Part shown: one piece after another, positions 1-64,000 of the stretch
Layout of the letters: the number at the start of each line of letters is the position of its first letter
How positions within the stretch are numbered: position 1 is the first letter of the stretch
Source of the DNA: Candidatus Omnitrophota bacterium
GTDB taxonomy: Bacteria > Omnitrophota > Gorgyraeia > S143-82
Reading direction: 5' to 3'
Assembly (NCBI GenBank): GCA_015494465.1
Contig: WGBD01000001.1
Location: forward strand, 244,477-308,476
Length of the DNA: 64,000 nt
Program-made: the position numbers and the translations under genes
The notes under the pieces: generated by a model
What the model was told of the DNA's origin: nothing
The model's database searches: none
What the model saw: the letters and a program-made list of their open reading frames with translations, nothing else

Positions 1-592
1 TGATAGTCTTAACCGCCTTTAGAAACTCTTCCATGGTCTGGGGAGGCTTCTCCGGATCCAAGCCAGCTTGTTTGAGGATGTCTTTGTTATAGACGAACTG
101 GATGGTGACCATGTCCAAAGGTACGCCGTATATCCCCGGCTTTATCCCGTACTCGTTGTCCTTGGAGAAAGAGACCGTCTTTATCGCATCCGGATAAAAC
201 CTGTGTAGCCATTCACCATCGTTTTGCTCGAAGTAAGGTGTTAGGTCCTTCACATAGCCCACCTTGATGAAGTTGGCAAAGTCCTTTTTGTCTCCCAAGA
301 CCCCAAATATGTCCGGAAGGACATTCGTTTGGGCCGAGGCGATTACCTTCTGTTTGTAGGTCTCGGTGGGCCCGAATACATCTACCTTCACCTTTATCCC
401 TGTCTCCTTAGTGAACTGCTCCGCTAGGGACTCCAAAAGATCTTCCTTATCCGAGAGCCAGTGCCACATGGTGACCACTTCGTCTTGAGGAGCCGTCTGG
501 GAAGAAGAGACTCTAGAACATCCGGAAACGAAGAAGGCCAACAAAGGGAAGAGACACATCAAGACCACACCGCGTACAAAACCCCTCTTCAT
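1..592 (-). CDS. ABC transporter substrate-binding lipoprotein (family-1 solute-binding protein); the 3' end lies outside the window
   Basis: Continuous reverse-strand reading frame that runs off the window start. The ATG is at 590-592 and is preceded by AAGGAGAGG. The N-terminus MKRGFVRGVVLMCLFPLLAFFVSGCSR is a lipoprotein signal with a VSGC lipobox. The body (WHWLSDKEDLLESLAEQFTKETGIKVKVDVF..., GYVKDLTPYFE...) looks like a sugar-type solute-binding protein. Confidence 0.55.
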   Translation of the reverse strand, partial: MKRGFVRGVVLMCLFPLLAFFVSGCSRVSSSQTAPQDEVVTMWHWLSDKEDLLESLAEQFTKETGIKVKVDVFGPTETYKQKVIASAQTNVLPDIFGVLGDKKDFANFIKVGYVKDLTPYFEQNDGEWLHRFYPDAIKTVSFSKDNEYGIKPGIYGVPLDMVTIQFVYNKDILKQAGLDPEKPPQTMEEFLKAVKTI

Positions 593-641
593 AGACCTCT
601 CCTTTGCTTGAGATTGCGATGTCCAACTATATAGTGAAACT

Positions 642-671
642 ACTTTACCACAGGTACGATTGGCGTGTCAA
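642..671 (-). promoter_or_regulatory. sigma70-type promoter for the substrate-binding-protein gene
   Basis: On the minus strand there is TTGACA (complement of 666-671), an 18-nt spacer, then TAAAGT (complement of 642-647). This sits about 45 nt upstream of the ATG and its SD AAGGAGAGG, in the motA-SBP intergenic gap. Confidence 0.45.
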
Positions 672-687
672 TTCAGGCAAGCAGGCC

Positions 688-1449
688 CTATTCGTTAGAC
701 ACCTCCGCCCTTTCCTTCGGTGGAAGGAAGGTCTTCAGTTTTTCCTCAATCACGCGGGGATTATCACCGGATTGGATGGCCAGTATTCCGGTCATGATTA
801 TATCCATCTGGAGTCTTTCCTCCTGGGCCCTATACTTCAACTTGGCAGAGATCGGGAGGAAGATGAGGTTCGCTAAGACTGCACCGTAAAAGGTAGTAAT
901 CAAGGCCACCGCCATACTCGCACCTATACTGGAAGGATCCTGCAGGTTCCTGAGCATCTGGACCAGACCTATCAAGGTCCCTATCATACCAAAGGCAGGT
1001 GCGTAGTTGGCCATAGTGGAGAAGATTCCTGCGCCTATCTGGTGGCGCTCTTCCATCTTCTCTATCTCGGTGGTAAGCACCGCCTCTATCACCTCAGGCG
1101 GATTCCCGTCTATTGCCAATTGGAGGCCCTTCCTAAAGAAGGGGTCTTCTATGCTCTGGGATGCCTCTTCCAAGGCCAGTATCCCGTCTCTCCTGGCCCG
1201 GGTAGCGAAGTCGATAAGGGTCTTTATCACCTCGGTGTTCTTGGGCAGGTTGAAGAACATCGTCTTCATCAGGACATTGGAGATACCCAAGACCCTGTCC
1301 AGAGGATAGCTTATCAGGGTGGCAGCGATGGTTCCTCCCACGACGATGAGCATAGAAGGGACATCTATAAAGGCGGGGATAGACGAGCCCATCGCCGCCA
1401 GTATCAGGATAAATCCCAACGCCAAACCCGCTGGCGTAGTTATGTCCAT
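688..1449 (-). CDS. motA: flagellar motor stator protein MotA
   Basis: The 253-aa protein has the MotA/TolQ/ExbB proton-channel topology. Its C-terminal GMIGTLIGLVQMLRNL..GASMAVALITTFYGAVLANLIFLPI motif is MotA-like. It lies directly downstream of flbD-flgE, as in Firmicutes-type operons. Confidence 0.85.
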   Translation of the reverse strand: MDITTPAGLALGFILILAAMGSSIPAFIDVPSMLIVVGGTIAATLISYPLDRVLGISNVLMKTMFFNLPKNTEVIKTLIDFATRARRDGILALEEASQSIEDPFFRKGLQLAIDGNPPEVIEAVLTTEIEKMEERHQIGAGIFSTMANYAPAFGMIGTLIGLVQMLRNLQDPSSIGASMAVALITTFYGAVLANLIFLPISAKLKYRAQEERLQMDIIMTGILAIQSGDNPRVIEEKLKTFLPPKERAEVSNE

Positions 1450-1460
1450 CTATCCCCCCT

Positions 1461-1658
1461 TCAGCCCTGCCAATAGAATCCGGTGGTCAAGCGTTTATAG
1501 GTTAACACCTTCTCGACCACCTCTTCAACGCTTTCCTTCACCATCAACTTCTCGCCGTTGATGAAGGTAATTATGGTGTCCGGAGAGGCGGTGACCATCT
1601 TTATGTAGTCCGCATTGACCACCACCTTCTTACCGTTCAACAGCGTCAAGGTTATCAT
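1461..1658 (-). CDS. flbD: flagellar protein FlbD
   Basis: 65 aa. MITLTLLNGKKVVVNADYIKMV..TIITFINGEKLMVKES matches the FlbD family. It sits between flgE and motA. Confidence 0.7.
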   Translation of the reverse strand: MITLTLLNGKKVVVNADYIKMVTASPDTIITFINGEKLMVKESVEEVVEKVLTYKRLTTGFYWQG

Positions 1659-1672
1659 CTAATATTCAACCA

Positions 1673-3697
1673 CTATCTCTTCAGGTTTACCAGTTCCTGA
1701 AGCAACTCGTCTGAAGTGGTGATGATCCTGGAACTGGCCTGGAAGCCCCTCTGGGTGATTATCATGTCGGTGAATTCCCTTGCTAGGTCCACATTGGACA
1801 TCTCCAGAACGCCGTTGTTTATCGTTCCCCTTCCACCGGTGCCCGGCTCGCCTACCTGGGCAACACCCGAGGTCATAGACTGCTTGTAAAGGTTTTCGCC
1901 TTCCTTCAGCAGACCACCGGGGTTGCTGAAGGTGGCCAAGGCAATCTTACCCAGAAGATCGGTCAATCCGTTGGAGTATATACCGGTAATGTCCCCGGAT
2001 GCACCTATGGAGAACTTCTCCAGTATCCCCATGGGATAACCGTCCTGCTGTCTGAGGCTTATTGCGGAATCGCCCGAGAACTGGGTGAACATCGTCATGT
2101 CGGGGTTTATCATCAATGGGCTGTTGGCACCGTTGTCGAGGTCTATAGACAAGACACCAGTAGAGGTGTTGTAGGAACCGTTGGTAAGGAAGGAGATCGT
2201 CTGCATACCGTTGGAGATGTTCCTTCCTCCTAAACTGTCGTCCGCGCAATCCGCGTTCCACTTCCAGGTGTTGGGGGCAATCCGGGTGAATATCATCGTC
2301 ACCCGGTGCTCCACACCCAAGGAATCGTAGACCGTCATAGACAATGTTGCGCTCTCTCCGGTCGCGTGTTGAATAGTGCTGTAATTATTCACTGCATTGA
2401 AGTAACTGCGCTGAACGGTACCGGAGGCATTGGTAGCGGTAATGCTTATGTTGGAGAACTCGTTGCCCGAACCGATGTCTCCCGCAATCACCATCCTCCC
2501 GAGGCTATCTATACTCACACCCGGTGCGTCCGAGGTGATACCGAAGACATCCTCTATGTACTCCGCCAACTCCCCTAATGTATTAAAGTTAACGCCGACC
2601 ACCCCCGACAAGGTAGAAAGGGCTATGCCTCCCTTAAAGGCACCGATGTAGACCACATCTCCCGAGGTCAAGCCCAACGAATTCCCCTGGGCAGTCGTGA
2701 GGATAGACAGACTGTCGTTGGCGGTGGCTGCCCGTTCCATAGAGGCGCTGGTGTCACTTCCACCTCCCGAGGCAATAGTAGAGGATATGTCGTCGAAGAC
2801 ATTGTTAAACACCGTGTTCCCTGAAACCGTGATACTGAGGCTGTTAATGGTAGTGGCGCTGTTGTTGGTGATCCTGACCTGTCCGGTAGAGGTCACATCT
2901 ACAGTGACCGAGGCGCCCAACTGGGAACTCAACCAACCAGTGAGATCGCCAAGCGTGGCGTCTGCGCTCACGGTATAATTTGCATCGTGACCCACACCGT
3001 CGTTCCAGTGCAGGTGGATCACATCACCGCTGGCCAGATTCAAGGGATTGGCGGTAGGCTGATCGTCGAACAACCCGCTCAAGAGGGATGTGGCATCCGC
3101 ATATCCTGCCAGATAATAATCCGAGCGGGAGATGCTTCCTTGGGTCCCGATCTCGGCATCCGCGTTGAGGTTGCCGACTAGATAGACATTTGAGGTGGCC
3201 TGGGCCACCATCCTACTACCTATGGGGATAACTATGTCTCCCACCGGACCGCTTGTGTCCACGGTTCCATTGACTGCCTGCCACCCTTGGACCCTATAAC
3301 CATTGGAAGGGTTTATCAACACACCATTAGCGTTGATGTCAAACGACCCATCACGGGAGAAGGCAATCGTGGAACCGTTATTCAAGACGAAGAAGCCATT
3401 TCCTTGTATCGCCATGTCCGTGGGCTTACCGGTGGCCTGGAGGTTTCCTTGACTGTGGATGGTATCTATCCCCGCCACCAAGACACCCAAGCCTACCTGG
3501 GCCGGGTTGACACCACCGGTACCGGTAGCAGTTGGGGCGGTACCACCCCTTACCGTCTGGTTCAACATGTCCTTGAATGTGACCCGGCTGAACTTGAACC
3601 CGGTGGTGTTTACATTGGCGAGGTTGTTACCTATGACGTCCATCCTCGTCTGGTGGGCCCTTATACCCGAAACACCGGCAAACATCGATCGCATCAT
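1673..3697 (-). CDS. flgE: flagellar hook protein FlgE (long form)
   Basis: 674 aa. It has the N-terminal Flg rod/hook motif (SMFAGVSGIRAHQTRMDVIGNNLANVNTTGFK) and the C-terminal conserved ITQRGFQASSRIITTSDELLQELVNL. It follows flgD. Confidence 0.9.
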   Translation of the reverse strand: MMRSMFAGVSGIRAHQTRMDVIGNNLANVNTTGFKFSRVTFKDMLNQTVRGGTAPTATGTGGVNPAQVGLGVLVAGIDTIHSQGNLQATGKPTDMAIQGNGFFVLNNGSTIAFSRDGSFDINANGVLINPSNGYRVQGWQAVNGTVDTSGPVGDIVIPIGSRMVAQATSNVYLVGNLNADAEIGTQGSISRSDYYLAGYADATSLLSGLFDDQPTANPLNLASGDVIHLHWNDGVGHDANYTVSADATLGDLTGWLSSQLGASVTVDVTSTGQVRITNNSATTINSLSITVSGNTVFNNVFDDISSTIASGGGSDTSASMERAATANDSLSILTTAQGNSLGLTSGDVVYIGAFKGGIALSTLSGVVGVNFNTLGELAEYIEDVFGITSDAPGVSIDSLGRMVIAGDIGSGNEFSNISITATNASGTVQRSYFNAVNNYSTIQHATGESATLSMTVYDSLGVEHRVTMIFTRIAPNTWKWNADCADDSLGGRNISNGMQTISFLTNGSYNTSTGVLSIDLDNGANSPLMINPDMTMFTQFSGDSAISLRQQDGYPMGILEKFSIGASGDITGIYSNGLTDLLGKIALATFSNPGGLLKEGENLYKQSMTSGVAQVGEPGTGGRGTINNGVLEMSNVDLAREFTDMIITQRGFQASSRIITTSDELLQELVNLKR

Positions 3698-3704
3698 AGC
3701 GCAT

Positions 3705-3735
3705 CCCCCCTCGCAGATTACTGCGAGTAAAGGGC
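3705..3735 (-). promoter_or_regulatory. Intercistronic stem-loop that overlaps the flgE ribosome-binding site
   Basis: Perfect inverted repeat CTCGCAG-ATTA-CTGCGAG at 3710-3727. In the mRNA it reads CUCGCAGUAAUCUGCGAG-GGGGGAU-GCGCU-AUG, so the 3' arm runs straight into the GAGGGGGG Shine-Dalgarno of flgE. Confidence 0.3.
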
Positions 3736-3766
3736 CTCCTCGGAGAGGGCCAGCCCTTTACTCAGA

Positions 3767-4159
3767 TCACTCCACTATCATCACCCCGTCTATATTGGTA
3801 AACACATCCTCCTTTAACCGACCCTTATCTATACAGGTAATCACCGTCCTGTCCTTCACATTCACCAGCAGTCCCACCTCCTTGTACAACAGAAGGGCCT
3901 CTTTGGAACCCTTTCTCTGCATCTTGTCCACCGCATCGGATATCTTGTTTAGATCCACCCTGTCGAAGTGTATTCCTCTCTGGGATGCCCGCTTGAGTGC
4001 ATGGCGGGAAAACTTTATCCTCTCCTGAGAGAGGACCTCCTCCAGCACATTCCTAAAATCTTGGGTAGGAGGTTTAAGCGAGGAGTGCCTCTTTATCTCC
4101 TGCCCCCGGCTTACTCCTTCCAGATTATTTGGGTTGTATATAGGAAACATCGGTCCCAT
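3767..4159 (-). CDS. flagellar operon protein (small protein found between flgD and flgE in Firmicutes/Thermotogae-type loci)
   Basis: 130 aa with no recognisable enzymatic motif. The call rests on its conserved position between flgD and flgE and on its size. Confidence 0.5.
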   Translation of the reverse strand: MGPMFPIYNPNNLEGVSRGQEIKRHSSLKPPTQDFRNVLEEVLSQERIKFSRHALKRASQRGIHFDRVDLNKISDAVDKMQRKGSKEALLLYKEVGLLVNVKDRTVITCIDKGRLKEDVFTNIDGVMIVE

Positions 4160-4160
4160 C

Positions 4161-4568
4161 TTATCCCCGCACCTCTTTTATAGTGGAGACCGCAACCGAT
4201 ACCCCCTGATCCAGATTGACCGTCACCTTGCCGTCCTCTATTCCTGCAGACACCACCAGCCCCTCCACATCCTCCCCGTCGGGGCCAACGCCCACGATCT
4301 CCTTGCCGATAAGGGAAACCGCATAGGTCCAGTTGGAGACCCGGGCCAGGGTGCCAAATCCGTGGGCTATGTTCTCCATCGCCTCCAAAGAAGAGAACTG
4401 GGCCAATTGGGCTATGAACTCCTTGTTCTCCAACGGCGCCATCGGATCCTGATAGGTAAGTTCAGTAACCAAGAGCCTGAGGAAGGCAGTCCTATCCAGC
4501 CCCGAGGACTTCATGATCTGGCTGGCATTGAGAGACCCGTCTGAACTGACTGCTGAAACGCCTGCCAT
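4161..4568 (-). CDS. flgD: flagellar hook assembly/capping protein FlgD
   Basis: 135 aa. QIMKSSGLDRTAFLRLLVTELTYQDPMAPLENKEFIAQLAQFSSLE is the FlgD N-terminal signature. It lies between fliK and flgE. Confidence 0.8.
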   Translation of the reverse strand: MAGVSAVSSDGSLNASQIMKSSGLDRTAFLRLLVTELTYQDPMAPLENKEFIAQLAQFSSLEAMENIAHGFGTLARVSNWTYAVSLIGKEIVGVGPDGEDVEGLVVSAGIEDGKVTVNLDQGVSVAVSTIKEVRG

Positions 4569-4577
4569 AATCCCTCC

Positions 4578-6269
4578 CTACACTACCACATCTATTGCCT
4601 CTTGAAATATCCCCCTAAAGGAAGGACCGTCCTTTAAATCTTCTCCATCCTTCCCGTGTCGTCCGGGAAAACCTTCCCTGTGTTGAGGATTGCCCCCTCC
4701 CTGCCAGAGATCCTCCTGAGCATTCCTCGATCCTTCCATAGGGGGAAGGAGTTCTATCTTCACCTCCCCAAAACTGAGGTGATGAGAGAGGTGCTGGTGG
4801 ATAGCCTCCACATGTTCCTTCAATAGGTGGTGGGCAGAGACTTCTTCGGGAAGGATCTTTACCAACAGGTCCCCGCCCTTCATCTGGAGGTCTATCCTCA
4901 AGGAGCCCAACTCCGGTGGAAACAGCCGCAGTCTCACCCCTCCGGGTATCCTGCGCATAGAGATCAACTGATTTACCGCGGTTATCACTGCCTGCCGGGC
5001 CCTCTCCCCGGCGACCTTGTGGGTGGAATCCTCAACCCCTGAGATGATTTGAATATCTGCTCGGAGACCTCCACCCGGACCCGTTGAGACCTCTGCTTTG
5101 GTCAGGGCAGAGACATTCCCATCCAACCAACCCTTTCCCCGTTTAGGCGCCGAGGGCTCCTTTCCCTTCTCCAACCGCAGTGCCATCACGATCTTAGTTT
5201 CGTTTAGATCCCGGAGGGAATGCCCTTCCTCTATTGGGAAACGATCCAATCCCTGATCTTCTCCTTTCGACCCGGAGTGGACAGAGACCTTTTTATCCGG
5301 AACCTCCTTCACCAATACACCGACCCCCTCTTGGAACCCCTCTTTTCCCCGATGGTGTGAGAGACTCTTCCCTTCCATTTCTTCCGAATAGGGGATCCTG
5401 CTCATCCGTACCGGGTGCCGATCCTCACCTCCAAGAGGAGGAATCCCTTCCCTCTTGGCACCCCTGCCAATGTTTAGGAGATTGCTTCCCTTTTCTGTCC
5501 TTATATTCACCTTCGCCTCATCCATCCCCTTCGCTCTTCCCTCAGAATCCGTTGCCAGACCTCTCACCTTCTCCCTCAGCTCCTGGATCACCTCCTCTGC
5601 CTTCTCCTTGGACAGCCCGGCGCTAACGAGGCCCTGAAGCAAGTCCTTCTCATCCTCACCACCAGATCCTCTTACCACATCCCCCAAGGCCTGCAGGAGT
5701 TCTTCGGGGCGCAGGCCCATAGAGCGCGAGAGCATGGCAACATCTCGACGGAGATTGGAAATCCCTTCCTCATCCAATAATCCATCTTCCCCTGTCAAAA
5801 GACCATCCCCACCTTCCTCCACTCGAGGCAATACCTCCCTTAACCAAACCAAGAGGTCCAAAATACTGGCGGAGAAGCCCCCACCCTCTGTCGCGTTCCC
5901 ATCAAGATCCTCCTTTGCAGGTCTGCCCTCTGAGGTAACGACCTGTCCACTCAAGGGCAATCCATCCTGAGGCACCATCTCAGGCTTCAAGTCCTCCGAC
6001 AAGGCCTGCAGAAGTTCCATAAAGTCCCCGGGGCCCTGAGTTTCTCCCTTGCCCGCCACCTTTCCCAGAGGCAGGCCTGCCGCTTCACTACCGCTCGACA
6101 CCTGTATCAATATGTTCCCTATCACTACCTTAACCTCGGTATTATCAATATCTGTCCCGGATATATCGTGTGGGGGTCGTCTATCACATCCCGATTGGCG
6201 GTGTATATCGTCTCCCACTTGCTGGGATCTCCGTAGACCTCGTCCTTGCCGGATATCTTCCACAGACAA
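4578..6269 (-). CDS. fliK: flagellar hook-length control protein FliK; the start is uncertain (possibly the internal ATG at 6018-6020)
   Basis: Low-complexity E/G/K-rich N-terminal region plus a C-terminal Flg_hook domain (RIPGGVRLRLFPPELGSLRIDLQMKGGDLLVKI). The first 49 codons overlap the upstream LysM gene. MELLQALSED.. with a GGGGA SD is an alternative start. Confidence 0.7.
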   Translation of the reverse strand: MSVEDIRQGRGLRRSQQVGDDIHRQSGCDRRPPHDISGTDIDNTEVKVVIGNILIQVSSGSEAAGLPLGKVAGKGETQGPGDFMELLQALSEDLKPEMVPQDGLPLSGQVVTSEGRPAKEDLDGNATEGGGFSASILDLLVWLREVLPRVEEGGDGLLTGEDGLLDEEGISNLRRDVAMLSRSMGLRPEELLQALGDVVRGSGGEDEKDLLQGLVSAGLSKEKAEEVIQELREKVRGLATDSEGRAKGMDEAKVNIRTEKGSNLLNIGRGAKREGIPPLGGEDRHPVRMSRIPYSEEMEGKSLSHHRGKEGFQEGVGVLVKEVPDKKVSVHSGSKGEDQGLDRFPIEEGHSLRDLNETKIVMALRLEKGKEPSAPKRGKGWLDGNVSALTKAEVSTGPGGGLRADIQIISGVEDSTHKVAGERARQAVITAVNQLISMRRIPGGVRLRLFPPELGSLRIDLQMKGGDLLVKILPEEVSAHHLLKEHVEAIHQHLSHHLSFGEVKIELLPPMEGSRNAQEDLWQGGGNPQHREGFPGRHGKDGEDLKDGPSFRGIFQEAIDVVV

Positions 6270-6592
6270 TCACCCTCCTTCACCACATAGATGTCAAAGT
6301 CCCTGCGGAAGTAGAGCCTGTGCCTCATCTTCTCCATCGTGGCTATCTTCGTCTCCAACACCGCCAACTCCAACCGCCTCTTGTTTATGGTCTCCTCCAG
6401 TTTCTTAAGTTCCTTTTCCTTCTTCTCTATGTCCATCTTCAACAGGTGCAACTTCTCGAGGTACGGTTCCAACCGTTCCTTTGCCGGACCGGTGTAGATG
6501 TATCCACCGCTCCGCCTCTCTGCGGAGTTCCCCACCTCATTAACTGCAACAACTATGCCAAACACCACCAGCGCCAAGACAAATCCCCTCAT
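6125..6592 (-). CDS. membrane-anchored coiled-coil protein with a C-terminal LysM (peptidoglycan-binding) domain
   Basis: The signal/anchor MRGFVLALVVFGIVVAV is followed by a KKEKELKKLEETINKRRLELAVLETK coiled coil. The C-terminal YVVKEGDCLWKISGKDEVYGDPSKWETIYTANRDVIDDPHTIYPGQILIIP is a LysM fold. Confidence 0.55.
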   Translation of the reverse strand: MRGFVLALVVFGIVVAVNEVGNSAERRSGGYIYTGPAKERLEPYLEKLHLLKMDIEKKEKELKKLEETINKRRLELAVLETKIATMEKMRHRLYFRRDFDIYVVKEGDCLWKISGKDEVYGDPSKWETIYTANRDVIDDPHTIYPGQILIIPRLR

Positions 6593-7155
6593 TTTACCTT
6601 GCCCTCCTTGAGCAATCTGGTTATCTCTATCGCCTTATCCGCCGGCAAGGCAGACATTACCTTGCTTGCCTGCCGATTGCCCATGCGGGAGATAATCTGG
6701 GCCACCGTAGCGCTATCCATCTCCTTGAATATGCGGGCCACCGCCTCAGGCTTCATCCCACCGTACAACTTGGCAAGATAGCGCAGGCGCTCCTCTTCGC
6801 TCTGTTCGGGGGTACTACCCTTTTCCTCCTCCTTGCCCTCTTGGGGTCCCAGTTTACCCAAGACCTCGTTCATCTGCCTGAGGAAGGCCTCCTTCTCCTT
6901 GTTGAGACTCTCCTGCTGTATCTTCAGACGCTCTTCCAGTTCCTTCAACTCCCTCTCCTTGGCCATTAATTCCTTCTGCATACGCTGGATATCCTCGGGA
7001 ACCACCTGAGGGGCGGAGGAACCTTCGGGATTTATCACTATCTTACCCGTCTTTATCCCGTAGGCTATCACCGCCACCAGGCCCAATACCACGATAAGGA
7101 GTATCACCACCAGTATCGTCTGGCCCTTAGTACTTCCGGTAGCGCTGTAACGCAT
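6589..7155 (-). CDS. MgtE-N-like flagellar protein (YlxF/MotE-like)
   Basis: 188 aa with an N-terminal TM segment and a coiled coil. The C-terminal EAVARIFKEMDSATVAQIISRMGNRQASKVMSALPADKAIEITRLL is MgtE_N-like. The position between fliJ and fliK matches Bacillus ylxF. Confidence 0.55.
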   Translation of the reverse strand: MRYSATGSTKGQTILVVILLIVVLGLVAVIAYGIKTGKIVINPEGSSAPQVVPEDIQRMQKELMAKERELKELEERLKIQQESLNKEKEAFLRQMNEVLGKLGPQEGKEEEKGSTPEQSEEERLRYLAKLYGGMKPEAVARIFKEMDSATVAQIISRMGNRQASKVMSALPADKAIEITRLLKEGKVK

Positions 7156-7564
7156 TTTCCTCCAACTCCTTTCGTTCCAGAGCCACCTCCCGGGAAAGCA
7201 GTTCCAATCTTGCCTTGCTCTCCAACTTCTCGCTGATGTCCTTCTCCACCTTCCTCTCCAGCATCTCTTTTCTGGCCAACTCTATCCGCTCCAACAGACC
7301 CTCCCTCTCCCGATGGAGACGGGATAAGACATCTTCCACATAGACCAGATAACCGTAGGCAAACCGAAGATCATCCCCGTCGTACTCCGGGGCGAGTTTT
7401 ATCTGGCGTATCTTCCCTATCACCTCAGCCCGAACGCGGAGATAGGCCTCTATCTCCCCTTCAAGTCGGCCGAGTTCGTTAAGCAGACCCGCATAGACCA
7501 TCTGGGCCTGCTCCAGTTCGAACTCCCTCAACCTCTTTATGCGCCTTATCCGTTCCAGATTCAC
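7127..7564 (-). CDS. fliJ: flagellar export chaperone FliJ
   Basis: 145-aa all-coiled-coil protein immediately downstream of fliI. Confidence 0.65.
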   Translation of the reverse strand: MNLERIRRIKRLREFELEQAQMVYAGLLNELGRLEGEIEAYLRVRAEVIGKIRQIKLAPEYDGDDLRFAYGYLVYVEDVLSRLHREREGLLERIELARKEMLERKVEKDISEKLESKARLELLSREVALERKELEENALQRYRKY

Positions 7565-8868
7565 AGATTACCTACCAAATCCTGCATAAGGGCAAGGGTC
7601 TGGGAAAACTCCACCCGCTCCTCAACCGCCTGTCTGAGGAACTCGTTTATGCGGTCTATCATGTCTATCGCCTGATCTATCTTGGGAGAACTGCCCCGCT
7701 TGTAGGCCCCTATGTTTATAAGATCTTCCGCAGACCGGTAAACCGCCAGTATCTCCCGCATGCGCTGGGCCAGACGCTGGTGTTCGGGGCTGGTCACCTC
7801 CATCATAAGCCTGCTCACGCTATAAAGGACATCCACTGCAGGATAGTGACCCCTCGAGGCCAGATCCCGGGACAGGACTATGTGCCCGTCCAATATAGAC
7901 CTCACCGCATCCGCGATGGGGTCGTTCATGTCGTCGGACTCCACCAATACGGTGTAGAAGGCGGTGATGCTCCCCACCTCGTCCGTCCCTGCCCGTTCCA
8001 ACAGCTTTGGCAGGAGGGCAAACACCGAAGGGGTATATCCGCGGGTCGTAGGGGGCTCCCCTACCGCCAGACCGACCTCCCTCTGGGCCATGGCCAGACG
8101 GGTAATAGAATCAAGGAGCAGGACCACATCCTTGCCCAAGGAGCGAAAGTACTCCGCTATCGCTGAGGCCACGAAGGCTGCGTTTATCCGCACCAGTGCG
8201 GGTTCGTCGCTGGTCGCCACCACCAATACGCTGCGCTCCATCCCCGACCTGCCCAGATCCCGCTCGATAAACTCCTTTACCTCCCTGCCCCTCTCACCTA
8301 TCAGGGCAATCACATTCACCTCTCCCAGACCGTGGCGGGCAATCATACCCAAAAAGGTGCTCTTCCCCACCCCGCTCCCCGAGAATATCCCCATCCTCTG
8401 CCCCTTACCGCAGGTAATCAGCCCGTCCACCGCCTTTATCCCGGTAGGGAAACACTCCTTTATCCGCTTGCGCTTGAGGGGATTGGGAGCGCGGTTAAAC
8501 ACCGGATACTTAGTGGTTCCGGTCAGTGGTCCCTTCTCGTCTATCGGCCTGCCCAACCCATCCAGGACCCTGCCGAGGAGACCCATCCCCACATCCACAT
8601 ACAGTTCCTCCCTACCCAACACCACCTCGTCCCCGGGCTTTATCCCCCTCACCTCCCCCAAGGGCATCAAGAGGAGCCTGTCCCCTCTAAAGCCCACCAC
8701 CTCTGCAGTGATGTCTGCCTCGCTGGTGATTATCGTGCAGAAGTCCCCTATCCGGGCGGGTGGGCTAACCGCCTCTACCACCAGACCGGTTATCCTGTCC
8801 ACATAACCGCAGAAGCGAAGCGGATCCACATCTCTTACCTTCTCAAGATAGGAGTCAAGGACAGACAT
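7561..8868 (-). CDS. fliI: flagellum-specific ATP synthase FliI
   Basis: 435 aa. It has a Walker A GSGVGKST and an F1/T3SS-ATPase core (VLLLDSITRLAMAQREV, GSITAFYTVLVESDD). Confidence 0.92.
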   Translation of the reverse strand: MSVLDSYLEKVRDVDPLRFCGYVDRITGLVVEAVSPPARIGDFCTIITSEADITAEVVGFRGDRLLLMPLGEVRGIKPGDEVVLGREELYVDVGMGLLGRVLDGLGRPIDEKGPLTGTTKYPVFNRAPNPLKRKRIKECFPTGIKAVDGLITCGKGQRMGIFSGSGVGKSTFLGMIARHGLGEVNVIALIGERGREVKEFIERDLGRSGMERSVLVVATSDEPALVRINAAFVASAIAEYFRSLGKDVVLLLDSITRLAMAQREVGLAVGEPPTTRGYTPSVFALLPKLLERAGTDEVGSITAFYTVLVESDDMNDPIADAVRSILDGHIVLSRDLASRGHYPAVDVLYSVSRLMMEVTSPEHQRLAQRMREILAVYRSAEDLINIGAYKRGSSPKIDQAIDMIDRINEFLRQAVEERVEFSQTLALMQDLVGNL

Positions 8869-8878
8869 ATCCCCCCTC

Positions 8879-9481
8879 TTAGCGACTGGAGGCGCCCTTG
8901 CCGATAACCTTGGCCTTTATCTCCTCCAACTGACTGCCTATCATGGCGTCTATCCGGCCCATAGAGGTCTGTATTACGCACCCGCCCCGGGAGACATCCT
9001 CCCGGGGAACGAAGTTGACTTTTGCGGTTATCCCCTGAAGGATGTCGTCTTTCCGCTCGAGGAGAATCGGCTCGTCTTCAGGGGATATGAATATCGTCAT
9101 CTCCTCCACCTCCTTCATACGGGATATCGCAGAGGAGACGATGTTAAGGACCAAGGACCTGTCTGTATCCAAGGCAGTGTTGACTATCTTCTCCGCTATG
9201 GTGAAGGCCAGTTCCACCAGATCCTTCTCCGCCTCGCGATATATCTGCTCCTTGTAGGCCAACAACTCCTCCACGACCGAGCTCAAGGACCGGATCTGCT
9301 CCTCTATCTGGGCAAGGGCCTCCTTCTTGCCCGCCTCAAAACCCTGTTGGTAGGCACGCCGGACTGCCTCTTCCAGACTCTCTTTCGGATCCTTCTCTTC
9401 CTCCCTGGGCAGGGCCGGGTCTTCGGGAGAAAATCGCCTGACCAGTTCTTCCGAACCGGAATGGATGATCCTCTTCCCCAT
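8879..9481 (-). CDS. fliH: flagellar assembly protein FliH
   Basis: 200 aa. The C-terminal GGCVIQTSMGRIDAMIGSQLEEI is typical of FliH. It lies between fliG and fliI. Confidence 0.7.
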   Translation of the reverse strand: MGKRIIHSGSEELVRRFSPEDPALPREEEKDPKESLEEAVRRAYQQGFEAGKKEALAQIEEQIRSLSSVVEELLAYKEQIYREAEKDLVELAFTIAEKIVNTALDTDRSLVLNIVSSAISRMKEVEEMTIFISPEDEPILLERKDDILQGITAKVNFVPREDVSRGGCVIQTSMGRIDAMIGSQLEEIKAKVIGKGASSR

Positions 9482-9484
9482 CCC

Positions 9485-10519
9485 TTACACCACCAACTCG
9501 TCCTCTTTTCCACCCCGACCGGATATCACTATCTCTCCTGCCTCCTCCAGCCTGCGGATTATGGCCACTATCCTCTGCTGGGCCTCCTCCACGGTGCGCA
9601 GCCTCACCGGTCCCATAAACTCCATCTCCTCCTTTATCGCCTCCGCAGCCCGCTTGGACATGTTCTTGAATATCTTCTCCTTCACCGCATCACTGGCACC
9701 CTTAAGGGCAACAGCCAGTTCCTTGGTGTCCACTTCCTTGAGGACCTGCTGGATACCGCGGTCGTTGATGTGGATGATGTCCTCAAAGACGAACATAAGC
9801 TTCCGCACCTCGTCTACCAGCTCCGGCTCGGTCTCCTCCATCGCCTCGAGTATCATCTTCTCCGTGCTCCGGTCCACATAGTTCAGTATCTCCGCGGTGG
9901 TCTTCACCCCTCCGGCAGTGGCGAGTCCTTGTGAAAAGAGGGAGGACAACTTGTGCTCAAGGGTCTTGCCTATGTCCATAACGATGTCCGGTGGGGTCCT
10001 GTCCATGGTGGTGATCCGTCGGGTTACCTCTATCTGCAGTTCCACCGGAAGAGAAGAGAGAATGCTCGCTGCGTACTCGGGCTCGAGATAGGAGAGTATC
10101 AGGGCAATGGTCTGAGGGTGTTCGTTCTGTATGAAGTTCAACAACTGCGAGGGCTCAGTCCGCTTCAGGAACTCAAACGGCGACTCCCCCGCCTTGCCTC
10201 CGACCTTGGCAATCAACTCCTGGGCCTTCTCCGGGCCCAGCGCTGCCTCCAAAAACTTCTGCGCGGTGAGCATGCCCCCCTTGATGAGCCGTCGCTTCTC
10301 CAAAAACCCCTCCCGAAACTCCCGCAGAACCGCATCTATCACCTCCTTGGAGACCGGCCCCAGATTGGCTATCTCCTTGGTGAGGAGTTCCACCTCGTGT
10401 TCGTCGAGGCGCTTAAAGATCTCGGCTGCCTTCTGCTGACCTATGGCCAACAGGAATACCGCTGCCTTCTGACGGGGGGTTAGGGCAGATGGGTCCTTTA
10501 TCACCTCTTCCTGAGGCAT
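9485..10519 (-). CDS. fliG: flagellar motor switch protein FliG
   Basis: 344 aa. LTPRQKAAVFLLAIGQQKAAEIFKRLDEHEVELLTKEIANL and the C-terminal torque helix region are FliG-like. Confidence 0.9.
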   Translation of the reverse strand: MPQEEVIKDPSALTPRQKAAVFLLAIGQQKAAEIFKRLDEHEVELLTKEIANLGPVSKEVIDAVLREFREGFLEKRRLIKGGMLTAQKFLEAALGPEKAQELIAKVGGKAGESPFEFLKRTEPSQLLNFIQNEHPQTIALILSYLEPEYAASILSSLPVELQIEVTRRITTMDRTPPDIVMDIGKTLEHKLSSLFSQGLATAGGVKTTAEILNYVDRSTEKMILEAMEETEPELVDEVRKLMFVFEDIIHINDRGIQQVLKEVDTKELAVALKGASDAVKEKIFKNMSKRAAEAIKEEMEFMGPVRLRTVEEAQQRIVAIIRRLEEAGEIVISGRGGKEDELVV

Positions 10520-11964
10520 CAGGACTCGCCCTCCTCTCCTTCCAGATACTCCCTCACCACATCCGCAGCCAGATCGTAGTTGTCCCCTATCACTTCACCG
10601 ATGTCCGGGGTACGGGGGCGCCGAGGGATCTGAGGCTTGACCTCGCTCACCGGCCTGGGCAGGCTCTGGGAGATGGACTTTATCGTGTTCTGCACGAAGA
10701 TTATCGCTATCAATAAGAGTATGCCCGCACCCGCGTACTTACCCACTTCCAAGGCAAGGGCCAGCATCTGTTCTTGACTCGCCTTCTTCTCTTGCTCTTT
10801 CAAGGCGGTCTTGTCAAACGGTATCTCGTTTATGGTAATGGTATCGCCCCGGGCGGGGTCCAGCCCCACTGCCTGGGCGACGAGGTCCTTGAGTTTGTTC
10901 TTCTCCTCCTCGGAGCGGGGCACATATTCCTTTTTGCCTCCTTTCTCCTCGTACTTCCCGTCCACCACCACCGCCACTGCCAAACGCTTTATGTTACCGG
11001 TAGACTCCACTATCCGGGCAACCGTCTTGCTCACCTCGTAGTTGGTAATCGCGTGCTCCTTTACCCCCTGACCGTCCGCAGAGGGCAGGACCTCTTTGGA
11101 GCTCTCTTCACTCCTGGGCACCAAAGACTCGGGATCGAACTTCTCCTCGGTCTTCTCTATCTTGGTGAAATCCAGATCCGCATTCACCCTCACCAAGGCC
11201 TTACCCGGCCCCAGCACCCCTGCCAGCATAGATGTGGCCTTCTGTTCCAGATACCGCTCCACGCTGCGCTTGACATCCAACTGGGCAGAGGACAGACCCT
11301 CTGCGGTGTCCATACCACCGTAAAGCAGGTCCCCGTAGGAATCTACCACGGTGATGTTCTCGGGTTTCAGCCCCTCCACCGAGCTGGCCACCAGGTGCAC
11401 TATCGCCCTCAACTGGGACTTGCTTAGCCCGGTGCTCGTATCCACCACCACCGATGCGCTCGGGGGTATGCGCTCCTCCTCGAACAACTCCCGCTTGGGC
11501 AGGGCAAGGTGCACCCTCGCACTGCGGATCCCCTTTATCGTGGATATCGTGCGGGCCAGTTCCCCTTCTAAGGCCCGCTTGTAATTGATCTGCTGGAGGT
11601 AATTGGTGGTGGTAAGGGAACTCTTGTCGAATATCTCGTATCCTACGCCCTTGCCCTGAGGCAGACCCTCCGAGGCAAGGGCGATCCTTGCCTGATAGAC
11701 ATACTTGCTCGGGACCATAATCACACTGCCCTTCACCTTCACCGGCACATTCATCTCCGCTAGTTTCTGTTGGATGGCCCCGGCATCTTGGGGATCAAGG
11801 TTTGCGTAGAGCACCGCATAATCCGGCTGGGCCAACCAGACCACCATCGCCACTATTACTATCAAAGAGGAGAAGAACACCAATCCCACGCTCAACTTCT
11901 GGGCAGAGGACATCTTGTTGAAGACGAGCAAGAACTGGCGGAGTATCTTGAGAAAATCACCCAT
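10519..11964 (-). CDS. fliF: flagellar MS-ring protein FliF
   Basis: 481 aa. It has an N-terminal TM segment and the YVYQARIALASEGLPQGKGVGYEIFD and RIPPSASVVVD motifs, followed by a C-terminal TM segment. Confidence 0.9.
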   Translation of the reverse strand: MGDFLKILRQFLLVFNKMSSAQKLSVGLVFFSSLIVIVAMVVWLAQPDYAVLYANLDPQDAGAIQQKLAEMNVPVKVKGSVIMVPSKYVYQARIALASEGLPQGKGVGYEIFDKSSLTTTNYLQQINYKRALEGELARTISTIKGIRSARVHLALPKRELFEEERIPPSASVVVDTSTGLSKSQLRAIVHLVASSVEGLKPENITVVDSYGDLLYGGMDTAEGLSSAQLDVKRSVERYLEQKATSMLAGVLGPGKALVRVNADLDFTKIEKTEEKFDPESLVPRSEESSKEVLPSADGQGVKEHAITNYEVSKTVARIVESTGNIKRLAVAVVVDGKYEEKGGKKEYVPRSEEEKNKLKDLVAQAVGLDPARGDTITINEIPFDKTALKEQEKKASQEQMLALALEVGKYAGAGILLLIAIIFVQNTIKSISQSLPRPVSEVKPQIPRRPRTPDIGEVIGDNYDLAADVVREYLEGEEGES

Positions 11965-12012
11965 AAATCCCGCCTTTACCCCCCTGATACAACGGTTTTA
12001 TTTTCGTTTATA

Positions 12013-12047
12013 ACATTATACCACATAACCAATTACTCACCTAATCG
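12013..12047 (-). promoter_or_regulatory. extended -10 promoter (TGGTATAAT) upstream of fliF
   Basis: The minus strand reads TGGTATAAT (complement of 12015-12023) in the 68-bp fliM(1)-fliF gap, about 50 nt upstream of the fliF ATG. The SD is CAGGGGGGTAAAGG. Confidence 0.45.
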
Positions 12048-12974
12048 GAGCACCTTCCTGCCGTTCTCGTTCTGCCACTTCGCCTTGGAAATCGGCTTGC
12101 TCTCCAGGTAAATGTCCACCTCAGGCACCGCCTTCTTGTCCAACACTATGACATCGCCCACCTTTAACGAGACCACATCCTTGACCTCCAACCTTATCCT
12201 ATCCAGGATCCCCCGCACATTCGAGGGCACGACCAACAGGTTGGAACGCCACCTCCGCTTCAATTCCGGACGACCGGCCTTGCCCGTCTGGCGCTTCAAG
12301 AGCCCCGGTATGAGGGGCTCCAGGAAGTTTATCGGGTAGCAAAGGCTCAGTATACCGTGGGCATCCCCCATCCTCACATCGAAACAGACCAACAGGACCA
12401 GCTCGTTCGGGGCCAACACCTGAGCGAAGTAGGGATTCGACTCCTTCTCCACCACCTTGGGATTCATCTCCGCAACGCCCGACCACATCTGCCGGAACTC
12501 GGAGAGGATCTTATCTATCACCCGGGTGGCGACCGTCCACTCTATCTCGGTCAGTTCCCGGTTCGGTTGGGATATGGGCCGGGCACTGCCCCCCATCAGC
12601 CTGTCTATTATCACCAAGAGGATGCTGGGGTTTATCTCCACCACAATCTTCCCCGGTATCGGAGGGCACTCCACGACATTAAAACAGGTGGCCAGAGGCA
12701 CGGACATCAAGAACTCCTGATAGGTGAGTTGGTCGATGGAGGATATGGAGACATCCAGCATCGAGCGGGTATAGCCCGCTATCGCCAGGGCAAGGTTCCT
12801 GGCAAAACTCTCGTGAAGGGCCCTTAATCGGCGCAGGCCCTCTTTAGGAAAGCGTTCGGGGTTGCGGAAGTCGTATATCCGGGCCTTGCGCTTGCGCAAT
12901 TCCTCAGGAGTGATCTTCTTGCTTTTCGACAATAGCGCGTCTATTTCCTCCTGGGATAGGATCTTGTCTGCCAT
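12033..12974 (-). CDS. fliM: flagellar motor switch protein FliM, full-length paralog with the N-terminal CheY-P binding peptide
   Basis: 313 aa. The N-terminus MADKILSQEEIDALLS contains the canonical LSQxEIDALL CheY-binding motif. A CheC-like middle domain and a C-terminal SpoA/FliN-like domain follow. A GAGGGTG SD sits 9 nt upstream. It starts 4 bp after the GH57 stop. Confidence 0.85.
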   Translation of the reverse strand: MADKILSQEEIDALLSKSKKITPEELRKRKARIYDFRNPERFPKEGLRRLRALHESFARNLALAIAGYTRSMLDVSISSIDQLTYQEFLMSVPLATCFNVVECPPIPGKIVVEINPSILLVIIDRLMGGSARPISQPNRELTEIEWTVATRVIDKILSEFRQMWSGVAEMNPKVVEKESNPYFAQVLAPNELVLLVCFDVRMGDAHGILSLCYPINFLEPLIPGLLKRQTGKAGRPELKRRWRSNLLVVPSNVRGILDRIRLEVKDVVSLKVGDVIVLDKKAVPEVDIYLESKPISKAKWQNENGRKVLRLGE

Positions 12975-12978
12975 AACT

Positions 12979-15378
12979 TCACACCCTCACCCTTATTCGC
13001 CTTCCCAACTCCTCCCACAATACCTTCAGGTCCGGCAATATCTTATCCCGGGCTTCTTTATTGTAATGGATAAACACATTCTGCAGTTCCCAAAGGTTCA
13101 CCTGTATCCTCAACCTCGCGGACAACTCCAACAGCCTCAACAGATCCGCAAGGACTTCCCTATTCACCTCCTCGGAAAGGCGTACGACCAAGCCCTCCAG
13201 TATCCTCTCCAAGGCCTCCTTCACCTGCCCCACCTCAACCGAGCCACCGTAGCCCTCTATCTCCTCGATAACCGCGATTACCTGAGAATAGGTCTCGTCG
13301 TCAAGACTGCCCGAGGCCAGCAACGACTTCAGCCTGCGGTTCAGGACCTGCTGGATGACCAAGGTAAGGGTGAAGGGTAGGGAGTAGTTCAGGGCCCTCA
13401 AGCCTTCAAAGAATATCTGATAGGCGTCAAACAGAGACTCAAATGTCTCCTCAAAGTGGACCAGGGTCTCCTTAACCACCCGATCCAGTATCTTCTGTCT
13501 CTCGTCTATGACCACCACATCCATACCGTAGTAGGAGTGGCCAAAGTAGAGGTCCATCCTGCGAATCAACTCCGTCAGGTTGTGATCCCTGAAGGCAGAG
13601 GATATCCCGTTGATAAACTCACCAAAACCCGCGTCGTCGAATCCCTCCTTGAGCGAACACCTGACATCGTGTGCCCCACTGTAGAAGACCACGAACTCAA
13701 AAGCCCTCTCCTCCTCGGTAGGCAGATGGCCTATCTTCAGCCGACCCACGCTTATCTGGTAGTCGTTGAACGCGTCGCGGTAGAACTCGTCGCTGTCCAC
13801 TGCATAGACATACATCCGCACCGGATTGTCCTCCAGAGGAAGGAAGAGGTTGTATATGGCAAAGTGGGCAGACATCTCCTCTATCCCCCGCCTCCGCACC
13901 TTGGCGAAGTTTTCGTATATCCACGCACCGTCGTGGAACTCCTTTATGTTGCTCTTGGCCTCGGCCAGTATGGACTTTATCTCCTCCTCCACGCCGTCGA
14001 AGCCCAGGTCCTCTAGCAGTTCGATACACCGCACCGCGTAGGTCAGAATCTGGGTGGCCTCAAGGCCGGATATCTCGTCAAAAAACCAGGCACAACTGGT
14101 GAATATGAACAGGGAAAACTTCCCCGCCTCCAGTGCCTTCCATATCCTTACCCGCTCCTCCCGGGAGAGGCTCTTTCCGATCCTCTCCTCCAGCCACTCC
14201 CGGCGCAGGTGCGGTTTCAGCATCACCTGAATGTAATCCTTTAAGAGGGCATCCGGATCCCCGTACTCCCTTAAGACCTCCCCGATGGCCCCGTCGGTTA
14301 TCTCCCGCAAGCGGTCCATCGCCCTGCGCAGGGGCGTGCGCCACTTCTGGTTCCACTCATTACCACCTATCTTGCACCCGCAATCACTGCGCCAGCGCTC
14401 CACCCCGTGGGCACAGCTCCAGGAGGTGTTCTCCCATATCTCCACCTCAAACATCGGCGGGAACTTCGCAAGGAAGACAGAATAGTTGGTAATCTCCACC
14501 TCCGGATGCTCAAGAGCTCGCTTTATCGCGTAGGCAAGACCCATCTCCCCAAACTTGTGGTGGTGCCCGTAGGTCTCCCCGTCAGTGGCCACATTCACTA
14601 GCACCGCCGGCACATCCGAAAACGGCAGGGGCGCATCCGCCACCCCCAACAGTCTCTGAAAAAATGCCTCTCCGCTGTTCAACAGTCCCCCAAAGGCGAT
14701 GTCCTGAGCGATGGGCCCGTCGTAAAAGAACAGGACTATGCTCTTGCCCCCGGGCAACCTGCAGAGATAGGGAAACCGGCAGTCTATTCCGCCCTGAACC
14801 TCTATCCAGCGCTTGCTCCCCAACTTCCTAAAGCGTCTGGCCTGATAAGGCGAGAGTATCGTAAACTTTATACCGTGGTCCGCCAGGACCTCCAGAGTCT
14901 CTGTGTCCACCGCTGTCTCCGACAGCCACATCCCTTCGGGGTCGCGGTGGAAGTGATAGCGAAAGTCCTCTATCGCCCACTTCACCTGTATCTCTTTGTC
15001 CTTCCGGGTGGCCAAGGGCATTATTATGTGGTTGTATATCTGGGCGATGGCATTGCCGTGGCCGTTGTTCCTGTGGACGCTGGCGGTGTCCGCCTCTATT
15101 ATCTTCCTGTAGGTGGCAGGGGAATACCTCTCCAGCCAGCGCATCAGGGTGGGACCGAAGTTGAAACTTATGTACTCGTAGTTGTTCAACAACTCCACGA
15201 TGTACTGCTCCGCATCCAGTATCCTCGCAGCGGTATTCGGAGTGTAACACTCCGCATCCACCCTTTGATTCCAGTCGTGGTAGGGGTAGGCGGAATCCTG
15301 GCGCTCTATCACATCCAGCCAAGGGTTCTCCCTAGGGGGTTGATAAAAGTGGCCGTGAATACAGATGTACTTCTTCAT
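12979..15378 (-). CDS. glycoside hydrolase family 57 protein (alpha-amylase / 4-alpha-glucanotransferase / branching-enzyme family)
   Basis: 799 aa. The N-terminal ICIHGHFYQPPRE box, GMWLSETAV (nucleophile Glu) and ATDGETYGHH (acid/base Asp) are GH57 signatures. There is no signal peptide. Confidence 0.8.
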   Translation of the reverse strand: MKKYICIHGHFYQPPRENPWLDVIERQDSAYPYHDWNQRVDAECYTPNTAARILDAEQYIVELLNNYEYISFNFGPTLMRWLERYSPATYRKIIEADTASVHRNNGHGNAIAQIYNHIIMPLATRKDKEIQVKWAIEDFRYHFHRDPEGMWLSETAVDTETLEVLADHGIKFTILSPYQARRFRKLGSKRWIEVQGGIDCRFPYLCRLPGGKSIVLFFYDGPIAQDIAFGGLLNSGEAFFQRLLGVADAPLPFSDVPAVLVNVATDGETYGHHHKFGEMGLAYAIKRALEHPEVEITNYSVFLAKFPPMFEVEIWENTSWSCAHGVERWRSDCGCKIGGNEWNQKWRTPLRRAMDRLREITDGAIGEVLREYGDPDALLKDYIQVMLKPHLRREWLEERIGKSLSREERVRIWKALEAGKFSLFIFTSCAWFFDEISGLEATQILTYAVRCIELLEDLGFDGVEEEIKSILAEAKSNIKEFHDGAWIYENFAKVRRRGIEEMSAHFAIYNLFLPLEDNPVRMYVYAVDSDEFYRDAFNDYQISVGRLKIGHLPTEEERAFEFVVFYSGAHDVRCSLKEGFDDAGFGEFINGISSAFRDHNLTELIRRMDLYFGHSYYGMDVVVIDERQKILDRVVKETLVHFEETFESLFDAYQIFFEGLRALNYSLPFTLTLVIQQVLNRRLKSLLASGSLDDETYSQVIAVIEEIEGYGGSVEVGQVKEALERILEGLVVRLSEEVNREVLADLLRLLELSARLRIQVNLWELQNVFIHYNKEARDKILPDLKVLWEELGRRIRVRV

Positions 15379-15382
15379 CCCC

Positions 15383-15745
15383 TCAATCCACCTTCTTCAC
15401 ATACACGAAGCGCTCCCTGCGGATGCGCTCACCGTCCTTCCACCAGATAAGTAATTCGTACCTCTTAAGGCCCTTCAACCTGTCCTGATAGGGCAAGTCC
15501 AGATCCGATTCCGCAACCTTCCAGTGATACTTGCCTTCCGTCCCCGACGAGGCAGAGAGCACCCCCCGCTTCAATTCCTCTATCTTCCTCTGGGCTAGTA
15601 GCCCTGCCTGAGTCCACATCTCTGCTCGGGTATTGCCCTTCATCCCGGAGTTGAAGGCAGGCATGAGCCCTATTATCCCTATCACCAGGATCAAACTCGC
15701 AATCAATACCTCTATAAGGCTAAACCCAAGCCTACTCCACTGCAT
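15383..15745 (-). CDS. prepilin-type N-terminal cleavage/methylation domain protein (pseudopilin)
   Basis: 120 aa. GFSLIEVLIASLILVIGIIGLMP is a class-III signal with a conserved Glu at +5. Confidence 0.6.
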   Translation of the reverse strand: MQWSRLGFSLIEVLIASLILVIGIIGLMPAFNSGMKGNTRAEMWTQAGLLAQRKIEELKRGVLSASSGTEGKYHWKVAESDLDLPYQDRLKGLKRYELLIWWKDGERIRRERFVYVKKVD

Positions 15746-16271
15746 TCGCCATCACCTCGTAGGAAAAGACGGAATCGCTCCTATCCCCCTGCCACCTCAA
15801 CACGCACCGCACCGCCTTTGGTAGGTCCGGCCCACAGGTAACCTTCCAACCGTCGTAATAGTAATCCAACCGTGCCCTCTCCAGGCTATCCGTGAGGACC
15901 TCTTCCTCCCCTACCGTGGTGAAGTCGTAGTCCGTGTCCCACTCCACTGCCCGGTAGAACTTGTCCCCCTCGAAACGATAGTGTATCTCCGCCATGTGAA
16001 AGTCATCTCCCCGCTTGCGGGTGCTCAGGAAGACCAGTCTATCTGCCGATCCCTGGCACCTGACGCACATCCCCGTAAGATCTCTATAGAGTACCTCCGA
16101 AATCAATCGGGCCCTCTCCCTTTTCTCCGATCGCTCCAGTCCCCGGGAATAGACGCGGCTGAAACTCCTGAACAACAAATAGGCACTGCTCACGATAAAG
16201 GAAAAGACCGCCACCGCGATGAGCAACTCCACCAAGGTAACACCCAATTTGTCCCGGCACCCGTTAAACAT
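15732..16271 (-). CDS. prepilin-type N-terminal cleavage/methylation domain protein (pseudopilin)
   Basis: 179 aa. GVTLVELLIAVAVFSFIVSSAY is a class-III signal with a Glu at +5. Confidence 0.6.
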   Translation of the reverse strand: MFNGCRDKLGVTLVELLIAVAVFSFIVSSAYLLFRSFSRVYSRGLERSEKRERARLISEVLYRDLTGMCVRCQGSADRLVFLSTRKRGDDFHMAEIHYRFEGDKFYRAVEWDTDYDFTTVGEEEVLTDSLERARLDYYYDGWKVTCGPDLPKAVRCVLRWQGDRSDSVFSYEVMANAVE

Positions 16272-16321
16272 ACATCGCTACCTATTAACATTAGTTTATC
16301 ACAACTACCGTCGCCAAGTAA

Positions 16322-16330
16322 TGGTATACT
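16322..16330 (+). promoter_or_regulatory. possible extended -10 element (TGGTATACT) for mnmG
   Basis: TGGTATACT lies 12 nt upstream of the mnmG ATG, in the 70-bp divergent intergenic region. This would imply a very short leader. Confidence 0.25.
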
Positions 16331-16341
16331 GTTAGGATACC

Positions 16342-18156
16342 ATGGCAACCGGCACGGATGTAGACATAATCGTGGTAGGCGGAGGCCACGCGGGGATAGA
16401 GGCCTGCCTCGCCTGTGCCCGGATGGGATTGGAGACCCTCCTTATAACCCACTCTTTGGACAAGATAGGCGAGATGTCCTGTAACCCCTCCATAGGGGGG
16501 ATAGGCAAGGGACAACTCGTGCGGGAGATAGACGCCCTCGGCGGGGAGATGGCCCGGGCGATAGACGAGACCGGGATACAGTTTCGCATCCTGAACAAGA
16601 GGAAAGGACCCGCAGTACAGGCCCGGCGGGCGCAGGCGGACCGGTTCAGGTACCGCGATTACATGAAACACCGCCTGCTCAATACCGAAAACCTGTTCGT
16701 CTGGCAGGCAGAGGTCACGCGCCTGCTCATCAAGGACAATCGGGTGACGGGGGTTGAGGACTCCTACGGGAGGAAGTTTACCGCTAAGGCGGTGATACTC
16801 GCCACCGGCACATTCATGCACGGGCTCATACACATCGGACCAACCCAGATCCCCGGAGGCAGGCTCACCGATCCCGCCAGTCAGGAACTCCCCGAGCAAC
16901 TGAAGACCTTAGGCCTCAGGATAGAGAGGTTCAAGACCGGCACCTGCCCCCGCTTGGATGCCCGGAGCATAAACTACGAGAGGATGCAAGTCCAATACGG
17001 GGAGGAGCCCGTCCCCTACTTCTCGTTCTACAGCGAAAAAGGCCCTATAGAGCAGGTGCCCTGCTACCTGACCTACACCACCCCAGAGACGCACCGGATA
17101 ATCCAGTCCGCCTTGCCCTTTTCTCCCCTCTACACCGGGGTGATAAAGGCAAGAGGCGTTCGCTACTGCCCCTCCATAGAGGACAAGATAGTGCGCTTTC
17201 CCCATCACGAACGGCACTACATATTCGTAGAGCCCGAAGGGCGACAGACCACCGAGGTCTATCCCAACGGAACCTCCAATTCTCTTCCACTGGAGTTTCA
17301 GGAGAAGATGATACGCTCCATCCCCGGGCTGGAGGAGGCCAAGATACTCAAACCCGGTTACGGCATAGAGCACGACTACATAGACCCCCGCCAGCTCTAT
17401 CCGAGCCTTGAGACCCGCCTCGTAGAGAACCTCTTTACCGCAGGCCAGATAAACGGGACCACCGGCTACGAGGAGGCTGCCTGTCAGGGACTCATCGCCG
17501 GGATAAATGCAACCCTAAAGGTCAGGGGCAAACCGCCCCTCATCTTGCGCAGGGACCAGGCCTACATAGGCGTCCTGATAGACGACCTCACCCGCAAAGG
17601 CACCGACGAGCCCTACCGTATGCTCTCCTCCCGGGTGGAACACAGACTCGCCCTGAGGGAGGACAATGCAGACCTGCGCCTGATGGAGATAGGCTATCAG
17701 TTAGGACTGATAAGTGAAGAGAGGATCCAAAAGAAGCGCGAGAAAGAGAAGGAGATTTCAAGGATTCGGGTGTTCTTTCAGACCCACCGCCTCAACGACG
17801 GTAACACCGTAGAGAAGGCCCTCTCCCAGCCCGGCGTATGGCTAAAGGACCTCTTCCCCGAACCCGAGAAGACGCTAAACTTTGACCCCGAGGCCCTGCG
17901 GGTGGCAGAGGTGGAGGCAAAGTACGCGGGATTCATAGAGCGGGCAAGGCGACAGGCAGAGCGGATCCACCAACTGGACAGGGTAAAGATACCTCCGGAG
18001 ATGGACTACGACGCCATCCCTTCACTGCCCAGAGAGGCCCGGGAGAAACTGAAACAGAGGAGACCCCAGACACTGGGCGAGGCCTACGACATACCCGGGA
18101 TAGGGCTGGACACGATAAACCTGTTGTGGACCCTGATAAAACGAAAGGAGGCCTGA
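16342..18156 (+). CDS. mnmG: tRNA uridine 5-carboxymethylaminomethyl modification enzyme MnmG (GidA)
   Basis: 604 aa. It has the FAD-binding IIVVGGGHAGIEAC and the NPSIGGIGKGQLVREIDALGG, GPRYCPSIEDK and FTAGQINGTTGYEEAA motifs. It is too long for TrmFO. Confidence 0.9.
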   Translation: MATGTDVDIIVVGGGHAGIEACLACARMGLETLLITHSLDKIGEMSCNPSIGGIGKGQLVREIDALGGEMARAIDETGIQFRILNKRKGPAVQARRAQADRFRYRDYMKHRLLNTENLFVWQAEVTRLLIKDNRVTGVEDSYGRKFTAKAVILATGTFMHGLIHIGPTQIPGGRLTDPASQELPEQLKTLGLRIERFKTGTCPRLDARSINYERMQVQYGEEPVPYFSFYSEKGPIEQVPCYLTYTTPETHRIIQSALPFSPLYTGVIKARGVRYCPSIEDKIVRFPHHERHYIFVEPEGRQTTEVYPNGTSNSLPLEFQEKMIRSIPGLEEAKILKPGYGIEHDYIDPRQLYPSLETRLVENLFTAGQINGTTGYEEAACQGLIAGINATLKVRGKPPLILRRDQAYIGVLIDDLTRKGTDEPYRMLSSRVEHRLALREDNADLRLMEIGYQLGLISEERIQKKREKEKEISRIRVFFQTHRLNDGNTVEKALSQPGVWLKDLFPEPEKTLNFDPEALRVAEVEAKYAGFIERARRQAERIHQLDRVKIPPEMDYDAIPSLPREAREKLKQRRPQTLGEAYDIPGIGLDTINLLWTLIKRKEA

Positions 18157-18157
18157 G

Positions 18158-18313
18158 ATGCTGTTCCTGTTAGGGATTGTCTCACCGCTATTGTCCATCG
18201 TGATCGGCGTGCTGATCTTGATATTCCCCCAACTGCTCAACTACCTGGTGGCAATATACCTCATCCTGTCGGGGATAATCGGCCTTTTGATGCGCAATGC
18301 ACTGATGTATTGA
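18158..18313 (+). CDS. small two-helix membrane protein (DUF3096-like); not in the ORF track because it is under 60 aa
   Basis: The ATG lies 8 nt after a perfect AAAGGAGG. The 51-aa product MLFLLGIVSPLLSIVIGVLILIFPQLLNYLVAIYLILSGIIGLLMRNALMY is two hydrophobic helices. The start overlaps the mnmG stop (TGAGATG). Confidence 0.5.
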   Translation: MLFLLGIVSPLLSIVIGVLILIFPQLLNYLVAIYLILSGIIGLLMRNALMY

Positions 18314-18384
18314 TCTGAACAATATAATTCACGAGATCCTGATAAAATTAGCTATTTCGAGGGCAATCTATCCTCTGGAACATC

Positions 18385-19694
18385 TTACTTCAACAGCACC
18401 TTGCCGTTCTCTAATCTATAGCCCACCCTATACCTTTTGTCCTTAGTGTAAACCACCCTCCCTTCTTCGTAGACCATTGCTTCATCTACATTCACCTGTC
18501 CCGCTAAAGCCACTAATACATACCCAGGATCGTTTTCGTAGGCTGGGTCGTTATTGCCTATCACCACTGGATGCTCTGAAACCACCCCTATGTACGGGCC
18601 ATTCCCGCGGTACCTTCTAATCATGCCCGTATCAACATCCAGCTCCACCAAATCCCCAGGCTCAAGTGCCTCTTCTGCAGGCAAGTACTCCGCGTAATCT
18701 CCTCCTGTACTGCATACCGTCCGGAACCGTGCATTGGCGGAGGAGAAGTTTACCGAACCTATCCCGTGACCGGTTAAGGTGGAACCCCAGAGGTCTATCG
18801 TCCCCGCACTCCGTACATCGATCCCTGAGCCACTCATAAACAGTGGCCCACCTGCAGCGGTGATAGCAATGCCTGGCTTAGGAGAAGAGGGAATCCTCGG
18901 ATCGTTACAATCCAGCGGTCTGTCGTTGGCAATCATTACACCCTTCTCCCCCCATAGATGTATTGATCCCCCTTTAGATAGAACCGCCACCGATGTGTTC
19001 TGTGGCACAGGCAGGTCATGTACAGGACCGGTTCCAGCAATCAGTGTCCCGACCTGCCTCCCACTGCCATCTAACATCCCTCCAAGCATGGTTATACACC
19101 CATACCTAGAGTTATAACTAAACCATCCTATCAGCCCCTCGGAATTACCATCAAATATTCCTATTCCCCAATCGTCGACGCCATCCGATCCTATCGCAGT
19201 CCAGTAATCGTTGCTCGCAACTTCGTTGTTAACCGCCACGACTTTAGCCGAGTTCAAAGCCAATCCAGAATCATTGGTAAAGAATGTATCTCCTATCTCT
19301 CCCCCACGAGCAGACTTCCTTCCACCCTCAACCCATTCTCTACCGGCGTTGCTGATCCTGCGAAATTCTCTCCAATTATCACCCCTCCTGCTACATCCAA
19401 TCTCGAATTTGTAGGGGCCACTCCTATCCCCAGGGATCCCAACACCGCCAAAGCGGTGGTAGGCGAAAGGCTGGTTTCCGGTACCACTCCCCCACAATTC
19501 CATCCTCCGGTACTGGAATGGAACTGGCAGGTACTACTAAAGGCATCAGATCCCACCGCCATCGCCTCAGCCCGCAGTTCCTTGTACTCACCGTAGGGCG
19601 AGGGATAATAGACGGAAACCGAACTCTTTGGGTGTGCAAGGCTCTCCCAAGCAACTAACAACACTGTTGCTAAATACGCCTTCCTCATCTCCAA
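18385..19694 (-). pseudogene. secreted Gly/Ser/Thr-rich protein of unknown function, interrupted by a frameshift at a G5 run
   Basis: The 5' piece (19293-19694) encodes the signal peptide MRKAYLATVLLVAWESLAHP and the N-terminal domain. The body continues in another frame (18385-19503), whose first 70 codons are R/W-rich nonsense. The good translation switches frame at CCCCC (19292-19296). Confidence 0.45.
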
Positions 19695-19725
19695 CCTGCT
19701 GAAAGTTCGTTGTAAAGTGTTAACC

Positions 19726-20478
19726 TTAAAAGCTACTCGCCAAAGACTTCACCAGCAGGTTCCAGCCGTCCGCCAGCACGAACAACAGCAGTTTAAACGG
19801 AAGAGATATCATTATCGGCGGGACCATCATCATACCCATTGCCATCAATACGCTGGCCACGACCAGATCTATTACCAAAAACGGGACATACAACAAGAAG
19901 CCTATGGTGAACGCAGTGCGCAGTTCGCTTATCACGAACGCGGGGATCAAGACAGACATCGGGACATCTATTCTCCTCGACGGCACAGGCGTGTGTGATA
20001 TCTGAAAGAACAGGGCCAGATCCTTGTTCCGGGTCTGTTTCAACATAAATTTCTTGAAGGGGAGCTGTATGCGTCTGCCTGCCTCGTAAATGGTTATCTC
20101 GCCGTTCATGTACGGTTTTACCGCCGTGGACATTGCCTCCCTCCAGACTGGGGCCATTATCATAGCGGTCATGAACAGGGCCAGACCCACGAATATCTGG
20201 GTGGGTGGCAACTGCTGGGTACCGAGGGCGTGGCGCAAAAAGGCAAAGACGACGATTATCCTGGTAAAGGAGGTCATCATCAACACGATCGACGGAGCCA
20301 AGGACAAGACGGTGAAGAGCAAGAACAACTGTACGGTAAAACTGACCTCTTCCTGGGTCTGGGCAGGTTGCACGAAGGTAAACTTCGGCACCCACCACGA
20401 GGGTGTAGCGGAGTACCCCAGGTTAGCACCTAACAACAGGCCAAAAGCCACCACCAAGGCCTTCGTATTAAGCCTCAT
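19726..20478 (-). CDS. fliP: flagellar biosynthetic protein FliP
   Basis: 250 aa. Signal peptide, then FTRIIVVFAFLRHALGTQQLPPTQIFVGLALFMTAMIMAPV and ISELRTAFTIGFLLYVPFLVIDLVVASVLMAMGMMMVPP. Confidence 0.9.
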   Translation of the reverse strand: MRLNTKALVVAFGLLLGANLGYSATPSWWVPKFTFVQPAQTQEEVSFTVQLFLLFTVLSLAPSIVLMMTSFTRIIVVFAFLRHALGTQQLPPTQIFVGLALFMTAMIMAPVWREAMSTAVKPYMNGEITIYEAGRRIQLPFKKFMLKQTRNKDLALFFQISHTPVPSRRIDVPMSVLIPAFVISELRTAFTIGFLLYVPFLVIDLVVASVLMAMGMMMVPPIMISLPFKLLLFVLADGWNLLVKSLASSF

Positions 20479-20935
20479 CTATCCTCCGTCTGATCGCCCG
20501 TTTCAGCTCCTCCAGTTGGGCCTCTATGTCCTTTAATTGGTCCCCATAGCCACTCCGAGGCTCAAGTTCCTCCATAGATCGTTTGAGATCTGCGATAAAG
20601 CGAGTGCCTTCAGGCATGCGGGTCAACAGATTGACGGAGTTATCGGTTACGCCTATCAGATACCTCTCTCCACTCACCTCCACCACACACAATTGGGCTC
20701 GAGGAGAGAAGTAGTACCTCTCCAAGACCTTTATCCCGCCACCTGCCTCTCCCCTTCTGCGCAGAAACACCATCCGGAGGAGGAGTAAGGTCCCAATCAA
20801 CAAGGCCAACACCACTGCCACGGAGAGGAGGTAGTTGCCTAGGCCCACCTCGGCACCAGTTTTAGCCGGTTCTGCGAGTAGCCAATTGGGGGTTCCCGTT
20901 ATAATGTTCGCTACATCGTTCACCGAGGTCTGCAT
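20468..20935 (-). CDS. fliO: flagellar biosynthesis protein FliO/FliZ
   Basis: 155 aa with a single TM segment (LLSVAVVLALLIGTLLLL). It sits immediately upstream of fliP and overlaps it. Confidence 0.6.
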   Translation of the reverse strand: MQTSVNDVANIITGTPNWLLAEPAKTGAEVGLGNYLLSVAVVLALLIGTLLLLRMVFLRRRGEAGGGIKVLERYYFSPRAQLCVVEVSGERYLIGVTDNSVNLLTRMPEGTRFIADLKRSMEELEPRSGYGDQLKDIEAQLEELKRAIRRRIDEA

Positions 20936-20936
20936 C

Positions 20937-21272
20937 CTACTTCTCCCCCGTCTCTCCTACCGACTTAGTGTCTATTATCTCCGTGATCCTAACCCCGAAG
21001 TTTTCCTCAATAACGACGACCTCTCCCCTTGCCACGAGCTTGTTATTGACCAATATGTCCACGGGATCTCCTGCCAGCTTATCCAATTCTATCACCGATC
21101 CGGGACCGAGATTTAAGACCTCCTTAAGCGGCATCACCGTACGCCCCAATTCGATAACTACATCCAAAGAGACATCCATCAACAGGTCAATGTTCTTGAC
21201 GGGGGTTACTATGTCCCCCTGGAGTTCGTTGAGAGATGCGTTCCTTATGTCCGGATTCTTCTCTTCCGCCAT
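20937..21272 (-). CDS. fliN: flagellar motor switch protein FliN
   Basis: 111 aa. SpoA/FliN domain ([64 protein letters not shown]). Confidence 0.85.
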
Positions 21273-21293
21273 GACTCACCACACCTCCTAGAC

Positions 21294-22169
21294 CTAGTAT
21301 GTCACCACCGATACGAGCTTTACTGCCCGCTTCTTCTCCACTCGGCCTAAGACCCCCTTAAACAGCAACCTATCGTTGACCTGCACGTGAACCTTATCCG
21401 ACACCGGGGTCCTGACATCTATCACATCCCCAGGCTTGAGCCTCTTGACCTGGGAAAGCGCCAACTGGATAGGCGGAAAGGTCACGACCAGAGGGACATC
21501 CACATCCTTGACCCTCTCCTCCCCCAAGCGGGCCTCGCCTTTAGCCCTGGCCCGGAGCATGTGCTGGGCACTCAACTTGGGCAACAGCTCCTCCAAAGAT
21601 ATGAACGAAACGACCAAGGATATCTTCCCACTCACATCACCGATAACCGCGGAGTAATCGCAAAATAAAACCGGCTCGTTCGGGGAAAACGACTGCACGA
21701 ACTGGGGATTCGACTCTATCTCCACCAGATTGGGTTCTAGGTTGACCAGGGAATGCCATACCTCCTTTATGGCCCCACTTACCACCCTGAAAAGACGACG
21801 GATAAGGACGAGTTCGAGCTCGGTGAAGTCCCGGATCTTGGGAGCACCCCTTCCCTGTCCGCCAAGCAACCTGTCTATCAGAGAAAACATAAATTCCGGA
21901 GAGACATACACCACCATCTGACCTTCCAGGGGAGGAATGTCCCATATACCTATACAGGAGGGGACGCTCCAGCCTGCCATTACCTCTCCAAACGGGGTCT
22001 GGGATACGGATTCTAGGCGCACCTGCACCACGGTCCTCAACATCGCAGACCATTCCACTGTAGCCACTCTAGAGAAGTTCTCGTGGAGTATCTGAAGGTT
22101 TCTTAACTGGTCCTTTGATATCTTCTCTGGTTTGTTGAAGTCGTATGTCTTGACCTCTTTGGTAATCAC
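21294..22169 (-). CDS. fliM: FliM paralog lacking the N-terminal CheY-P binding peptide
   Basis: 291 aa. It starts at MITKEVKTYDFNKPEKISKDQLRNLQILHENF, which matches FliM from about residue 35 onward. The middle and SpoA domains are intact. It sits in the canonical fliL-fliM-fliN context. Confidence 0.75.
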   Translation of the reverse strand: MITKEVKTYDFNKPEKISKDQLRNLQILHENFSRVATVEWSAMLRTVVQVRLESVSQTPFGEVMAGWSVPSCIGIWDIPPLEGQMVVYVSPEFMFSLIDRLLGGQGRGAPKIRDFTELELVLIRRLFRVVSGAIKEVWHSLVNLEPNLVEIESNPQFVQSFSPNEPVLFCDYSAVIGDVSGKISLVVSFISLEELLPKLSAQHMLRARAKGEARLGEERVKDVDVPLVVTFPPIQLALSQVKRLKPGDVIDVRTPVSDKVHVQVNDRLLFKGVLGRVEKKRAVKLVSVVTY

Positions 22170-22654
22170 TGGATGACGAACTCCGAGAAGTAGACCCCCA
22201 CTACCTTGCCTTGACTCAGGATCTCGTTAACCTTGTCCATTATCTCCTGCTTCAGGCGGTCCTTTCCCGCCAGGGGCATTACATCGTCTAAGCTCTTGCT
22301 GGAAAAGATGGTGATTAGGATGTCCTTTATCTCCGGCAGTTTCTTGTTTATCTCCTCCAACACCTCTTCCTTATCGACCTCGAAGACGGGATTGACCTTC
22401 AGGTAGCGCTCCGCGTTTACCTCAGCGAGGTTCACTATGAAGGGATCCTCGAACTGGTAAAATATACCAGGCTCTTTCTTCTCCTGCTTGACCTCTTCTT
22501 TAGGTGCCTCTTCGGCTTTCTTGTTCATGGTCAAAAAGAAAAACCCTCCCCCAGCTAACGCCAACACCACGGCTGCCACGACGACCAAAAGTATAGGGTT
22601 CAGCCCTTTCTTGGCCTGATTAGCCTCTTTTACCTCCGGATCCGGCATGATCAA
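22166..22654 (-). CDS. fliL: flagellar basal-body-associated protein FliL
   Basis: 162 aa with one TM segment. FEDPFIVNLAEVNAERYLKVNPVFEV is FliL-like. It is positioned between motB and fliM. Confidence 0.75.
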   Translation of the reverse strand: MIMPDPEVKEANQAKKGLNPILLVVVAAVVLALAGGGFFFLTMNKKAEEAPKEEVKQEKKEPGIFYQFEDPFIVNLAEVNAERYLKVNPVFEVDKEEVLEEINKKLPEIKDILITIFSSKSLDDVMPLAGKDRLKQEIMDKVNEILSQGKVVGVYFSEFVIQ

Positions 22655-23325
22655 CTCCTCCCGAGTACCTCTTTTGCCCTCAACACGATGTCTATCTTAA
22701 CCGCCTTATTCAGAGAATCGTCCCTGCGCCCCTCCGGATAAAGGTGCACGAAAGGTACGCCCTGCCTGTGAAGATATTGCATCACGGAAAAGGCCCGCCA
22801 ATAAGCGACTTCCCAGTCCTTATCCCCGCCAAAACCACCTGCATAACCCACAATTGTTATACCATAGGGAGTATCGAAATACAACGCCAACATCCTCTGC
22901 AAGAAGAGCTTTGCCTTCGCTGACAGATCGCCTTTATCGGATGTGAAGAACATGGACTCGTCAAAACATATGTGTATCCTCCCGAGGGCGTCGTAGCTCA
23001 CATTCACCGGCTGGCCAGGCTTTTGGGGCTCAGAGGTAAACTCTATCCCCTGAAGGTCTTCCAGCTTCAACCTCTTCAATATCCTCATTATCCTGGTCTG
23101 GGCAACATCCGGCTTGGTAATGATGGCCCCTCCACCCTCCAAGATCCCTGCACCTCCGGTCCCAAAGGCCCCAAAGGCGCTCTTTATGGAGGTGATCACC
23201 GTGTTCATCTTCTTGTTTGGCTCCTGGGTCCCCATGCTCACCAAAAGGATAAAGAAGGTCATCAATAGGGTCATCAAGAGCCCGTAAAGGAGCATGTATC
23301 CAGGGGCGGACGGTTCGTCTCCCAT
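22651..23325 (-). CDS. MotB-like protein with a degenerate OmpA-like C-terminal domain
   Basis: 224 aa. PGYMLLYGLLMTLLMTFFILLVSM resembles the MotB plug/TM region. The C-terminus (IVGYAGGFGGDKD..AYWRAFSVMQYLHRQGV..KIDIVL) is only loosely OmpA-like. Confidence 0.55.
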   Translation of the reverse strand: MGDEPSAPGYMLLYGLLMTLLMTFFILLVSMGTQEPNKKMNTVITSIKSAFGAFGTGGAGILEGGGAIITKPDVAQTRIMRILKRLKLEDLQGIEFTSEPQKPGQPVNVSYDALGRIHICFDESMFFTSDKGDLSAKAKLFLQRMLALYFDTPYGITIVGYAGGFGGDKDWEVAYWRAFSVMQYLHRQGVPFVHLYPEGRRDDSLNKAVKIDIVLRAKEVLGRS

Positions 23326-23337
23326 CCCTTCACCTCC

Positions 23338-24126
23338 TCATATACTGGAATAATCTGGGGTCCTGCCGATGATCACGATCTCTATCCTTCGGTTTCTGGC
23401 CCTGTGCTCCGGGGTGTCGTTAGGCACGACCGGCTTCAGGTCCCCCAGACCTGCCACCCCTATCCTCTCAACCGGCATGCCGTTGTCGATGAGGAAGTGA
23501 GCCACCGCCAAGGCTCGGTGAAGTGAGAGGTCAAAGTTGTCCTTATAGGGTCCTCCCCACTTCACGGGGATGTTATCCGTGTGTCCCTCTACCACTATGG
23601 GGTTGTCGACATAAAGCAGTAAGGGCAAGATCTTCTTCAGCACCCGCTTGGCCTCTTCGCTGAGCTGGGTAGAACCCTTCTCAAAGAGGATCTCGTTGTG
23701 TATCCTGATGGAGTATCCTCTCTGTACTTTAGTGATCTCGATGTACTTGTAGATCCCCTGACTCTTTACATAGCCCTTCAGGTTCATCAACTTCTTCACT
23801 ACCGCAGACTGCTCCCGGAAGGTCAAGGCCCTACGGTTCCTCACCAATACGGTGACGATCCGCTCGAGCTTCTCAAGCCCAGTGCCCCTACCTGAGAACC
23901 CCGCTCCTCCGAAGCGCAAGGAAACAGAACCGATAAATCCACCTACCTTTAACTCGTCAAATGAGGTGAAAGAGACGAGCATCACGAAAAAGGTGAGCAA
24001 AAGGGACATCGCGTCGCCAAAGGTGAGCATCCAAAAAGGACAGGTCGGCCCCTCGTCTTCCTCTACCTCTTCTTCTTTCTTCTTGCGCTTATCAGCCATC
24101 TCCCCCCACCAGATGGCAGTGCCCAC
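23338..24126 (-). CDS. motB: flagellar motor protein MotB
   Basis: 262 aa. CPFWMLTFGDAMSLLLTFFVMLVS is the MotB TM/plug region. The C-terminal OmpA domain is GHTDNIPV...LSLHRALAVAHFLIDNGMPVERIGVAGLGD...NRRIEIVI. Confidence 0.85.
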   Translation of the reverse strand: MGTAIWWGEMADKRKKKEEEVEEDEGPTCPFWMLTFGDAMSLLLTFFVMLVSFTSFDELKVGGFIGSVSLRFGGAGFSGRGTGLEKLERIVTVLVRNRRALTFREQSAVVKKLMNLKGYVKSQGIYKYIEITKVQRGYSIRIHNEILFEKGSTQLSEEAKRVLKKILPLLLYVDNPIVVEGHTDNIPVKWGGPYKDNFDLSLHRALAVAHFLIDNGMPVERIGVAGLGDLKPVVPNDTPEHRARNRRIEIVIIGRTPDYSSI

Positions 24127-24129
24127 GAC

Positions 24130-25176
24130 TTAACCGACCAACAACTCCGCTATCTGCACCGCATTTAGCGCAGCTCCCTTGCGCAGGTTGTCAGCGACTA
24201 TCCACATATTCAATCCCGCCTCCACCGAAAGATCCCTACGAAGCCTGCCCACGAAGACATCGTCTTCTCCTGCCACATCCAAGGCCAGAGGATACACAGA
24301 ACTGGCAGGATCATCGAGGACCCGGATGCCCGGGGCCTTGCTCAACAATTCTTTTACTTCATCCAATGAGGGAAAAGACCTCTCCAACTCCACATTAACC
24401 GCCTCGCTGTGGGCCCTTAAAGAGGGCACCCGCACGCAAGTGGGCGAGACCTTTACATTAGGACTGTGCAATATCTTCCTAGTCTCGTTTATCATCTTCC
24501 ATTCCTCTTTGGTGTAGGCCTCGTCCCCAAACACATCTATGTGGGGCAAGGCGTTAAAGGCTATCGGATGGGCGAGCACCCGCTTCAGTCCTTCTTTGTT
24601 GCGCAACAGGGCCTTGATCTCCTCTGCAGAACAACGGGGGCACTCCTTCATAACCAGCTCCAGTTCCTCCCAAAGCTGATCCACTGCCTCTTTCCCCCAT
24701 CCAGAGACCGACTGATAAGTAGCCACCACCACTCGTTTCAATCCGTAGGCGTCCATCAACGGCTTTAAGACGACCACCATCTGGATCGTGGAACAGTTGG
24801 GATTGGCAATGATACCTTTGTGGGCCTTGGCGTCCTCAGGATTGACCTCCGGGACCACCAAAGGCACCTCCGGATCCATGCGAAAGGCACTGCTGTTGTC
24901 TATCACCACTACCCCCCGTCGGGCTGCCTTGGGGGCGAATTCTCTGCTTATGCTGGCGCCTGCACTGAACAGGGCAAAGTCCAGCCCTTCAAACTTCTCT
25001 TCACTAAGCTCCTCGACCTCCAGCATGGCCCCTCTAAACGGGACCTTCTTCCCCTTGGATCGGCTGGAGGCCAAGGGTCTCAACTCCTCCACCGGGAAGT
25101 CCCTCTGCTCTAAAACCCGCAGCATCTCCCGGCCTACCAGACCGGTTGCCCCAACGACCGCTACCTTGTATCCCAT
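24130..25176 (-). CDS. asd: aspartate-semialdehyde dehydrogenase
   Basis: 348 aa. It has the NAD-binding VAVVGATGLVGREM and the active-site NPNCSTIQMVVVLKPL region. Confidence 0.9.
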   Translation of the reverse strand: MGYKVAVVGATGLVGREMLRVLEQRDFPVEELRPLASSRSKGKKVPFRGAMLEVEELSEEKFEGLDFALFSAGASISREFAPKAARRGVVVIDNSSAFRMDPEVPLVVPEVNPEDAKAHKGIIANPNCSTIQMVVVLKPLMDAYGLKRVVVATYQSVSGWGKEAVDQLWEELELVMKECPRCSAEEIKALLRNKEGLKRVLAHPIAFNALPHIDVFGDEAYTKEEWKMINETRKILHSPNVKVSPTCVRVPSLRAHSEAVNVELERSFPSLDEVKELLSKAPGIRVLDDPASSVYPLALDVAGEDDVFVGRLRRDLSVEAGLNMWIVADNLRKGAALNAVQIAELLVG

Positions 25177-25189
25177 CTATACCCCTCCT

Positions 25190-25930
25190 CTATATCAGTT
25201 CCGCCACATCGTACTCCTCAACCGCCTTGGAAAACCAGGAAATCTCGTCCAGCTTCCCGTTAAACCTGTTTCGTTCACCATCCGAGGCCAGGTAAACTGC
25301 CTCCCTTACCAGATCCTCGTCTCGAGCCAGTTCCAATACCGTATGCCAGAATGTATCCCTTGCCTCAGGTTTACCATTTAGGTAAAGCGTGAGCATCCCA
25401 TTGTTAACGACCACTGCCAAGTGGATCCACTCCCTCTCTGGGAGATCCAAGGGCAAACGGAGCACCTCCCTATCCCCATCTCTAAACCTGAGGACGACCT
25501 CTATCCGATTAGGATAGACCGGATCCCCCCTAACCTCGAGAGGTGCAGAGTGAAGTAAAACCGTATCTTTTTCTATACCCCGATGATAGAACCAAAATCC
25601 AACGCTGAAGCCCTGGGGAGAAAAGATCCAGGGATCCAGGACCTTCATCTCGTAAAACCCGTCCTCGTCTATAAAATCAGGGGCATAACCCCGCACCCCG
25701 TCACTGATGTCGGCCTCCCCACGAAGGAGGGCACAGCCCTCCTCCTCTAACAGGTTCTTTGCAGTCTGTAAGTTGCCGTCGTCGAAGTCCACAAATATGC
25801 GGAGAGAAGGATTAGAAGGAGAAAGCCCTAGAAGGCTCAATACGGTCAAGATCAACCCAAAACGGATCCATCTCCTCATTTCCGGCCCCTTTCTTAAGCG
25901 GTATCCCCTGACCAAATAATCATACCACAC
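25190..25930 (-). CDS. secreted hypothetical protein with a concanavalin/LamG-like jelly-roll domain
   Basis: The likely true start is MRRWIRFGLILTVLSLLGLS (25879), which is a signal peptide. The body (FSVGFWFYHRG..LLHSAP..IHLAVVVNNGMLTLYLNGK) looks like a LamG/ConA-type lectin fold. Confidence 0.4.
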   Translation of the reverse strand: MWYDYLVRGYRLRKGPEMRRWIRFGLILTVLSLLGLSPSNPSLRIFVDFDDGNLQTAKNLLEEEGCALLRGEADISDGVRGYAPDFIDEDGFYEMKVLDPWIFSPQGFSVGFWFYHRGIEKDTVLLHSAPLEVRGDPVYPNRIEVVLRFRDGDREVLRLPLDLPEREWIHLAVVVNNGMLTLYLNGKPEARDTFWHTVLELARDEDLVREAVYLASDGERNRFNGKLDEISWFSKAVEEYDVAELI

Positions 25931-25957
25931 AACTGCCTTGACAATCCACGCAAACGA

Positions 25958-27580
25958 TCACCCTTCCAACTCTACCGGGATCAGACCTCGTAGGGCGTTC
26001 CCTACGAAAACCCTCTTCCCCACTAAATCCGAAATGTGGATTCTCTCCTCTCGGGCCCTTCCCTCCGCTAAAAGGACCTGGCGTAATACGCCCTCCAGTA
26101 TCCTCCCATCGCTGGGTGGAGTTAGCATCTCTCCAGCCGATTCCACGAAGACATTGGTGATACATCCCTGCAAGAGGAAACCGTCTTCGTCGACGAGGAT
26201 CACCTCGTCGTATCCCCCTTTCCGGGCCTCCTTCAGAACGGAATCGAAGAAATGACGAAATCTCGTGGTCTTGAATCGGAGGTGGGGCCCAGCATATCTT
26301 AGATCGAACCTCTTCACGAGCGCCCTCCACCGAACAGGCCTATCCCCGTTGATCTGTTCCAAGCCCCAACGAAAGTGACCGCAAACCGACATGGTCAAGC
26401 GCAAGCGCCACAGGCCGGGAAGGCCCTCGATCGTCCTCTCCACCGCCCTCTTTAGTTTCAAATAGGGACAGCGGAACCCAAAAAAGGCCGAGGCATCGAG
26501 CAAGCGCTTAGCGTGAAACCTCCAATACGGGATCCTCCCTCCCTCGACCCTCATCGTTTCTATCAGTTCGAAGTCCATTGCAGAATTGAGGAAAAACCCT
26601 GCCTTGAGCAGGTCCTCTGCGTACTCCCGGTGTGCCCGTGAATCCCATACGATCCCACTCCCGATCCCCAATCTCCCCCGAGAAAGTCCGTCGTACAACT
26701 CCACCGTGCGGATGAGGACCGCCAACTCCCCTTGATCGCCCCGTATCCAGCCTGCCACTCCGGTGTAAGGCCCCCTCTCCCAATTCTCTAGCTGAGAAAT
26801 TATCTTAACGGTGCTGGACTTCGGGGCCCCAGTCACTGAGGCGGGGGGCAAGGTAGCGGAAAAGATCTCCTGCCAACGCATCCCGTTCCGCAAGCGCCCC
26901 CACACCCTTGAGACCAATTGAGAGATCGTCGGTAGGCGTTTGGTCCGGAACAACTCCGCACCTATCGACCCGTGCTCGCATATCTGCCCCAACTCGTTGC
27001 GGATCATGTCCACGATCATGACATTCTCTGCCTTCGTCTTCTCGTCCAAGATCCCCGGATCGCCTGGGGCCCAGGTCCCTTTCATAGGCTCCATCTCAAC
27101 ATAGCTTCTATCCCTCAGAAGGAACCTCTCGGGGGAAAGGGACAGCAAGGCCCAATCGTCCTCTATTACTGCCCAGGCAAGGGGTGTGGGTTGGGTTGAG
27201 AGGAGACGGAGGAACAGCCCGGTTGCAGACCCTCGGAACCTGAATCTCAAAGGGAAGGTGAGGTTGACCTGGTAGGTATACCCCTCTTTTATGAATTCCT
27301 TCACTTCGAAGATGCGCGCTCGAAAGTCCTCAAAGCCCAAGCCAAGCGATAGATCCCAGACATCGAAGGGCCCTTCTTTCACTTCCACAGGTTCCAACAG
27401 CTTCCACGCACCTGCGTAAGGCAGACCCGTTTCCGAACCCCCGTAAGAGATAAACACCAAAAAGTCCTCGTCGCGATGGCGAGAGAGAATCGAGAACAGA
27501 TCGGAGAGCCTATCCTGAGAAGAAACGAACTGGCCCTCTCCCAAGCGCCACCACTTCCCTTGCCAGAAACCAAGGCTCAT
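25958..27580 (-). CDS. aminodeoxychorismate synthase component I fused to aminodeoxychorismate lyase (PabB-PabC)
   Basis: 540 aa. It has a chorismate-binding core (SPERFL, TGAPK, GPYTGVAGWI) followed by a class-IV aminotransferase/ADC-lyase-like C-terminus (YDEVILVDEDGFLLQGCITNVFV). Confidence 0.6.
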   Translation of the reverse strand: MSLGFWQGKWWRLGEGQFVSSQDRLSDLFSILSRHRDEDFLVFISYGGSETGLPYAGAWKLLEPVEVKEGPFDVWDLSLGLGFEDFRARIFEVKEFIKEGYTYQVNLTFPLRFRFRGSATGLFLRLLSTQPTPLAWAVIEDDWALLSLSPERFLLRDRSYVEMEPMKGTWAPGDPGILDEKTKAENVMIVDMIRNELGQICEHGSIGAELFRTKRLPTISQLVSRVWGRLRNGMRWQEIFSATLPPASVTGAPKSSTVKIISQLENWERGPYTGVAGWIRGDQGELAVLIRTVELYDGLSRGRLGIGSGIVWDSRAHREYAEDLLKAGFFLNSAMDFELIETMRVEGGRIPYWRFHAKRLLDASAFFGFRCPYLKLKRAVERTIEGLPGLWRLRLTMSVCGHFRWGLEQINGDRPVRWRALVKRFDLRYAGPHLRFKTTRFRHFFDSVLKEARKGGYDEVILVDEDGFLLQGCITNVFVESAGEMLTPPSDGRILEGVLRQVLLAEGRAREERIHISDLVGKRVFVGNALRGLIPVELEG

Positions 27581-28386
27581 TTCTCCTTAACCGCAGGGAG
27601 GACCTTCTCAATCAGTTCTTCATAGGCGGATCGGACCACAGTTTGTCTATCCCACACGCTCTCACCTCGTTTCAAGGCATCTATTAGATCTGGAGAAAAG
27701 GGGATACTCGTCAAGAGATCCACCCCTAACTCTCTGGCCACATCGTCTGCGGTTCTATCCCCAAACAACCTTATCCTCTCAGAACAATTGGGACAGATTA
27801 ACTCGCCCATGTTCTCCACCAAACCCAATACCTTTATCCCCATTTTTCTAGCGAAAGAGACACTTCTACGGGTATCTGCCAGGGCCACCTCGTTGGCAGT
27901 GGTCACTATAATCGCCCCGCTGATCGCATCCGCCAAAAACTGCATAACCGTAAGGGGCTCATCACCCGTTCCTGGAGGAGAATCTATCACCAGAAAGTCC
28001 CTTTCACCCCACCTAACCCCTGAAAGAAACTGCCGAATGAGACCTATCTTAAGAGGCCCTCGCCAGATGACCGCCTCGTCCGGGGAAAGGTTCTCCGCCA
28101 AGGAGACCACCGCTATCCCATCCGGCCCCTGCCGAGGCAGCAACTTGCCTTCTCCGTCGGCAGAAAGACCTCGCGGTTCCAGGCCAAGCAAGACCAACAC
28201 ATCTGGACCGTGCACATCCGTATCCATAAGGCCCACCTTGTATCCCCTCTTGGCCAGGCCTCGGGCAAGGTTAACCGCTACGGTAGACTTCCCCACCCCT
28301 CCTTTTCCGCTTAACACCAACAAGACATGCCTTATACCTGAAAGGGCCTCTCGGACCTCCTGTCTAATCTTCCGTATCGTGTCCAA
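27577..28386 (-). CDS. Mrp/NBP35 (ApbC) family iron-sulfur cluster carrier ATPase
   Basis: 269 aa. It has a deviant Walker A (LSGKGGVGKST) and an ICPNCSE cysteine motif. Confidence 0.85.
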   Translation of the reverse strand: MDTIRKIRQEVREALSGIRHVLLVLSGKGGVGKSTVAVNLARGLAKRGYKVGLMDTDVHGPDVLVLLGLEPRGLSADGEGKLLPRQGPDGIAVVSLAENLSPDEAVIWRGPLKIGLIRQFLSGVRWGERDFLVIDSPPGTGDEPLTVMQFLADAISGAIIVTTANEVALADTRRSVSFARKMGIKVLGLVENMGELICPNCSERIRLFGDRTADDVARELGVDLLTSIPFSPDLIDALKRGESVWDRQTVVRSAYEELIEKVLPAVKEK

Positions 28387-28419
28387 TTCGTCCCCCTTTA
28401 CCTTCCATCCCGTCGGGTG

Positions 28420-31400
28420 CTATTCCAAGATTATACCACCCGGTTGGTTCCAGTTGGCCCTGATCTGGCTTACCAACTGTTCCATCCTCTCCAGCACATC
28501 TTTACTGCCCAACTTCTCCAAAATACTGGTAACCTCGTCTCGATAGCTCCCTAAGCGGAGGTCCAGGTCCAACATACCCCCGAGGAGGTCCAGCTCTTGC
28601 TCGGAGAAGGCCTCCTCCGTCACCTTCGACGCCAGATCCCGGAGTTCCTCTCTCAGCTGGGTCAACTCCTCTTCGGAGATTGGCTCATCTACCTTGTGGA
28701 GTAGAAGGAGGTATCCCTTCTCAGGATGTCTTAATAGGCTCACCACCCGATATCCCTGGAGAACTGCGGAGTGCACTGCTTCCAAAAGCTCGTCTTTCTC
28801 CAACCATTGGGGATTTTCTATTTCATACACATTCCCCCTCCACATAAGTGACCTTGGCCCTTCTTGCCAAGTATACACTTCCCTCGAGAAGACCTCTGTA
28901 TATCGCTTCATCACTGCGGAATCCTTAACCGAATCAAACTCTTTAGTCACAACATCCAGCACATAGGGATCGAATGGACGGGGAAGGATCAGCCTCTCGC
29001 CGAAAAGGAAGGCAAAGACCTCTCCTTTCGAATCGGAGATTACGCGCAACTCTTCATCAGATCTCGGCTCGCCGGTGGATCCCTTCGCAAAGTCCTCCAT
29101 AATCGTCTTCCAATTCGCTGACACCTCACCTACGACTCGTTCTATGTCCTCCTCCTTATCTGCGAGATCAAACCAGATCCCCAATTCCTTGCTCTTCATA
29201 GAGATCGCTGGGTCGAAGATGTGCTCTCGAGCCAACTCCCCAATTGGACCAACCACATCCCGGAAGCGTATCCACTTCACGAAAAACCTCTTGATGCGCT
29301 CACTCCACTCGACATCGTCCTCAGAAACACCGCCCTTAGGGAGGAGGGACACGAGTCCGTGTATAGCAGAGAGTCGGTAGAGGAAGTAATCCCCGACATC
29401 CCTTAAGATTATCGAGTCCTTCTCTTTGTCTATGGCCCGCGGGGTTTGGGCCCCGCTCTTCCCCTCATATCGGGCTATGCGCATAATTAGAGGAAAGAGT
29501 TTGTCTCTCCACATCTTATCCGCCCTTTGTCTATCTCCCTCTCGCACCGCCTTAGAAAACTCTCCGCAAAGACGATAAAAGCCGGTTCTGCGGAACTTCT
29601 TTACAAACCCGCCCTTTTTAACTGCCTCCTCGTCGGAATACTCGTCCAAAAGCTCTCTTACCTCATCGAAAAGCTCATCTACATCCCCGGAGGTCTTCCT
29701 TAGCTTCCGCTTCACTATCCCTCCGAGGGGCGCATAAAGGATACCTAATAAGCGGGAGAGAGACCTGTCTACCTCATCGTTCAACTCCCTAGGCAGAAAG
29801 ACCCACACCGCATCCGAGATCGCAGTGGCCCTTACCGCCTTGTCTACCTGCAAAGCCAGCCGTCTATCCCTTATCCTTGACCGGATCATCCAAGTGGGCA
29901 GGCGTCGGTCCAACGGGACCAACAGGTCCTTGGCCAGGGTCAGGATACGATACTCTTCCCGAGTTGGGGAGTTGTAGAAGAGATAGCGCAGGAACATCCT
30001 CTTGCTAGGATGGGCTCGGGCTATGTCGTATTCGCCCCTCGCTATTCCCTTACTCCTGAGGGCCTTCATCATCAGGGCCTCGTCTTGTCTCAACAAGGCA
30101 ACCATGGCCAACAAGACCGGGTATTCTGGTCCCAACGGCCCCCCTAGGGCCCGGAATCTTACTACCGGGAAGACCTCCCGACGATTGTGAAACCTCTGGT
30201 TCGTCCTTTCCACGAACCTGTCTTCGAATCCCTCGGGGAGCCAATCGTTGGAATATACCGCAAACCTCACCCGAGGAGCACCAAACCTGTCCAATCCCAC
30301 TGGCCACTTATTCGTCCAGATAAGACCCTTCCTTTCCTCTAAGGCCTTGCCAAACTTGTCGTAGCCCTCCTTTATGGCAAAGGCGAAGATCTCCTGGAGC
30401 GGATAGTTGAGCCCCCTTTCCGCCATGTAGGCCTGAGCGGAGACCACCGGAAAGACCCAGAAGGGATTAGACATGTACCGAATAAATCGCTGAGTTAACT
30501 CCTTCATCCCGAACTGCCGGAACAGATAAACGCGCATCTCTTTATCAAAGAGCTTGCTCACATCTCCCTTGCGCCTGTATCTCCAGGCATTAACACACAC
30601 CCGATCTACGGTATCCAACACCTTTTTCACATCCCCTGGCAGGTAGTCTCGGTTGAGTCTGTAGACCATCTGGCGCAACAGGTTCATACCTAGCCTATAA
30701 TCCACCGACCCTGCATAACCTCCTAACTCGCGCAATTCCTCCTCGGGAAGCAGGGCCATTAAACGAATGAAGGCCTCGAACAACCTTCCTCTCAACCCCT
30801 CCACCTCTTCGGAATCGATCGCTTGACTCGCCAGGAGTTCCGCAAGCCGACTCACATCGGAGAGAAACTCTCGTTTCAACTGAATCGGATCAACGGTTTT
30901 CTCCGTCTTTACCACTTCTCCACCCAGAGCAGGTTCTTCCTCTTGAAGCATAACGACCTCATCTTGAGGTTGTTTGCCCTCCCGCTCTGCCAAGGGATTC
31001 ATCATCCGGGAGAGTTTCATCAATCCTCCCGTCCCCAAGGCACTGAGTCCTCCGTAAATCGCTAAACGCCTCAAAAAGGCCCTCCTGCTCATACCATCCT
31101 CTCCCAAACTCCACAACGACTTTGGATCCCACCTGGGATAGACTAAGGACAACTTCCCTTTTATCAAAGATAGCTTGAGCTCCCCCAAGACATCAGAGAT
31201 CCGATCCGGATCAAAGAGCCCCCCCAAGACCGACTCAAAAAAGCCAAGCACATCTAGATTTCGTGCGTCCAATATGTTCGTATCCTCTAATTTCTTAAGA
31301 GACCTTTGGAAGAGAGGACCAAAGGTCATACCTCCCTGAAAGACTTCTTTCTCCAACAACCTGTTCAACAGGTACTGCTCCAAGCTGTGGACCAAGATAG

Positions 31401-33771
31401 GCCTGTTTTCCCCCAGTATGGTAAGGGGAAAGAGCCTCCCCAACAGTCTGCTCCACTCCTGGAGGCCATCGCTCCCCAACACCCTCTCCACCACCGCCAA
31501 GCCCCCGACATCTGCCAGAAACTCACTAATCAAGGCGGAGAAGACATCCCGGGTGAGATCGCCTGGCTCTAGACTGGGGACCTTCTCTTCCAAGAGCCCG
31601 TACACCAGGTTGTGGGTTATCTCGTGGGCCAAGATAGAGCCCACCAAAAGGGAAACATTCGATCGGGCAAAGAGGACCATATTCAAAGGGTGGAAGGCAT
31701 AACTCGCATCGCCGAAGAACCCCCCTCCCCGGATCACCGTCCTTGCGAACAATATCTTTTCCAGCATCCACCTTTTAAGATCGTCCTTCTCCTCTTGTCC
31801 AGAGAGGGAGACCACCGTAGGGGTAAGTAAGGTCAAGACGGTCTTGATCTTCTGCTCCAGCAGGCGAGGATCCGCACAGGAAGAGAGCACCTCCTTCACA
31901 AAGTCCTTATCCTGGGCCCAGTGTAAGAACTCATCCCAAACTTCTCTGAGATAGCTGTTATCTCTAAAAGCGAGGTAAAGACCAGCCCTCATCCTCACCT
32001 CCCGGGGAAGGGTCTCGTCTGAGAAAAGACTCTCCAGTAACTTATTCGGTATGGACCTCTGTACGAGGAAGTCCAACAAGGCGGTAGCGTAAAACGGATC
32101 GTCCTGCCAGTAATAAATCCGATTAATGGCAGAGACCAGATTCCCAAGCTCGTTCCACAGGAGATACCGAACTTGCTTCCTCCCTGATTTACCCTCGGGA
32201 ACAGAGGTCCAAAGGTAGATCAAGGTCTTTAGGGAGATCTCCTGCAGATAGGGGAGAATACCTTCCAATCTATCCAGAAAGGCATCTGACTTTGCCATCG
32301 TCTCTAAGAGTATCGGATTCTGGGAGGAAAGACTTTCCAAAAAACTAGCTAGTCTATTCGGAGGACAACTAGAACCCAAGATCGAGGCTATATCGTTGAG
32401 GTAATCCTGGAGCCAGGGATGGTCTATAAACAGGTCTGCGTCCCCTAGGAACTCCACAAACGAGTTCCATTGCTCTTCGTCGAGATCAACTCTCCCGCTC
32501 TCTACGAGTCTTCCCAATTGATAAAAGCCCTTTGCCCTGTCGGACAAAGAATCGAACTCCAAGGGAGAACCGGTCAAACCTGCGATGAACAGGGCTATGT
32601 CCTCTCCCATACCCAAACGAGCGATCTTCCCGACATGTTCCTTCCCCAACCTGATCTCCAAAACCTCGTCTATCGATCGCTTGGTCAGGTACATCCTTAG
32701 GGCAAGGAGCGATAGATAGATATCCTCGTGCCGGTTATTCCTAAACACATCTATCGCGGAGTCCAACAGCTCCCGGGAGTGAACGGGGAATTGAGAGTAG
32801 AACAAGCGGAAAAAATCTACCGTGGGATTGTACCTTCTATTCCGCACTACAGTGGGGTTGCGGGAGATAAAAAACCAGTTCAAGATCAACGGTTCTAAGA
32901 GGTCCGGGCGCTGGGCTAGTTCCATAAGCCCCTGCGCAAACCAGACCTCATCCCGCCTCCATATCCGCTCAAGCATCTCCCGCACGTCCTCTATCCCCAT
33001 CTTGTCCATGCCCATCCCCAGATCCGAGAGCAGGACATACATCTTTTCCCCAGGAGTAAGGTCTGGATCTGACACTACGCGACCGTAAATCCGGGAAATC
33101 CTGCTGGCAAAGTCCTCGACCTCGACCGCGTGGTAGGCATCCGCCCCTATGTTTAACGGGGGAAGCTCTATGCCCCCGACTATTCCCTCCTCGGAGAACA
33201 GGTCCCGATGGTACAGGGAAAGGATCCAATCTGTCCCCTCAGGGTAGGCCCTGCCAGGGTATCCCCTTCTCAACAACCCGATCTTTCCGGCCCAGTCCCT
33301 ACCTCGATAGAACCAATAGACTGCCCTCCGCAAGGGGTAAAACTCTTGCGATTCGTTGACTATACTTGCCAACTCGGGAACGAATTCTTGGATTCCTTCC
33401 GCGCCCTCTGCCTTCACCTCAAAGCGCACCTCAGGGAATACCGCCTCCGGGACCAACCACAGCCTGAATACAGAATCCTCATCCGATCCGAAACCCGAGA
33501 CCAGTTCCTTGGCAATCTCTTTTAGGCGGTAATCGTAGTAAAGGAGGAAAGCGGTCATCTCAGGGAAGGCTATCTGCCCTGAGGAGAGCTCTTCCCTCTT
33601 CGCAAACGGCGAGAGATTAACCCAGGCCTCTCCGCTAAGAACTCCCGACCAGAAGGCAACCGAATCGTAGGGATAGAGCTCAACGACCTCAGGGCGGGCC
33701 TGGGGTAAAGGAAAAGTAAAAAACAAACAAATCGCTAAAAAGGTGTTAAGCCATCTCGTCTTTCTTCCCAT
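28420..33771 (-). CDS. giant secreted protein of unknown function with an HExxH...ExxxD metallopeptidase-like motif
   Basis: Uninterrupted 1783-codon frame. Signal peptide MGRKTRWLNTFLAICLFFTFPLPQA. ILAHEITHNLVYG...SEFLAD lies around aa 700. An internal Tat-like hydrophobic segment (SRRAFLRRLAIYGGLSALGTGG) lies around aa 880. Confidence 0.6.
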   Translation of the reverse strand: MGRKTRWLNTFLAICLFFTFPLPQARPEVVELYPYDSVAFWSGVLSGEAWVNLSPFAKREELSSGQIAFPEMTAFLLYYDYRLKEIAKELVSGFGSDEDSVFRLWLVPEAVFPEVRFEVKAEGAEGIQEFVPELASIVNESQEFYPLRRAVYWFYRGRDWAGKIGLLRRGYPGRAYPEGTDWILSLYHRDLFSEEGIVGGIELPPLNIGADAYHAVEVEDFASRISRIYGRVVSDPDLTPGEKMYVLLSDLGMGMDKMGIEDVREMLERIWRRDEVWFAQGLMELAQRPDLLEPLILNWFFISRNPTVVRNRRYNPTVDFFRLFYSQFPVHSRELLDSAIDVFRNNRHEDIYLSLLALRMYLTKRSIDEVLEIRLGKEHVGKIARLGMGEDIALFIAGLTGSPLEFDSLSDRAKGFYQLGRLVESGRVDLDEEQWNSFVEFLGDADLFIDHPWLQDYLNDIASILGSSCPPNRLASFLESLSSQNPILLETMAKSDAFLDRLEGILPYLQEISLKTLIYLWTSVPEGKSGRKQVRYLLWNELGNLVSAINRIYYWQDDPFYATALLDFLVQRSIPNKLLESLFSDETLPREVRMRAGLYLAFRDNSYLREVWDEFLHWAQDKDFVKEVLSSCADPRLLEQKIKTVLTLLTPTVVSLSGQEEKDDLKRWMLEKILFARTVIRGGGFFGDASYAFHPLNMVLFARSNVSLLVGSILAHEITHNLVYGLLEEKVPSLEPGDLTRDVFSALISEFLADVGGLAVVERVLGSDGLQEWSRLLGRLFPLTILGENRPILVHSLEQYLLNRLLEKEVFQGGMTFGPLFQRSLKKLEDTNILDARNLDVLGFFESVLGGLFDPDRISDVLGELKLSLIKGKLSLVYPRWDPKSLWSLGEDGMSRRAFLRRLAIYGGLSALGTGGLMKLSRMMNPLAEREGKQPQDEVVMLQEEEPALGGEVVKTEKTVDPIQLKREFLSDVSRLAELLASQAIDSEEVEGLRGRLFEAFIRLMALLPEEELRELGGYAGSVDYRLGMNLLRQMVYRLNRDYLPGDVKKVLDTVDRVCVNAWRYRRKGDVSKLFDKEMRVYLFRQFGMKELTQRFIRYMSNPFWVFPVVSAQAYMAERGLNYPLQEIFAFAIKEGYDKFGKALEERKGLIWTNKWPVGLDRFGAPRVRFAVYSNDWLPEGFEDRFVERTNQRFHNRREVFPVVRFRALGGPLGPEYPVLLAMVALLRQDEALMMKALRSKGIARGEYDIARAHPSKRMFLRYLFYNSPTREEYRILTLAKDLLVPLDRRLPTWMIRSRIRDRRLALQVDKAVRATAISDAVWVFLPRELNDEVDRSLSRLLGILYAPLGGIVKRKLRKTSGDVDELFDEVRELLDEYSDEEAVKKGGFVKKFRRTGFYRLCGEFSKAVREGDRQRADKMWRDKLFPLIMRIARYEGKSGAQTPRAIDKEKDSIILRDVGDYFLYRLSAIHGLVSLLPKGGVSEDDVEWSERIKRFFVKWIRFRDVVGPIGELAREHIFDPAISMKSKELGIWFDLADKEEDIERVVGEVSANWKTIMEDFAKGSTGEPRSDEELRVISDSKGEVFAFLFGERLILPRPFDPYVLDVVTKEFDSVKDSAVMKRYTEVFSREVYTWQEGPRSLMWRGNVYEIENPQWLEKDELLEAVHSAVLQGYRVVSLLRHPEKGYLLLLHKVDEPISEEELTQLREELRDLASKVTEEAFSEQELDLLGGMLDLDLRLGSYRDEVTSILEKLGSKDVLERMEQLVSQIRANWNQPGGIILE

Positions 33772-34301
33772 CGCCTCAACATCCTCTCAAAACTTTCGAA
33801 CGGCATCTTGGGTCGATCCCCTCGCTTGAACCAACCGACTTCTTTCGCGTCGTCGCCAGGTCTTACTTCTTCGGGGGCTAGCACCTCTATCGCGTAGCCG
33901 ATCACGACCACTGAACCATACCTGCGACTGGGTTGGTATTCGACTCCGATCAATCCGATCTCACCTGTGGAAGCAATCCCGGTCTCCTCCTTCAATTCCC
34001 GCAAACAGGCATCCAAAGGGGCCTCCCCTACCTCCATAAATCCGCCTGGCAGGGCCCAACTGCCTTCCTTGGGCTCAACTGCCCGCTTTATGAGTAAAAT
34101 CTTCTCCTCCTTGTAAGCCACGGCGCAGACCACCGGAGGCGGATTAATATAATGCACCCAACTACAGCCGGGACAGATCGGTCGCCACCGGCCTTCTACT
34201 TTAGACAAAGACAATCCCTCGCCACAGCGGGGACAGAACCTAAAGGCGTTCTCTTCCCCGCAGACAATACCACACCTAATATAATCTTCACGGGACAACA
34301 T
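33735..34301 (-). CDS. NUDIX hydrolase with an N-terminal zinc ribbon (NudC-like)
   Basis: 188 aa. CPRCGEG...CPGCSW zinc ribbon. The Nudix box is GGFMEVGEAPLDACLRELKEETGI. Confidence 0.8.
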   Translation of the reverse strand: MLSREDYIRCGIVCGEENAFRFCPRCGEGLSLSKVEGRWRPICPGCSWVHYINPPPVVCAVAYKEEKILLIKRAVEPKEGSWALPGGFMEVGEAPLDACLRELKEETGIASTGEIGLIGVEYQPSRRYGSVVVIGYAIEVLAPEEVRPGDDAKEVGWFKRGDRPKMPFESFERMLRRWEERRDGLTPF

Positions 34302-34356
34302 AGTCTATCTCCCTTACCATAGGATAAGTATATATCAGACCATATCCAAAACCAAC

Positions 34357-36504
34357 TCAGGCCCGGGCGCTCTCCTGACGGGAATCGCGTAAGATCAAAA
34401 GCGACCCACCCAAGGTCTCAACGAGCCAGCGAACCCAAGCAGAAGAAAAAGCCTCCCCCGTGGGAGCACCAAAGATGTTAAGATCCGCACGGGGGGCATC
34501 CCCTAGGATAGACCGAAAGTCTCCCGAGAGCACGGTTACCGTGGTGTCTGCAGGCAGACGCATCACCTCTTTCAGTCGAGCAAGATAGCGATATCCTTTC
34601 TCTTCTTCTCCCTCTCGAACGACCTGCATTAGATTGAGCTTGACCTCAAGGGACCTGTGTAGGTGCAAGGCTATAAGGATCGCTAGGTCCCTATTCGGAG
34701 AGCCTTCCCTTATCCAGAGATTGACCGTCTTAATGTCCTTCGCACTCGAGCAATAGGCCCCCAAGAGGCCAAGATTCTTATCCTCTGAGAGGGACAAAAA
34801 CTCCGGCAAAGACCGAAGCAGGGCCTCTTCTTGGAAGTCCAAAAAGAGCAGGTTGGCGGGGAGGAACATCTGCTCGCAAACGTAGAGGGCCTGAGACACT
34901 GACGATATCGGATCCCCTGAGAAGCAGAGCTCGGTGGCAAAAAATCCCATCGCCTGCAACCTGGAAACGAAATCCCTCGCAGAAGGACAGTCCTCTTTTC
35001 GGTAGCAGACCGCAACCAATCTCCCATTAGGGAATAGGACTGCCTCCAGCAGATCCCCACACCGGGTCAACGACTGGGCCCTGGCAGGGAAGAGGACGTT
35101 CGGTTTCCAACCTTTGGGGTGGTAAGGCAACCCCCGCGCTATCCTCAAGCACTTCTCCGCCAAGAAGATCAATAGCCCCTTTCTCACATCTGGCCACGAT
35201 CCGGAAAAACCCCTCTTTAGTAGCTGGACATAAAGGAAGAGCAAGAGCACCACTGCCAGGAAGGCAAAGAAGGGATCTATCAGGAACATGGCCAGGGCAC
35301 AGGCAAAGACCCCCGCCCCCGGTACGATTGAAGGCATGCGGAATGTGGGCCTAAAACTCACCACCCCTATTGCCTGCTCTATCAGGACTGACAGGTTGAT
35401 CGCCCCGTAGGTCATGAGAAAGATCATCGTGAGCAGACCCGCCAGGTAGTTCAAGGAGAGGAATAGGGCCAATAAGGATATCCCTGCGGTAACGCCTATT
35501 GCGAACACCGGCTCGCCCGAACGAGAAGTACGAGCCAACCAGTGAGATCCGGGAACTATACGATGCTTGGACAGGGCCAAGAGCACACGAGGAGAGGACA
35601 CGAACATGCTGAGTGCGGAGGACAGGGTAGCCCCCATTATCCCCGCTATCACCAGCGCGGGCCACTTGGCGTACTTCACTGCTACCGAGGGGTCTGCTAC
35701 CAACTCGCCAGCAGGGGCCACTCCAGCGAACCAAACCGCGGTCAGGCAATAAATGAGAAAGCTCAGCACGATGGCGGAGATCGTGCCCAACGGGATGGCC
35801 TTCTCCGGATCCTTTAGCTCCCCTGACATGTTCACTCCCGCCAGGATCCCTGTCACCGCAGGGAAAAACACCGCAAAGGCCTTCCAGAAGTCCACCATAT
35901 TCACCGGGACCAGCCTCAAGGCGGGCCCAAGACCGGGAAAGTTCAGGTACATGGACAAGAGGGCCAAGGCTATAGTGACAAGTATCAGGTATTGCAGACG
36001 AAAGGCCAGCCGGGCACTCCTTTGGGAGACCATAAACAAACAGATCCATACCACCAAAGAGACCAACAACTGGGAATGGGTAGGGAAGAGCCTGCTCACC
36101 CAGAGCTCCGAAAAACCTCGGATGTAAAAGGCAACCGAGATGGCCTGGGAGAGGTAAAGGGAGACACCTATGGTGCCTCCTGCCTCCATCCCCAGAGAGC
36201 GGGATATCATGGAATATGCCCCACCCGCGCCTATCCTGCGATTGCTTACTATGGACCACAGAGAAAGGGCGGTGATAAATGTGATGGTGTTACTGATCAG
36301 GATGATTCCAAGGGCCCGGAAGATCCCCACCTGACCTACCACCCAACCCAGGCGTAGAAATAATATCACCCCCAGGATACTCAGGAGCGTTGGAACGAAG
36401 ACACCTTCGAAGGCCCCGAATCGTCGCATACTGCCTACCCTTAAGTGATCAAAACCCAAGTCCATTATACCAGTATTTTTGCTATAATTACTTTGCGGAT
36501 CCAA
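34357..36504 (-). CDS. cation-chloride cotransporter (SLC12/CCC) family permease with a C-terminal cytoplasmic domain
   Basis: 715 aa. FGAFEGVFVPTLLSILGVILFLRLGWVVGQVGI is the CCC family N-terminal signature. About 12 TM segments are followed by a roughly 250-aa soluble domain. Confidence 0.65.
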   Translation of the reverse strand: MDPQSNYSKNTGIMDLGFDHLRVGSMRRFGAFEGVFVPTLLSILGVILFLRLGWVVGQVGIFRALGIILISNTITFITALSLWSIVSNRRIGAGGAYSMISRSLGMEAGGTIGVSLYLSQAISVAFYIRGFSELWVSRLFPTHSQLLVSLVVWICLFMVSQRSARLAFRLQYLILVTIALALLSMYLNFPGLGPALRLVPVNMVDFWKAFAVFFPAVTGILAGVNMSGELKDPEKAIPLGTISAIVLSFLIYCLTAVWFAGVAPAGELVADPSVAVKYAKWPALVIAGIMGATLSSALSMFVSSPRVLLALSKHRIVPGSHWLARTSRSGEPVFAIGVTAGISLLALFLSLNYLAGLLTMIFLMTYGAINLSVLIEQAIGVVSFRPTFRMPSIVPGAGVFACALAMFLIDPFFAFLAVVLLLFLYVQLLKRGFSGSWPDVRKGLLIFLAEKCLRIARGLPYHPKGWKPNVLFPARAQSLTRCGDLLEAVLFPNGRLVAVCYRKEDCPSARDFVSRLQAMGFFATELCFSGDPISSVSQALYVCEQMFLPANLLFLDFQEEALLRSLPEFLSLSEDKNLGLLGAYCSSAKDIKTVNLWIREGSPNRDLAILIALHLHRSLEVKLNLMQVVREGEEEKGYRYLARLKEVMRLPADTTVTVLSGDFRSILGDAPRADLNIFGAPTGEAFSSAWVRWLVETLGGSLLILRDSRQESARA
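36461..36488 (+). promoter_or_regulatory. extended -10 promoter (TGCTATAAT) for the thioredoxin-like gene
   Basis: TGCTATAAT at 36480-36488. The AGGAGG SD lies 8 nt before the ATG at 36529. Confidence 0.45.
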
Positions 36505-36528
36505 TCTAAACCAAACAGGAGGTAGATC

Positions 36529-36948
36529 ATGAGGCGGTTGATGGTGACGATTATCTTACTCTGCCTGCTGAGTCTTCCTGCCTTCTCCGCAGAGCAAGCC
36601 CAATCCTCTGCATCCAAATCCAAACTTCACCTAATACTGTTCTATTCCAGTCACTGCGGGGCGTGCCTAAAACTGGAAAACGAATACATCCCCGTGATCC
36701 TAAAAAAGTACGGCGATGCAATCGATCTCGATCAAAGGGAGATAAACGAGAAAAAGGAACACCTAGAGCAACTCCTAACCTATAACCCCGAAGGGACCGT
36801 CCCTACCATGGTGGTCCCTAGCCTGAACAAGGTCTTCGTGGGGGTAGAGGAGATCGAGACCAGTGTCACCCCGATAATAAAGGACTTCGTCGCTGGCAGG
36901 CTGTCCCCATCCTCCAACCAAGGATCAGGGACTAAAAAAAAACTCTAG
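36529..36948 (+). CDS. periplasmic thioredoxin-fold thiol-disulfide oxidoreductase
   Basis: 139 aa. Signal peptide MRRLMVTIILLCLLSLPAFSA. The CxxC active site is in LILFYSSHCGACLKLENEY. The gene ends ...GTKKKL* in an A9 run. Confidence 0.6.
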   Translation: MRRLMVTIILLCLLSLPAFSAEQAQSSASKSKLHLILFYSSHCGACLKLENEYIPVILKKYGDAIDLDQREINEKKEHLEQLLTYNPEGTVPTMVVPSLNKVFVGVEEIETSVTPIIKDFVAGRLSPSSNQGSGTKKKL

Positions 36949-37682
36949 CGGAGTTCTTCAATGAGCTTTCCGTACCGGTAATCGCCCTAGCGGGACTGAT
37001 AGACGGGATCAATCCCTGTGCCTTTGCGGTAATCGTCTTCTTTATATCCTTCTTGACCGTCTACAACTATTCCCGAAGACAGATAATCGCCATAGGCAGT
37101 AGTTACATCTTTGCGGTGTTCTTGACCTACCTATTGATAGGGCTGGGGTTCTTCAAGGCCCTCTACTCCCTCAAGGCCATATACTGGCTTAACCGAGCGC
37201 TGTACAAGGGCCTTGCCTTCCTCTGCCTACTCCTGGGAATCCTTGCCTTGCTAGACTACATCTCCTACCGCGAGACCCAAGACTACAAAGCGCAGATCCT
37301 GCAACTGCCGACCTCCCTCAAAAAACGCATAAACCAGGTATTTGGTTGGCTGAGGAAGCGGGAAAGGGAGGCAGTCTGGAAGCTCGTCTGCATCGCCTTC
37401 GTCGTAGGTCTGCTGGTCAGCATCCTGGAGTGCGCCTGCACGGGACAGATATACATCCCTACCATCACCCTCATGATGGCCCAAGAGAAGGTGAAGGCCT
37501 TCTTTTTCCTGATCCTCTACAACCTTATGTTCGTAATGCCGTTGATAGCGGTCTTCCTGATCGCCTTATTAGGTGTGAGTTCCCAGACCATTTCTGGATT
37601 CTTAAAAAGACACCTAGGGATCATCAAGATCTTTATGGCCTTCTTGTTCTTCTTCCTGGCGGGGCTCCTATTCGCCTACTAG
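36945..37682 (+). CDS. CcdA/DsbD-like thiol-disulfide transporter membrane protein with no canonical in-frame start; possibly expressed as a fusion to the upstream thioredoxin
   Basis: The frame is open from 36936. It encodes ELSVPVIALAGLIDGINPCAFAVIVFF (a TM1 with a conserved Cys), but the first standard start is TTG at 37053, downstream of that Cys. A second Cys motif LECACTG follows, then about 6 TM helices. Confidence 0.45.
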   Translation, partial: LAEFFNELSVPVIALAGLIDGINPCAFAVIVFFISFLTVYNYSRRQIIAIGSSYIFAVFLTYLLIGLGFFKALYSLKAIYWLNRALYKGLAFLCLLLGILALLDYISYRETQDYKAQILQLPTSLKKRINQVFGWLRKREREAVWKLVCIAFVVGLLVSILECACTGQIYIPTITLMMAQEKVKAFFFLILYNLMFVMPLIAVFLIALLGVSSQTISGFLKRHLGIIKIFMAFLFFFLAGLLFAY

Positions 37683-39084
37683 GCTGGACCCGGCCCTGTT
37701 CCAGGGCCAGTTTTTCCAGTCCCTCTTTTATGGGAATAGGGTACCTCCCCGAGAAACAGGCGGTGCAGAACCTGCCTCCGTTCCCTATGGCCTCCAGCAT
37801 CCCCTCCAAAGATAGGTACCCTAAGCTGTCCACATTCAAGAACTCCTCCACTGCCTCGTGATTCATCTTATTTGCAATCAACTCCTCTCGCGAGGGGAAG
37901 TCTATCCCGTAGAAGCAGGGCCAGCGATGAGGAGGACAGGAGATACGCAAGTGAACCTCTTTGGCCCCTGCATTGCGTATGGCCCTCACTCGCCTCCGAG
38001 AAGTCGTCCCCCGAACTATCGAATCGTCCACCACGATCACCCTCTTGCCCCGCACCACCTCGGGCATTATGTTGAGCTTTATCCTAACCCCGAGATCACG
38101 ATGGCGCTGGTGGGGCTGGATAAAGGTCCTACCCACATAGTGGTTCCGGATAAAGCCCCACTCTAGGGGTATCCCTGACTCTTGGGAGTAGCCTATCGCC
38201 GCGCTGAGCCCTGAATCCGGCACCGGGATCACCATGTCCGCCTCTACTGGATGTTCCCTTGCCAACTGCTTGCCCAATTCCTTGCGGACTTCGTGTACTA
38301 GCCTTCCAAACACCACCGAATCCGGACGGGCGAAGTATATGTGCTCAAATACGCACTGGCTTACCTTGCGCCTCTTTCCGTTCGGGAAGAAGGACCTCAA
38401 GCCCTCGTCGTTTATCAGCACCAATTCACCCGGTTCTACCTCCCGCACATACCTAGCACCTATGAGGTCCAAGGCACAGCTCTCCGAGGCCAATATGTAG
38501 GCCCCGTCCACCTCACCCAGGACCAGAGGGCGAAAACCGTAGGGATCTCTTACCCCCATCATCCCGTGTTGATTCAACATAACCAGGGAATAGGCCCCCC
38601 TAACTCGCCTCAAGGCGTAAAATATGTGTTCCAACCAATCTCCTCGCTTGGCGTGGGCGATGAGGTGCACTATCACCTCACTATCGGTGCTAGTCTGAAA
38701 GATCGCTCCCCGACCTTCCAATTCTCTCCTCAGCTCCCTGCTGTTTATGAGATTGCCGTTGTGTCCGATTGCCAGGAATCCGTCCTTGTAATTGATCAAC
38801 AACGGCTGGGCATTCTCTAGTATGCTGGAACCAGTAGTGGAATAACGCACATGGCCTACTGCCACATCCCCTGGGAGGTGGGACAAAGACTGCTCGTCGA
38901 AGACATCCGCCACCAGCCCCATTCCCTTGTGGACGAAGGCCTGCCTACTGGTCCTCTCAAAAGAGACTATCCCTGCACTCTCTTGTCCCCTGTGTTGCAG
39001 GGCATAGAGCCCTAGGAAAGTGAAGTAAACCGCATCCTTGTGCCCCCAAATCCCAAAAACACCACAGGCCTCTTTGAGCTCCAT
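37633..39084 (-). CDS. purF: amidophosphoribosyltransferase PurF
   Basis: 483 aa. N-terminal nucleophile in CGVFGIWGH, the PRTase motif VIVVDDSIVRGTT, and C-terminal Fe-S cysteines. Confidence 0.9.
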   Translation of the reverse strand: MELKEACGVFGIWGHKDAVYFTFLGLYALQHRGQESAGIVSFERTSRQAFVHKGMGLVADVFDEQSLSHLPGDVAVGHVRYSTTGSSILENAQPLLINYKDGFLAIGHNGNLINSRELRRELEGRGAIFQTSTDSEVIVHLIAHAKRGDWLEHIFYALRRVRGAYSLVMLNQHGMMGVRDPYGFRPLVLGEVDGAYILASESCALDLIGARYVREVEPGELVLINDEGLRSFFPNGKRRKVSQCVFEHIYFARPDSVVFGRLVHEVRKELGKQLAREHPVEADMVIPVPDSGLSAAIGYSQESGIPLEWGFIRNHYVGRTFIQPHQRHRDLGVRIKLNIMPEVVRGKRVIVVDDSIVRGTTSRRRVRAIRNAGAKEVHLRISCPPHRWPCFYGIDFPSREELIANKMNHEAVEEFLNVDSLGYLSLEGMLEAIGNGGRFCTACFSGRYPIPIKEGLEKLALEQGRVQPSRRIGAPPGRRTRRP

Positions 39085-39094
39085 TTCTCACCTC

Positions 39095-39853
39095 TCAGGA
39101 CTTCTCTAGCCACTTCACCCCCGAACGGAATATATCCAGGGGAGGCATGAACCTGTTGTAGGGGACCCTACCGAACCAGTCCGGGTACTGCGATCCGATC
39201 ACCGCCCGCTCAGGATGAGGCATCAGACCCAAGATCTGGCCGGAAGGATCGCATATCCCGGCGATGTCCTGGTAGGAACCGTTAGGATTCGTCCCTCCCG
39301 CGTATCTAAACACCACTTGATTGCTCAAAGAGAGCTGGTGGATCGCATTCTCACTTGCCACGAACTTCCCTTCTGCGTGGGCGACGGGCATTCGCAGACG
39401 GTCTGCAGTCAAGAGATGGGTCCAAGGCAGGTCCCTTCGGCAGACCTCCAGCTCCACCCAGCGATCCACGAACAATCCACTGTCGTTCTCTACTAAGGAG
39501 GCCTCCACGGTAAAGTACCCGGACATCGCTGGTAACAACCCAGCCTTTACCAAGACCTGAAATCCGTTGCATATACCCAGGATCAAGCCCCCTCTATCCA
39601 AAAACTCCAGCAGGACATTCTTCAAGAAAAGCTCCAGCTCCAAGGCCAAGACCTTGCCTGCACTGATGTCGTCACCGTAGGAAAACCCGCCCGGGATGAC
39701 CAGCATGCGATAATCCAACAAGACCGCCGGATCCCTCCTCAGCTGGTTGATGTGTAAGCTATCTGGGTTGGCATCGGCAAGACGCAAGGCGTACACCGTC
39801 TCTTCGTCACAGTTGGTGCCAGCGGTCCTCAACACTAAGGCCCTTATTCCCAT
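39095..39853 (-). CDS. purQ: phosphoribosylformylglycinamidine synthase glutaminase subunit PurQ
   Basis: 252 aa. Class-I glutamine amidotransferase (GICNGFQVL, HAEGKF, MPHPER). Confidence 0.9.
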   Translation of the reverse strand: MGIRALVLRTAGTNCDEETVYALRLADANPDSLHINQLRRDPAVLLDYRMLVIPGGFSYGDDISAGKVLALELELFLKNVLLEFLDRGGLILGICNGFQVLVKAGLLPAMSGYFTVEASLVENDSGLFVDRWVELEVCRRDLPWTHLLTADRLRMPVAHAEGKFVASENAIHQLSLSNQVVFRYAGGTNPNGSYQDIAGICDPSGQILGLMPHPERAVIGSQYPDWFGRVPYNRFMPPLDIFRSGVKWLEKS

Positions 39854-39854
39854 C

Positions 39855-42731
39855 TTACCACCTAAACCTGCTCCGCCAAACCCTTTCTAGATTCTTCACA
39901 TCCTCAACGATGTACTCCTCTCCCTCCAGGCCGTACACGACGAAGCTCTTGCCCTCGCTGGTCCTACCCACCAGCTCACAAGGGAGGCCCTCGAACAGTT
40001 TCTCGAACCTGCCTTTGTGCTTACGATCTATCTCGACCAAAAACCTGCTCTGGCTCTCACTGTAGAACACCACCTCATTGCTTCTACGATCCCCCTCGAA
40101 TGGGACATTGTTCAGAAACAGCTCCGCTCCTATACCCCCTCCTATGCACATCTCCGCCAAGGCCACCCCGATTCCCCCATCGGAGATGTCGTGGCAGGCC
40201 AAGACGATCCCTTCCCTAACCGCCAAGTGCAATCTCTTGTACAACTCCCTGGCCAAGGACACATCCGTACGAGGAACCGAATTGCCAAGCACTCCAAACA
40301 GATTTAGAAATGCGCTTCCTCCCAATTCGTCCCTCGTGAGGCCTACCACATATAGGAGCGTATCTCTCCGCTTTAAGTAAGGAGAGACCACCTTGGAGAT
40401 GTCGTCTATCATTCCCATTCCCGATATAAGGAGAGTCCCTGGAATAGGGATGCTCTCGTTTCCTTTTAGGAACTCGTTGTAAAGGCTGTCCTTGCCCGAT
40501 ATAAACGGTACCCCGAAGCCCAGGGCAAAGTCGTAACAGCCCTTGCTGGCCCGAACGAGTCCTCCCAACCTGTCTGGTTTGTCGGGGTTGCCCCAGCAGA
40601 AGTTATCCAGGATAGAGATCCTATCGGGGTTCCCTCCCACAGCTACTATCTGTCTTATTGCCTCGTCTATACACGCCCCAGCCATCCAATAGGGATCTAT
40701 CCTTCCGTACCAGGGGTTGATCCCACAGCCGAGGGCTATACCTTTCTTGCTGTGTAGGTGTCCGCGTATAACTGCGGAATCGCTTGGGGCGACCTGGCGC
40801 GGTCCGCACAACGGCTTTAATGCCGACCTACCCTGCACCTCGTGGTCGTACTGCCTTATCACCCACTCCTTAGAGGCGATGTTGTAGGAAGAAAGGACTT
40901 GACGGAATGTCTTACTCGGATCCTCTACATCTGGGACGGGCTCTTCTTTCTTCACCCAAGTCCAGACTGCCAACTTCTCTTCCAAAGGTAATCCCCCGTG
41001 GAGGAAGTCCACATCCATCTCCATCACCAGGGCCCCATCGTAGTAAAGGCGCAAGCGACGATCCCCGGTAAACTCCCCTATACAAGTCGCCAGGACATCT
41101 TCTTCGGCAAAGGCGGAGACGACATCCTCCAGGTATTCAGGCTTGACAGCCAAGACCATCCTCTCCTGTGATTCGGAGATCCATATCTCGGTATAGCTCA
41201 GTCCTGAATACTTCAGTGGAACCTTCTCCAGATAGACCACCGCTCCGACATCCCTAGCCATCTCCCCAACTGCAGAGGACAGGCCTCCAGCTCCACAGTC
41301 GGTGATGGCCCTGTACCATCCTTTATCCCTTATCTTCAGCAGGACATCCGCGAACTTCTTCTCTTCGATCGGATTGCCTATCTGTACCGCAGAGGCACAG
41401 CTGTACTGGGACTCCTCGGTCAACTCCGCGGAGGAGAATGTGGCACCGTGGATACCGTCTCGTCCAGTCCTCCCCCCGATCAGGACTATCTTATCCCCTG
41501 GGCGGATCTCCTTCTCTACCGCACCCTTCGGCATAAGCCCCACGGTCCCGCAGTAAACTAGGGGATTGGCACAAAAGTCCGGATCAAAGAAGATCGCACC
41601 GTTGACCGTGGGGATGCCCATCTTGTTCCCATAATCTCTGACCCCTGCCACCACCTCCCGCATCATCCTCCGGGGATGGATAACCCCCTCTGGTACTTCC
41701 TTGGTGTCAGGGGGAGCGAAACAAAACACATCGGTATTAGCGATCGGCTTGGCCCCCAAGCCACATCCGAGCACATCCCTTATCACCCCTCCCAGTCCGG
41801 TGTTGGCGCCACCGAACGGCTCCAGGGCAGAGGGATGATTGTGCGTCTCTACCTTAAAGCACACCGCCCAGTCCGAATCGAACTCTACTACCCCGGCGTT
41901 GTCCTTGAATACCGAAAGGCACCAAGGCTTGTCGAGTTCCTTGGTTGCCTTCATTATGTAGTCCTTAAACAGAGAAGAGATCCTCTCTTCCGTTACGACA
42001 TCTCCTTCCTCCGAGACCTCCCTGTACAATATCGGACTCTTAAAGGTCTTGTGTTGGCAGTGCTCAGACCAGGTCTGGGCTATGGTCTCCAACTCCACAT
42101 CGGTAGGATTTCTCCCCAACTTGCGATAATGTTCCTGAACTGCCTTCATCTCCCTCAGGTTCAAAGAGAGCATCCAATCCTTGCTGATCTGGAGGAGTTC
42201 CTCATCGCCTTTCTCTAGGAGTTCCACCTCCCTGAGGCTAAACTCGTACCCTGGGGACCTCTGGTGAAAAGGATGGAGAAAATCGTTTATGACCCCTATC
42301 TGGATGAGCGGATTGTAGAGCTGGGAAAGAACCGCATTGAGGACACCCTTATCCAAGGGAGGAAACTCGTAGCGCACGCCGGTAAAGACCGCCACGGGAT
42401 CCTGGCGAAAGAACTCCCTAAAGGCCCGGGAGATGGTGATCGCCTCGGGATCCATCACCCCAGGGAGATAACCGATCTCGACCCAGCTCCCTTCGATAAC
42501 GGGAGGGCTATCGTCCGGATAGATGAAGACGCTCTCTACGACGGGATCGAGCAAGACCTTCTCCGCAAAGGCCTCTAGCTCCTCGAGGGAAGGGCCTGCC
42601 TCCAAAAAGACCAGCCTCACTCGCCTTACCGAATCTATCCCTTCGACCCCGAATCCCTTCAAATAGGAAACGATCTCCCGGCTGGCCGGGGAGCCAGGAT
42701 CTCTATGAATCACATGAACACGGATTCGCAT
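39855..42731 (-). CDS. purL: phosphoribosylformylglycinamidine synthase PurL with N-terminal PurS-like domain(s)
   Basis: 958 aa. About 200 N-terminal residues are PurS-like (PGVMDPEAITISRAF). A PurL/AIR-synthase-related core follows (FKVETHNHPSALEPFGGANTGLGGVIRD). Confidence 0.85.
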   Translation of the reverse strand: MRIRVHVIHRDPGSPASREIVSYLKGFGVEGIDSVRRVRLVFLEAGPSLEELEAFAEKVLLDPVVESVFIYPDDSPPVIEGSWVEIGYLPGVMDPEAITISRAFREFFRQDPVAVFTGVRYEFPPLDKGVLNAVLSQLYNPLIQIGVINDFLHPFHQRSPGYEFSLREVELLEKGDEELLQISKDWMLSLNLREMKAVQEHYRKLGRNPTDVELETIAQTWSEHCQHKTFKSPILYREVSEEGDVVTEERISSLFKDYIMKATKELDKPWCLSVFKDNAGVVEFDSDWAVCFKVETHNHPSALEPFGGANTGLGGVIRDVLGCGLGAKPIANTDVFCFAPPDTKEVPEGVIHPRRMMREVVAGVRDYGNKMGIPTVNGAIFFDPDFCANPLVYCGTVGLMPKGAVEKEIRPGDKIVLIGGRTGRDGIHGATFSSAELTEESQYSCASAVQIGNPIEEKKFADVLLKIRDKGWYRAITDCGAGGLSSAVGEMARDVGAVVYLEKVPLKYSGLSYTEIWISESQERMVLAVKPEYLEDVVSAFAEEDVLATCIGEFTGDRRLRLYYDGALVMEMDVDFLHGGLPLEEKLAVWTWVKKEEPVPDVEDPSKTFRQVLSSYNIASKEWVIRQYDHEVQGRSALKPLCGPRQVAPSDSAVIRGHLHSKKGIALGCGINPWYGRIDPYWMAGACIDEAIRQIVAVGGNPDRISILDNFCWGNPDKPDRLGGLVRASKGCYDFALGFGVPFISGKDSLYNEFLKGNESIPIPGTLLISGMGMIDDISKVVSPYLKRRDTLLYVVGLTRDELGGSAFLNLFGVLGNSVPRTDVSLARELYKRLHLAVREGIVLACHDISDGGIGVALAEMCIGGGIGAELFLNNVPFEGDRRSNEVVFYSESQSRFLVEIDRKHKGRFEKLFEGLPCELVGRTSEGKSFVVYGLEGEEYIVEDVKNLERVWRSRFRW

Positions 42732-44010
42732 TGCCTAGTTCCAGACCGCACATCACCCGTTCTGAAGGAAAAGGTATTATATCACGGGCAGGATCCCATT
42801 CAAGCACATAACCCCACAACACCTCTGGCTGGCACGGGTCTTCGCAGTGATCCCCTTTTTGCAGGAGCAAGACCTTTCCCTCTTGCTGTAGTGCCCTCAA
42901 CTCGTAGAATCTTGCCTTATCCCAGGAGAGGACCCGGACCTGGGGATCCCAATAATAGTGGTATCTCAACAGCCACAGATCGCTCCCCATTGCTAAGATC
43001 ACCTTCGGGCGAATAGTCCCCAACTTGGCCAGGAAGATTCGGTTGTATCCCAAGGTCTGTTGAGAAAGCATCTCTGCACTGACCTGAGCGGTCGTAAGAA
43101 ATACCGCCAGCCACAAGGCCACGACGACGGACCTTCGAAGCCAACCCCGCATCCCTTCCCAGATCCGCACCTGGACCTCTATCAACGAGTTAAAGAGTAG
43201 GCCTGCCATGACCATCAAGACGGGTGGCAGGCCAAGACCGACCCCAAAGCACAGGGCCAACGAGAGCCCTATACCTGCCACTGCCAACAAAGGCACCCAG
43301 ACCTTTCTGTCCAAGACGCCCAACCACAATCCACCCAACCCAAGGAAGCCCAAGATGACGGTCTCCAGAGGCAGAGGCCCACTACCACCACCCAAAGGCC
43401 CCAGCGCTCTGAGGACCAGAAAGGCCAGGCCCAACCAAAGCAACGACAAGTACAAGACCTGAGACCTCCGCCTATCAGACAAGCGCACCCGGTGAGCCCA
43501 GAGGAAGAAAAAAGCCGGGAGAAGCGCACCGGCAACCAGGGGATGGAGGATCGTCGCCAACAGCAAGATCCCCACCCCCCAAGCGGTATTTACGAGCACA
43601 CCGGCCCGGGACATCAACTGTGCACCGAGGAGATACAAGCCCAGCAAGAACCAAGCCAATGTCCACCCAAAACCCGAGGAGACGAGGACGAGAAGGATAG
43701 GGGCGCTGAACACCAGCTGAAGGGAAAGGAAGAGCGGAGTAACCGATCTGATCCCCTTCCTGAGGGCCGTCTCGAGGAAGAAGAAGGCACCCAGCAAGAA
43801 AAGGCAAATCTCTACCAGGAGGAGAAAGGCGGGTTCCTGACTCCCTGGGGCCCCGGTCCCTCCAAACCACGAGAACAACCACTTAAGGCCGTAGAGCCAA
43901 TTGGCAAACAGATCCTGCGGTATCCCCGGAAGATCCAGGGACTGGCCTGCGCACAACTCCCGCAGGCCCAATGCCACCGCCACTGTATCCGGCCGGAGAT
44001 AAAACGGCAT
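42703..44010 (-). CDS. polytopic membrane protein of unknown function embedded in the pur operon
   Basis: 435 aa with about 10 predicted TM helices and a soluble Cys-rich C-terminal domain. No recognisable family. Confidence 0.45.
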   Translation of the reverse strand: MPFYLRPDTVAVALGLRELCAGQSLDLPGIPQDLFANWLYGLKWLFSWFGGTGAPGSQEPAFLLLVEICLFLLGAFFFLETALRKGIRSVTPLFLSLQLVFSAPILLVLVSSGFGWTLAWFLLGLYLLGAQLMSRAGVLVNTAWGVGILLLATILHPLVAGALLPAFFFLWAHRVRLSDRRRSQVLYLSLLWLGLAFLVLRALGPLGGGSGPLPLETVILGFLGLGGLWLGVLDRKVWVPLLAVAGIGLSLALCFGVGLGLPPVLMVMAGLLFNSLIEVQVRIWEGMRGWLRRSVVVALWLAVFLTTAQVSAEMLSQQTLGYNRIFLAKLGTIRPKVILAMGSDLWLLRYHYYWDPQVRVLSWDKARFYELRALQQEGKVLLLQKGDHCEDPCQPEVLWGYVLEWDPARDIIPFPSERVMCGLELGNANPCSCDS

Positions 44011-44013
44011 CGT

Positions 44014-45309
44014 CTACAACCCCAGGCGCTGGTAGATGGCATCCACATTCTTCACGAACCGATCGGGGGAGAACAGCTCCTTCAGCTCCTCGCAAGAGAT
44101 CACCGAAGAGACATCCGGATCCCTTCGCAACAGCTCCAGAAACTCGATACCCTCTTCCCAACAGCGCAAGGCGTTGCGTTGGACCCACTCGTAGGCCCTC
44201 ATTCGCTCTATCCCTTTGGACATGAGAGCGGAAAGCACCGCCTGGGAGTATATCAGACCTCGGGTCAGGTTAAGGTTTTCTTCCACCCGATCCCGACGAA
44301 CCCGGAGGTTGGCCAAAAGCCAGGCGAGCTTATCCAACATGTAATCCAATAATATAGTGGCGTCAGGGAATACCACCCGCTCTACCGAGGAATGAGAGAT
44401 GTCCCTCTCGTGCCACAAGGCCACATTCTCCAGGGCGGGAACAAGGTATCCACGCAGTAGGCGGGCCTGACCGGTAAGCCGTTCCGAGATTATTGGATTC
44501 TTCTTGTGGGGCATGGCAGAGGACCCCTTCTGTCCCGGGGCAAAGCCCTCCTCCACCTCCAGGACCTCCGTGCGCTGGAGGTGTCTAACCTCCACTGCAA
44601 AGCGCTCAATGCAGGCCCCCAGCACTGCCAAAGAGGCCAGATAATTCGCGTGGCGATCCCGGGGAACCACCTGGGTAGTGATACTGGCGGGCTCTATCCC
44701 CAATCGTTCGCACACATACCTCTCTACCTCTGGGGGATTGTGGGCGAAGTTGCCCACCGCACCAGACAGCTTGCCCACCGCCAGCTCCTTTCCCGCCAAT
44801 TCTATCCGCCTGCGGGCACGAACCAACTCGTCGTATAAGAGTGCAAACTTCAGACCAAAGCTGGTCGGCTCTGCGTGGACACCGTGAGTCCTACCAACCG
44901 TTATCAACTCCTTGTACTCCAAGGCCTTTTGCCTTGCCAAGGCCATCACCTCATCCAGATCCCTAAGTAAGAGCTCGGTGGCCTCCTTCACTTGTACCCC
45001 AAACGCGGTATCCAACAAATCGTTAGAGGTCAATCCCTTGTGGAGGTAGACTGCATACTCACCCAGGCTCTCGGAGAGGTTCTGAACGAAGGCAACCACA
45101 TCGTGGTGAGTGGTCCTTTCCAACTCCTCTATCCGCTCAACGGATATCTTGGCCCGGGCCCTCATTTCCTCGACCGCCTCCAAGGGGACCCATCCCAGGA
45201 GCTTGGCCTGGGCCTCCGCAGTCAACAGCTCTATCTCCAACATTATTGAGAACTTTCGCCCCTGGCTCCAGATTCGGGCCATGGCCTCCCTGGTATACCT
45301 GCTTATCAT
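44014..45309 (-). CDS. purB: adenylosuccinate lyase PurB
   Basis: 431 aa. Fumarate lyase signature (GSSAMPHKKNP) and PurB N-terminal RYTREAMARIWS. Confidence 0.9.
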   Translation of the reverse strand: MISRYTREAMARIWSQGRKFSIMLEIELLTAEAQAKLLGWVPLEAVEEMRARAKISVERIEELERTTHHDVVAFVQNLSESLGEYAVYLHKGLTSNDLLDTAFGVQVKEATELLLRDLDEVMALARQKALEYKELITVGRTHGVHAEPTSFGLKFALLYDELVRARRRIELAGKELAVGKLSGAVGNFAHNPPEVERYVCERLGIEPASITTQVVPRDRHANYLASLAVLGACIERFAVEVRHLQRTEVLEVEEGFAPGQKGSSAMPHKKNPIISERLTGQARLLRGYLVPALENVALWHERDISHSSVERVVFPDATILLDYMLDKLAWLLANLRVRRDRVEENLNLTRGLIYSQAVLSALMSKGIERMRAYEWVQRNALRCWEEGIEFLELLRRDPDVSSVISCEELKELFSPDRFVKNVDAIYQRLGL

Positions 45310-45356
45310 CCTGATCCCTCCTTGGCGTTAGTGGTTGACCCAGATCTACAATTATA
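45310..45356 (-). promoter_or_regulatory. putative -10 (TATAAT) and strong SD upstream of purB
   Basis: The minus strand reads TGGGTATAATTGTAG...CCAAGGAGGGATCAGG-ATG. The leader would be only about 35 nt, so there is no room for a purine riboswitch. Confidence 0.35.
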
Positions 45357-45532
45357 CCCAGCAAAACCAAACTAGGGGAATCAAAACCTAACGAGGGATT
45401 TTTCCCTTATTTAAGTTGATTTTCTCGCCTGCCAGCCATAAACTTATATGTGGATGCGCAAAAACAGAGACAGTTTTTTCTAAAGAAGAACCGCTTTAGG
45501 ACGATAGTAATAATAGAAGAACAGGGACGAAG

Positions 45533-45871
45533 ATGGCTGAGATAAATAAGGTTCCACAATCTGGTCTGCCTTCTCAATACCTCCGCCAGGTCTTGGCGGA
45601 TCAAAAGGTCCGTCAACAGGAGAGGGCTCAACAGGAGAAGGCCGAAGAGGTAAAACGACAGGAAGAGGACCGCATATCCATCTCCGAAGAGGCCAGACAA
45701 CTCGCAGAGGCCCAACAATTTTACAAGAAGTTCCTGGAAGAGAAGGCCAAGGAGATAGAGCAAGAGAGGATCGAGAGGGTTAAGGAACTCAAGCGGAGGA
45801 TGACTCAAAAACCTGAGACTCCTTTGAGACTGATCGCGGAAAAGATCTCCCAAGAACTGCTAGGCCTTTAA
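45533..45871 (+). CDS. small charged coiled-coil protein (hypothetical)
   Basis: 112 aa, Q/E/K-rich. Its codon usage (ATA, AGG, GAG) matches neighbouring genes. The overlapping minus-strand ORF 45407-45853 is Leu/Phe-rich, which is the typical antisense artefact of E/K-rich coding. Confidence 0.4.
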   Translation: MAEINKVPQSGLPSQYLRQVLADQKVRQQERAQQEKAEEVKRQEEDRISISEEARQLAEAQQFYKKFLEEKAKEIEQERIERVKELKRRMTQKPETPLRLIAEKISQELLGL

Positions 45872-47898
45872 CCCTCTCCCTTCAACTGTTTTCTCCGCTC
45901 GTTTACCCGCTTATAAAACAGCAATAGCTCCTTTTCACTGGGGGAGATCCCAACATATATGTCACTATCATCCGGGGAGCTCTTTTCCCTCTTCCATTCG
46001 ATCCCGATGAGGGCAAAGTCCTCCCAAGAGGATCCAGCAAAACCCCGAATGTCGCTGGCTATCCTTTCCAGGATAGCGGGCAAAGGTAGCTTCACACAGG
46101 AAAGCACGAGCTTGCCCAACCTATCTACATCGTAAGTGCGCCCTTCACCGTTTCTAAGATTAAATATGCTGGGAGGGTAAAAGATCAAAAGATCCCCCGC
46201 GTGCATGTCCACCTCTTTGGGTTCGTAGAATATCTCTCTAGACAATCCTAGCGGTATCAACTCTTCCACCTCGTAACACCTTATCTGTTTGCGGAACCTA
46301 TCTATCAGTATGAAGGAACTCCCCCCAGCCCCGGAAAAGACGATCCTATTCTTGGTCCCATCCAAAAGCACATACAAGAACCTACAGCTCACATTTATCA
46401 CTGATGCCCTCACGAGGGCCTTATTGATGCTGTAAACCACCTCCCCAGGCTGGTGGGTGATTATGGAATGAGAACGCAACAGCCCCCTTAGATAGGAAAT
46501 CTTCATCAAGGCGGAGGTGCCTTTGTCCATTACATCACCTACCGCAAGGGCAAGCTTATCCTGGTTGATGTCTATGAAGTCGTACATACTCCCGCTGACT
46601 TCCCGCCCGGTGACCTCTTTTATCCGGATATCCAGCCAATCCCTGTGGGCTGGCAGATAAGTGGTCTTTTCCTTTATCTGCTTCACCACCAACTTCTCGA
46701 GCTCCCGCGAACGGCGCTCCAGGATCTTGTTTCGCAATCCCACCCCCACCCCAACAGCGCTCATAACCAGCAGCGAAGCCAAGGATTCTCCGTAGAATAG
46801 GAAAAGACCCTTAGATAAGAGCAGGACTCCCAGCACACTACCCGCGAGTATCGCGATCAACCCTGCACAAATCCCATACCGGGGACTGCTCAGGCCTAAG
46901 AGAGATAAAACCACCGCTAAGGAAAATACCAACAGCATCTGTAACCAACCCGGGATAGCATAGGTCACCATTCCCTGTTTCAAGCCCAAAAAACTTACCG
47001 CAAGGATGTGGTGTAGAGGGAGGATTCGCCCCCCAGCAGGGAGCTGGGGTCCGTAATCCGGGAGATTATATCCCACGAAGCATATCTTACCCGCCACCTC
47101 TCGCCAAGGAGGCACATTGACCCCTTTGTGCAAGAACCTACGGTAAATCCTCTTAGGGAGCACCTTGTTCATCGGTAGGGGCTTGGGGAGTCTTACCTTA
47201 AAAAGGGCAGAGGAAACGGATATCCCGTGGCGATCGTCGAGCCCGAGGGAGAGGTCTTGCCAATACAACCTATTCCAGCGCTGGGAGTACCTAAACTTAT
47301 TCTCGTCAAAGCCCATCTGATAGGCCCAGACCTTCAAGACCAGATGAGATACGATCCGCCCCCGGTAAGAAAAGAAGGGGTAAAATCCTTCAACCTCTCC
47401 ACTTGGCCCCAAGTAAAAGTCACTTGCCCCCAACATTACATAGGGAAGGATCCTCCTCCAAGGGAGCCAGACTATAGTCTCGGCGCTTGCTATTGCTCCA
47501 AACCGCGTAGCGATCTCTCCGAATCTCACCGGGGCTAGCACATTGACCTTGTGCCCCCTCAGCACCCTGACCAGGGCATCGTCACCCGAGGTGCCCGAAG
47601 CGGAACTTATAGGGAACCCCAAGACCACGAGCTTGGCCCTGGAGAGCCTGGCAAGCAGTAAGGCCAGGGCCTTTCTGTTGAGAGGAGGGGTCTGGTTGTA
47701 GTCTCTAAAGCTTTCTTGGTCAATGTCTATTACCACCAGGTCCGGAGACCCTTCCTCGGAAGCCTTCCCCTCAAAAAGGTGCGATTTATAAATTAATTCT
47801 TTAATCTTATGATCCAATATTAAAAATTTGGGAGGAACGAAGAAAAAATAAATCACAAGCCAAGCCAAGGCGATGACCCCTAGGGTATACCTACTCAC
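45868..47898 (-). CDS. CHASE2-domain sensor fused to a PP2C/SpoIIE-family serine phosphatase
   Basis: 676 aa. The periplasmic CHASE2 domain (DLVVIDIDQESF..NRKALALLLARLSRAKLVVLGFPIS..GDDALVRVL) is followed by three TM segments and a PP2C domain (MYDFIDINQDKLALAVGDVMDKGTSALM). Confidence 0.7.
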   Translation of the reverse strand: MSRYTLGVIALAWLVIYFFFVPPKFLILDHKIKELIYKSHLFEGKASEEGSPDLVVIDIDQESFRDYNQTPPLNRKALALLLARLSRAKLVVLGFPISSASGTSGDDALVRVLRGHKVNVLAPVRFGEIATRFGAIASAETIVWLPWRRILPYVMLGASDFYLGPSGEVEGFYPFFSYRGRIVSHLVLKVWAYQMGFDENKFRYSQRWNRLYWQDLSLGLDDRHGISVSSALFKVRLPKPLPMNKVLPKRIYRRFLHKGVNVPPWREVAGKICFVGYNLPDYGPQLPAGGRILPLHHILAVSFLGLKQGMVTYAIPGWLQMLLVFSLAVVLSLLGLSSPRYGICAGLIAILAGSVLGVLLLSKGLFLFYGESLASLLVMSAVGVGVGLRNKILERRSRELEKLVVKQIKEKTTYLPAHRDWLDIRIKEVTGREVSGSMYDFIDINQDKLALAVGDVMDKGTSALMKISYLRGLLRSHSIITHQPGEVVYSINKALVRASVINVSCRFLYVLLDGTKNRIVFSGAGGSSFILIDRFRKQIRCYEVEELIPLGLSREIFYEPKEVDMHAGDLLIFYPPSIFNLRNGEGRTYDVDRLGKLVLSCVKLPLPAILERIASDIRGFAGSSWEDFALIGIEWKREKSSPDDSDIYVGISPSEKELLLFYKRVNERRKQLKGEG

Positions 47899-47930
47899 TC
47901 CAAACCTCCAACTTTAGGCTTATCAGTACA

Positions 47931-49010
47931 TTATAACTCAGCAGGTAAGACCAGCCTAATGCTTTCTTTCCCACCCGGCAAGTGCTTTAATTTCAAGGAG
48001 ATCCCCAACTTGTGCAATATCCACCGGATAAGATTACCTTCCAGGTCCACATCCTTTTTCCATACAATGGTCAACGCATTCCTGGGATCCACATCCTCTA
48101 ACCCCAAGCCCTCCAGATCGCACCTAGCCTCACAGTAGAAGGCAACCTCTACCCCTGAGTAGTTCCCAAACATGCGGATCTCCAGCCGACCGTCCTCTGG
48201 GATGACGGAGAACAGCCGATCCAAGATCAACAACAACAACTGCTCCAACTTGAAGGCGTCGGTTATGACGCGTAAGTCCCCGCTGGAGTGCACCGTCACT
48301 CTCTCCCCCAGCCTGTCAGCGATCACCAACAGGAGGGCATGGTTGAGCACATCTGGGACGAAGACCTCCTGAAGTACGATCCTGTCGCATACCGCATCTA
48401 TCCGAGAGTAGTCCAAGAACCTGTCGTAAATACCGCGCAACTTGTCCACCTCTCTCAAGGCATCTTGGACGAGTCGCTTTAACTCCCCTTCTTGAGGGGC
48501 GAAGAACTCCATCATGTCTTGGATGTTTCTGCTGAGGTTGTGTATGGGCAGGTAAAAGGCCTTCCCTAAACTTGCAAGGTAGGCTGATTTTATCGCATTA
48601 ATCCAGGAAAGGGAGGAAAGCTCTTCTTGGACGATAGCATCCCTGAAGATAAACAGATAGCCCAACCTGTCGCCATTCTCTGCGGTTATTACCTCCGCGC
48701 TGACGACCAACGGCAGGAGAACCCCCTTGCTGGTGATGAAGTTCACCCTTCTAGGATAAACGCTCACCCCTACAGACTCTATCTCCTTTAACACCTCGTT
48801 TAAAACGCTATTTACCTTCCAAGGAAACAGATCCCGCACATTTTTCCCTTGCCAATCCGAGAGATCCAACATGATCTCCAAATTGTGGTTAACATCCAAA
48901 ACCGTCAGGCCGTTATCGCAGATCAGCAGACCTTCCGCTATTGCGTCTCTTGTCACTCGCCATAGCGTCTCTTTGTCTATCATGCTCCCCCTCTCCTCAA
49001 TATCTCCCAA
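47931..49010 (-). CDS. PAS-domain sensor with a degenerate histidine-kinase-like C-terminus
   Basis: The PAS fold covers about aa 15-125. The DHp-like segment (LPIHNLSRNIQDM) is followed by an HATPase-like region in which the N-box Asn and the G1 box are not conserved (LEQLLLLILDRLFS; GLGL retained). Confidence 0.5.
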   Translation of the reverse strand: MGDIEERGSMIDKETLWRVTRDAIAEGLLICDNGLTVLDVNHNLEIMLDLSDWQGKNVRDLFPWKVNSVLNEVLKEIESVGVSVYPRRVNFITSKGVLLPLVVSAEVITAENGDRLGYLFIFRDAIVQEELSSLSWINAIKSAYLASLGKAFYLPIHNLSRNIQDMMEFFAPQEGELKRLVQDALREVDKLRGIYDRFLDYSRIDAVCDRIVLQEVFVPDVLNHALLLVIADRLGERVTVHSSGDLRVITDAFKLEQLLLLILDRLFSVIPEDGRLEIRMFGNYSGVEVAFYCEARCDLEGLGLEDVDPRNALTIVWKKDVDLEGNLIRWILHKLGISLKLKHLPGGKESIRLVLPAEL

Positions 49011-49846
49011 AAGACCTCTGCTTTATTCATCTCCTCTTCAATCTCCCTTCGGAAATCCGAATCTTCCTCCAAGGCATCGGGAAAGAGCTCTCGGACCCTT
49101 ACCATCTCATTGTCGTCTACAAAGTTACCCGCACCGTTTTCTCCTATAGAGAACATGCGCGTTAATACATCCGCCAACCATATTACTTTGACTTCTTTGT
49201 CGTTTTCCCCCACCTCCCAGTCGTGGTGATAAGCCACGACATTCACCAAGCGTTCTGGCATCTTCCAAAATGTGAATAGTTCATAACCTATTGAAGTGTG
49301 AGGGAAGAGCCCTCGCTCCAATTCAATCTGCCAAAAAGGCCTTTCTTCCGCACGAGCATCTCTTAGTAACTCCAGGAAGCTATCCCTTTCTAGCTGATAA
49401 AAAAGTATCTTTCCCACATCGTGAAGGAGCCCGTAGATGAAGAACTCCTCCTCCTCTCGAAATCCCATCTTCCTGGCCACCACCTTGGCCGTAGATCCCA
49501 CGCCTATGCAATGAAGCCAAAACTCCTTGAGATCGAATTCTGAACTGGACTCAACGTTACCCATCAAACTGGACACTGCAAGACCCAAGATGAGGTTCTT
49601 CACCGTACTGAATCCCAACATAACGATGGCGTGGGTTACAGAAGTTATGTTTCCTCGGTACCCGTAGTAGGCAGAGTTGACCACCTTTAGCAACTTTGAG
49701 CTCATCGCCACATCCTTAGAGATCACCTCGGTGATGTCCTTCGCCGACACCTGAGGATCACGCATTGCCTTGAGCACATATTCCACAGACTCGGGTAAGG
49801 GCGGGATCTGAGAAACATCTCTGAGTCTACTTCGGATATCTGCCAT
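48980..49846 (-). CDS. HDOD domain protein
   Basis: 288 aa. IPPLPESVEYVLKAM...LLKVVNSAYYGYRGNITSVTHAIVMLGFSTVKNL is the HDOD signature. Confidence 0.75.
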   Translation of the reverse strand: MADIRSRLRDVSQIPPLPESVEYVLKAMRDPQVSAKDITEVISKDVAMSSKLLKVVNSAYYGYRGNITSVTHAIVMLGFSTVKNLILGLAVSSLMGNVESSSEFDLKEFWLHCIGVGSTAKVVARKMGFREEEEFFIYGLLHDVGKILFYQLERDSFLELLRDARAEERPFWQIELERGLFPHTSIGYELFTFWKMPERLVNVVAYHHDWEVGENDKEVKVIWLADVLTRMFSIGENGAGNFVDDNEMVRVRELFPDALEEDSDFRREIEEEMNKAEVFWEILRRGGA

Positions 49847-49847
49847 C

Positions 49848-51257
49848 TTAGTCCTCCACGATAACCTTTATGCTCTCCAACATGTACTTAGCCACCGTAT
49901 TATCCGGATCCTCTTGCAATAACCTTTCCAACAGCTGTTTGGCAAGGGCAAAATCCTCCCTGTCTATCGCCTTCATGGCCTCTTGGAATAGATCTCCCTC
50001 TCCTTGACCTTGCGCAGGGGTTGTCTTGCTCATTTCAGGCGAGGCAATGGCCTTATCTGCCTCTTTTTTGTCGCCCGCTTGTTTCTCAACAGGCCTGGTA
50101 GTGCTTATCCTGGCAACCGCCTTTCGCTGTAGGTTGGCTATCTTGTCTTTCAAGTTTCGTATGATAATGTCCCTTTCCTCGAGGCGCTTCCTCAGGTCCT
50201 CCAACATCCTTTCTCGCTCTTGGGCCTTACCCTCTGCGATCTCTAATTTAGTCCTCATGTTGTCCTTCTCCAAGCTGGCCGCCTTGATCTTGGCCTCCAT
50301 TGTGCGCATCTTGGCCTCCCTATCCTTAAGCAGGGCCTGGCAATCTTGATAGGCCTTATCTTTGTTGCTTAGTTCTACCGTCATGTCTTGTTTCAACTTG
50401 CGATAATCCTTGGAAATGGCGTCGTACTTGTTCAAGAGCTCCTTGATCCTCCTTCCCCTCTCTTCCAGTTCCTTGCTTAATACTGAGAGCCTTTCCGCCA
50501 ATCTTCTCCGCTCTAATTCTGCCGCTTTGAACTTATCTTGCAAGGAGGCGATTGTATTTTGATATTTATCCTCTAACTTCTTTTCTAGTAGGCTATAACT
50601 GTTGAGGATGCGCTTGATCTTCGCATCCTTCTCTGCTATCTGCCGTTCCTTCTCCTTGAGCTCTTTCTCCAATTCCATCAGGCTGTCTCTCAATTGCTTC
50701 TTTATCTCTTCCAATCGAGCTCTATACTCTTCTTGTTTGGAGGCCAACAGCTCCCTGTACATCTGATCCTTCTTTTCCAAATCAAACTGGGCCTTTTCCT
50801 CTATAGTCTTGACCTTGTCCTCGTACACCCTTTCCAATTCCTGAAGCCTTTCCTCGTAATACTGTCTCCAGCTCTCTTTCTCCTCTACCAGGCGCTTTTT
50901 CATCTCTACCAACTCTTTCTGGGCCTCCTTTAACTGCGCCACTAGGGTATCCTGGCTACAGGATTGGGCCTGTTCAAGCTGGTGTTCCAACTCCATCATC
51001 AGGCTGTCCAACCTAACCTTGATCCTCTGGTCGTCAGGGAACATAAACGCAGCTGAAGAAAGCAAACGAAAGGCGGTCAAAAGGTCTCCTTTTTCCCTCT
51101 CCTCCTCAGCCTCACGATAGAGCTTGTTGGCCCGATCGACCAACTCTTCCCAGACATCGTTGCCTTTCTCGGCAAGGCCTAACGAGTAAGATGGACCTAA
51201 CAACAAGATTACAACCAGAACACACCTACTCCACCTTTTCATGCTCCTCCCCTTCAA
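49848..51257 (-). CDS. secreted long coiled-coil protein with TPR-like termini
   Basis: 469 aa. A signal peptide is followed by about 330 aa of E/K/R/L heptads (predicted coiled coil). The N- and C-termini have short TPR-like helical pairs. Confidence 0.5.
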   Translation of the reverse strand: MKGRSMKRWSRCVLVVILLLGPSYSLGLAEKGNDVWEELVDRANKLYREAEEEREKGDLLTAFRLLSSAAFMFPDDQRIKVRLDSLMMELEHQLEQAQSCSQDTLVAQLKEAQKELVEMKKRLVEEKESWRQYYEERLQELERVYEDKVKTIEEKAQFDLEKKDQMYRELLASKQEEYRARLEEIKKQLRDSLMELEKELKEKERQIAEKDAKIKRILNSYSLLEKKLEDKYQNTIASLQDKFKAAELERRRLAERLSVLSKELEERGRRIKELLNKYDAISKDYRKLKQDMTVELSNKDKAYQDCQALLKDREAKMRTMEAKIKAASLEKDNMRTKLEIAEGKAQERERMLEDLRKRLEERDIIIRNLKDKIANLQRKAVARISTTRPVEKQAGDKKEADKAIASPEMSKTTPAQGQGEGDLFQEAMKAIDREDFALAKQLLERLLQEDPDNTVAKYMLESIKVIVED

Positions 51258-52479
51258 GCCTCGTCAAGAGATCTGGCGACACCAACTGCTTTATTTTATT
51301 CACTAACTCGCCTTCCATATGCCAAACCGGACCTTCCACATCTTTCTCCGGATCCGCTATCAGGACCTCCTTTACCGGATCGCACCTCCCTCCATCTGGG
51401 GTCCTCACCTTGACGCACCGGTATCCTCCCTGCTTGGTGGGTGAGGCGACTATCACCTGGGAACCATCCTTCAACCTTAGCCACTCCCCGACATAATACA
51501 TCGCTACATACCTTTCCAACAATTCCAAGCTCTTTGGGTCGAAGAGCTTACCAGAAAACGAGCGCATAGCATCCAAGACCTTATAGGGCCCGTACATCCC
51601 CCGCAAAGATTCGAAGTTCTCCGCAACCGAGACTATCTTGCTATACAGGTGCATCTGACGGGGATAACCGTAGAAGTCCTTCTCGGGTATGTCGTCCGGA
51701 TACCCGCTGTTATTGACATAGCGATGATGCTCCAGGGCAACTATGCCTACCTGAGGCCCGAATATGTCGGTTTCGTTAATGAGCATACATCCTATCCTCG
51801 AGTGCTTAAAAAAAAGCTCGCGCAAACTAGGATCTGAACCCATCCACAGCTCGTCTACCCATCCCGCATCGCTCATAAGTGCACCGGTGACGATGTGCCC
51901 AATCCTCTCTGCATTCAGCTCTCCATAGTGAAGGGCAATAATACCGGAGATAATAGCCACATTTATAGCGTGGCTCACTCTATAATTGGCATCGGTATAA
52001 ACGAACGGCATAGGGCTGACTTGGTGATAGGAATAGTTTGCCCTCACCAAATAAACTAGATCTTGTATCACCTTCCTATAACGGTGCAATGTATTGAACG
52101 GTATGTTAGAGTACCTCTGCCAGTATTCCCTGAACCTATAGTCCAGCTTTTTATTCTCTCCCTGCTCCGAGAGGTAGATGCTCAATACCACACTGCACCT
52201 GGCCAAGAAATCCTCCAACACCGCTCTGAGGGCAATCCGGGAATCCTCGTCTAATAAGAGATCGAATTCCAGATCGCACCCAGGCTCCTTTAAAAATACG
52301 AAATCCAATCCAAGGGTATTGAGCCTATCCACATGCCCCAGACCTATCTTCACCCCCTTCCCTGCGAACCGAATGCGCATGCCCCGGGCGCTGAGATAGA
52401 CTACATCCCGAGCAAGTTCTGCCTGTCCACCGTACTCCTGAAGAACCGCCTCAAGATTGCTTATAGGAACTACTCTCAT
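51226..52479 (-). CDS. HD-GYP-like domain protein (degenerate: the HD dyad is replaced by SD; the GYP motif is retained)
   Basis: 417 aa. It has EHHRYVNNSGYP (the HHExxDGSGYP-like motif), but the upstream metal-binding motif reads GALMSDAGW instead of xLLHDIGK. Confidence 0.55.
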   Translation of the reverse strand: MRVVPISNLEAVLQEYGGQAELARDVVYLSARGMRIRFAGKGVKIGLGHVDRLNTLGLDFVFLKEPGCDLEFDLLLDEDSRIALRAVLEDFLARCSVVLSIYLSEQGENKKLDYRFREYWQRYSNIPFNTLHRYRKVIQDLVYLVRANYSYHQVSPMPFVYTDANYRVSHAINVAIISGIIALHYGELNAERIGHIVTGALMSDAGWVDELWMGSDPSLRELFFKHSRIGCMLINETDIFGPQVGIVALEHHRYVNNSGYPDDIPEKDFYGYPRQMHLYSKIVSVAENFESLRGMYGPYKVLDAMRSFSGKLFDPKSLELLERYVAMYYVGEWLRLKDGSQVIVASPTKQGGYRCVKVRTPDGGRCDPVKEVLIADPEKDVEGPVWHMEGELVNKIKQLVSPDLLTRLEGEEHEKVE

Positions 52480-52786
52480 TCTTTGCCCTGTAAAGGTTTA
52501 TAAAAAGCTCCACCTTCCCGATGTGAATACCCGATTTAAGGGATATCTCCTTTGGTGAAAGCCCTTGTCTATACATCTCAACCACCTGTTTCGCCTCAGA
52601 GGTGCTCAGAAAATCTTCCTCCTCTTGTCTATCCGAAACCCCACCCGTTCTTGACAACAACGATTCCAAGCGAGTGATTGCCTCCTCAGCCCTCTTTAAC
52701 AAGGCCTCTAACCTCTTTTCCTCTTGCCTTAGAGAGGTCAACATTAAATCAAATACCTCGTAAATCTCCTTCAGTCGCCCTTCCAT
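52451..52786 (-). CDS. small coiled-coil protein with a C-terminal helix-turn-helix
   Basis: 111 aa. The C-terminus GLSPKEISLKSGIHIGKVELFINLYR is HTH-like. It lies in the fliA-adjacent operon. Confidence 0.4.
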   Translation of the reverse strand: MEGRLKEIYEVFDLMLTSLRQEEKRLEALLKRAEEAITRLESLLSRTGGVSDRQEEEDFLSTSEAKQVVEMYRQGLSPKEISLKSGIHIGKVELFINLYRAKNESSSYKQS

Positions 52787-53085
52787 TACGCCTCTTTATC
52801 CAATAACTCCCCTTCTCCTTGAGAATGGAGTTTCCGATCTTTCCCGTAAAACTTCCACTTTTTAGTGCCCCTTCTTTCCTCTCGCTTCCTGGATCTATCG
52901 TCCACTCGCAATTCGCCTCCCTGTTCCGTCTCCACTACTCGCCTCATTCGTTCTCTTCTCTGCTCCCTTATCTCCTTAGCTATGTGCTCCTGAATAACGA
53001 AGTTGTGCTCCACTTTGTTAGCCTGAACCTTCTCTACCCTCTGAACATTGAAGATCATGCCCTGAAAATCTATCGGCCTTATCAC
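52786..53085 (-). CDS. hypothetical basic protein downstream of fliA
   Basis: 99 aa, highly charged (R/E/K), with no recognisable motif. It is translationally coupled to fliA (overlapping stop/start). Confidence 0.35.
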   Translation of the reverse strand: MIRPIDFQGMIFNVQRVEKVQANKVEHNFVIQEHIAKEIREQRRERMRRVVETEQGGELRVDDRSRKREERRGTKKWKFYGKDRKLHSQGEGELLDKEA

Positions 53086-53828
53086 GACACCCCTTCCTTC
53101 TTGAGGCGCTGTCTTATAAGGAATAATGCGGAAGATATCATCTGAGAGACCCGTGACTCGCTCAAGTCAAGGACCTCTCCAACCTCCTTCATCCTCAATC
53201 CCTCGATAAAATAAAGTTCCAGGGCCTTTTGGGTCTTACGATCAAACGAGCTTAACATCTCTGTTATCCTTTCCACTATCAGCCTGCGATCCACCTCCTC
53301 AGCGATATCCTGATAGGAAGCCAGCGTGTCGGATATAGTGATGTCGTCTTTCACCGCATCACTTAGATATACGTAAGCAGACAGATGGCTCAACCTCATA
53401 AGCTCGCGCACCTCGTCAGCGGAGATACCCAAAGCGTAGGCCACCTTTTCTTCTGCCTCGGCAGTACCCGGAAGCAGATCTAATTCCTGGAACTTCTCGT
53501 ACAACTGCTTTATCTTCCGTCGCTGGGCCTTCGGTAGGACATCCTCCCTACGCAGGAAATCCAAGACCTCTCCCCTCACCCTCATGTAGGCAAAGGTCTC
53601 AAAGCGGGTACCACTGCTGGGATCGTATCTATCCACCGCCGAGATCAACCCTACTATACCGTGGGCCATCAAATCTTCCACATCGACATGCTTAGGGAGC
53701 CAGGGAACTATTCGATAAACGATCTTCTCCACCAAGGGCATGTAATAACAGATGATCTCTTCCCTGGCGGAACGATCACCGTTTGCCTTGAATCTATGCC
53801 AAAGAGCATCTAAGTCAGTTCGCTCCAT
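53082..53828 (-). CDS. fliA: flagellar sigma factor FliA/SigD (sigma-28)
   Basis: 248 aa. Sigma-70 regions 2 (YMPLVEKIVYRI, DLMAHGIVGLISAVDRYD), 3 and 4 (LDLSESRVSQM). Confidence 0.9.
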   Translation of the reverse strand: MERTDLDALWHRFKANGDRSAREEIICYYMPLVEKIVYRIVPWLPKHVDVEDLMAHGIVGLISAVDRYDPSSGTRFETFAYMRVRGEVLDFLRREDVLPKAQRRKIKQLYEKFQELDLLPGTAEAEEKVAYALGISADEVRELMRLSHLSAYVYLSDAVKDDITISDTLASYQDIAEEVDRRLIVERITEMLSSFDRKTQKALELYFIEGLRMKEVGEVLDLSESRVSQMISSALFLIRQRLKKEGVS

Positions 53829-54018
53829 TCGAACTCAGTTTCTTTATTGCCTCTGCGTAAAACGAAAGGAAGGCGGTATCCAATATACCCCCCAAGATCC
53901 AAGAGAACAAGACCACAAACCAGGTCTTGTACACCAGTCCATAGAAGCTCAACTCCCCCTTTACCGCCAAGATCGCGACGATCAATAGGCCTATGGAAGC
54001 CAGCAGAGCCTTAAACAT
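53815..54018 (-). CDS. small two-helix membrane protein (hypothetical)
   Basis: 67 aa. It fills the 190-bp ycgR-fliA gap. It has two hydrophobic helices and no good SD. Confidence 0.35.
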   Translation of the reverse strand: MFKALLASIGLLIVAILAVKGELSFYGLVYKTWFVVLFSWILGGILDTAFLSFYAEAIKKLSSNGAN

Positions 54019-54022
54019 GGTC

Positions 54023-54787
54023 TCAGATCATCAACCCGTCCACATGCTTCGGTAGCAACATGGACACATACTGATCTATGTGAACCCGATCCTCCTCCAA
54101 CACATCTACGAACAACAAACCCGTAATGTACTTGCGAGAGTATTCTTCCCAGCGGGAGTTCACCACCTCAGTGACCGCCCTTATAGGGATGCCCATGTCC
54201 GGAAGCACAAAGTCCACTCGGATCCTCGTATGCAGAGGCACCTCGTCTGGGAACAAAACCGCCATCCCCACACTACTCAGATCCCAGCCATCCACCCTTC
54301 CTCTTAATGGAAAGTTCAAGCGCTTCGTCAAGGTATGCTCAACTATCTGATACCGGACTTTGAAAAATATCCTCGCCCTAGGCTTAGTCCTGCGTTGACG
54401 CCTGTATATCACAGTGGGCTTCCTGAGCACCAGGGCTGGAACGGCTCCCTGTTCCTCTATCGCCGATACCACCTCGGTCTGAAATTCATACCTCCCCGAG
54501 GGCAACCCAACGATCGCCAGCATAACCTTGGTCCCCTTAGGCAAGAAGACCGGTACGCTCCTTTCCACCGGCGCACTCAGGACCAACTCGTCCTCCTTTA
54601 CATCCTCTATCCTGCCCTTGTAAACCGTCCTGGGGCGTCCAATCACATACATCTCGTAGCGCTGAGCCGGCTTGAAGACGAATTGCTCCCGCTTGTGAGA
54701 AAGCCTTTTCTCCTCTCTCTCCGATACATTCTCCAACGCGGAAGCTATCTTTTTCAGCAGTTCTGCCAGTTTCTTTAACAGTCTCAT
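54023..54787 (-). CDS. ycgR: YcgR-type flagellar brake protein (PilZN + PilZ domains, c-di-GMP binding)
   Basis: 254 aa. The PilZ motifs QRRTKPR (QRRxxxR) and DLSSVG (DxSxxG) are intact. There is an N-terminal YcgR-like domain. It lies between flhG and fliA. Confidence 0.75.
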   Translation of the reverse strand: MRLLKKLAELLKKIASALENVSEREEKRLSHKREQFVFKPAQRYEMYVIGRPRTVYKGRIEDVKEDELVLSAPVERSVPVFLPKGTKVMLAIVGLPSGRYEFQTEVVSAIEEQGAVPALVLRKPTVIYRRQRRTKPRARIFFKVRYQIVEHTLTKRLNFPLRGRVDGWDLSSVGMAVLFPDEVPLHTRIRVDFVLPDMGIPIRAVTEVVNSRWEEYSRKYITGLLFVDVLEEDRVHIDQYVSMLLPKHVDGLMI

Positions 54788-55629
54788 TTCCCCAACCAGG
54801 ATAAAAATCTATCCAGCCAACTCTGGGGCATCGGTTTGTCCTCAAACGACGCGATAAGATCCTGGGCTATCTTCTTTACCAGCTTTCCCGCAGGAGAAAA
54901 CGGATACTCAAGGATAAACGGTGTGCGTCTCAACACCGACATCACCACCACATCGTCCTTAACTATGTAACCCGCATAGCCTATGTGCATGTTGAGAAAC
55001 TGCCTGCTCACCATTGCAATCCTCTCGTAAATCTCGTCCGCCTCCCGTTTGTTGGTGGCCATGTTCACCAACAAACGCACATCTTGGGTGGGCGCCCTCT
55101 GGGAGATTACCTTTATCATAGCGTAGGCATCGGTTACCGCAGTGGGTTCCGGGGTGGTAACTATGATGGAGACGTCGGTAGAGAGCACGAAATTCAAGAC
55201 ATTCTTGTTAATACCAGCACTGGTATCTATGAGTATATAGTCCGCCATCTGTTGAAGAGATGCCAATTCCTCCAGGATGTAGTGCCTCTCTTTGGAATCC
55301 ACATTCGCTAACTTGGTTATCCCCGAGGCCCCAGGGACTATCTTGATTCCTCCTGGGCCCTCTACGATGATATCCTCTAGCCGTTTGTACTTTTCCAAAA
55401 CATGATAGAGATTGAACTTGGGATTTATGTTCAAAAGCACATCCACATTTGCCAATCCAAGGTCTGCATCCACTATCACGACCTCTTTACCCAATCGTTT
55501 CATGGCGATGGCGAGGTTTACTACCACGTTCGTCTTCCCCACACCCCCCTTTCCGCTGGTAATGCTTATGGAGCGGGCTGGTGCTAAGGCAGAGACCAAC
55601 TCACGCAATCTTTGTGCCTGATCCGACAT
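54784..55629 (-). CDS. flhG: flagellar number/placement regulator FlhG (MinD-like ATPase, YlxH/FleN)
   Basis: 281 aa. Deviant Walker A ITSGKGGVGKTNVVVNLA. It is downstream of flhF. Confidence 0.85.
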   Translation of the reverse strand: MSDQAQRLRELVSALAPARSISITSGKGGVGKTNVVVNLAIAMKRLGKEVVIVDADLGLANVDVLLNINPKFNLYHVLEKYKRLEDIIVEGPGGIKIVPGASGITKLANVDSKERHYILEELASLQQMADYILIDTSAGINKNVLNFVLSTDVSIIVTTPEPTAVTDAYAMIKVISQRAPTQDVRLLVNMATNKREADEIYERIAMVSRQFLNMHIGYAGYIVKDDVVVMSVLRRTPFILEYPFSPAGKLVKKIAQDLIASFEDKPMPQSWLDRFLSWLGK

Positions 55630-56770
55630 ATTCTAGAAGCGCCTCCTCCAATCGCATAGCCATACCGCGTCCGTTTAACTCTTCGATGTCATCGGGAACG
55701 GATTGCCCAATAGTGAGATAAGATATGGGTTTTTCGGTCCAATAAGGGCCGTTTAGTATTATCCCCGGGGTCAAGGTCTCGTCCATCTTGGTAAATATTA
55801 TCTTGTCAAACCTTACCTCTCTAAACTTCTCCACTACCTCCTTCAGCGTGCGTAGGCTACTGGTGGCGCTGAGCACCAGGTGCACCTCGTCCGCATTGAG
55901 GGCATTCAAGAAGGCCCTCAGCTCAGACATCTGCATCTCATTGCGTTGGCTGCGGCCAGCAGTGTCCACGAATATGATATCCCTATCCGCCAGTCTCCTT
56001 AAGGCACCGGGCACATCCTGAGGTGAGACCACCACCTCTATGGGCAGTCTCATTATCTCGGCGTAGGTCCTCAACTGATCCACCGCAGCGATCCTAAAGG
56101 TATCCACCGTCAACAGTCCCACCTTCTTTCCCCGCAAGAGGGCATACCTTGCTGCCAACTTGGCAATGGTAGTGGTCTTACCCACCCCGGTCGGCCCTAC
56201 CAACACCACCTTGTAAGCCGAGTCCGCCTTGAAGACCGGGGAGCCCTCTCCAAGGAACTTCTCTATCGTCTGGGCTAGTCCTCGAACTACCCCCCTGTCA
56301 TCCTCAAACCCTTGGAGAGAGGACACAACCTCCTCCGCGAGCTCTGGATCTACTTCCTGGTCCAGTAAAAAGTTATATACCCTGTCGTGGACACCCTCAA
56401 ACCTTCCAAACGACCTGCTCCTTTGGAGGAGTTTAGAGGTCATGTCCCGCAACTCTTCTAATTCCCGTCGGATAACCTCGAGATGTTTGGGGACTTGTAA
56501 TGTAGGATTGGCGGTATAGAAATCCATCTCCGCGTTTTGGCTATAAACCCGTAGATGCCTAGGGGTAGGTCTGGTTAGTGAGCTCCGATCCAATATTCGC
56601 ACATCTGCAGAGGCGGTTATCTCCACCAGTTCCCGTTTCCTCCAAAACCGCCAGCCATCCCGCTGATAATAGGTCCTGGTATGCAGGATAACCGCATCCT
56701 CACCCAATTCCCTGCGAATGCGGTTCAACACCTCCCGCATGCTGGTTCCCCTGAACTTCCTTATGTCCAT
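55601..56770 (-). CDS. flhF: flagellar biosynthesis GTPase FlhF
   Basis: 389 aa. SRP-type GTPase (LVGPTGVGKTTTIAKLA, DTFRIAAVDQL, DTAGRSQ). Confidence 0.85.
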   Translation of the reverse strand: MDIRKFRGTSMREVLNRIRRELGEDAVILHTRTYYQRDGWRFWRKRELVEITASADVRILDRSSLTRPTPRHLRVYSQNAEMDFYTANPTLQVPKHLEVIRRELEELRDMTSKLLQRSRSFGRFEGVHDRVYNFLLDQEVDPELAEEVVSSLQGFEDDRGVVRGLAQTIEKFLGEGSPVFKADSAYKVVLVGPTGVGKTTTIAKLAARYALLRGKKVGLLTVDTFRIAAVDQLRTYAEIMRLPIEVVVSPQDVPGALRRLADRDIIFVDTAGRSQRNEMQMSELRAFLNALNADEVHLVLSATSSLRTLKEVVEKFREVRFDKIIFTKMDETLTPGIILNGPYWTEKPISYLTIGQSVPDDIEELNGRGMAMRLEEALLEYVGSGTKIA

Positions 56771-56771
56771 A

Positions 56772-58871
56772 TCAGAACCCCACCACCTCTTCGGTTACCA
56801 ATGAGATCCCTGATACAACCTCGTTATAGGACATCACCGGCAGATACGGAAGTTCCCTCTCTATAAACCTGCGCACGTACGGTCTGATCTGGGGATTCAC
56901 CAACAACACCGGACTGATACCCCGGTTGACCACCCTCTCGTAGGCCTCCTTTATCGCCGACAGTATCCTCTGCCCCTGATCCGGAGGCAGTATGAGATAA
57001 CTCTCCAGTTCCCCCCTCTTTATCCCCGACTTAAACACTTCCTCCAACTCCGGGGCCAGACTTATACAATGCAACTTCCCATCTTCCTCGAGATAAAGAT
57101 GGGATATCGTCCTGCTCAAGGCAAACCTCACGTACTCGGTCAGGACATCAATGTCTTTTATCTTCGCACCGTAATCGCCCAGCGTCTCCAATATGGTAAC
57201 CATGTCCTTTATAGGGATCCTCTCCCTCAGGAGGTTCTGCAGGACCTTCTGCAACTCGGATATGCTCACCACACCGGGGACGACCTCATCGACCACCGCA
57301 GAATACCTCTTCTTCACCGCATCTAAGAGGTCCTTTACCGCCTGCCGGGTGAGGAGTTCGTAGGCGTAGGTCTTTATGGTCTCCGCAAGGTGCGTGCTGA
57401 TAACCGTAGAGGCGTCCACGACGGTATAGCCGTTCCTCTCCGCATTCGCCACCTCATCCCCAGTAATCCAATAAGCAGGCAACCCAAAAGTCGGCTCCGT
57501 GGTAGGCTCCCCAGAGATAGAGACCGTGGCAACGCCCGGATTCATCGCCAGAAAGTACCCCGGTTTCACCTCGCCCCTGGCGACCTCAACCCCCTTCAAC
57601 TTTATAACATACTCGTTGGGAGACAGGTGTACATTATCCCTGACCCTCACCGGAGGGACCACCAACCCCAGTTCCTGGCTCACCTGCCTGCGAACTGCGG
57701 TTATCCGGGAAAGGAGATCCCCACCCTTACTCTCGTCCGCAAGGGGGATCAGGCCATAGCCTATGTCCAACTCCAGCATATCGGTCTCCAAAACGTCCTC
57801 GTAACTCGTCTCCAGCCCGCCCTCAGGCTCAGGCCCTTCCTCTTCTCTTCTCTCCGGAGATACACCAGATCCTTCCACTACACCGGCCCCTGCCACCGCC
57901 AGGCCTCTTTCCTCTGCCTGCCTCACCAAGAGGGCCCCTATAAATCCGATCCCCGCTGCCATCAGGAGAAACGGGACCTTAGGCAGGCCCGGTATCATAG
58001 CGAAGAAGAGCAACAAACCCGAGGCAATGAATATGGCCCGGGGAGAGGAGAACAGCTGCATGGCCACCTCAAGTCCCATATTCCTCTCCGAGGCCGCCCG
58101 GCTGACGATGATACCCGCTGCAGTGGATATCAGCAGGGCCGGGATCTGGGTAACCAACCCATCGCCCACCGTGAGCAGGGTATAGGTGCGCGCTGCCTCT
58201 ACCGCAGGCATATGCTTCTGGAATATACCGATAACGAAACCACCTATTATGTTTATCAGTGTGATTATCACACCTGCGATCGCATCTCCCCGCACGAACT
58301 TGCTGGCACCGTCCATCGCCCCGTAGAAGTCCGCCTCTTGGGCGATCCTCTGGCGCCTGCGCATAGCCTCCTTCTCGTCTATCAGGCCCGCATTAAGGTC
58401 CGCATCTATTGCCATCTGCTTACCGGGCATGGCGTCCAAGGTGAACCTCGCTGCCACCTCAGCGATCCTCTGGGCACCGCGGGTTATCACCACGAACTGG
58501 ATGACCACCAATATGCAGAACACTACGATGCCGACGACGTAATTCCCCCCCACCACGAAGTTCCCGAAGGCCTTAATCACCTTCCCGTCAAAGGCATTCC
58601 CCTGCAAAAGTATGAGCCGGGTGGAGGCCACGTTCAGCGAGAGACGGAATAAGGTGGCCACCAACAACAGAGAAGGGAAGGAGGAGAAATCCAACGGCTC
58701 CTTTATGTAGATGGAGACCAAGAGTATTATTACCGCCAAGGAGATGTTCAGCGTAAGCAAGAGGTCCAACAGGAAAAAGGGCAAGGGGATGACCATTATC
58801 ACGATCATCCCTATTATCGCAAGGGCAAAGATGATGTCGCTGTTCTTCAAAAACCGCTCCATATCGGGCAT
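56772..58871 (-). CDS. flhA: flagellar biosynthesis protein FlhA
   Basis: 699 aa. N-terminal TM domain with FHIPG-like VVGGNYVVGIVVF, then the conserved cytoplasmic domain. Confidence 0.95.
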   Translation of the reverse strand: MPDMERFLKNSDIIFALAIIGMIVIMVIPLPFFLLDLLLTLNISLAVIILLVSIYIKEPLDFSSFPSLLLVATLFRLSLNVASTRLILLQGNAFDGKVIKAFGNFVVGGNYVVGIVVFCILVVIQFVVITRGAQRIAEVAARFTLDAMPGKQMAIDADLNAGLIDEKEAMRRRQRIAQEADFYGAMDGASKFVRGDAIAGVIITLINIIGGFVIGIFQKHMPAVEAARTYTLLTVGDGLVTQIPALLISTAAGIIVSRAASERNMGLEVAMQLFSSPRAIFIASGLLLFFAMIPGLPKVPFLLMAAGIGFIGALLVRQAEERGLAVAGAGVVEGSGVSPERREEEGPEPEGGLETSYEDVLETDMLELDIGYGLIPLADESKGGDLLSRITAVRRQVSQELGLVVPPVRVRDNVHLSPNEYVIKLKGVEVARGEVKPGYFLAMNPGVATVSISGEPTTEPTFGLPAYWITGDEVANAERNGYTVVDASTVISTHLAETIKTYAYELLTRQAVKDLLDAVKKRYSAVVDEVVPGVVSISELQKVLQNLLRERIPIKDMVTILETLGDYGAKIKDIDVLTEYVRFALSRTISHLYLEEDGKLHCISLAPELEEVFKSGIKRGELESYLILPPDQGQRILSAIKEAYERVVNRGISPVLLVNPQIRPYVRRFIERELPYLPVMSYNEVVSGISLVTEEVVGF

Positions 58872-59938
58872 CAGACCACCACCTTACGCTTCAAACGATA
58901 GACGTAGGCCAACACCTCCGCTACTGCCCGGTATAGTTTCTCCGGGATAGGTTCGCCCACCTCCACCATCCGGTATATGCTCCGGGCAAGCACGGGATTT
59001 TCCACGATAGGCACACCGTGAGCGATGGCTATCTCCTTTATCCTCTCCGCAAGCAAACGCATCCCCTTGGCCACTAACACCGGTGCACTGTCCTTCTCCG
59101 GATCGTACCGCAATGCCACCGCAATGTGGGTGGGGTTGGTGATCACCACATCCGCCTTCTCCACCTCCTTCATCATCCTCTGTCTGGCAAGCTCCCTCTG
59201 GACCCTGCGGATGCGGGCCCGTATCTGGGGATCACCCTCCATCTGCTTCAATTCCTCTTTCAACTCCTCTTTGGTCATCATCAGTGACCGCTCGTATTCC
59301 CAGCGGTTGTATCCGTAATCCAGGACTGCCAGGACGAGCAAAAACAACAATATCTTCATAGATATCCTGAAGATTAACAAGGCCCACCACGCCAGTGAGG
59401 CGAACAAAGGCACGTCCACTATCTCCACAAAGGTCGGCAGTTCCTTAGCCAGGGCCGAATAGACTATCCAGCCCACTACCACGACCTTAGCCAGATTCAC
59501 CAGCGTCTGAACTAGGGTCCGGGCAGAAAACAGGCGCTTGAACCCCTCCACAGGATTCAACCTGTCCAGCCTGGGAATCAATGGATATCCCGTGACCAAT
59601 ACCCCCACCTGCAACACGTTAACAGCGACACCTAACCCTATCGCCAGCAAAAAGATAGGTCCCAACCCTTTTATTATATACGCAAATAACTTCATTGTAT
59701 AGACGTAGACCTGGTCCAAGGTAAGATCCAGACGAAAATCCGACCAGACCAAATAGAACAGGGACTTCAAATCTCCCACAAATATCGGGACGTAAAACCT
59801 AAAGAACAACAATATCCCCATCATCAGGAGCACACCGTTAAGGTCGTTGCTCCTGGCCACCTGCCCCCGCTCCCGGGCCTGCTGGCGCCTGCGCGGTGTC
59901 GGGGGTTCTGTGCGGGCTGAGCGATCGTCCTCAGGCAT
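58871..59938 (-). CDS. flhB: flagellar biosynthesis protein FlhB
   Basis: 355 aa. The NPTH autocleavage motif (VVITNPTHIAVAL) is present. Confidence 0.9.
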   Translation of the reverse strand: MPEDDRSARTEPPTPRRRQQARERGQVARSNDLNGVLLMMGILLFFRFYVPIFVGDLKSLFYLVWSDFRLDLTLDQVYVYTMKLFAYIIKGLGPIFLLAIGLGVAVNVLQVGVLVTGYPLIPRLDRLNPVEGFKRLFSARTLVQTLVNLAKVVVVGWIVYSALAKELPTFVEIVDVPLFASLAWWALLIFRISMKILLFLLVLAVLDYGYNRWEYERSLMMTKEELKEELKQMEGDPQIRARIRRVQRELARQRMMKEVEKADVVITNPTHIAVALRYDPEKDSAPVLVAKGMRLLAERIKEIAIAHGVPIVENPVLARSIYRMVEVGEPIPEKLYRAVAEVLAYVYRLKRKVVV

Positions 59939-59942
59939 ATCC

Positions 59943-60719
59943 CTATCCCGTTACGAACCTAAACCACAAGCCAAAGTGATTGAACAACAGGACCCTTGAG
60001 ACCCCGGCGAACAGAGGGGTCATAGCAAACAGGACCAATATCCCCACCAGTATCTGAACCGGTATCCCCACGATAAAGATGTTCATCTGGGGGATCAATC
60101 GGGTGATGAGCCCCAAGGATATCATCACGAACAACAGGGTAAACATAATAGGTGCCCCCAGTTGGGCGCTGACCAGAAACAGATTCCCCACCAGTATAGA
60201 CAGATCCCCCACCTTCTCCGGGGACAAGAAAGAGCCCAACGAGATCGGCAGATGGACGAAACTGTCCCTTAGACCCTTCAGAAGAAGAAGGTGCATATCC
60301 GAGAGGAAGAAGACTACCATAGCGGTCCAAAAGAGGATACCGCTCACCACTGATTGGCGGTTTGCACTCACCGGATCAAACACATTGGCAATCGCCAATC
60401 CCATCTGATAACCCGCTATCTGCCCGGCCAACTGGACCGCAAAAAACACCAAAGAGGCAAGGAAACCCATAGCCAAACCTACCAACAACTCACAACCACC
60501 CCAGAAGATAAGACCCGCAACCGTCTGGGGAACGCCTCCTGCCAACCTCAGCGAAGGGAATATCGCCACGCTGAACACCAAGGCGAGCATAAACCTTATC
60601 TGCACCGGGACATTCCTGTCCCCCAAAAACGGGGCACTGAACACGAACCCGGTGATGCGCAGAAGGACCAGCAAGAAAAAGAATGCCTGCTTGAGCGAGT
60701 AATTGAGGATATCAAACAT
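59943..60719 (-). CDS. fliR: flagellar biosynthesis protein FliR
   Basis: 258 aa polytopic membrane protein. It lies between fliQ and flhB. Confidence 0.85.
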   Translation of the reverse strand: MFDILNYSLKQAFFFLLVLLRITGFVFSAPFLGDRNVPVQIRFMLALVFSVAIFPSLRLAGGVPQTVAGLIFWGGCELLVGLAMGFLASLVFFAVQLAGQIAGYQMGLAIANVFDPVSANRQSVVSGILFWTAMVVFFLSDMHLLLLKGLRDSFVHLPISLGSFLSPEKVGDLSILVGNLFLVSAQLGAPIMFTLLFVMISLGLITRLIPQMNIFIVGIPVQILVGILVLFAMTPLFAGVSRVLLFNHFGLWFRFVTG

Positions 60720-60984
60720 TCACCACTTCCGGTATAAGAGAGAACACACTCACCGTAAACCCGACGATGATGTTCAGGAACCACGGGAGCAACAGGGCAA
60801 CCAAGAGCATCACCGCCAGTATCTTCGGCACGAAGGTAAGGGTCATCTCGTGTATCTGGGTAACCGCCTGAAATATGCTCACCAAGAGTCCCACCACCAG
60901 ACTACCCAAGAGAAGGGGCCCGGCAATCATAAACCCCACCCACAATCCTTTGCGCAAGACCTCTACCGCCAGATCCGGCCCCAT
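60712..60984 (-). CDS. fliQ: flagellar biosynthesis protein FliQ
   Basis: 90 aa. LWVGFMIAGPLLLGSLVVGLLVSIFQAVTQIHEMTLTFVPKI is FliQ-like. Confidence 0.85.
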   Translation of the reverse strand: MGPDLAVEVLRKGLWVGFMIAGPLLLGSLVVGLLVSIFQAVTQIHEMTLTFVPKILAVMLLVALLLPWFLNIIVGFTVSVFSLIPEVVNV

Positions 60985-60997
60985 CTTCTTCGCCCCT

Positions 60998-62905
60998 TCA
61001 ATTTATCTCCAACTCCAGTTCCACGTCCTTATCCAAGGCCAACTTCTCCTCTTCCAACAGGAGTTGAGATATCGCATCTGCACAGGAATAGACCCTCCTG
61101 CCCTTGTGCCACCCCACTGAAGAGCAGTTTATCTGCTGTAGGGCCTCTATAACCACCTTCCGGGGCGCCCCTGCAGAGAAGAGCAGGGACAAGGTCTTCC
61201 CCAAGGCCTCCAGATGGGAGGCCACACACCCCCCTGCCTTCTCCAGACGCAGGAGGACCTCTCTGACCTTCCCGTCACCATCCTGATTTATTGTGACCAA
61301 AAGGGGTCCGCAGGCGGTCTGCACCTTTACCGTCCGCCCCAACAGGACCTCCGGCCTCTTGGACATACCAGTCCAGTCCAAGCGATCGCCTGCCAACGAG
61401 ACCTCCCGCGGAGAAGATTCTCCAACCCCGGAGACGAGCTGCCCCTGTCCCTTCTCCGAGGCCATGGGGAGGGCCAAAACGCCCGCCCCGCCAAACAGGG
61501 AGGCCTTCCACAGGGAATTAGCGAAATCCTTCCCTTCTACCCGCACCCCTTCCACTATACCGTCCCAGTACTCCTGAAACCTTGCCTGATGGCGCAGTTT
61601 CCAATCCTCGGGCACATCCCCATACACCACGAATACCGTCTTCACGTCGTCGGGCACGAACTCTGCGGACTGCAAGGAGCCCTCTCTCAAGAGGAGTTCC
61701 TTAAATTCCTCGGAGAAGAAGTTCCTCTGGCGGGCAATCTCGTCCAGACAGGGGATAACTCCTCCCTCTTCCGTCAGGGTCCGTCGGGGCATAATCCGGG
61801 CCCCACCAGTCAGGACCGAGACATTCCTCCGCTTCAATCCCTCCTTCTCCAACCAACTAAACCGATAGGCAGGGAACACACCCCTTTCTTTAGCCAATTC
61901 CCAAGATGCAGTGTCGGTCTTCTCTTTGAGGAACCTGGCCACCTTTGCACCCAATTCCACCGCCGAATCTGAGGCATAAGACAGGCCCAAGGAGAACAAC
62001 AACTCCGACCAGCCCGCAACTGCCACCGAAACCCGCCTCAACCTGCGGGTAACCTCGTAGACCTCCCTCATCGGGAAATTACACAGGTCTATAAGATCAT
62101 CCGCTAGACGGACCGCGTGGACGACCCTATCTCCCAACCTCTCCCAATCCACCTCCCGAATACGCCCTTTCGCCCTGACGAACCGGTTGAGATTTATAAT
62201 CACCGTGGGGACTGCCTCTCCCGGGCTTAAGAGGTATCCGTCGTCGGAGACCACCCGCCGGTGCCCCAGGCCCGGCACCTCCTCAGTACGAATCGCATCC
62301 TCCAGTACAAATCTCACCAAGGCACCTCTTGCCCGAACCGCGTTTATAAGTCCCACCATCTCCTCCGCAGAGACCTCCGTCCTGCTGGTGAGGTCCTCTC
62401 CCGCCAGTTCTATCTGTCCCCTTTCCCGCAAGGAGGACAAAGCCTGCATAGAGACGAAGACATTCAGGCAGAGGAAATCCAGTTCCTCGAAGTGAGACGC
62501 CACTCGCAACAACTTCAGAGTGGAGGAGGAATTCATGGCCACCGACAAACCTATACGGTTCCAATCCAAGATAGTGGCCTTGAGGAGCATCAGGAACGAC
62601 CTCCACTCCGCCCGAGAGAAGGCCACCGAAGACAGATCCACCCCCGGATGCAACTTCCACCGCTTAAACCGCACGATGGACTTCATCAGGTCGTAGACCG
62701 AGACGAAATCCCCCGGCGTAGGAAAGGCAATGTGGGAAACCGGCAGTTCCGAGACCTCAACGTGCAGGGCCTGTTCGGGAAGAGACACCTCCTGATTGGA
62801 TATCATCTCCTCCCATATCCCCAACTGGCGCCGGATGTCCACTATACTACGGCCATAACGCTTCTCTACGGACGACAATATCTGGAGAAAGGACTTGAGT
62901 TCCAC
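60998..62905 (-). CDS. ribonucleotide-reductase-like protein with a C-terminal TSCPD domain (divergent class II RNR homolog; catalytic cysteines apparently not conserved)
   Basis: 635 aa with a GTG start. The C-terminal GKVREVLLRLEKAGGCVASHLEALGKTLSLL matches the TSCPD domain. Upstream blocks align loosely to RNR in the right order (VIINLNRF for the CNLGSINL loop, ELAKERGVFPAY, RRNVSVLTGGARIMP, IPCLDE for NPCGE). Confidence 0.4.
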   Translation of the reverse strand: MELKSFLQILSSVEKRYGRSIVDIRRQLGIWEEMISNQEVSLPEQALHVEVSELPVSHIAFPTPGDFVSVYDLMKSIVRFKRWKLHPGVDLSSVAFSRAEWRSFLMLLKATILDWNRIGLSVAMNSSSTLKLLRVASHFEELDFLCLNVFVSMQALSSLRERGQIELAGEDLTSRTEVSAEEMVGLINAVRARGALVRFVLEDAIRTEEVPGLGHRRVVSDDGYLLSPGEAVPTVIINLNRFVRAKGRIREVDWERLGDRVVHAVRLADDLIDLCNFPMREVYEVTRRLRRVSVAVAGWSELLFSLGLSYASDSAVELGAKVARFLKEKTDTASWELAKERGVFPAYRFSWLEKEGLKRRNVSVLTGGARIMPRRTLTEEGGVIPCLDEIARQRNFFSEEFKELLLREGSLQSAEFVPDDVKTVFVVYGDVPEDWKLRHQARFQEYWDGIVEGVRVEGKDFANSLWKASLFGGAGVLALPMASEKGQGQLVSGVGESSPREVSLAGDRLDWTGMSKRPEVLLGRTVKVQTACGPLLVTINQDGDGKVREVLLRLEKAGGCVASHLEALGKTLSLLFSAGAPRKVVIEALQQINCSSVGWHKGRRVYSCADAISQLLLEEEKLALDKDVELELEIN

Positions 62906-62953
62906 CTATTTCGTCCCCCTGCCTAGTTAGGCTATTTTAACACAGACAGGAGA

Positions 62954-63604
62954 TTACTTAAACACTTCTCCTGTCGCCCTGTACCAGAAGACAAAGTCCA
63001 ATTCGTCCATCGGGATACGAATCTGGGCGGAGAAGTCCCGCATCCTGGCCTCTATCTCCAGGTATGCTTTCCTACCCAATGCCTTGGGAATGGAGTCAAT
63101 TACCCCCAAGTCCATCAACGACCGCAAGATGTGCCTGTCCAGTATACCTATGTCCCTGCCCAGACCTATGTTCCTCAAGAAGTGGCTGGCCTCCTTGTAG
63201 CCGTAGCCCTTTATCTCCTTTACCAGGAAGTCCCTCAGGGCCTTTACATCCTCTCCCCGAGAAAAGACTTCGCTAAGCTCGGGCTTATTCCCTCTTACGA
63301 ACCTCCTCTGGGCCAATGCCACATACCTGGCCTTGTTGTTGTGGAACCGCACCCCGGAAAGGTGCCGGGCTATTTCCTCCTCCTTACCCCCCAACAACAA
63401 ACCGCACCTCTCCAGTTCTTCTACCGCAGACCATCCCGCCTTCGCCTTGGATTGAGGGGTGAGGAGACAAAAGACCAACTCCTTAAAGGCCCGATAATGA
63501 TCCTTTCCCTCCCATATTGAGCGGAACTCCTCCAAACGATCCCTTAGGTGCCGACGAATCCCCCGATGGATGGAGACTATGTCTTTAATCCTTCCCTCGT
63601 TCAT
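62954..63604 (-). CDS. ogg: Ogg2-type 8-oxoguanine DNA glycosylase / N-glycosylase-DNA lyase
   Basis: The likely start is MNEGRIKD at 63602-63604; the 99-codon upstream extension in the track is G/R-rich and overlaps uvrC. The HhH-GPD-like C-terminus has the conserved Lys (GYKEASHFLRNIG) and Asp (ILDRHI). Confidence 0.55.
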   Translation of the reverse strand: MNEGRIKDIVSIHRGIRRHLRDRLEEFRSIWEGKDHYRAFKELVFCLLTPQSKAKAGWSAVEELERCGLLLGGKEEEIARHLSGVRFHNNKARYVALAQRRFVRGNKPELSEVFSRGEDVKALRDFLVKEIKGYGYKEASHFLRNIGLGRDIGILDRHILRSLMDLGVIDSIPKALGRKAYLEIEARMRDFSAQIRIPMDELDFVFWYRATGEVFK

Positions 63605-64000
63605 CGTCTCTTCGGTATCAGGCCCTTGTGCCTCAACTTGCGGTGATAGGTTATCGCAAATCTGTGGGCCTCGTCGCGCACCGCCTGGAGGAGACGCAAC
63701 CCAGCCGATTCCCTCGGCAGGACAATCGCCCCTCTCCTGCCGGGCAGGTACACCTCCTCCCTCTCCTTCGCCAATGCGACCACATAGATGTCCAGATTGG
63801 TCTCCATCAAGGCCTTCAGTGCCGACTTCAACTGGGCAGGTCCACCGTCTATCAGGAACAGATCCGGTGGCGTGAACTCCCCTCGGGCTATACGCACACA
63901 CCTGCGTTTCACCACCTCGTAGATCATCGCCACATCGTTCACCCCCTCCACCGTCTTTATCCGATACCTGCGATAGTTCTTCTTATCCGGACGACCATCC
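63601..64000 (-). CDS. uvrC: excinuclease ABC subunit C (UvrC), C-terminal part; the 5' end lies outside the window
   Basis: LFLIDGGPAQLKSALKAL...VVALAKEREEVYLPG...LQAVRDEAHRFAITYHRK matches the UvrC endonuclease-domain motifs. The stop comes right after HRKLRHKGLIPKRR, with no C-terminal (HhH)2 domain. Confidence 0.75.
   Translation of the reverse strand, partial: DGRPDKKNYRRYRIKTVEGVNDVAMIYEVVKRRCVRIARGEFTPPDLFLIDGGPAQLKSALKALMETNLDIYVVALAKEREEVYLPGRRGAIVLPRESAGLRLLQAVRDEAHRFAITYHRKLRHKGLIPKRR

Follow-up and report, generated by a model that had tools for sequence, protein, structure and literature searches.

To our knowledge, few conserved, non-mobile bacterial genes depend on recoding, the main examples being dnaX, prfB, copA, tssM and mxiE. 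Each known recoding gene is informative on how products are expressed in a set ratio. The dnaX gene of Thermus thermophilus carries a run of nine A residues (A9) inside a chromosomal, non-mobile gene, with stop codons nearby in the alternative frames, and yields two products, tau and gamma, which share an N-terminus and are made in a set ratio (PMC1088944, PMC3711429). Slippage at this run reaches ~50% (PMC1088944), nine A's gave 40% frameshifted product in Escherichia coli reporters (PMC3711429), and A10 versions of dnaX are arranged as two open reading frames (ORFs) in related genomes. The envelope-protein genes tssM1 of Citrobacter rodentium and tssM3 of Yersinia pseudotuberculosis contain a poly-A run just 5′ of a premature stop, where slippage restores the frame, so that short and full-length variants arise from one gene (PMC4256274). 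The A11 run of tssM gives 20–25% slippage, as tested experimentally, and both forms are required; in one of the two species the run is out of frame and slippage leads to the long form, whereas in the other it is in frame and slippage leads to the short form (PMC4256274). In mxiE, mxiA, spa13 and spa33 of Shigella flexneri, overlapping ORFs are joined by one untemplated nucleotide at a homopolymer, and the long mxiE product requires slippage (PMC1088944, PMC4256274), which in this gene takes place at a stretch of U residues of the mRNA (PMC1088944). A different level of control is found in E. coli copA, in which ribosomal −1 frameshifting that involves the nascent chain as well as a slippery sequence and a pseudoknot produces, from one gene, a membrane transporter and the free N-terminal soluble domain, CopA(Z), as a diffusible partner (PMC7558416).

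The locus considered here lies in Candidatus Omnitrophota assembly GCA_015494465.1 and was analysed within a stretch of 64,000 nt, hereafter the window (contig WGBD01000001.1, positions 244,477 to 308,476, forward strand; coordinates below are counted from its first nucleotide). It has in common with dnaX an A9 inside a chromosomal gene, nearby stops in alternative frames, and two products, here predicted from sequence, that would share an N-terminus and occur in a set ratio; however, the templated frame gives the long product in Thermus and the short product here, and the functions differ. As in tssM, a poly-A run precedes a premature stop in an envelope-protein gene, and slippage would restore the frame and give short and full-length variants. 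Split and fused lineages of the locus mirror the out-of-frame and in-frame tssM pair (PMC4256274), although the run is A11 in tssM and A9 or A10 here, the protein families are unrelated, and the site described here is conserved across a much deeper clade. The overlapping ORFs and the dependence of the long product on slippage recall mxiE, which, like mxiA, spa13 and spa33, is instead a plasmid-borne virulence gene of a narrow taxon. The predicted pairing of a membrane protein with its own free soluble domain is shared with copA, where, by contrast, standard decoding gives the long product and the soluble domain is cytoplasmic.

Organization of the locus

All features of the locus lie on the forward strand. 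ORF1 (36529..36948) encodes a thioredoxin-like protein of 139 aa, recognized from its sequence, homologue alignment, an AF2 model and Foldseek, and consists of a Sec-type signal peptide (approximately residues 1–21), a thioredoxin fold whose C43-G-A-C46 motif is encoded at 36655–36666, a disordered linker and a terminal KKKL before the stop. The Shine-Dalgarno sequence AGGAGG (36517..36522), 6 nt before the ATG, is the sole strong ribosome-binding site for the whole unit. A putative extended −10-like promoter element, TGCTATAAT (36480..36488), can be read ~40 nt 5′ of the start codon; it was not called by the consensus promoter scan, there being no qualifying −35 hexamer. Downstream, a terminator-like hairpin, GGCCCTG-TTC-CAGGGCC followed by AGTTTTTCC (37692..37717), lies directly 3′ of the ORF2 stop, and a scan of the locus found no terminator-like site between the two ORFs. 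Promoter-like matches in 36200–37900 were at chance level (one found, 1.4 expected), and the sole match, at 37060–37087, falls inside ORF2 and 3′ of its first Cys codon. An internal promoter or terminator between the ORFs was rejected, as nothing exceeded chance.

The two frames meet at the A9 run (36934..36942), a putative recoding site and the longest homopolymer of the window. ORF1 ends ACT AAA AAA AAA CTC TAG, so that the run reads AAA AAA AAA in the 0 frame, with the heptamer A_AAA_AAA in phase, and the TAG at 36946..36948, two codons past the run, ends the thioredoxin-only product. ORF2 (36936..37682) occupies the −1 frame and comprises 248 codons and a stop (37680–37682); it opens directly after a TAA at 36933–36935, has no start codon of its own, and translates as KKTLAEFFNELSVPVIALAGLIDGINPCAF. 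Its Cys codons lie at 37017–37019, in an NPC motif within a broken TM1, and at 37437–37439, in an ExxCTGQ motif within a broken TM4. The first ATG, GTG or TTG of the frame is a TTG at 37053, already past the TM1 Cys codon. One added A, or a −1 slip, would give a 384-aa fusion with the junction ...SGTKKKTLAEFF... The original prediction, made from the sequence of this locus, had described the 3′ end of the thioredoxin gene, a membrane-protein frame already open inside the run and the want of a canonical start before the TM1 Cys, and each of these readings was confirmed. Its proposal that an extra A or a −1 slip joins the frames gained support from fused orthologues, retention of the run, the want of a conserved start codon and the signature of selection discussed below.

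The A9 run is not improbable in itself, given that at least one A9 or T9 run appeared in 28 of 100 shuffles of the window; its significance lies in its position and its conservation in relatives. A Logan assembly of SRR10312501 (lineage L019) contains the identical locus, also with A9.

The thioredoxin-like and membrane domains

The AF2 model of the fusion is confident (mean pLDDT 86.8) and places strands and helices at residues 33–121, followed by a linker (129–135) with pLDDT below 50. The slip site falls in this disordered interdomain linker, where, judging from the model, a frameshift would be tolerated. Residues 33–121 match thioredoxin and glutaredoxin structures (Foldseek probability 1.0, target-normalised TM-score 0.5–0.7), and C43 and C46 are invariant in 56 homologues, so that the ORF1 product combines a thioredoxin fold with a CxxC motif. 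Of the 56 members, 37, 20 and 18 are matched by Pfam Thioredoxin families; the window protein itself scores below the Pfam thioredoxin cut-off (18.6 vs. 23.5 bits).

Membrane thiol-disulfide electron transporters of the DsbD, CcdA and ScsB types work with thioredoxin-like periplasmic partners. The predicted fusion shares with them a periplasmic CxxC thioredoxin-fold domain and a membrane domain that forms six long helices in the AF2 model, with helices broken at 160/163 and 305/309. P163-C164 and C304...P311 of the fusion are invariant, which places one essential-looking Cys next to a Pro in each of TM1 and TM4, both helices being broken at the Cys, as in the known transporters. The second motif here is ExxCTGQxYxP, however, rather than a second PC-type motif. 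Positive loops of the membrane domain, as read from the sequence, lie on the predicted cytoplasmic side. The six-TM core, the TM1 and TM4 Cys residues next to Pro and the periplasmic thioredoxin-like partner together correspond to the CcdA/DsbD architecture.

Family models and solved structures did not bear out the resemblance. The Pfam models DsbD (PF02683) and DsbD_2 (PF13386) matched neither the window protein nor any of the 56 members, PDB sequence-profile searches returned nothing for the membrane part, and Foldseek against the PDB found thioredoxin matches and no membrane chain. The only family-model signal was a weak, sub-threshold match to NCBIfam ArsG. A 3+3 internal repeat, as in the CcdA/DsbD family, was looked for with hhalign, which detected no repeat in the sequence of the membrane domain. 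In JGI annotations, many of the homologues appear as ‘cytochrome c biogenesis protein CcdA’. The ‘CcdA-like’ label of the original prediction stands for the architecture, and denotes an architectural resemblance only; the redox role of the membrane domain is accordingly a putative one, drawn by analogy with that architecture. The finding also flags a large thioredoxin–6TM family (more than 2000 matches) whose membrane domain has no Pfam model.

Split and fused relatives

Whether orthologues are fused had been proposed as a check, and more than 100 distant homologues, mostly from Omnitrophota, proved to be single fused ORFs of 365–410 aa spanning both parts. The fused outgroup homologues have neither KKK nor an A run at the junction, and the sister group reads GGC GGT AAG ACG there. 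The clade of the window includes ten distinct lineages in which A9 (A10 in L013/L015) divides the gene, at exactly the same junction and with the same −1 shift needed in each (window/L019, the L001 group, L003, the L004 group, L018, L007, L012, L013/15, L020 and L025). These lineages have 50–91% amino-acid identity in the membrane part, keep the 0-frame stop at the same position in nine cases (the exception is L025), and differ in gene neighbourhood, with either a purF or a serS neighbour. They come from different projects and assemblers (MEGAHIT, SPAdes, Logan and JGI), several of the ‘independent’ assemblies possibly deriving from the same or sister samples. Rather than orthologues with a clear start and no homopolymer, the clade presents the opposite, a run and a −1 relation that have both been kept.

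Two further lineages of the clade are fused and keep the run in frame, as A10 or A9: L008 has A10, and the frame of L009 was regained by a change outside the run. The A10 of L013 remains out of frame. Run lengths of 9 and 10 are the only ones that occur among the 12 clade lineages (10 split and 2 fused). The run-bearing clade is monophyletic (bootstrap 90), and the two fused members are nested inside it (bootstrap 96 and 100). These comparisons show a fused ancestry of the gene and indicate that the two fused clade members re-fused by different routes, both retaining at least nine A's.

The run has persisted even though synonymous sites are saturated between most lineages (pS ~0.8). AAA makes up 20% of Lys codons in the window genome, with an 80% preference for AAG, so the probability of three AAA codons in succession is ~0.008, and the rough joint chance over nine deep lineages is ~2e-10. 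Retention of the run and of the broken frame by orthologues is more than codon usage and divergence would account for. The dN/dS of ORF2 is 0.080 (window–L001) and 0.068 (L004–L018), both members of each pair being split. These low values, together with invariant residues such as F144 that lie upstream of any start codon, indicate that the downstream ORF is translated and under strong purifying selection.

Two other candidates were set aside. A 295-aa protein (P0142) was rejected as a further split form, being a scaffold N-gap artefact, and an Akkermansiaceae locus reading AAA AAG ACC (L017) was not used, as it is outside the clade and has the pattern starting 11 nt into the fetched sequence. 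A search with the thioredoxin-only protein gave just three clusters, a scale below that of a wide census.

Proposed programmed recoding and competing explanations

We put at about 70% the probability that the locus is one gene and one transcription unit from which two proteins are made by programmed recoding at A9, most likely through RNA-polymerase slippage. Standard decoding would give the 139-aa precursor and, after signal-peptide cleavage, a soluble periplasmic thioredoxin-like protein with a CGAC active site that ends in KKKL. In some fraction of expression events, the frame would shift by −1 at the run as RNA polymerase realigns on nine A:T pairs and adds one untemplated A, yielding the 384-aa protein with the same thioredoxin domain, the flexible linker and the six-helix membrane domain. 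By analogy with DsbD- and CcdA-type systems, the membrane domain would take reducing equivalents through the membrane and hand them on to the thioredoxin domain, while the free thioredoxin may act as a diffusible carrier, and the ratio of free to tethered forms would be set by the slippage frequency. Since ten diverged lineages have retained both the run and the broken frame, the cell most likely does slip on the run. The comparisons establish the anatomy of the locus, the retention of run and frame break, selection acting on each of the two ORFs and a fused ancestor; from these we infer the occurrence, level and efficiency of slippage, and, by analogy, the redox function. In addition, both ORFs are homologous to one continuous protein elsewhere, which is the pattern sought in a slippage site.

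The broader proposal, that in a deep Omnitrophota-type clade slippage by RNA polymerase has been selected as the regular mode of expression of a redox relay, with one promoter and one start, a fixed ratio and both forms needed, stands at even odds. If it is correct, lineages would adjust the ratio through the position of the run, in frame or out of frame, and neither for a thiol-disulfide oxidoreductase system nor for the phylum Omnitrophota would a recoding event have been described before; a literature search turned up no earlier account of recoding for thioredoxin, CcdA or DsbD genes, nor for Omnitrophota. The case would add a putative envelope redox system from an uncultured phylum to the recoded genes. 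A natural comparative series is at hand, made up of ten lineages with the split gene, two that re-fused yet retain the run, and numerous fused outgroups in which it is missing, and the hypothesis is therefore directly testable with a simple reporter.

The explanation that fares best against polymerase slippage is one in which the ribosome shifts on an unedited mRNA, by tandem tRNA-Lys −1 slippage on A_AAA_AAA or by sliding on poly(A). The T-K-K-K-T junction would come out unchanged, and so would the two products. Bacterial ribosomes are known to shift on A_AAA_AAA and on A_AAA_AAG (PMC3711429, PMC1851650). The former has the correct phase in all ten split lineages, nine of which also keep the 0-frame stop, two codons 3′ of the run. 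Sequence alone does not separate the transcriptional from the ribosomal level, because A_AAA_AAA is a classical −1 ribosomal site and has the correct phase in every lineage. A stimulatory element is usual, though not obligatory, at efficient −1 ribosomal sites, and the aligned junctions were found to share neither a hairpin or pseudoknot that could act as a stimulator nor an SD-like element upstream. Stable or conserved RNA structure was found neither within 90 nt downstream nor within 70 nt upstream: the consensus fold of 11 lineages has −1.66 kcal/mol and no covarying pairs, z-scores of single-sequence folds (approximately −1.7 to +1.4) were not significant, and an Rfam scan of 36300–37800 gave no match at E ≤ 1. 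Run length also bears on the choice. Ribosomal slippage needs only seven A's, whereas nine A:T pairs just fill the RNA–DNA hybrid of RNA polymerase; at least nine A's are kept everywhere although seven suffice for the ribosome, the first two adjoin a hypervariable linker and would be free to change, and the fused lineages retain the long run too. The A9 or A10 of all 12 clade lineages is long enough to fill the hybrid (~8–9 nt or more). Transcriptional slippage is thus more likely, since all 12 lineages have at least nine A's and neither a conserved RNA structure nor an Rfam element was detected, and the ribosomal alternative appears rather unlikely.

A switch in the DNA itself is less probable still. 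Here, replicative gain or loss of an A would turn the membrane domain ON (A10) or OFF (A9), with assemblies reporting the majority state. In its favour, contingency loci at poly-A tracts are known (PMC3711429), the product belongs to the envelope, and A10 fused (L008) and A9 split states coexist in the clade, whose DNA thus documents change of run length over evolutionary time. Against such phase variation, consensus sequences revealed no length difference within five lineages sampled two to three times (window/L019, the L001 group with three contigs, L004/5/6, L013/15 and L009/10/11), and the ‘OFF’ phase is found in 10 of the 12 lineages, among them pairs with dS of ~0.4–0.6. What is conserved is the frame relation rather than a toggling run length, because L009 was re-framed outside the run and L013, despite its A10, does not have the two parts in frame. 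Phase variation is highly unlikely in view of these patterns.

It is harder still to credit two separate, never-fused genes, in which ribosomes would initiate the membrane protein at a non-canonical or internal codon of its own, or reinitiate once ORF1 has been terminated. Gene callers do annotate two ORFs, and an ATG or TTG occurs inside TM1 in some lineages, but a start-codon survey of the split lineages led to rejection of a start codon belonging to ORF2: four of the ten have no ATG, GTG or TTG before the catalytic Cys codon, in the rest such a codon occurs only within TM1, its position is not conserved across lineages, and the candidates are not preceded by an SD. Amino-acid conservation, moreover, starts immediately at the run and includes the invariant F144, six codons past it and upstream of any start codon, and all outgroups are fused.

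Homopolymers are error-prone on some platforms and 64 kb of sequence may well contain one A9 by chance, yet a sequencing or assembly error or a recently inactivated pseudogene is essentially refuted by the comparative data, as the same state recurs in ten diverged lineages from different projects and assemblers, ORF2 evolves at a dN/dS of 0.07–0.08 with no further lesions, and the assembly is not riddled with frameshifts, ORFs of at least 200 aa covering 89% of the window. All the alternatives raised by the original prediction (sequencing error, pseudogene and non-ATG initiation) are disfavoured. Annotation pipelines call a 139-aa orphan and an N-terminally truncated membrane protein without the catalytic cysteine, and would otherwise flag a pseudogene, where the true product is proposed from sequence comparison to be a fusion of ~384 aa.

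The junction of the thioredoxin and membrane-protein frames

The thioredoxin ORF (ORF1, 139 aa, plus strand) begins at ATG 36529 behind a strong Shine-Dalgarno (SD) sequence, AGGAGG (36517-36522). Its product has a CGAC motif as well as a Sec-type signal peptide, and the reading frame closes at 36948 with the codons ACT AAA AAA AAA CTC TAG. The membrane ORF (ORF2, 36936-37682, plus strand) lies in the -1 frame, opens immediately 3' of TAA 36933-36935, and encodes KKTLAEFFNELSVPVIALAGLIDGINPCAF and, after it, a polytopic membrane domain. Its first ATG, GTG or TTG is TTG 37053, located beyond the Cys codon at 37017-37019. The original prediction, in which nine A residues separate a thioredoxin gene from a start-less membrane frame, describes this sequence correctly, with the run at 36934-36942. 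With a single extra A, or slippage by -1 in the run, the two frames join into a protein of 384 aa whose junction reads ...SGT-KKK-TLAEFF....

The run is the longest homopolymer of the window. An A9 or T9 is present in 28 of 100 shuffles of these 64 kb, and because a single such run is not unusual, the case depends on context and comparison. The second-longest homopolymer (51808-51815, A8 on the plus strand) falls in a minus-strand ORF of 423 aa (51229-52497), whose sense strand reads it as T8; it encodes ...E-L-F-F-K... there without a frame break, and the ORF is intact.

Split and fused relatives

A search with the conceptual fusion matched 2038 proteins. Of the 120 best, nearly all are single ORFs 365-410 aa long with query coverage of 88-100%, which answers the proposed check on whether orthologues are fused. 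Most fused homologues originate from Candidatus Omnitrophota MAGs; the wider thioredoxin-6TM family, with >2000 database matches, is found mostly in Omnitrophota and in part in Elusimicrobia. The fused homologues carry unrelated residues at the junction (e.g., ...SFLKTDL...) and none has a Lys triplet there, so the fused architecture is, judging from these sequences, ancestral. The sister group (proteins P0005 and P0025) is likewise fused, its junction reading GGC GGT AAG ACG. An apparent split form, P0142 (295 aa; locus L026, ~1230-1330), owes its shortness to an N run (scaffold gap) inside the thioredoxin domain and has no frameshift.

Contigs were fetched for the short matches of this search (217-241 aa), and a pattern search in which the run was optional (AAR AAR ACN, 58 N, DGINPCA codons) and further look-ups were added. 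Together these identified 12 distinct lineages sharing a KKT junction. The frame is split around T-A9-C in the window (matched by L019, an independent Logan assembly) and at loci L001/2/21, L003, L004/5/6, L018, L007, L012 and L025, around G-A9-C in L020, and around T-A10-C in L013/15 (phase GTA AAA AAA AAA CAG TAG). It is fused in L008 (A10, CCT AAA AAA AAA ACT) and L009-11 (A9, GAA AAA AAA ACT), both of which retain the run in frame. All ten split lineages require the identical -1 shift, which, with the fused relatives, upholds the earlier suggestion that an extra A or a -1 slip joins the frames. In nine of them the second codon past the run is the 0-frame stop; in the exception, L025 (1448-1495), the 0 frame extends 13 codons (KKKLLMSYFIVSLFL*) because its Ile codon is ATT rather than ATA. 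The L015 contig (CAYXYY010000011.1), labelled 'uncultured Planctomycetia bacterium', is near-identical at this locus to L013 (contig Ga0256914_1002062), a member of the Omnitrophota-type clade from a JGI metagenome, and the taxonomic label of its bin may be wrong.

Across the 12 lineages the membrane part shows 50-91% amino acid identity and the thioredoxin part 31-85%, and gene neighbourhoods vary (purF or serS). Synonymous sites are saturated between most lineage pairs (pS ~0.8), and the run is nevertheless retained. Lys codons in the window genome are 20% AAA and 80% AAG, giving a probability of ~0.008 that KKK is written AAA AAA AAA; the product of per-locus estimates over nine deep lineages is roughly 2e-10. 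The run and frame break are kept by selection and are no accident. In a neighbor-joining tree of the membrane domain, the run-bearing clade is monophyletic (bootstrap 90), with L008 beside L007/L004/L018 (96) and L009 with L003/L020 (100). The most economical history is a single origin of tract and frame break, retained through deep divergence and reversed twice, in L008 by an extra A and in L009 by a 2-nt difference 5' of the run; both still carry the tract.

Probable recoding and its alternatives

Recoding is here a prediction from sequence, one that these comparisons support well. Programmed recoding, probably transcriptional, is the preferred reading, with a probability of about 0.7. RNA-polymerase and ribosomal slippage both fit the junction geometry and would give the same T-K-K-K-T product. 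The polymerase route is favoured because at least nine A's are kept in all 12 lineages, whereas tandem tRNA slippage requires only A_AAA_AAA; the two surplus A's adjoin a disordered, hypervariable linker that should tolerate substitution freely. It is also favoured because no stimulatory RNA structure (consensus fold -1.66 kcal/mol, no covariation; single-sequence folds around the run indistinct from shuffles) or SD-like element is conserved at the junction, and Rfam gave no match. The DNA-fused lineages, moreover, retain the tract, which would make sense if slippage in either direction yielded a second product, analogous to Yersinia tssM3 versus Citrobacter tssM1 (PMC4256274). Finally, nine-A runs are documented polymerase slippage sites: reported efficiencies are ~50% for the A9 of Thermus dnaX (PMC1088944) and 40% for nine A's in E. 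coli reporters (PMC3711429), with 20-25% for the A11 of tssM (PMC4256274). Ribosomal -1 slippage or sliding is a live alternative or contributor, although an improbable main route.

DNA-level phase variation of the run is disfavoured and quite unlikely: among the consensus assemblies compared, no length change occurs inside any lineage sampled more than once, run lengths are limited to A9 and A10, and the frame relation is conserved, with the A10 of L013 still out of frame and the frame of L009 regained outside the run. Separate initiation of the membrane protein is more doubtful still. In four of the ten split lineages no canonical start precedes the catalytic Cys; in the rest, starts occur only within TM1 and at variable positions. 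Residues invariant in 56 family members begin just six codons past the run (F144), 5' of any possible start. Sequencing error or a pseudogene, both raised originally, is the least credible explanation, since ten split lineages from several projects and assemblers share the break, ORFs of ≥200 aa occupy 89% of the window, whose assembly is therefore not broadly frameshift-ridden, and membrane-ORF dN/dS between unsaturated split pairs (0.080 at dS 0.57, window-L001; 0.068 at dS 0.41, L004-L018) argues that this ORF is translated in the split state.

Slippage itself is already known, the closest cases being tssM, dnaX and mxiE; copA is similar in its logic, pairing a soluble domain with the transporter it belongs to. 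A literature search turned up no earlier description of recoding for thioredoxin/DsbD-like genes or for Omnitrophota, and neither a comprehensive 2016 review nor the GeneTack survey mentions it. Of interest are how deep the conservation runs, the natural series of split and fused forms, and a biological logic in which carrier and tethered reductase would be made in a set ratio.

The predicted protein and its transcription unit

An AlphaFold2 model of the fusion, built from 56 homologues (mean pLDDT 86.8), places a thioredoxin fold at residues 33-121, a disordered linker at 129-135 directly ahead of the run's Lys codons, and then an amphipathic helix and six long helices. TM1 breaks at the invariant P163-C164 and TM4 at C304, within a second cysteine motif (ExxCTGQxYxP311) that is invariant family-wide (alignments A2 and A3). 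Positively charged loops are predicted opposite the thioredoxin-domain side, as expected if the thioredoxin were periplasmic in both products. Foldseek against the PDB confirmed the thioredoxin fold and nothing further. The CcdA-like designation of the membrane domain thus holds for architecture but not for sequence: none of the 56 members matches Pfam DsbD or DsbD_2, no Pfam model covers the family's membrane domain, the PDB holds no sequence relative of it, and no internal repeat is found at the sequence level. Its sole match, weak and sub-threshold in 50 of 56 members, is NCBIfam ArsG. Membership in the CcdA/DsbD family is not demonstrable from sequence; on architectural grounds, we infer a DsbD/CcdA-type relay.

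A perfect extended -10 element, TGCTATAAT (36480-36488), precedes the ATG of the thioredoxin ORF by ~40 nt and was omitted by a consensus promoter scan for want of a qualifying -35 hexamer. No terminator-like site was found between ORF1 and ORF2, and the sole promoter-like match (37060-37087) falls within ORF2 at chance level. A GC-rich hairpin and T run (37692-37717, plus strand) directly follow the ORF2 stop, within purF coding sequence because the convergent genes overlap. At their 3' ends, the purF-like gene (37633-39084, minus strand) and the membrane ORF share 50 nt (37633-37682), an arrangement kept in the L001 lineage (3605-3654). Strand asymmetry is strong: the minus strand carries 39 of the 42 long ORFs, and plus-strand GC skew is -0.13 to -0.23 across the whole window (C 20159, G 14128). 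Just three long ORFs lie on the plus strand, the putatively recoded gene among them, and its transcription therefore opposes the dominant direction.

Follow-up and report, generated by a model that had tools for sequence, protein, structure and literature searches.

A conserved seven-gene block coupled to fliA is predicted to encode a mostly non-catalytic module of flagellar control

In the 64-kb window (the whole stretch of DNA analyzed here), a single long flagellar operon, fliQ-fliR-flhB-flhA-flhF-flhG-pilZ-orf67-fliA-..., is best read as having a conserved distal part of 7.2 kb behind the sigma-28 gene fliA, and the seven genes of this part form a block that is translationally coupled to fliA. 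With moderate confidence, we propose that the products of this distal part of the export/fliA operon make up a regulatory or scaffold module that spans the membrane, is mostly non-catalytic and is linked to the FliA/FlgM checkpoint. As judged from alignments, the HD-GYP-like, kinase-like and PP2C-like domains of the block lack residues needed for catalysis, yet they are well conserved among orthologues. The features concerned are the following.

54784..60984, minus strand: fliQ, fliR, flhB, flhA, flhF and flhG, the upstream part of the same string (Pfam Bac_export_3/1/2, FHIPEP, SRP54 and ParA/MinD-type matches)
54023..54787, minus strand: YcgR-like PilZN-PilZ protein, 254 aa (PF12945, 43.2 bits; PF07238, 30.1 bits)
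53815..54018, minus strand: orf67, small protein with two predicted membrane segments (gene caller, all six loci)
53082..53828, minus strand: fliA, sigma-28 (TIGR02479 FliA_WhiG, 190.5 bits, cut-off 189.6; Sigma70_r2/r3/r4 matches)
52786..53085, minus strand: orf99, basic 99-aa protein (conserved N- and C-terminus across six orthologues)
52451..52786, minus strand: orf111, short coiled coil with DUF6115 C-terminal domain, SwrB-position family (PF19610, 31.7 bits, cut-off 27)
51226..52479, minus strand: HD417, degenerate HD-GYP-like protein, 417 aa, with extra N- and C-terminal domains (Pfam HD, 20.1 bits, cut-off 22)
49848..51242, minus strand: CC469, predicted exported coiled-coil protein with TPR-like ends, 469 aa (TPR_19 and SMC-like coiled-coil matches)
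48980..49846, minus strand: HDOD protein, 288 aa (PF08668, 193.9 bits, cut-off 22.9)
47931..48983, minus strand: PAS359, 359/350 aa, with PAS, DHp and degenerate CA domains (PAS_9, 29.9 bits; AtoS, E=3e-11)
45868..47898, minus strand: CHASE2 membrane protein, 676 aa, with a cytoplasmic PP2C-like domain (CHASE2, 39.8 bits; SpoIIE/PP2C, 76.8 bits)
45533..45871, plus strand: flgM, probable anti-sigma-28, 112 aa, convergent (gene caller; TIGR03824, E=2e-4; Pfam FlgM, 16.7 bits)
45481..45507, plus strand: sigma-28-type flgM promoter, TAAAG-N15-GACGATAG (motif at orthologous positions)

A preliminary description of this DNA had placed seven tightly packed genes behind fliA on one strand, and all seven open reading frames are indeed present, following fliA (53082-53828) without real gaps from 53085 down to 45868 on the minus strand. 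Their described domain content is backed by Pfam and NCBIfam matches, the HD match being sub-threshold, and the sigma-28 assignment of fliA by sigma-70 regions 2 and 4 above their cut-offs and region 3 just under (23.6 versus 25.3 bits). Neighboring genes across the fliA block overlap or lie no more than 32 nt apart in the window, and no more than 46 nt apart at all loci compared, and at every orthologous locus the fliQ-flhG string is contiguous with the post-fliA block. Terminator- or promoter-like sites that would separate fliA from the seven-gene block were looked for at the sequence level, and none rose above shuffle expectation.

Conservation was assessed in the six contigs with a homologue of the HD417 gene, namely the window and five others. 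The order fliA-orf99-orf111-HD-CC-HDOD-PAS-CHASE2/PP2C is the same in all six, at protein identities of 28-59% for the orthologues of the block, and conservation next to fliA in related genomes, an earlier suggestion for a check, therefore holds while both flanks are rearranged: downstream, the block is followed by purB, aspS or a Cys/Met-metabolism gene, and upstream the string is preceded by RNR, fliOP or fliLMN. All carriers of the full block are uncultured metagenome-assembled genomes. Families of the block also recur behind fliA in KSB1, Fibrobacterota, Ignavibacteriota, Bacillota, Atribacterota and others, so that the notion of a lineage-specific island applies to the full block in HD417-carrying contigs and fails for four of the seven families (orf99, DUF6115, HDOD and sensor-kinase-like), which are encoded behind fliA in several other phyla as well. 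A fifth block family may have its counterpart in TPR/coiled-coil regions that are fused to DUF6115.

The gene products nearest to fliA have relatives in known flagellar control. The YcgR-like protein encoded upstream of fliA has, as described earlier, both PilZN and PilZ domains and intact c-di-GMP motifs (RxxxR in RRQRRTKPR; DxSxxG in DLSSVG), which are kept in five orthologues at 58-72% identity, making a c-di-GMP input plausible. These domains and motifs, and the position of its gene after flhG and before fliA, which is shared by many Clostridia-type operons, match PilZ brakes of the YcgR/MotI/FlgZ type; the protein shows no unusual feature and is predicted to be such a brake. Downstream of fliA, orf99 has conserved ends (M-x-[IL]-[RH]-P-I-D-F at the N-terminus, [IL]-D-x-E-[VA] at the C-terminus) and no match in Pfam, NCBIfam or PDB. 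Its profile finds open reading frames downstream of fliA in Bacillota (L039), Atribacterota (L026), KSB1 (L004), Fibrobacterota (L006) and a delta-proteobacterial locus (L059), at distances from directly adjacent to about 2 kb.

The match of orf111 to PF19610 covers profile positions 47-134 only, and is accompanied by SpiroCoCo_C (E=4e-9) and weak HTH matches. As a small DUF6115-family gene close behind a sigma-28 gene, orf111 recalls the sigD-swrB arrangement of Bacillus subtilis, a likeness drawn through the DUF6115 model and the open reading frame directly after sigD in Fictibacillus (L052; DUF6115, 36.2 bits), which occupies the swrB position, and not through the B. subtilis SwrB sequence. 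SwrB, encoded after sigD, has an N-terminal single-pass membrane helix and activates the export of FlgM through the flagellum, which increases SigD activity (bioRxiv 10.1101/2021.04.30.442225). The two arrangements differ in that orf111 is second after fliA whereas swrB directly follows sigD, in that the N-terminal membrane helix which SwrB has and needs is missing from orf111 (no hydrophobic segment or N-terminal membrane helix in any of six orthologues), and in the six extra genes of the window, of which five come after orf111 and one precedes it. Genes of the SwrB and orf99 families occur widely in flagellar operons, and the checkpoint function of SwrB in Bacillus may have relatives far beyond Firmicutes.

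Farther into the block, CC469, for which the gene caller picks a 464-aa form, has a hydrophobic N-terminal segment (a candidate signal peptide) in six of six orthologues. The HDOD protein of the window retains HD-type metal ligands, and H112, H142-D143, H183 and H207-H208 are invariant in 14 fliA-linked HDOD proteins. In having an HDOD domain without known enzymatic activity, it resembles the flagella-controlling SadB of Pseudomonas and GsmR of Xanthomonas, the first of which is a c-di-GMP-binding regulator of flagellar synthesis (PMC6543031). The window protein differs from both in standing alone, with no YbaK or receiver domains, and in its predicted place within a fliA operon next to a kinase-like gene.

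The HD-GYP motif is defined as HHExh(D/N)GxGYP (bioRxiv 10.1101/2021.11.05.467447), compared with which HD417 reads HHRYVNNSGYP (family HHRY-x-NN-x-G-[YW]-P). HH and GYP are retained, whereas R stands in place of E and N in place of G in all seven sequences of a family that has only these 7 homologues among 5.8e9 proteins searched. The HD dyad is SD in the window and ED, TD or SD in four orthologues, and is HD in L082 only. An AF2 model (pLDDT 77.9, with low pLDDT in the motif loop) has as its best PDB folds Bd1817 (probability 0.94, E=0.02, TM about 0.3) and V-cGAP3. With HD and HHE altered and the fold probably retained, HD417 resembles the inactive HD-GYPs HnoD of Shewanella, ECA3548 of Pectobacterium and Bd1817, the last being its best structural match. 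Inactive HD-GYPs work via protein contacts, and ECA3548, a PilZN-PilZ fused to an inactive HD-GYP, affects motility (bioRxiv 10.1101/2021.11.05.467447). HD417 differs from these proteins in its extra N- and C-terminal domains and its family of seven members, and the window differs from ECA3548 in encoding PilZN-PilZ and the HD-GYP-like protein on separate genes.

A comparable loss is seen in PAS359, which is probably not a kinase despite its histidine-kinase-like build. Its HisKA match (17.9 bits) is under the cut-off of 26.9, and Pfam gives no HATPase_c match. Aligned to PhoR-type kinases, the family has K or Q (K in the window) at the phospho-His position and R for the N-box Asn, and neither the G1 nor the G2 box (DxGxG, GxGxG) is present. 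The invariant H148 is found 7 residues past the canonical phospho-His position, and falls on the H-box when PAS359 is aligned to three NtrB-type kinases. The PAS-DHp-CA fold is retained in an AF2 model that matches PAS-histidine kinases (E=1e-17), with DivL among the structural matches. DivL-type pseudo-histidine kinases serve as binding sensors, and PAS359 is like them in keeping this fold, apparently without the canonical phospho-acceptor His. It differs from DivL in that the N, G1 and G2 boxes are missing from its CA domain as well and in that no cognate response regulator is encoded nearby.

The protein described earlier as a PP2C phosphatase retains the family assignment and probably loses the catalytic one. 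Both of its domain matches exceed their cut-offs (PF05226, CHASE2, 26.3 bits; PF07228, SpoIIE, 25 bits), CHASE2 is flanked by hydrophobic stretches at 2-29 and about three overlapping ones at ~311-384, with a weak stretch at 77-95 inside the CHASE2 region in the window and L082 only, and the PP2C-like domain has 20,293 relatives at E<=1e-3. Against 147 canonical relatives, S437, P576 and E626 stand at Asp positions conserved at 100%, 99% and 99%: the GD Asp is S or G, the TDG Asp is P and its Gly (100%) S or A, and the first DD Asp is E, a pattern identical in all five orthologues. Two metal-binding Asp are thereby missing; D455 and D627 are retained and, together with E626, could provide residual metal binding.

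At its distal end the block meets flgM head-on, and the statement in the preliminary description that no anti-sigma partner is present is very probably wrong. The flgM stop overlaps that of the PP2C-like gene, TTAA at 45868-45871 being common to both. Although the window sequence scores below the cut-offs (Pfam, 16.7 of 25 bits; TIGR03824, 22.1 of 40.75 bits), the L084 orthologue reaches 35.9 bits (cut-off 25), and four of four orthologues match FlgM at E<=0.1. The gene stands at the block end in four of five loci, regardless of changes in the gene that follows, and is missing there in L086. The candidate sigma-28-type promoter lies 25-35 nt ahead of the start codon in the window, L082, L084 and L089, reading TAAAG-N-GCCGATAA in L082, TAAAG-N-GCCGATTA in L084 and TTTAAG-N-TCCGATAA in L089; the sigma-28 consensus, TAAA-N15-GCCGATAA, comes from enteric and Bacillus promoters.

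Because catalytic residues are lost and flgM faces the block, the block proteins probably act by binding partners and not by phosphatase signaling. We propose that they would form a signal-transduction or scaffold complex in which binding, rather than catalysis, does the work. CHASE2 and the exported coiled-coil/TPR protein would read the state of the envelope or periplasm, while the pseudo-PP2C, the PAS-pseudokinase, the HDOD protein and the degenerate HD-GYP would dock partners or small ligands, possibly including c-di-GMP, alongside the YcgR-like PilZ protein. The output might tune the FliA/FlgM checkpoint or flagellar export, in a manner similar to that of SwrB. Given its predicted co-transcription with fliA and its convergence on a probably FliA-dependent flgM, we infer that the block would be made together with sigma-28 and that flgM transcription would feed back on it, by antisense or by collision.

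It is also conceivable, though we consider it unlikely, that the block encodes structural or assembly accessories of the flagellar motor and not regulators, with a CHASE2-anchored periplasmic coiled-coil/TPR scaffold and cytoplasmic parts at the C-ring or export gate. Its place inside an operon of export-apparatus genes, the predicted export and coiled-coil/TPR build of CC469, the typical use of pseudoenzymes as scaffolds, the frequency of SwrB-family and orf99-family genes in flagellar operons, and the extra FliM-like and MotB paralogues that the window also carries would all fit such a role. However, PAS, CHASE2, HDOD and HD-GYP are sensor or signaling folds, and the position between fliA and flgM fits regulation. 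In other phyla, moreover, the HDOD protein is paired with a complete GAF/PAS histidine kinase whose HATPase_c is intact, which favors signaling over a motor-accessory role.

Less probable still is an active enzymatic pathway of c-di-GMP and serine phosphorylation, in which a STAS-type partner encoded elsewhere would be the substrate of the CHASE2-PP2C protein and c-di-GMP would be sensed by the HD-GYP-like and PilZ proteins. SpoIIE/PP2C membership is clear at 76.8 bits, the PilZ motifs and the GYP of HD417 are intact, and in Pseudomonas aeruginosa a PP2C/STAS/FlgM partner switch, HptB-HsbR-HsbA, sets sigma-28 activity (PMC5085249), to which the window offers a parallel in a PP2C-type gene adjoining flgM and flagellar genes. 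The window differs from that switch in having no STAS protein, receiver domain or kinase domain, and in a PP2C-like domain that lacks two catalytic Asp and is joined to a periplasmic CHASE2 sensor. Nor is the STAS and GHKL anti-sigma kinase pair of an RsbU/RsbV/RsbW partner-switch set present beside the PP2C-like gene in the window or at the orthologous loci; no STAS or RsbW-type protein or anti-sigma kinase occurs among the scanned window open reading frames or in the orthologous-locus gene tables. As the preliminary description had noted, GGDEF, EAL, STAS and CheY-type receiver domains are absent from every open reading frame scanned in the 64 kb, five of which have no Pfam match. Since the PP2C Asp, the ATP-binding boxes and the HD dyad are missing, with the HHE and DG residues of HD417 altered as well, a serine-phosphorylation pathway is unsupported; of the flagellum-coupled module proposed earlier, the physical coupling to fliA is supported and the sensing of serine phosphorylation is not.

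That the block is functionally unrelated to flagella and hitch-hikes on operon read-through appears very improbable, for although its link to motility is one of sequence context, its G+C content (0.485-0.51) is slightly below that of the flanks (0.53-0.56) and most HDOD homologues are located away from fliA, its order is intact in six of six divergent loci despite rearranged flanks, its genes are translationally coupled, related families stand behind fliA in at least five phyla, and flgM remains at the block end when the next gene changes.

Returning to the non-catalytic module that we favor, a wider and decidedly tentative proposal is that orf99, a stand-alone HDOD protein, a sensor kinase or kinase-like protein and DUF6115 form an ancient, unrecognized module of sigma-28 operons in several phyla, with the HDOD protein as the direct output of the kinase on FliA/FlgM or export. 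The window clade would have rebuilt this module as an almost wholly non-catalytic, envelope-spanning complex, head-on to flgM and under sigma-28 feedback by convergent transcription. HDOD-fliA linkage is a minority arrangement, found at 7 of 62 fliA loci and at 4 of 49 HDOD loci having sufficient upstream DNA. In several phyla a stand-alone HDOD gene recurs with fliA on one side and the gene of a sensor kinase on the other, and we suggest that its product may modulate sigma-28 or flagellar export under the control of the kinase. If the apparent catalytic death of the HD-GYP-like, kinase-like and PP2C-like domains is real, three signaling enzymes within one operon have lost their catalytic residues and are still conserved, which would make the block a useful model for pseudoenzyme signaling.

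A minor observation concerns orf67, which has no Pfam match and was overlooked in the preliminary description. It occupies what had seemed to be a gap between the PilZ gene and fliA, starting 4 nt past the PilZ stop and overlapping the fliA start by 14 nt, and its orthologues are 38-67% identical, with two hydrophobic segments.

The island of seven genes behind fliA ends an unbroken string of ORFs running from 60984 down to 45868 on the minus strand, which carries nearly all genes of the window, and it meets a single convergent gene at its far end:

54784-60984, minus strand: fliQ, fliR, flhB, flhA, flhF and flhG
54023-54787, minus strand: PilZN-PilZ protein
53815-54018, minus strand: orf67, an ORF of 67 aa
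53082-53828, minus strand: fliA (TIGR02479, 190.5 bits; cut-off, 189.6)
45868-53085, minus strand: the seven island genes (Pfam and NCBIfam), in order orf99, orf111, HD417 (degenerate HD-GYP-like), CC469 (exported coiled-coil/TPR), HDOD, PAS359 (kinase-like) and CHASE2/PP2C-like
45533-45871, plus strand: flgM, 112 aa, convergent on the island and also predicted by a metagenome gene caller

Neighboring genes overlap by 1 to 32 nt or are separated by gaps of at most 32 nt. The preliminary description had listed all seven genes with domain contents that Pfam and NCBIfam bear out, but overlooked orf67 between the PilZ gene and fliA. Starting 4 nt past the stop of the PilZ gene, this ORF runs 14 nt into the start of fliA, so that the apparent 194-nt gap ahead of fliA is coding. 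It encodes two hydrophobic, predicted membrane segments and is kept in all six related loci at 38 to 67% identity, with no Pfam family and no match in 80 flagellar loci of other phyla. A consensus scan of the minus strand turned up no sigma-70-like site within the island, and the only terminator-like hairpin on that strand of the island is weak and lies inside the PP2C-like gene; terminator-like sites totaled 10, against 10.9 expected from shuffles. No GGDEF, EAL, STAS or receiver domain was found among the scanned ORFs of the window, five of which had no Pfam match at all. Neither Rfam models nor a tRNA search gave a match in the window, and the empty Rfam result indicates that the window holds no c-di-GMP riboswitch.

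Conservation of the block was traced through HD417, for which 5.8 billion proteins yielded only seven homologues. All five other contigs with an HD homologue carry the order (flhA-flhF-flhG-)PilZ-orf67-fliA-orf99-orf111-HD-CC-HDOD-PAS-CHASE2/PP2C, two of them stopping short of the last block gene or genes. The block is thus conserved beside fliA and contiguous with it across related loci, which is the check that the preliminary description had set. Block proteins are between 28% (coiled coil) and 59% (HD) identical to their window counterparts, and PilZ proteins up to 72%; best FlhA matches, among 80 loci listed from species-representative genomes, are 45 to 56% identical and come from many phyla. 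Both flanks differ between contigs: the gene downstream is purB in the window and L082, aspS in L084 and one of Cys/Met metabolism in L086, and upstream of fliQ lie a ribonucleotide reductase gene (window, L089), fliO-fliP (L082, L086) or fliL-M-N (L084). Conservation of the block with both flanks changed argues against hitch-hiking, and since fliO-fliP directly precede fliQ in two related contigs, only the window and L089 have the flagellar genes split ahead of fliQ. The HD-GYP-like, kinase-like, PP2C-like and HDOD proteins share long invariant stretches among orthologues, indicating that they are maintained and their genes not decaying. Recent horizontal acquisition, prompted by the lower G+C of the island (0.485 to 0.51 at 46001-54000, compared to 0.53 to 0.56 across most of the window), was rejected given the presence of the block in all relatives, and Lys/Glu-rich coding is the more likely cause of the lower G+C.

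The absence of an anti-sigma partner reported in the preliminary description is contradicted by flgM, which closes the island in four of the five loci that reach so far, including L084 despite its changed next gene; beyond this one wrong negative and the missed orf67, the original observation was essentially correct. The window FlgM is matched weakly (TIGR03824, E=2e-4; Pfam, 16.7 bits, cut-off 25), and an orthologue on a related contig scores 35.9 bits against the same Pfam cut-off. All four orthologues match the FlgM model, and a FlgM profile gave no meaningful match against the PDB. Ahead of flgM stands TAAAG-N15-GACGATAG (45481-45507), with TAAAG..GCCGATAA, TAAAG..GCCGATTA and TTTAAG..TCCGATAA at the equivalent site of three related contigs, in agreement with the sigma-28 consensus of enteric bacteria and Bacillus. 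A relaxed sigma-28 pattern matched twice across the whole window, a count equalled in 15 of 100 shuffles and not significant alone; the promoter call depends instead on conservation in four loci. The stops of flgM (plus) and the PP2C-like gene (minus) share the palindrome TTAA (45868-45871), leaving no room for a terminator between them, and because the stops overlap, each transcript must end within or past the opposite gene. Elsewhere the two genes abut with zero gap (L089) or lie 16 nt apart (L082).

The last island protein matches CHASE2 (39.8 bits) as well as SpoIIE/PP2C (76.8 bits). Searching all of 1.84 billion representatives with HMMER returned 20,293 relatives of the PP2C-like domain, of which only three, its orthologues, fell at E<1e-30, with the next best at 8e-21. 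Neither the single sequence nor a 5-sequence profile matched the PDB, and residues were therefore judged by alignment to 147 canonical relatives taken from the HMMER search rather than a solved structure. A regex search of the fetched loci found no canonical PP2C protein.

Catalytic-site residues of the PP2C-like domain (conservation in 147 canonical relatives; state in the five orthologues)
Asp of 'GD': 100%; S or G in all five
Asp of 'TDG': 99%; P in all five
Gly of 'TDG': 100%; S or A in all five
First Asp of 'DDxT': 99%; E in all five
D455 and D627: 99% each; retained in all five

In PPM/SpoIIE phosphatases these conserved Asp residues hold the catalytic metals, and with three of them replaced, a pseudophosphatase is the most likely reading of the domain. 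The serine-phosphorylation sensing proposed earlier is not supported, the PP2C-like domain having lost conserved Asp residues in a window where STAS was not found in the scanned ORFs. The earlier proposals of flagellar coupling and of a possible c-di-GMP input at PilZ are upheld.

Catalytic residues are also lost in the kinase-like and HD-GYP-like proteins. PAS359 (47931-48983, minus) combines a PAS domain with a sub-threshold HisKA match (NCBIfam AtoS, E=3e-11), and its AF2 model (pLDDT 75.9) matched PAS-histidine kinases, including DivL, at E=1e-17; HATPase_c was not matched. In an alignment to PhoR-type kinases, Arg replaces the N-box Asn, neither the G1 nor the G2 box is present, and the phospho-His position holds Lys or Gln. 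An invariant His, H148, lies seven residues (two helical turns) past that position and falls on the H-box when PAS359 is aligned with NtrB-type kinases. In HD417 (417 aa) the Pfam HD match is sub-threshold, five of the six orthologues carry SD, ED or TD at the dyad, and the signature reads HHRY-x-NN-x-G-[YW]-P, in contrast to the canonical HHExh(D/N)GxGYP (bioRxiv 10.1101/2021.11.05.467447). The best PDB matches of its model (pLDDT 77.9), Bd1817 and V-cGAP3, were weak. One structure prediction was built on a thinner alignment. The HDOD protein (288 aa, 193.9 bits) belongs to a subfamily retaining HD-type ligands, in a domain for which catalytic activity is unreported (PMC6543031).

Among the small proteins, the basic orf99 (99 aa) had no match in Pfam or NCBIfam, and its profile gave no meaningful match in the PDB. 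Its family shares the N-terminus M-x-x-[PA]-[IVL]-[DEH] (M-x-[IL]-[RH]-P-I-D-F in the window clade) and the C-terminus [IL]-[DN]-x-x-[VAI]. Orf111 (111 aa) matched DUF6115 (31.7 bits, cut-off 27), SpiroCoCo_C (E=4e-9) and, weakly, HTH models. CC469 (469 aa), a coiled coil with TPR, carries a signal-like hydrophobic segment at the N-terminus of each of its six orthologues. In the CHASE2 protein, a single N-terminal hydrophobic segment is followed by a CHASE2 region of ~280 residues (in which the window and L082 show an extra weak hydrophobic stretch at 77-95) and then, ahead of the cytoplasmic domain, by a hydrophobic block of several helices at ~311-384, about three overlapping stretches. The remaining block proteins lack hydrophobic segments, except that most HDOD orthologues show a borderline one (window 73-92). 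From these segments the module is predicted to span the inner membrane, with two parts outside the cytoplasm.

A search of 80 flagellar loci of other phyla with profiles built from the six-locus families showed that four families recur behind fliA. Orf99-like ORFs, known from at least five phyla, occur there in Bacillota, Atribacterota, KSB1 and Fibrobacterota and also in a delta-proteobacterial MAG, either immediately next to fliA or up to ~2 kb downstream; DUF6115-like ORFs follow fliA in nine loci, and HDOD directly follows it in 7 of 62 fliA-bearing loci. In Fictibacillus, the ORF overlapping the sigD end, the swrB position, is DUF6115 (36.2 bits). Pfam scans of neighbors revealed a recurring order of fliA, a ~100-aa ORF, HDOD, GAF/PAS-HisKA and a TPR/coiled-coil protein with terminal DUF6115 or DUF2802. 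HATPase_c is present in the GAF/PAS-HisKA protein of L044, L063 and L146 and missing in L009 and L144, and the TPR/coiled-coil protein, found in L004, L009, L063 and L144, is a frequent but not constant member after the kinase-like gene. Arrays of fliA, the ~100-aa ORF, HDOD and the GAF/PAS-HisKA gene come from KSB1, Fibrobacterota, Ignavibacteriota and other MAGs:

L144:1949-6659
L009:10603-15435
L004:5075-9765
L063:7830-11955
L044:14379-17440
L146:3-2335
L006:14495-17985
L079:14484-17453

The HDOD subfamily is not always fliA-linked: in a control of 80 metagenome HDOD loci fetched by the HDOD profile, only 4 of the 49 whose upstream DNA extends 1 kb or more have fliA in it, plus one truncated case, making the linkage a recurrent yet minority context. 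The HD-GYP-like and CHASE2/PP2C-like proteins had no counterpart, and CC469 no sequence homologue, in the 80 other-phyla loci, and through this absence all three appear to be clade additions. Judged by homology, another part of the block predates the window clade.

We propose that the module would work through binding. CHASE2 and CC469, outside the cytoplasm, may report envelope or periplasmic state, and the pseudo-PP2C, pseudokinase, HDOD and degenerate HD-GYP proteins may bind one another, a nucleotide ligand, FliA, FlgM or the export gate, with an output that would tune the sigma-28 checkpoint. More speculatively, the head-on overlap with flgM could permit antisense or collision feedback. 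Precedents exist for several parts: SwrB, encoded after sigD, raises SigD activity via FlgM export (bioRxiv 10.1101/2021.04.30.442225); SadB, an HDOD protein that binds c-di-GMP, controls flagellar synthesis (PMC6543031); and inactive HD-GYPs work by protein contact, one of them, fused to a YcgR-like PilZN-PilZ, altering motility (bioRxiv 10.1101/2021.11.05.467447). Here these two parts lie on either side of fliA. A Pseudomonas PP2C-type regulator acts on sigma-28 through FlgM (PMC5085249), though by a route using a STAS protein, of which the scanned ORFs of the window show none. Each domain type, and the attachment of regulators to flagellar operons, is already known; what is new is a composition degenerate throughout, two families restricted to the clade (HD-GYP-like and CHASE2-pseudoPP2C), and a wider pattern, fliA-orf99-HDOD-kinase-DUF6115, of which we found no description in the searchable literature.

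The flagellar genes of the window lie in three clusters (688-12974, 19726-24126 and 45533-60984), separated by purine, aspartate-semialdehyde, folate and other housekeeping genes. The minus-strand ORFs with no Pfam match include one of 1783 aa (28420-33771) and one of 435 aa between purB and purL (42703-44010), with a 478-aa ORF, also without Pfam match, at the equivalent position of L082 (18561-19997). Two FliM-type genes are present on the minus strand, one (12033-12974, 313 aa) adjoining fliF and a GH57 glycoside hydrolase gene, the other (21294-22169, 291 aa) within a fliL-fliM-fliN-fliO-fliP cluster. Upstream of fliL, two MotB-like genes (MotB_plug plus OmpA domains) lie side by side (22651-24126, minus), ~22 kb from the single motA found (688-1449).

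Follow-up and report, generated by a model that had tools for sequence, protein, structure and literature searches.

Within a 64,000-nt stretch of DNA from a Candidatus Omnitrophota bacterium (the window), we identified a 635-residue protein that is probably a repurposed, non-catalytic paralogue of the dimeric class II (adenosylcobalamin) ribonucleotide reductase (RNR) of the TSCPD type, NrdJ, acting through a C-terminal domain with four cysteines, while its position beside fliQ would be a derived one. This paralogue arose in Candidatus Omnitrophota. The coordinates of the gene, its motifs and its neighbors are given in Table 1; an AGGGGGA Shine-Dalgarno sequence is located 8 nt 5' of its start codon. 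An earlier note, made from the sequence alone, had proposed an RNR-derived pseudoenzyme or a nucleotide-binding protein, whose gene would be part of a transcription unit for flagella and DNA repair. The first of these proposals was supported, and the losses are more extensive than claimed (including loops 1 and 2, APTGTxS, SKTxN, and the C-terminal tail), yet the gene is under purifying selection.

Table 1. Features of the RNR-like gene and of its genomic surroundings (positions in the window; aa, residues of the RNR-like protein).
Feature	Position	Strand	Evidence or remark
NrdJ-derived protein gene, product predicted to be catalytically dead	60998..62905	(-)	Intact 635-aa ORF, GTG start, TGA stop
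Basic N-terminal motif S..EKRYGRSIV.IRRQ...W.EM, aa 11-39	62789..62875	(-)	Family-specific, highly conserved
'PVSH', aa 55-58, at canonical 'SACF'	62732..62743	(-)	First redox Cys replaced by Ser57
'VSDDGY', aa 219-224, remnant of the finger loop 'TNPCGE'	62234..62251	(-)	Alignment with canonical NrdJs
'EAVPTVIIN', aa 230-238, at canonical 'E(S/A)CNLGSIN'	62192..62218	(-)	Cys replaced by Val232, Asn by Pro233
Best-conserved barrel segment, aa 254-346	61868..62146	(-)	Helices and strand after beta-F, ends ELAKERGVFP
Linker joining the barrel to the TSCPD domain, disordered and fast-evolving, aa 483-517	61355..61459	(-)	pLDDT < 50, dN/dS 0.50, 1/35 positions invariant
TSCPD ('IscU-like') domain, aa 518-620	61046..61354	(-)	PF12637; canonical six-Cys zinc finger absent after it
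Junction between RNR-like gene and fliQ, 13 nt	60985..60997	(-)	AGGGG Shine-Dalgarno overlaps TGA stop
fliQ	60712..60984	(-)	TIGR01402, 98.7 bits, above cutoff
ogg (archaeal-type 8-oxoguanine glycosylase/lyase)	62954..63610	(-)	NF002305, 211.7 bits (cutoff 183)
uvrC 3' end, cut by the window edge	63601..64000	(-)	PF08459, 122.9 bits; orthologous locus L011
gidA/mnmG	16342..18156	(+)	PF01134, 543.7 bits; 43 kb from the RNR-like gene, inverted
fliP, end of the fliL-fliM-fliO-fliP block	19726..20478	(-)	PF00813, 270.7 bits

The likeness of the protein to RNR is far above chance. In the AF2 model (pLDDT 81.7), the ten-stranded alpha/beta barrel fold of the RNR alpha subunit is present over the full length, and the top Foldseek matches were to T. 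maritima NrdJ (TM 0.62-0.64, E 1e-23, ~590 columns); likewise, phmmer matched the protein to 1xje with an E value of 1e-14. Whole-protein identity to canonical NrdJ is 27%, and Pfam detected a partial Ribonuc_red_lgC domain (aa 237-354, 67 bits). The best-conserved barrel segment, where 30 of 93 positions are invariant in the family, is the sole part recognized by Pfam as RNR. On the other hand, the cutoffs of the curated models TIGR02504 (107.5 bits vs. 399.95) and NF006417 (228.2 bits vs. 961) were missed, as they were by all eight family members tested. Five diverse members agree at 18 of the first 40 positions, and alignment to the canonical N-terminus indicated that the basic motif found there derives from the canonical 'LERRYL' N-terminal helix. 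In agreement with the earlier note, profile searches of the 635-aa protein found no ATP cone.

To count losses, the 119 columns conserved at 90% or more among 25 canonical NrdJs were compared column by column, revealing that 30 were kept, 15 deleted and 74 substituted in the window protein. The lost motifs include SACF, GGGTG, loop 1, QGGxRRGA, TNPCGE, CNLGS, APTGTxS, and SKTxN. Every canonical NrdJ examined presented the same order of catalytic motifs, i.e., SACF with the first redox cysteine, NPCGE as the radical loop, and CNLGS with the second redox cysteine (at positions 101, 284, and 297 in P0009, for example), which is not the order that had been assumed previously. Indeed, TVIINLNRF (aa 234-242), reported as the site of the first redox cysteine, does lie at the CNLGS block, but this block holds the second one, corresponding to Val232; and VIPCLDE (aa 380-386), which had been read as the NxCxE radical loop, falls past the APTG loop, at the canonical 'VNPYFEEA', and only the two closest sequences have its cysteine. 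The absence of the redox and radical residues was itself correctly noticed, since comparison with the 25 canonical NrdJs placed Ser57 and Val232 at the redox cysteines and S-D-D-G plus a gap at the radical site. In this finger loop, reduced to S220-D221-D222-G223 by a one-residue deletion, the Asn, the thiyl-radical Cys, and the Glu are all gone. Furthermore, its tip varies within the family (D, N, S, G, or E at position 222), and such variation at former active-site positions argues that no new site has evolved there.

Beyond the catalytic residues, all family members carry deletions in the APTGTxS phosphate loop (~11 aa), loop 1 (10 aa), and loop 2 (QGGxRRGA; 7 aa). Since the substrate and effector nucleotide-binding elements are exactly those deleted, the proposal of a nucleotide-binding protein is unsupported. 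The SKTxN motif, the part of beta-J lining the adenosyl pocket, has been substituted and is shorter, suggesting that adenosylcobalamin binding has been lost. Moreover, the protein ends ~15-25 residues past the TSCPD domain, without the CPxC...CxxC...C..C tail that forms the Cys pair or six-Cys zinc finger. Across the family alignment there is no invariant cysteine in aa 1-520, and because the barrel is devoid of any conserved cysteine, RNR activity is excluded on chemical grounds.

The best-preserved part of the RNR-like protein is the TSCPD domain, which had been recognized from the sequence and was confirmed by Pfam (PF12637, aa 531-617, 49.8 bits; cutoff 22.8). It shares 41-44% identity with the TSCPD domains of canonical NrdJ, and was modeled with a pLDDT of 86.7. 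Its invariant residues are C532, C560, H564, C594, C608, and D610; the four cysteines are the sole family-invariant ones, and do not vary among the canonical NrdJ TSCPD domains of the alignment either. An IscU-like fold and cluster binding have been proposed for TSCPD domains, and no role has been reported for this domain in class II RNRs (PMC9669993). As regards IscU likeness of the window domain, Foldseek returned no match below E 0.001, profiles returned none, and the hhalign probability was 1.8%. Conservation of the four cysteines, along with published work on TSCPD/IscU-like domains of canonical type (PMC9669993), suggests that they may bind a metal or a cluster.

A protein identical to that of the window is present in public collections (P0001), and a search among 1.84 billion representatives retrieved a family of 14 full-length sequences, which form 3-4 clusters at 50% identity. 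Orthologues occur in Candidatus Omnitrophota MAGs down to 38% identity, with length and architecture unchanged. When the window gene was compared with its orthologue in locus L011, dN/dS was 0.106 for the whole gene, 0.058 for the TSCPD domain, 0.07 for the barrel, and 0.50 for the linker. The gene is thus under purifying selection, with the strongest constraint acting on the TSCPD domain and the basic N-terminal motif. A decaying pseudogene was considered and ruled out, because the reading frame is intact in 14 sequences, dN/dS is 0.11, the fold is confident, and orthologues extend to 38% identity. Searches of the full-text literature found no earlier description of this protein, and nothing relevant on RNR pseudoenzymes or on RNR in Omnitrophota.

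No bona fide RNR was found among the 40 large ORFs of the window, and the fetched loci carried no RNR besides the family gene, which in these loci never adjoins nrd, nrdR, or cobalamin genes. As the window encodes enzymes of de novo purine synthesis (purB, purL, purQ, and purF), the genome would be expected to have a canonical RNR of its own; should it have none, this would point to salvage of deoxynucleotides or dependence on a host, and not to an active window protein. The genuine nrdJ locus used for comparison carries nrdR, cobA/btuR, ndk, and dCMP deaminase. Scans detected no NrdR box, promoter, or terminator above chance, nor any cobalamin riboswitch in the window; because the NrdR box and the riboswitch are absent, the gene is not regulated like nrd genes. 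The best canonical matches, P0046 and P0048, come from unrelated Logan runs. P0046 was also considered as a half-degenerate tandem NrdJ, which would have set a precedent for an active/inactive pair, and this was rejected as both of its halves keep the catalytic motifs. The PADLOC defense models gave no match.

Regarding the genomic context, the gene ends 13 nt before the fliQ ATG, as had been observed, and no terminator was detected by scanning this junction. Together with the overlap of Shine-Dalgarno sequence and stop codon (Table 1), this fits a pair of genes that are co-transcribed and translationally coupled. In turn, fliQ opens the array fliQ-fliR-flhB-flhA-flhF-flhG-pilZ-...-fliA. The position after uvrC and ogg was also confirmed by profile matches (Table 1). 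The flagellar and DNA-repair unit stands as a description of local geography; it does not hold more widely, since the fliQ link is confined to one sub-clade, and ogg and uvrC adjoin the RNR-like gene only in the window and in its 90%-identical relative. Within the sub-clade, the upstream gene is variously ogg, a small ORF, or TreT. As a side observation, genes of the window generally stand in long co-directional arrays that mix functions.

In four of seven lineages, fliQ adjoins the RNR-like gene, with spacings of +13, +13, +2, and -10 nt, in an arrangement stable down to 52% identity. In the other three, which are deeper (P0006, P0007, and P0008), the neighbor is instead gidA, placed on the same strand, in both gene orders and with one gap of 2 nt. 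The window gidA is found ~1.6 kb beyond fliP, and the flagellar cluster is split, with fliP on one side of the break and fliQ on the other. Furthermore, gidA, a pilin-like gene, GH57, and fliM follow the same order in the window and in locus L001, in which gidA comes after the RNR-like gene. With gidA beside fliP in the window, and the RNR-like gene beside gidA in deeper lineages, the fliQ-side position looks like the derived one, produced by a rearrangement with breakpoints between the RNR-like gene and gidA and between fliP and fliQ. In the fliQ clade, a common transcript with fliQRflhBA is probable; this is no evidence of flagellar function.

In the explanation that we favor, the barrel has been kept as a scaffold, whereas radical generation, substrate reduction, the binding of nucleotides as substrates or effectors, and the Cys-pair tail for re-reduction have been lost. 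The protein would act as a binding or scaffold protein with the four-cysteine TSCPD domain as its active module, which may bind a metal, an Fe-S centre or a partner, as presumably occurs in real NrdJ, whereas the dead barrel could supply oligomerization and a surface. Two observations count against this explanation: the very tight fliQ junction, stable to 52% identity, could be more than an accident, and the gidA adjacency in both orders could signal a functional link of which it makes no use.

Alternatively, the protein might be a regulatory or assembly partner of a genuine NrdJ, forming a heterodimer via the alpha-A/alpha-B helices or docking through the TSCPD domain, and modulating activity, oligomerization, or reductant delivery, by analogy with what yeast Rnr4 does for Rnr2. 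Helix motifs at the position of the dimer interface are indeed kept and invariant (S-V-F/Y-D-L-M-K at aa 68-75, W101, F104, and L107). Moreover, the TSCPD domain is close to canonical ones, and in real NrdJ the cysteine-rich C-terminal domain mediates oligomerization and inter-subunit electron transfer (PMC5704485). We consider this partnership unlikely, however, since loop 1, located at the dimer interface, is deleted, neither the window nor the fetched loci contain a canonical nrdJ, and the gene is never found beside nrd, nrdR, or cobalamin genes. A still-active RNR relying on unconventional residues, or a decaying pseudogene, is scarcely conceivable and is refuted to the extent that sequence analysis allows; domain-based annotation would name the protein NrdJ, but no barrel cysteine is conserved, the substrate-binding loops are deleted, and every curated RNR model scored far under its cutoff (228 vs. 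961 bits).

The neighboring genes invite two further readings. An accessory role in tRNA U34 modification with MnmG (GidA) would account for the same-strand adjacency in each of the three lineages that lack the fliQ link, and the conserved Arg/Lys-rich N-terminal motif could bind RNA; nevertheless, these are only three lineages of one phylum, no known MnmG partner is RNR-like, and in the fliQ clade the gene is still kept after the link was broken, with gidA 43 kb away and inverted, which makes such a role improbable. We regard as quite improbable that the protein is an accessory of flagellar type III export or assembly coupled to FliQ. Although the junction is tight or overlapping in four lineages at 52-100% identity, has no terminator, and places the gene in the usual slot of fliP, the link is missing in the gidA-side lineages, fliP exists elsewhere in the window, and co-directional arrays of mixed function are common there; in addition, the protein is soluble, has a mass of 70 kDa and is homologous to a metabolic enzyme, and it resembles no flagellar component.

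A repurposed paralogue with a working TSCPD domain would have implications of its own. Catalysis and the zinc finger were discarded, and the TSCPD domain is the most constrained part, which argues for a TSCPD function separable from nucleotide reduction. In this context, the window protein would be a simple system for testing metal or cluster binding by the domain. It is possible, as a tentative proposal, that these genes encode a phylum-restricted bacterial pseudo-RNR in which the IscU-like four-cysteine domain is the working part, serving an Fe-S centre, a metal, or a reductase partner on a dead barrel. If so, this would be the first described bacterial repurposed RNR alpha subunit, and a natural separation-of-function variant that exposes the role of TSCPD apart from nucleotide reduction. 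How far Omnitrophota depend on hosts and are autonomous for nucleotides is a matter of debate, and domain-based pipelines that label the protein NrdJ could wrongly credit Omnitrophota MAGs with an RNR, or with a second one.

Among known systems, the dimeric long-C-terminus NrdJ (NF006417/PRK08665; 1xje/3o0o) shares with the window protein the overall alpha fold from end to end, the domain order barrel-linker-TSCPD, the four TSCPD cysteines, and the structural motifs RRxxxG, GxxY.S, ELAKERGVFP, RN, and FQ; in contrast, the window protein has none of the elements for catalysis or ligand binding, and its chain does not end in a six-Cys zinc finger. Separation of the IscU-like/TSCPD module from catalysis is likewise seen in NrdJb, of the split NrdJa+b, and in stand-alone TSCPD proteins (PMC5704485; PMC9669993), but NrdJb, which also bears a zinc finger, works for an active NrdJa, whereas here the TSCPD domain is fused to a dead barrel without a zinc finger. 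The NCBIfam family NF005401 (PRK06948) is also RNR-like and not named RNR; the window protein is not a member, as it missed the cutoff (57.2 bits vs. 906) and matched over aa 237-348 only.

Outside bacteria, the betaherpesvirus R1 homologues (MCMV M45 and HCMV UL45) are catalytically inactive large subunits of class I RNR that were repurposed. In these proteins, as in the window protein, the RNR alpha scaffold has been under selection after the loss of catalytic residues; however, M45 and UL45 are viral, class I-derived, and gained an N-terminal RHIM extension, whereas the window protein is bacterial, class II-derived, and kept its TSCPD domain. Yeast Rnr4 is similarly a dead RNR paralogue, in this case of the beta subunit, and has a non-catalytic role in support of Rnr2, but corresponds to a different subunit and fold. 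To this short list of RNR-derived pseudoenzymes, the Omnitrophota protein would add a bacterial class II example.

The gene under study is an intact ORF whose 635-aa product is a catalytically dead paralogue of the class II ribonucleotide reductase (RNR) NrdJ, kept by selection and limited to a small Omnitrophota clade. Its limits, its C-terminal TSCPD domain, the lack of an ATP cone and its neighbours fliQ (13 nt from the stop), ogg and uvrC had all been read correctly in the earlier note, with the TSCPD domain scoring above the Pfam cutoff. In the Pfam scan, neither an ATP-cone nor the N-terminal RNR domain (PF00317) was found. All curated NCBIfam RNR models scored the protein far under cutoff, the top one being NF006417 (NrdJ; 228 bits vs 961), with TIGR02504 at 107.5 bits vs 399.95; the nearest solved structure by sequence was T. 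maritima NrdJ (1xje, E 1e-14). The gene is, in this sense, an annotation trap.

Coordinates of the gene under study, its domains and other features of the window and of related loci
Feature	Position	Strand	Remarks
RNR-like ORF	60998-62905	-	GTG start with AGGGGGA 5' of it; TGA stop
Partial RNR barrel (PF02867)	aa 237-354		Pfam, 67 bits
TSCPD domain (PF12637)	aa 531-617		Pfam, 49.8 bits vs cutoff 22.8
gidA/mnmG	16342-18156	+	Sole large plus-strand gene of the 64-kb window
fliM paralogues	12033-12974; 21294-22169		Both FliM + FliMN_C; different flagellar blocks
Neighbouring MotB-like genes	22651-23325; 23338-24126
372-aa ORF	18385-19503	-	Between fliP and gidA; no Pfam match
1783-aa ORF	28420-33771	-	Between NUDIX hydrolase and Mrp/ParA-type ATPase genes; no Pfam match at E 0.001 or better
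435-aa ORF	42703-44010	-	Between purB and purL; no Pfam match
ogg, mechanical ORF	62954-63901	-	315 aa from GTG; too long at start
uvrC orthologue	L011 8040-9305		421 aa; GIY-YIG, UvrC_M, RNase H-like domains
P0046	L018 6001-10056		1351 aa; tandem NrdJ-NrdJ
P0048	L019 292-5094		1600 aa; NrdJ, Ham1p-like (ITPase) domain, NrdJ-TSCPD

An alignment was made of the window protein, its relatives and canonical NrdJs; the canonical sequences all carry, in this order, SACF (first redox Cys), TNPCGE (finger loop bearing Asn, the radical Cys and Glu) and E(S/A)CNLGS (second redox Cys). At these positions the window protein reads P-V-S57-H, V-S-D-D-G plus a one-residue gap, and E-A-V232-P-T-V-I, bearing out the claim that redox and radical-site residues are missing. 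The motifs cited for it had been misplaced, since TVIINLNRF belongs to the block of the second, rather than the first, redox Cys, and VIPCLDE (aa 380-386), taken for the radical loop, aligns with canonical VNPYFEEA, well downstream; its Cys is found only in the two closest sequences. In the alignment, degeneration also reaches well beyond that account: a single Gly is left of GGGTG, loop 1 and loop 2 (QGGxRRGA) have lost 10 and 7 residues, respectively, TTIAPTGTxS (the substrate phosphate loop) has been deleted, the SKTxN strand by the adenosyl pocket is substituted and shortened, and the six-Cys zinc finger, in which the re-reducing cysteine pair of real NrdJ sits (PMC5704485), is missing. 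Among 119 columns conserved to 90% or more across 25 canonical NrdJs, 30 are kept, 74 substituted and 15 deleted. The only family-invariant cysteines (C532, C560, C594 and C608) all lie within the TSCPD domain, leaving the barrel without any conserved cysteine, which excludes thiyl-radical chemistry; with the catalytic residues also lost, an active RNR is effectively excluded. Furthermore, the old active-site positions differ among family members (the finger-loop tip is D, N, S, G or E), and therefore no new active site evolved there.

Among 5.8 billion clusters, a word-indexed search recovered eight family clusters at 90% identity (100, 90, 52, 52, 52, 47, 44 and 38% identical to the window protein), with 14 full-length sequences of 634-647 aa, below which scores fall steeply to canonical NrdJs of at most 31% identity. 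When 1.84 billion 50%-identity representatives were searched exhaustively with a profile, the family accounted for just three full-length entries (972-1095 bits) and a fragment, and all matches from 470 bits down bear canonical motifs. NPCGE, CNLGS, APTG and SACF are missing in every family member, and EKRYGRS is common to all. The species-representative genomes carrying the family bear the label Candidatus Omnitrophota, apart from one Planctomycetia-labelled bin, and the window presumably stems from Omnitrophota too. Full-text literature searches found no account of this family or of any inactive class II RNR from bacteria. Among canonical proteins, P0046 is a covalent tandem fusion retaining NPCGE, ESCNL and APTG in both halves, with TSCPD domain and zinc finger in the second only; nrdR and a separate 720-aa nrdJ precede it, and cobA/btuR and two ndk genes follow. 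The second NrdJ copy of P0048 has NVCGE in place of NPCGE.

The AlphaFold2 model (pLDDT 81.7, pTM 0.71) matched T. maritima NrdJ over nearly the entire chain (TM 0.62-0.64, ~590 columns, 18% identity), so that the N-terminal 230 residues, missed by Pfam, are also RNR-derived; by alignment, the family-conserved SVEKRY is the counterpart of canonical LERRYL. Against the 90%-identical orthologue in locus L011, dN/dS was 0.106 for the full gene, dropping to 0.06-0.07 for the barrel and 0.058 for the TSCPD domain but rising to 0.50 for the disordered linker (aa 481-520); for comparison, fliQ, flhB and flhA gave 0.02-0.05. Family conservation is densest at aa 11-39, aa 254-375 and in the TSCPD domain. 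Given the intact ORF, the overall dN/dS and the conserved family, a pseudogene is effectively excluded.

In the window and in the P0002, P0004 and P0005 lineages (52-100% identity), the gene lies directly 5' of fliQ-fliR-flhB-flhA-flhF-flhG, with junctions of +13, +13, -10 and +2 nt; in the window, an AGGGG Shine-Dalgarno preceding the fliQ ATG overlaps the TGA. The upstream gene varies (ogg, a small ORF or a TreT-type glycosyltransferase). The window ogg scores above the NF002305 cutoff, and its L011 orthologue has 216 aa; since homology begins at ATG 63610, ogg overlaps the uvrC 3' end by ~10 nt. The L011 uvrC orthologue, upstream of ogg, is shorter than typical UvrC (~600 aa), with no HhH domain recorded. 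In three deeper lineages (P0006, P0007/P0044 and P0008; 38-47% identity), the same-strand neighbour is gidA/mnmG, which follows the gene in two of them (in one case after 2 nt) and precedes it in the other.

Around the window gidA lie a pilin-like gene, GH57/DUF3536 and fliM, in the order found downstream of the RNR-like-gidA pair in locus L001. Local skews at the window gidA (GC -0.06, AT +0.21) jump from ~-0.2 and ~0 nearby in an otherwise minus-strand array, suggesting a recent single-gene inversion. Window flagellar genes are scattered over at least three blocks. The cluster is split precisely between fliP and fliQ: the fliL-fliM-fliO-fliP block ends at 19726, ~1.6 kb from gidA, and fliQ lies at 60984; one edge of the break adjoins gidA and the other the RNR-like gene. 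The simplest reading would be that the fliQ clade's ancestor underwent a rearrangement that broke the DNA at RNR-like|gidA and at fliP|fliQ.

These neighbourhoods bear on two rival roles that remain, a flagellar accessory and an MnmG-linked function, although tight adjacency is weak evidence of common function because nearly all window genes point the same way despite their diverse functions (purine synthesis, pabB, asd, signalling, flagella). A third that remains is a partner of genuine NrdJ; a separate active RNR is expected in the genome, since genes for de novo purine synthesis are present in the window, but with or without one this protein would stay inactive. A genuine nrdJ locus holds nrdR, cobA/btuR, two ndk genes and dCMP deaminase; neither an NrdR box nor a cobalamin riboswitch was found within the window, and sites resembling promoters or terminators occurred near the gene at chance level, with none in the fliQ junction. 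Deletion of the nucleotide-binding loops speaks against the nucleotide-binding role proposed in the earlier note.

We infer that the protein probably acts via its four-Cys TSCPD domain, which survived the loss of both catalysis and the zinc finger and today shows the tightest constraint of any part, while the dead barrel may serve as a scaffold; the protein would offer a handle on this unexplained domain. Repurposed dead RNR subunits occur elsewhere, for example in betaherpesvirus M45/UL45 and yeast Rnr4.
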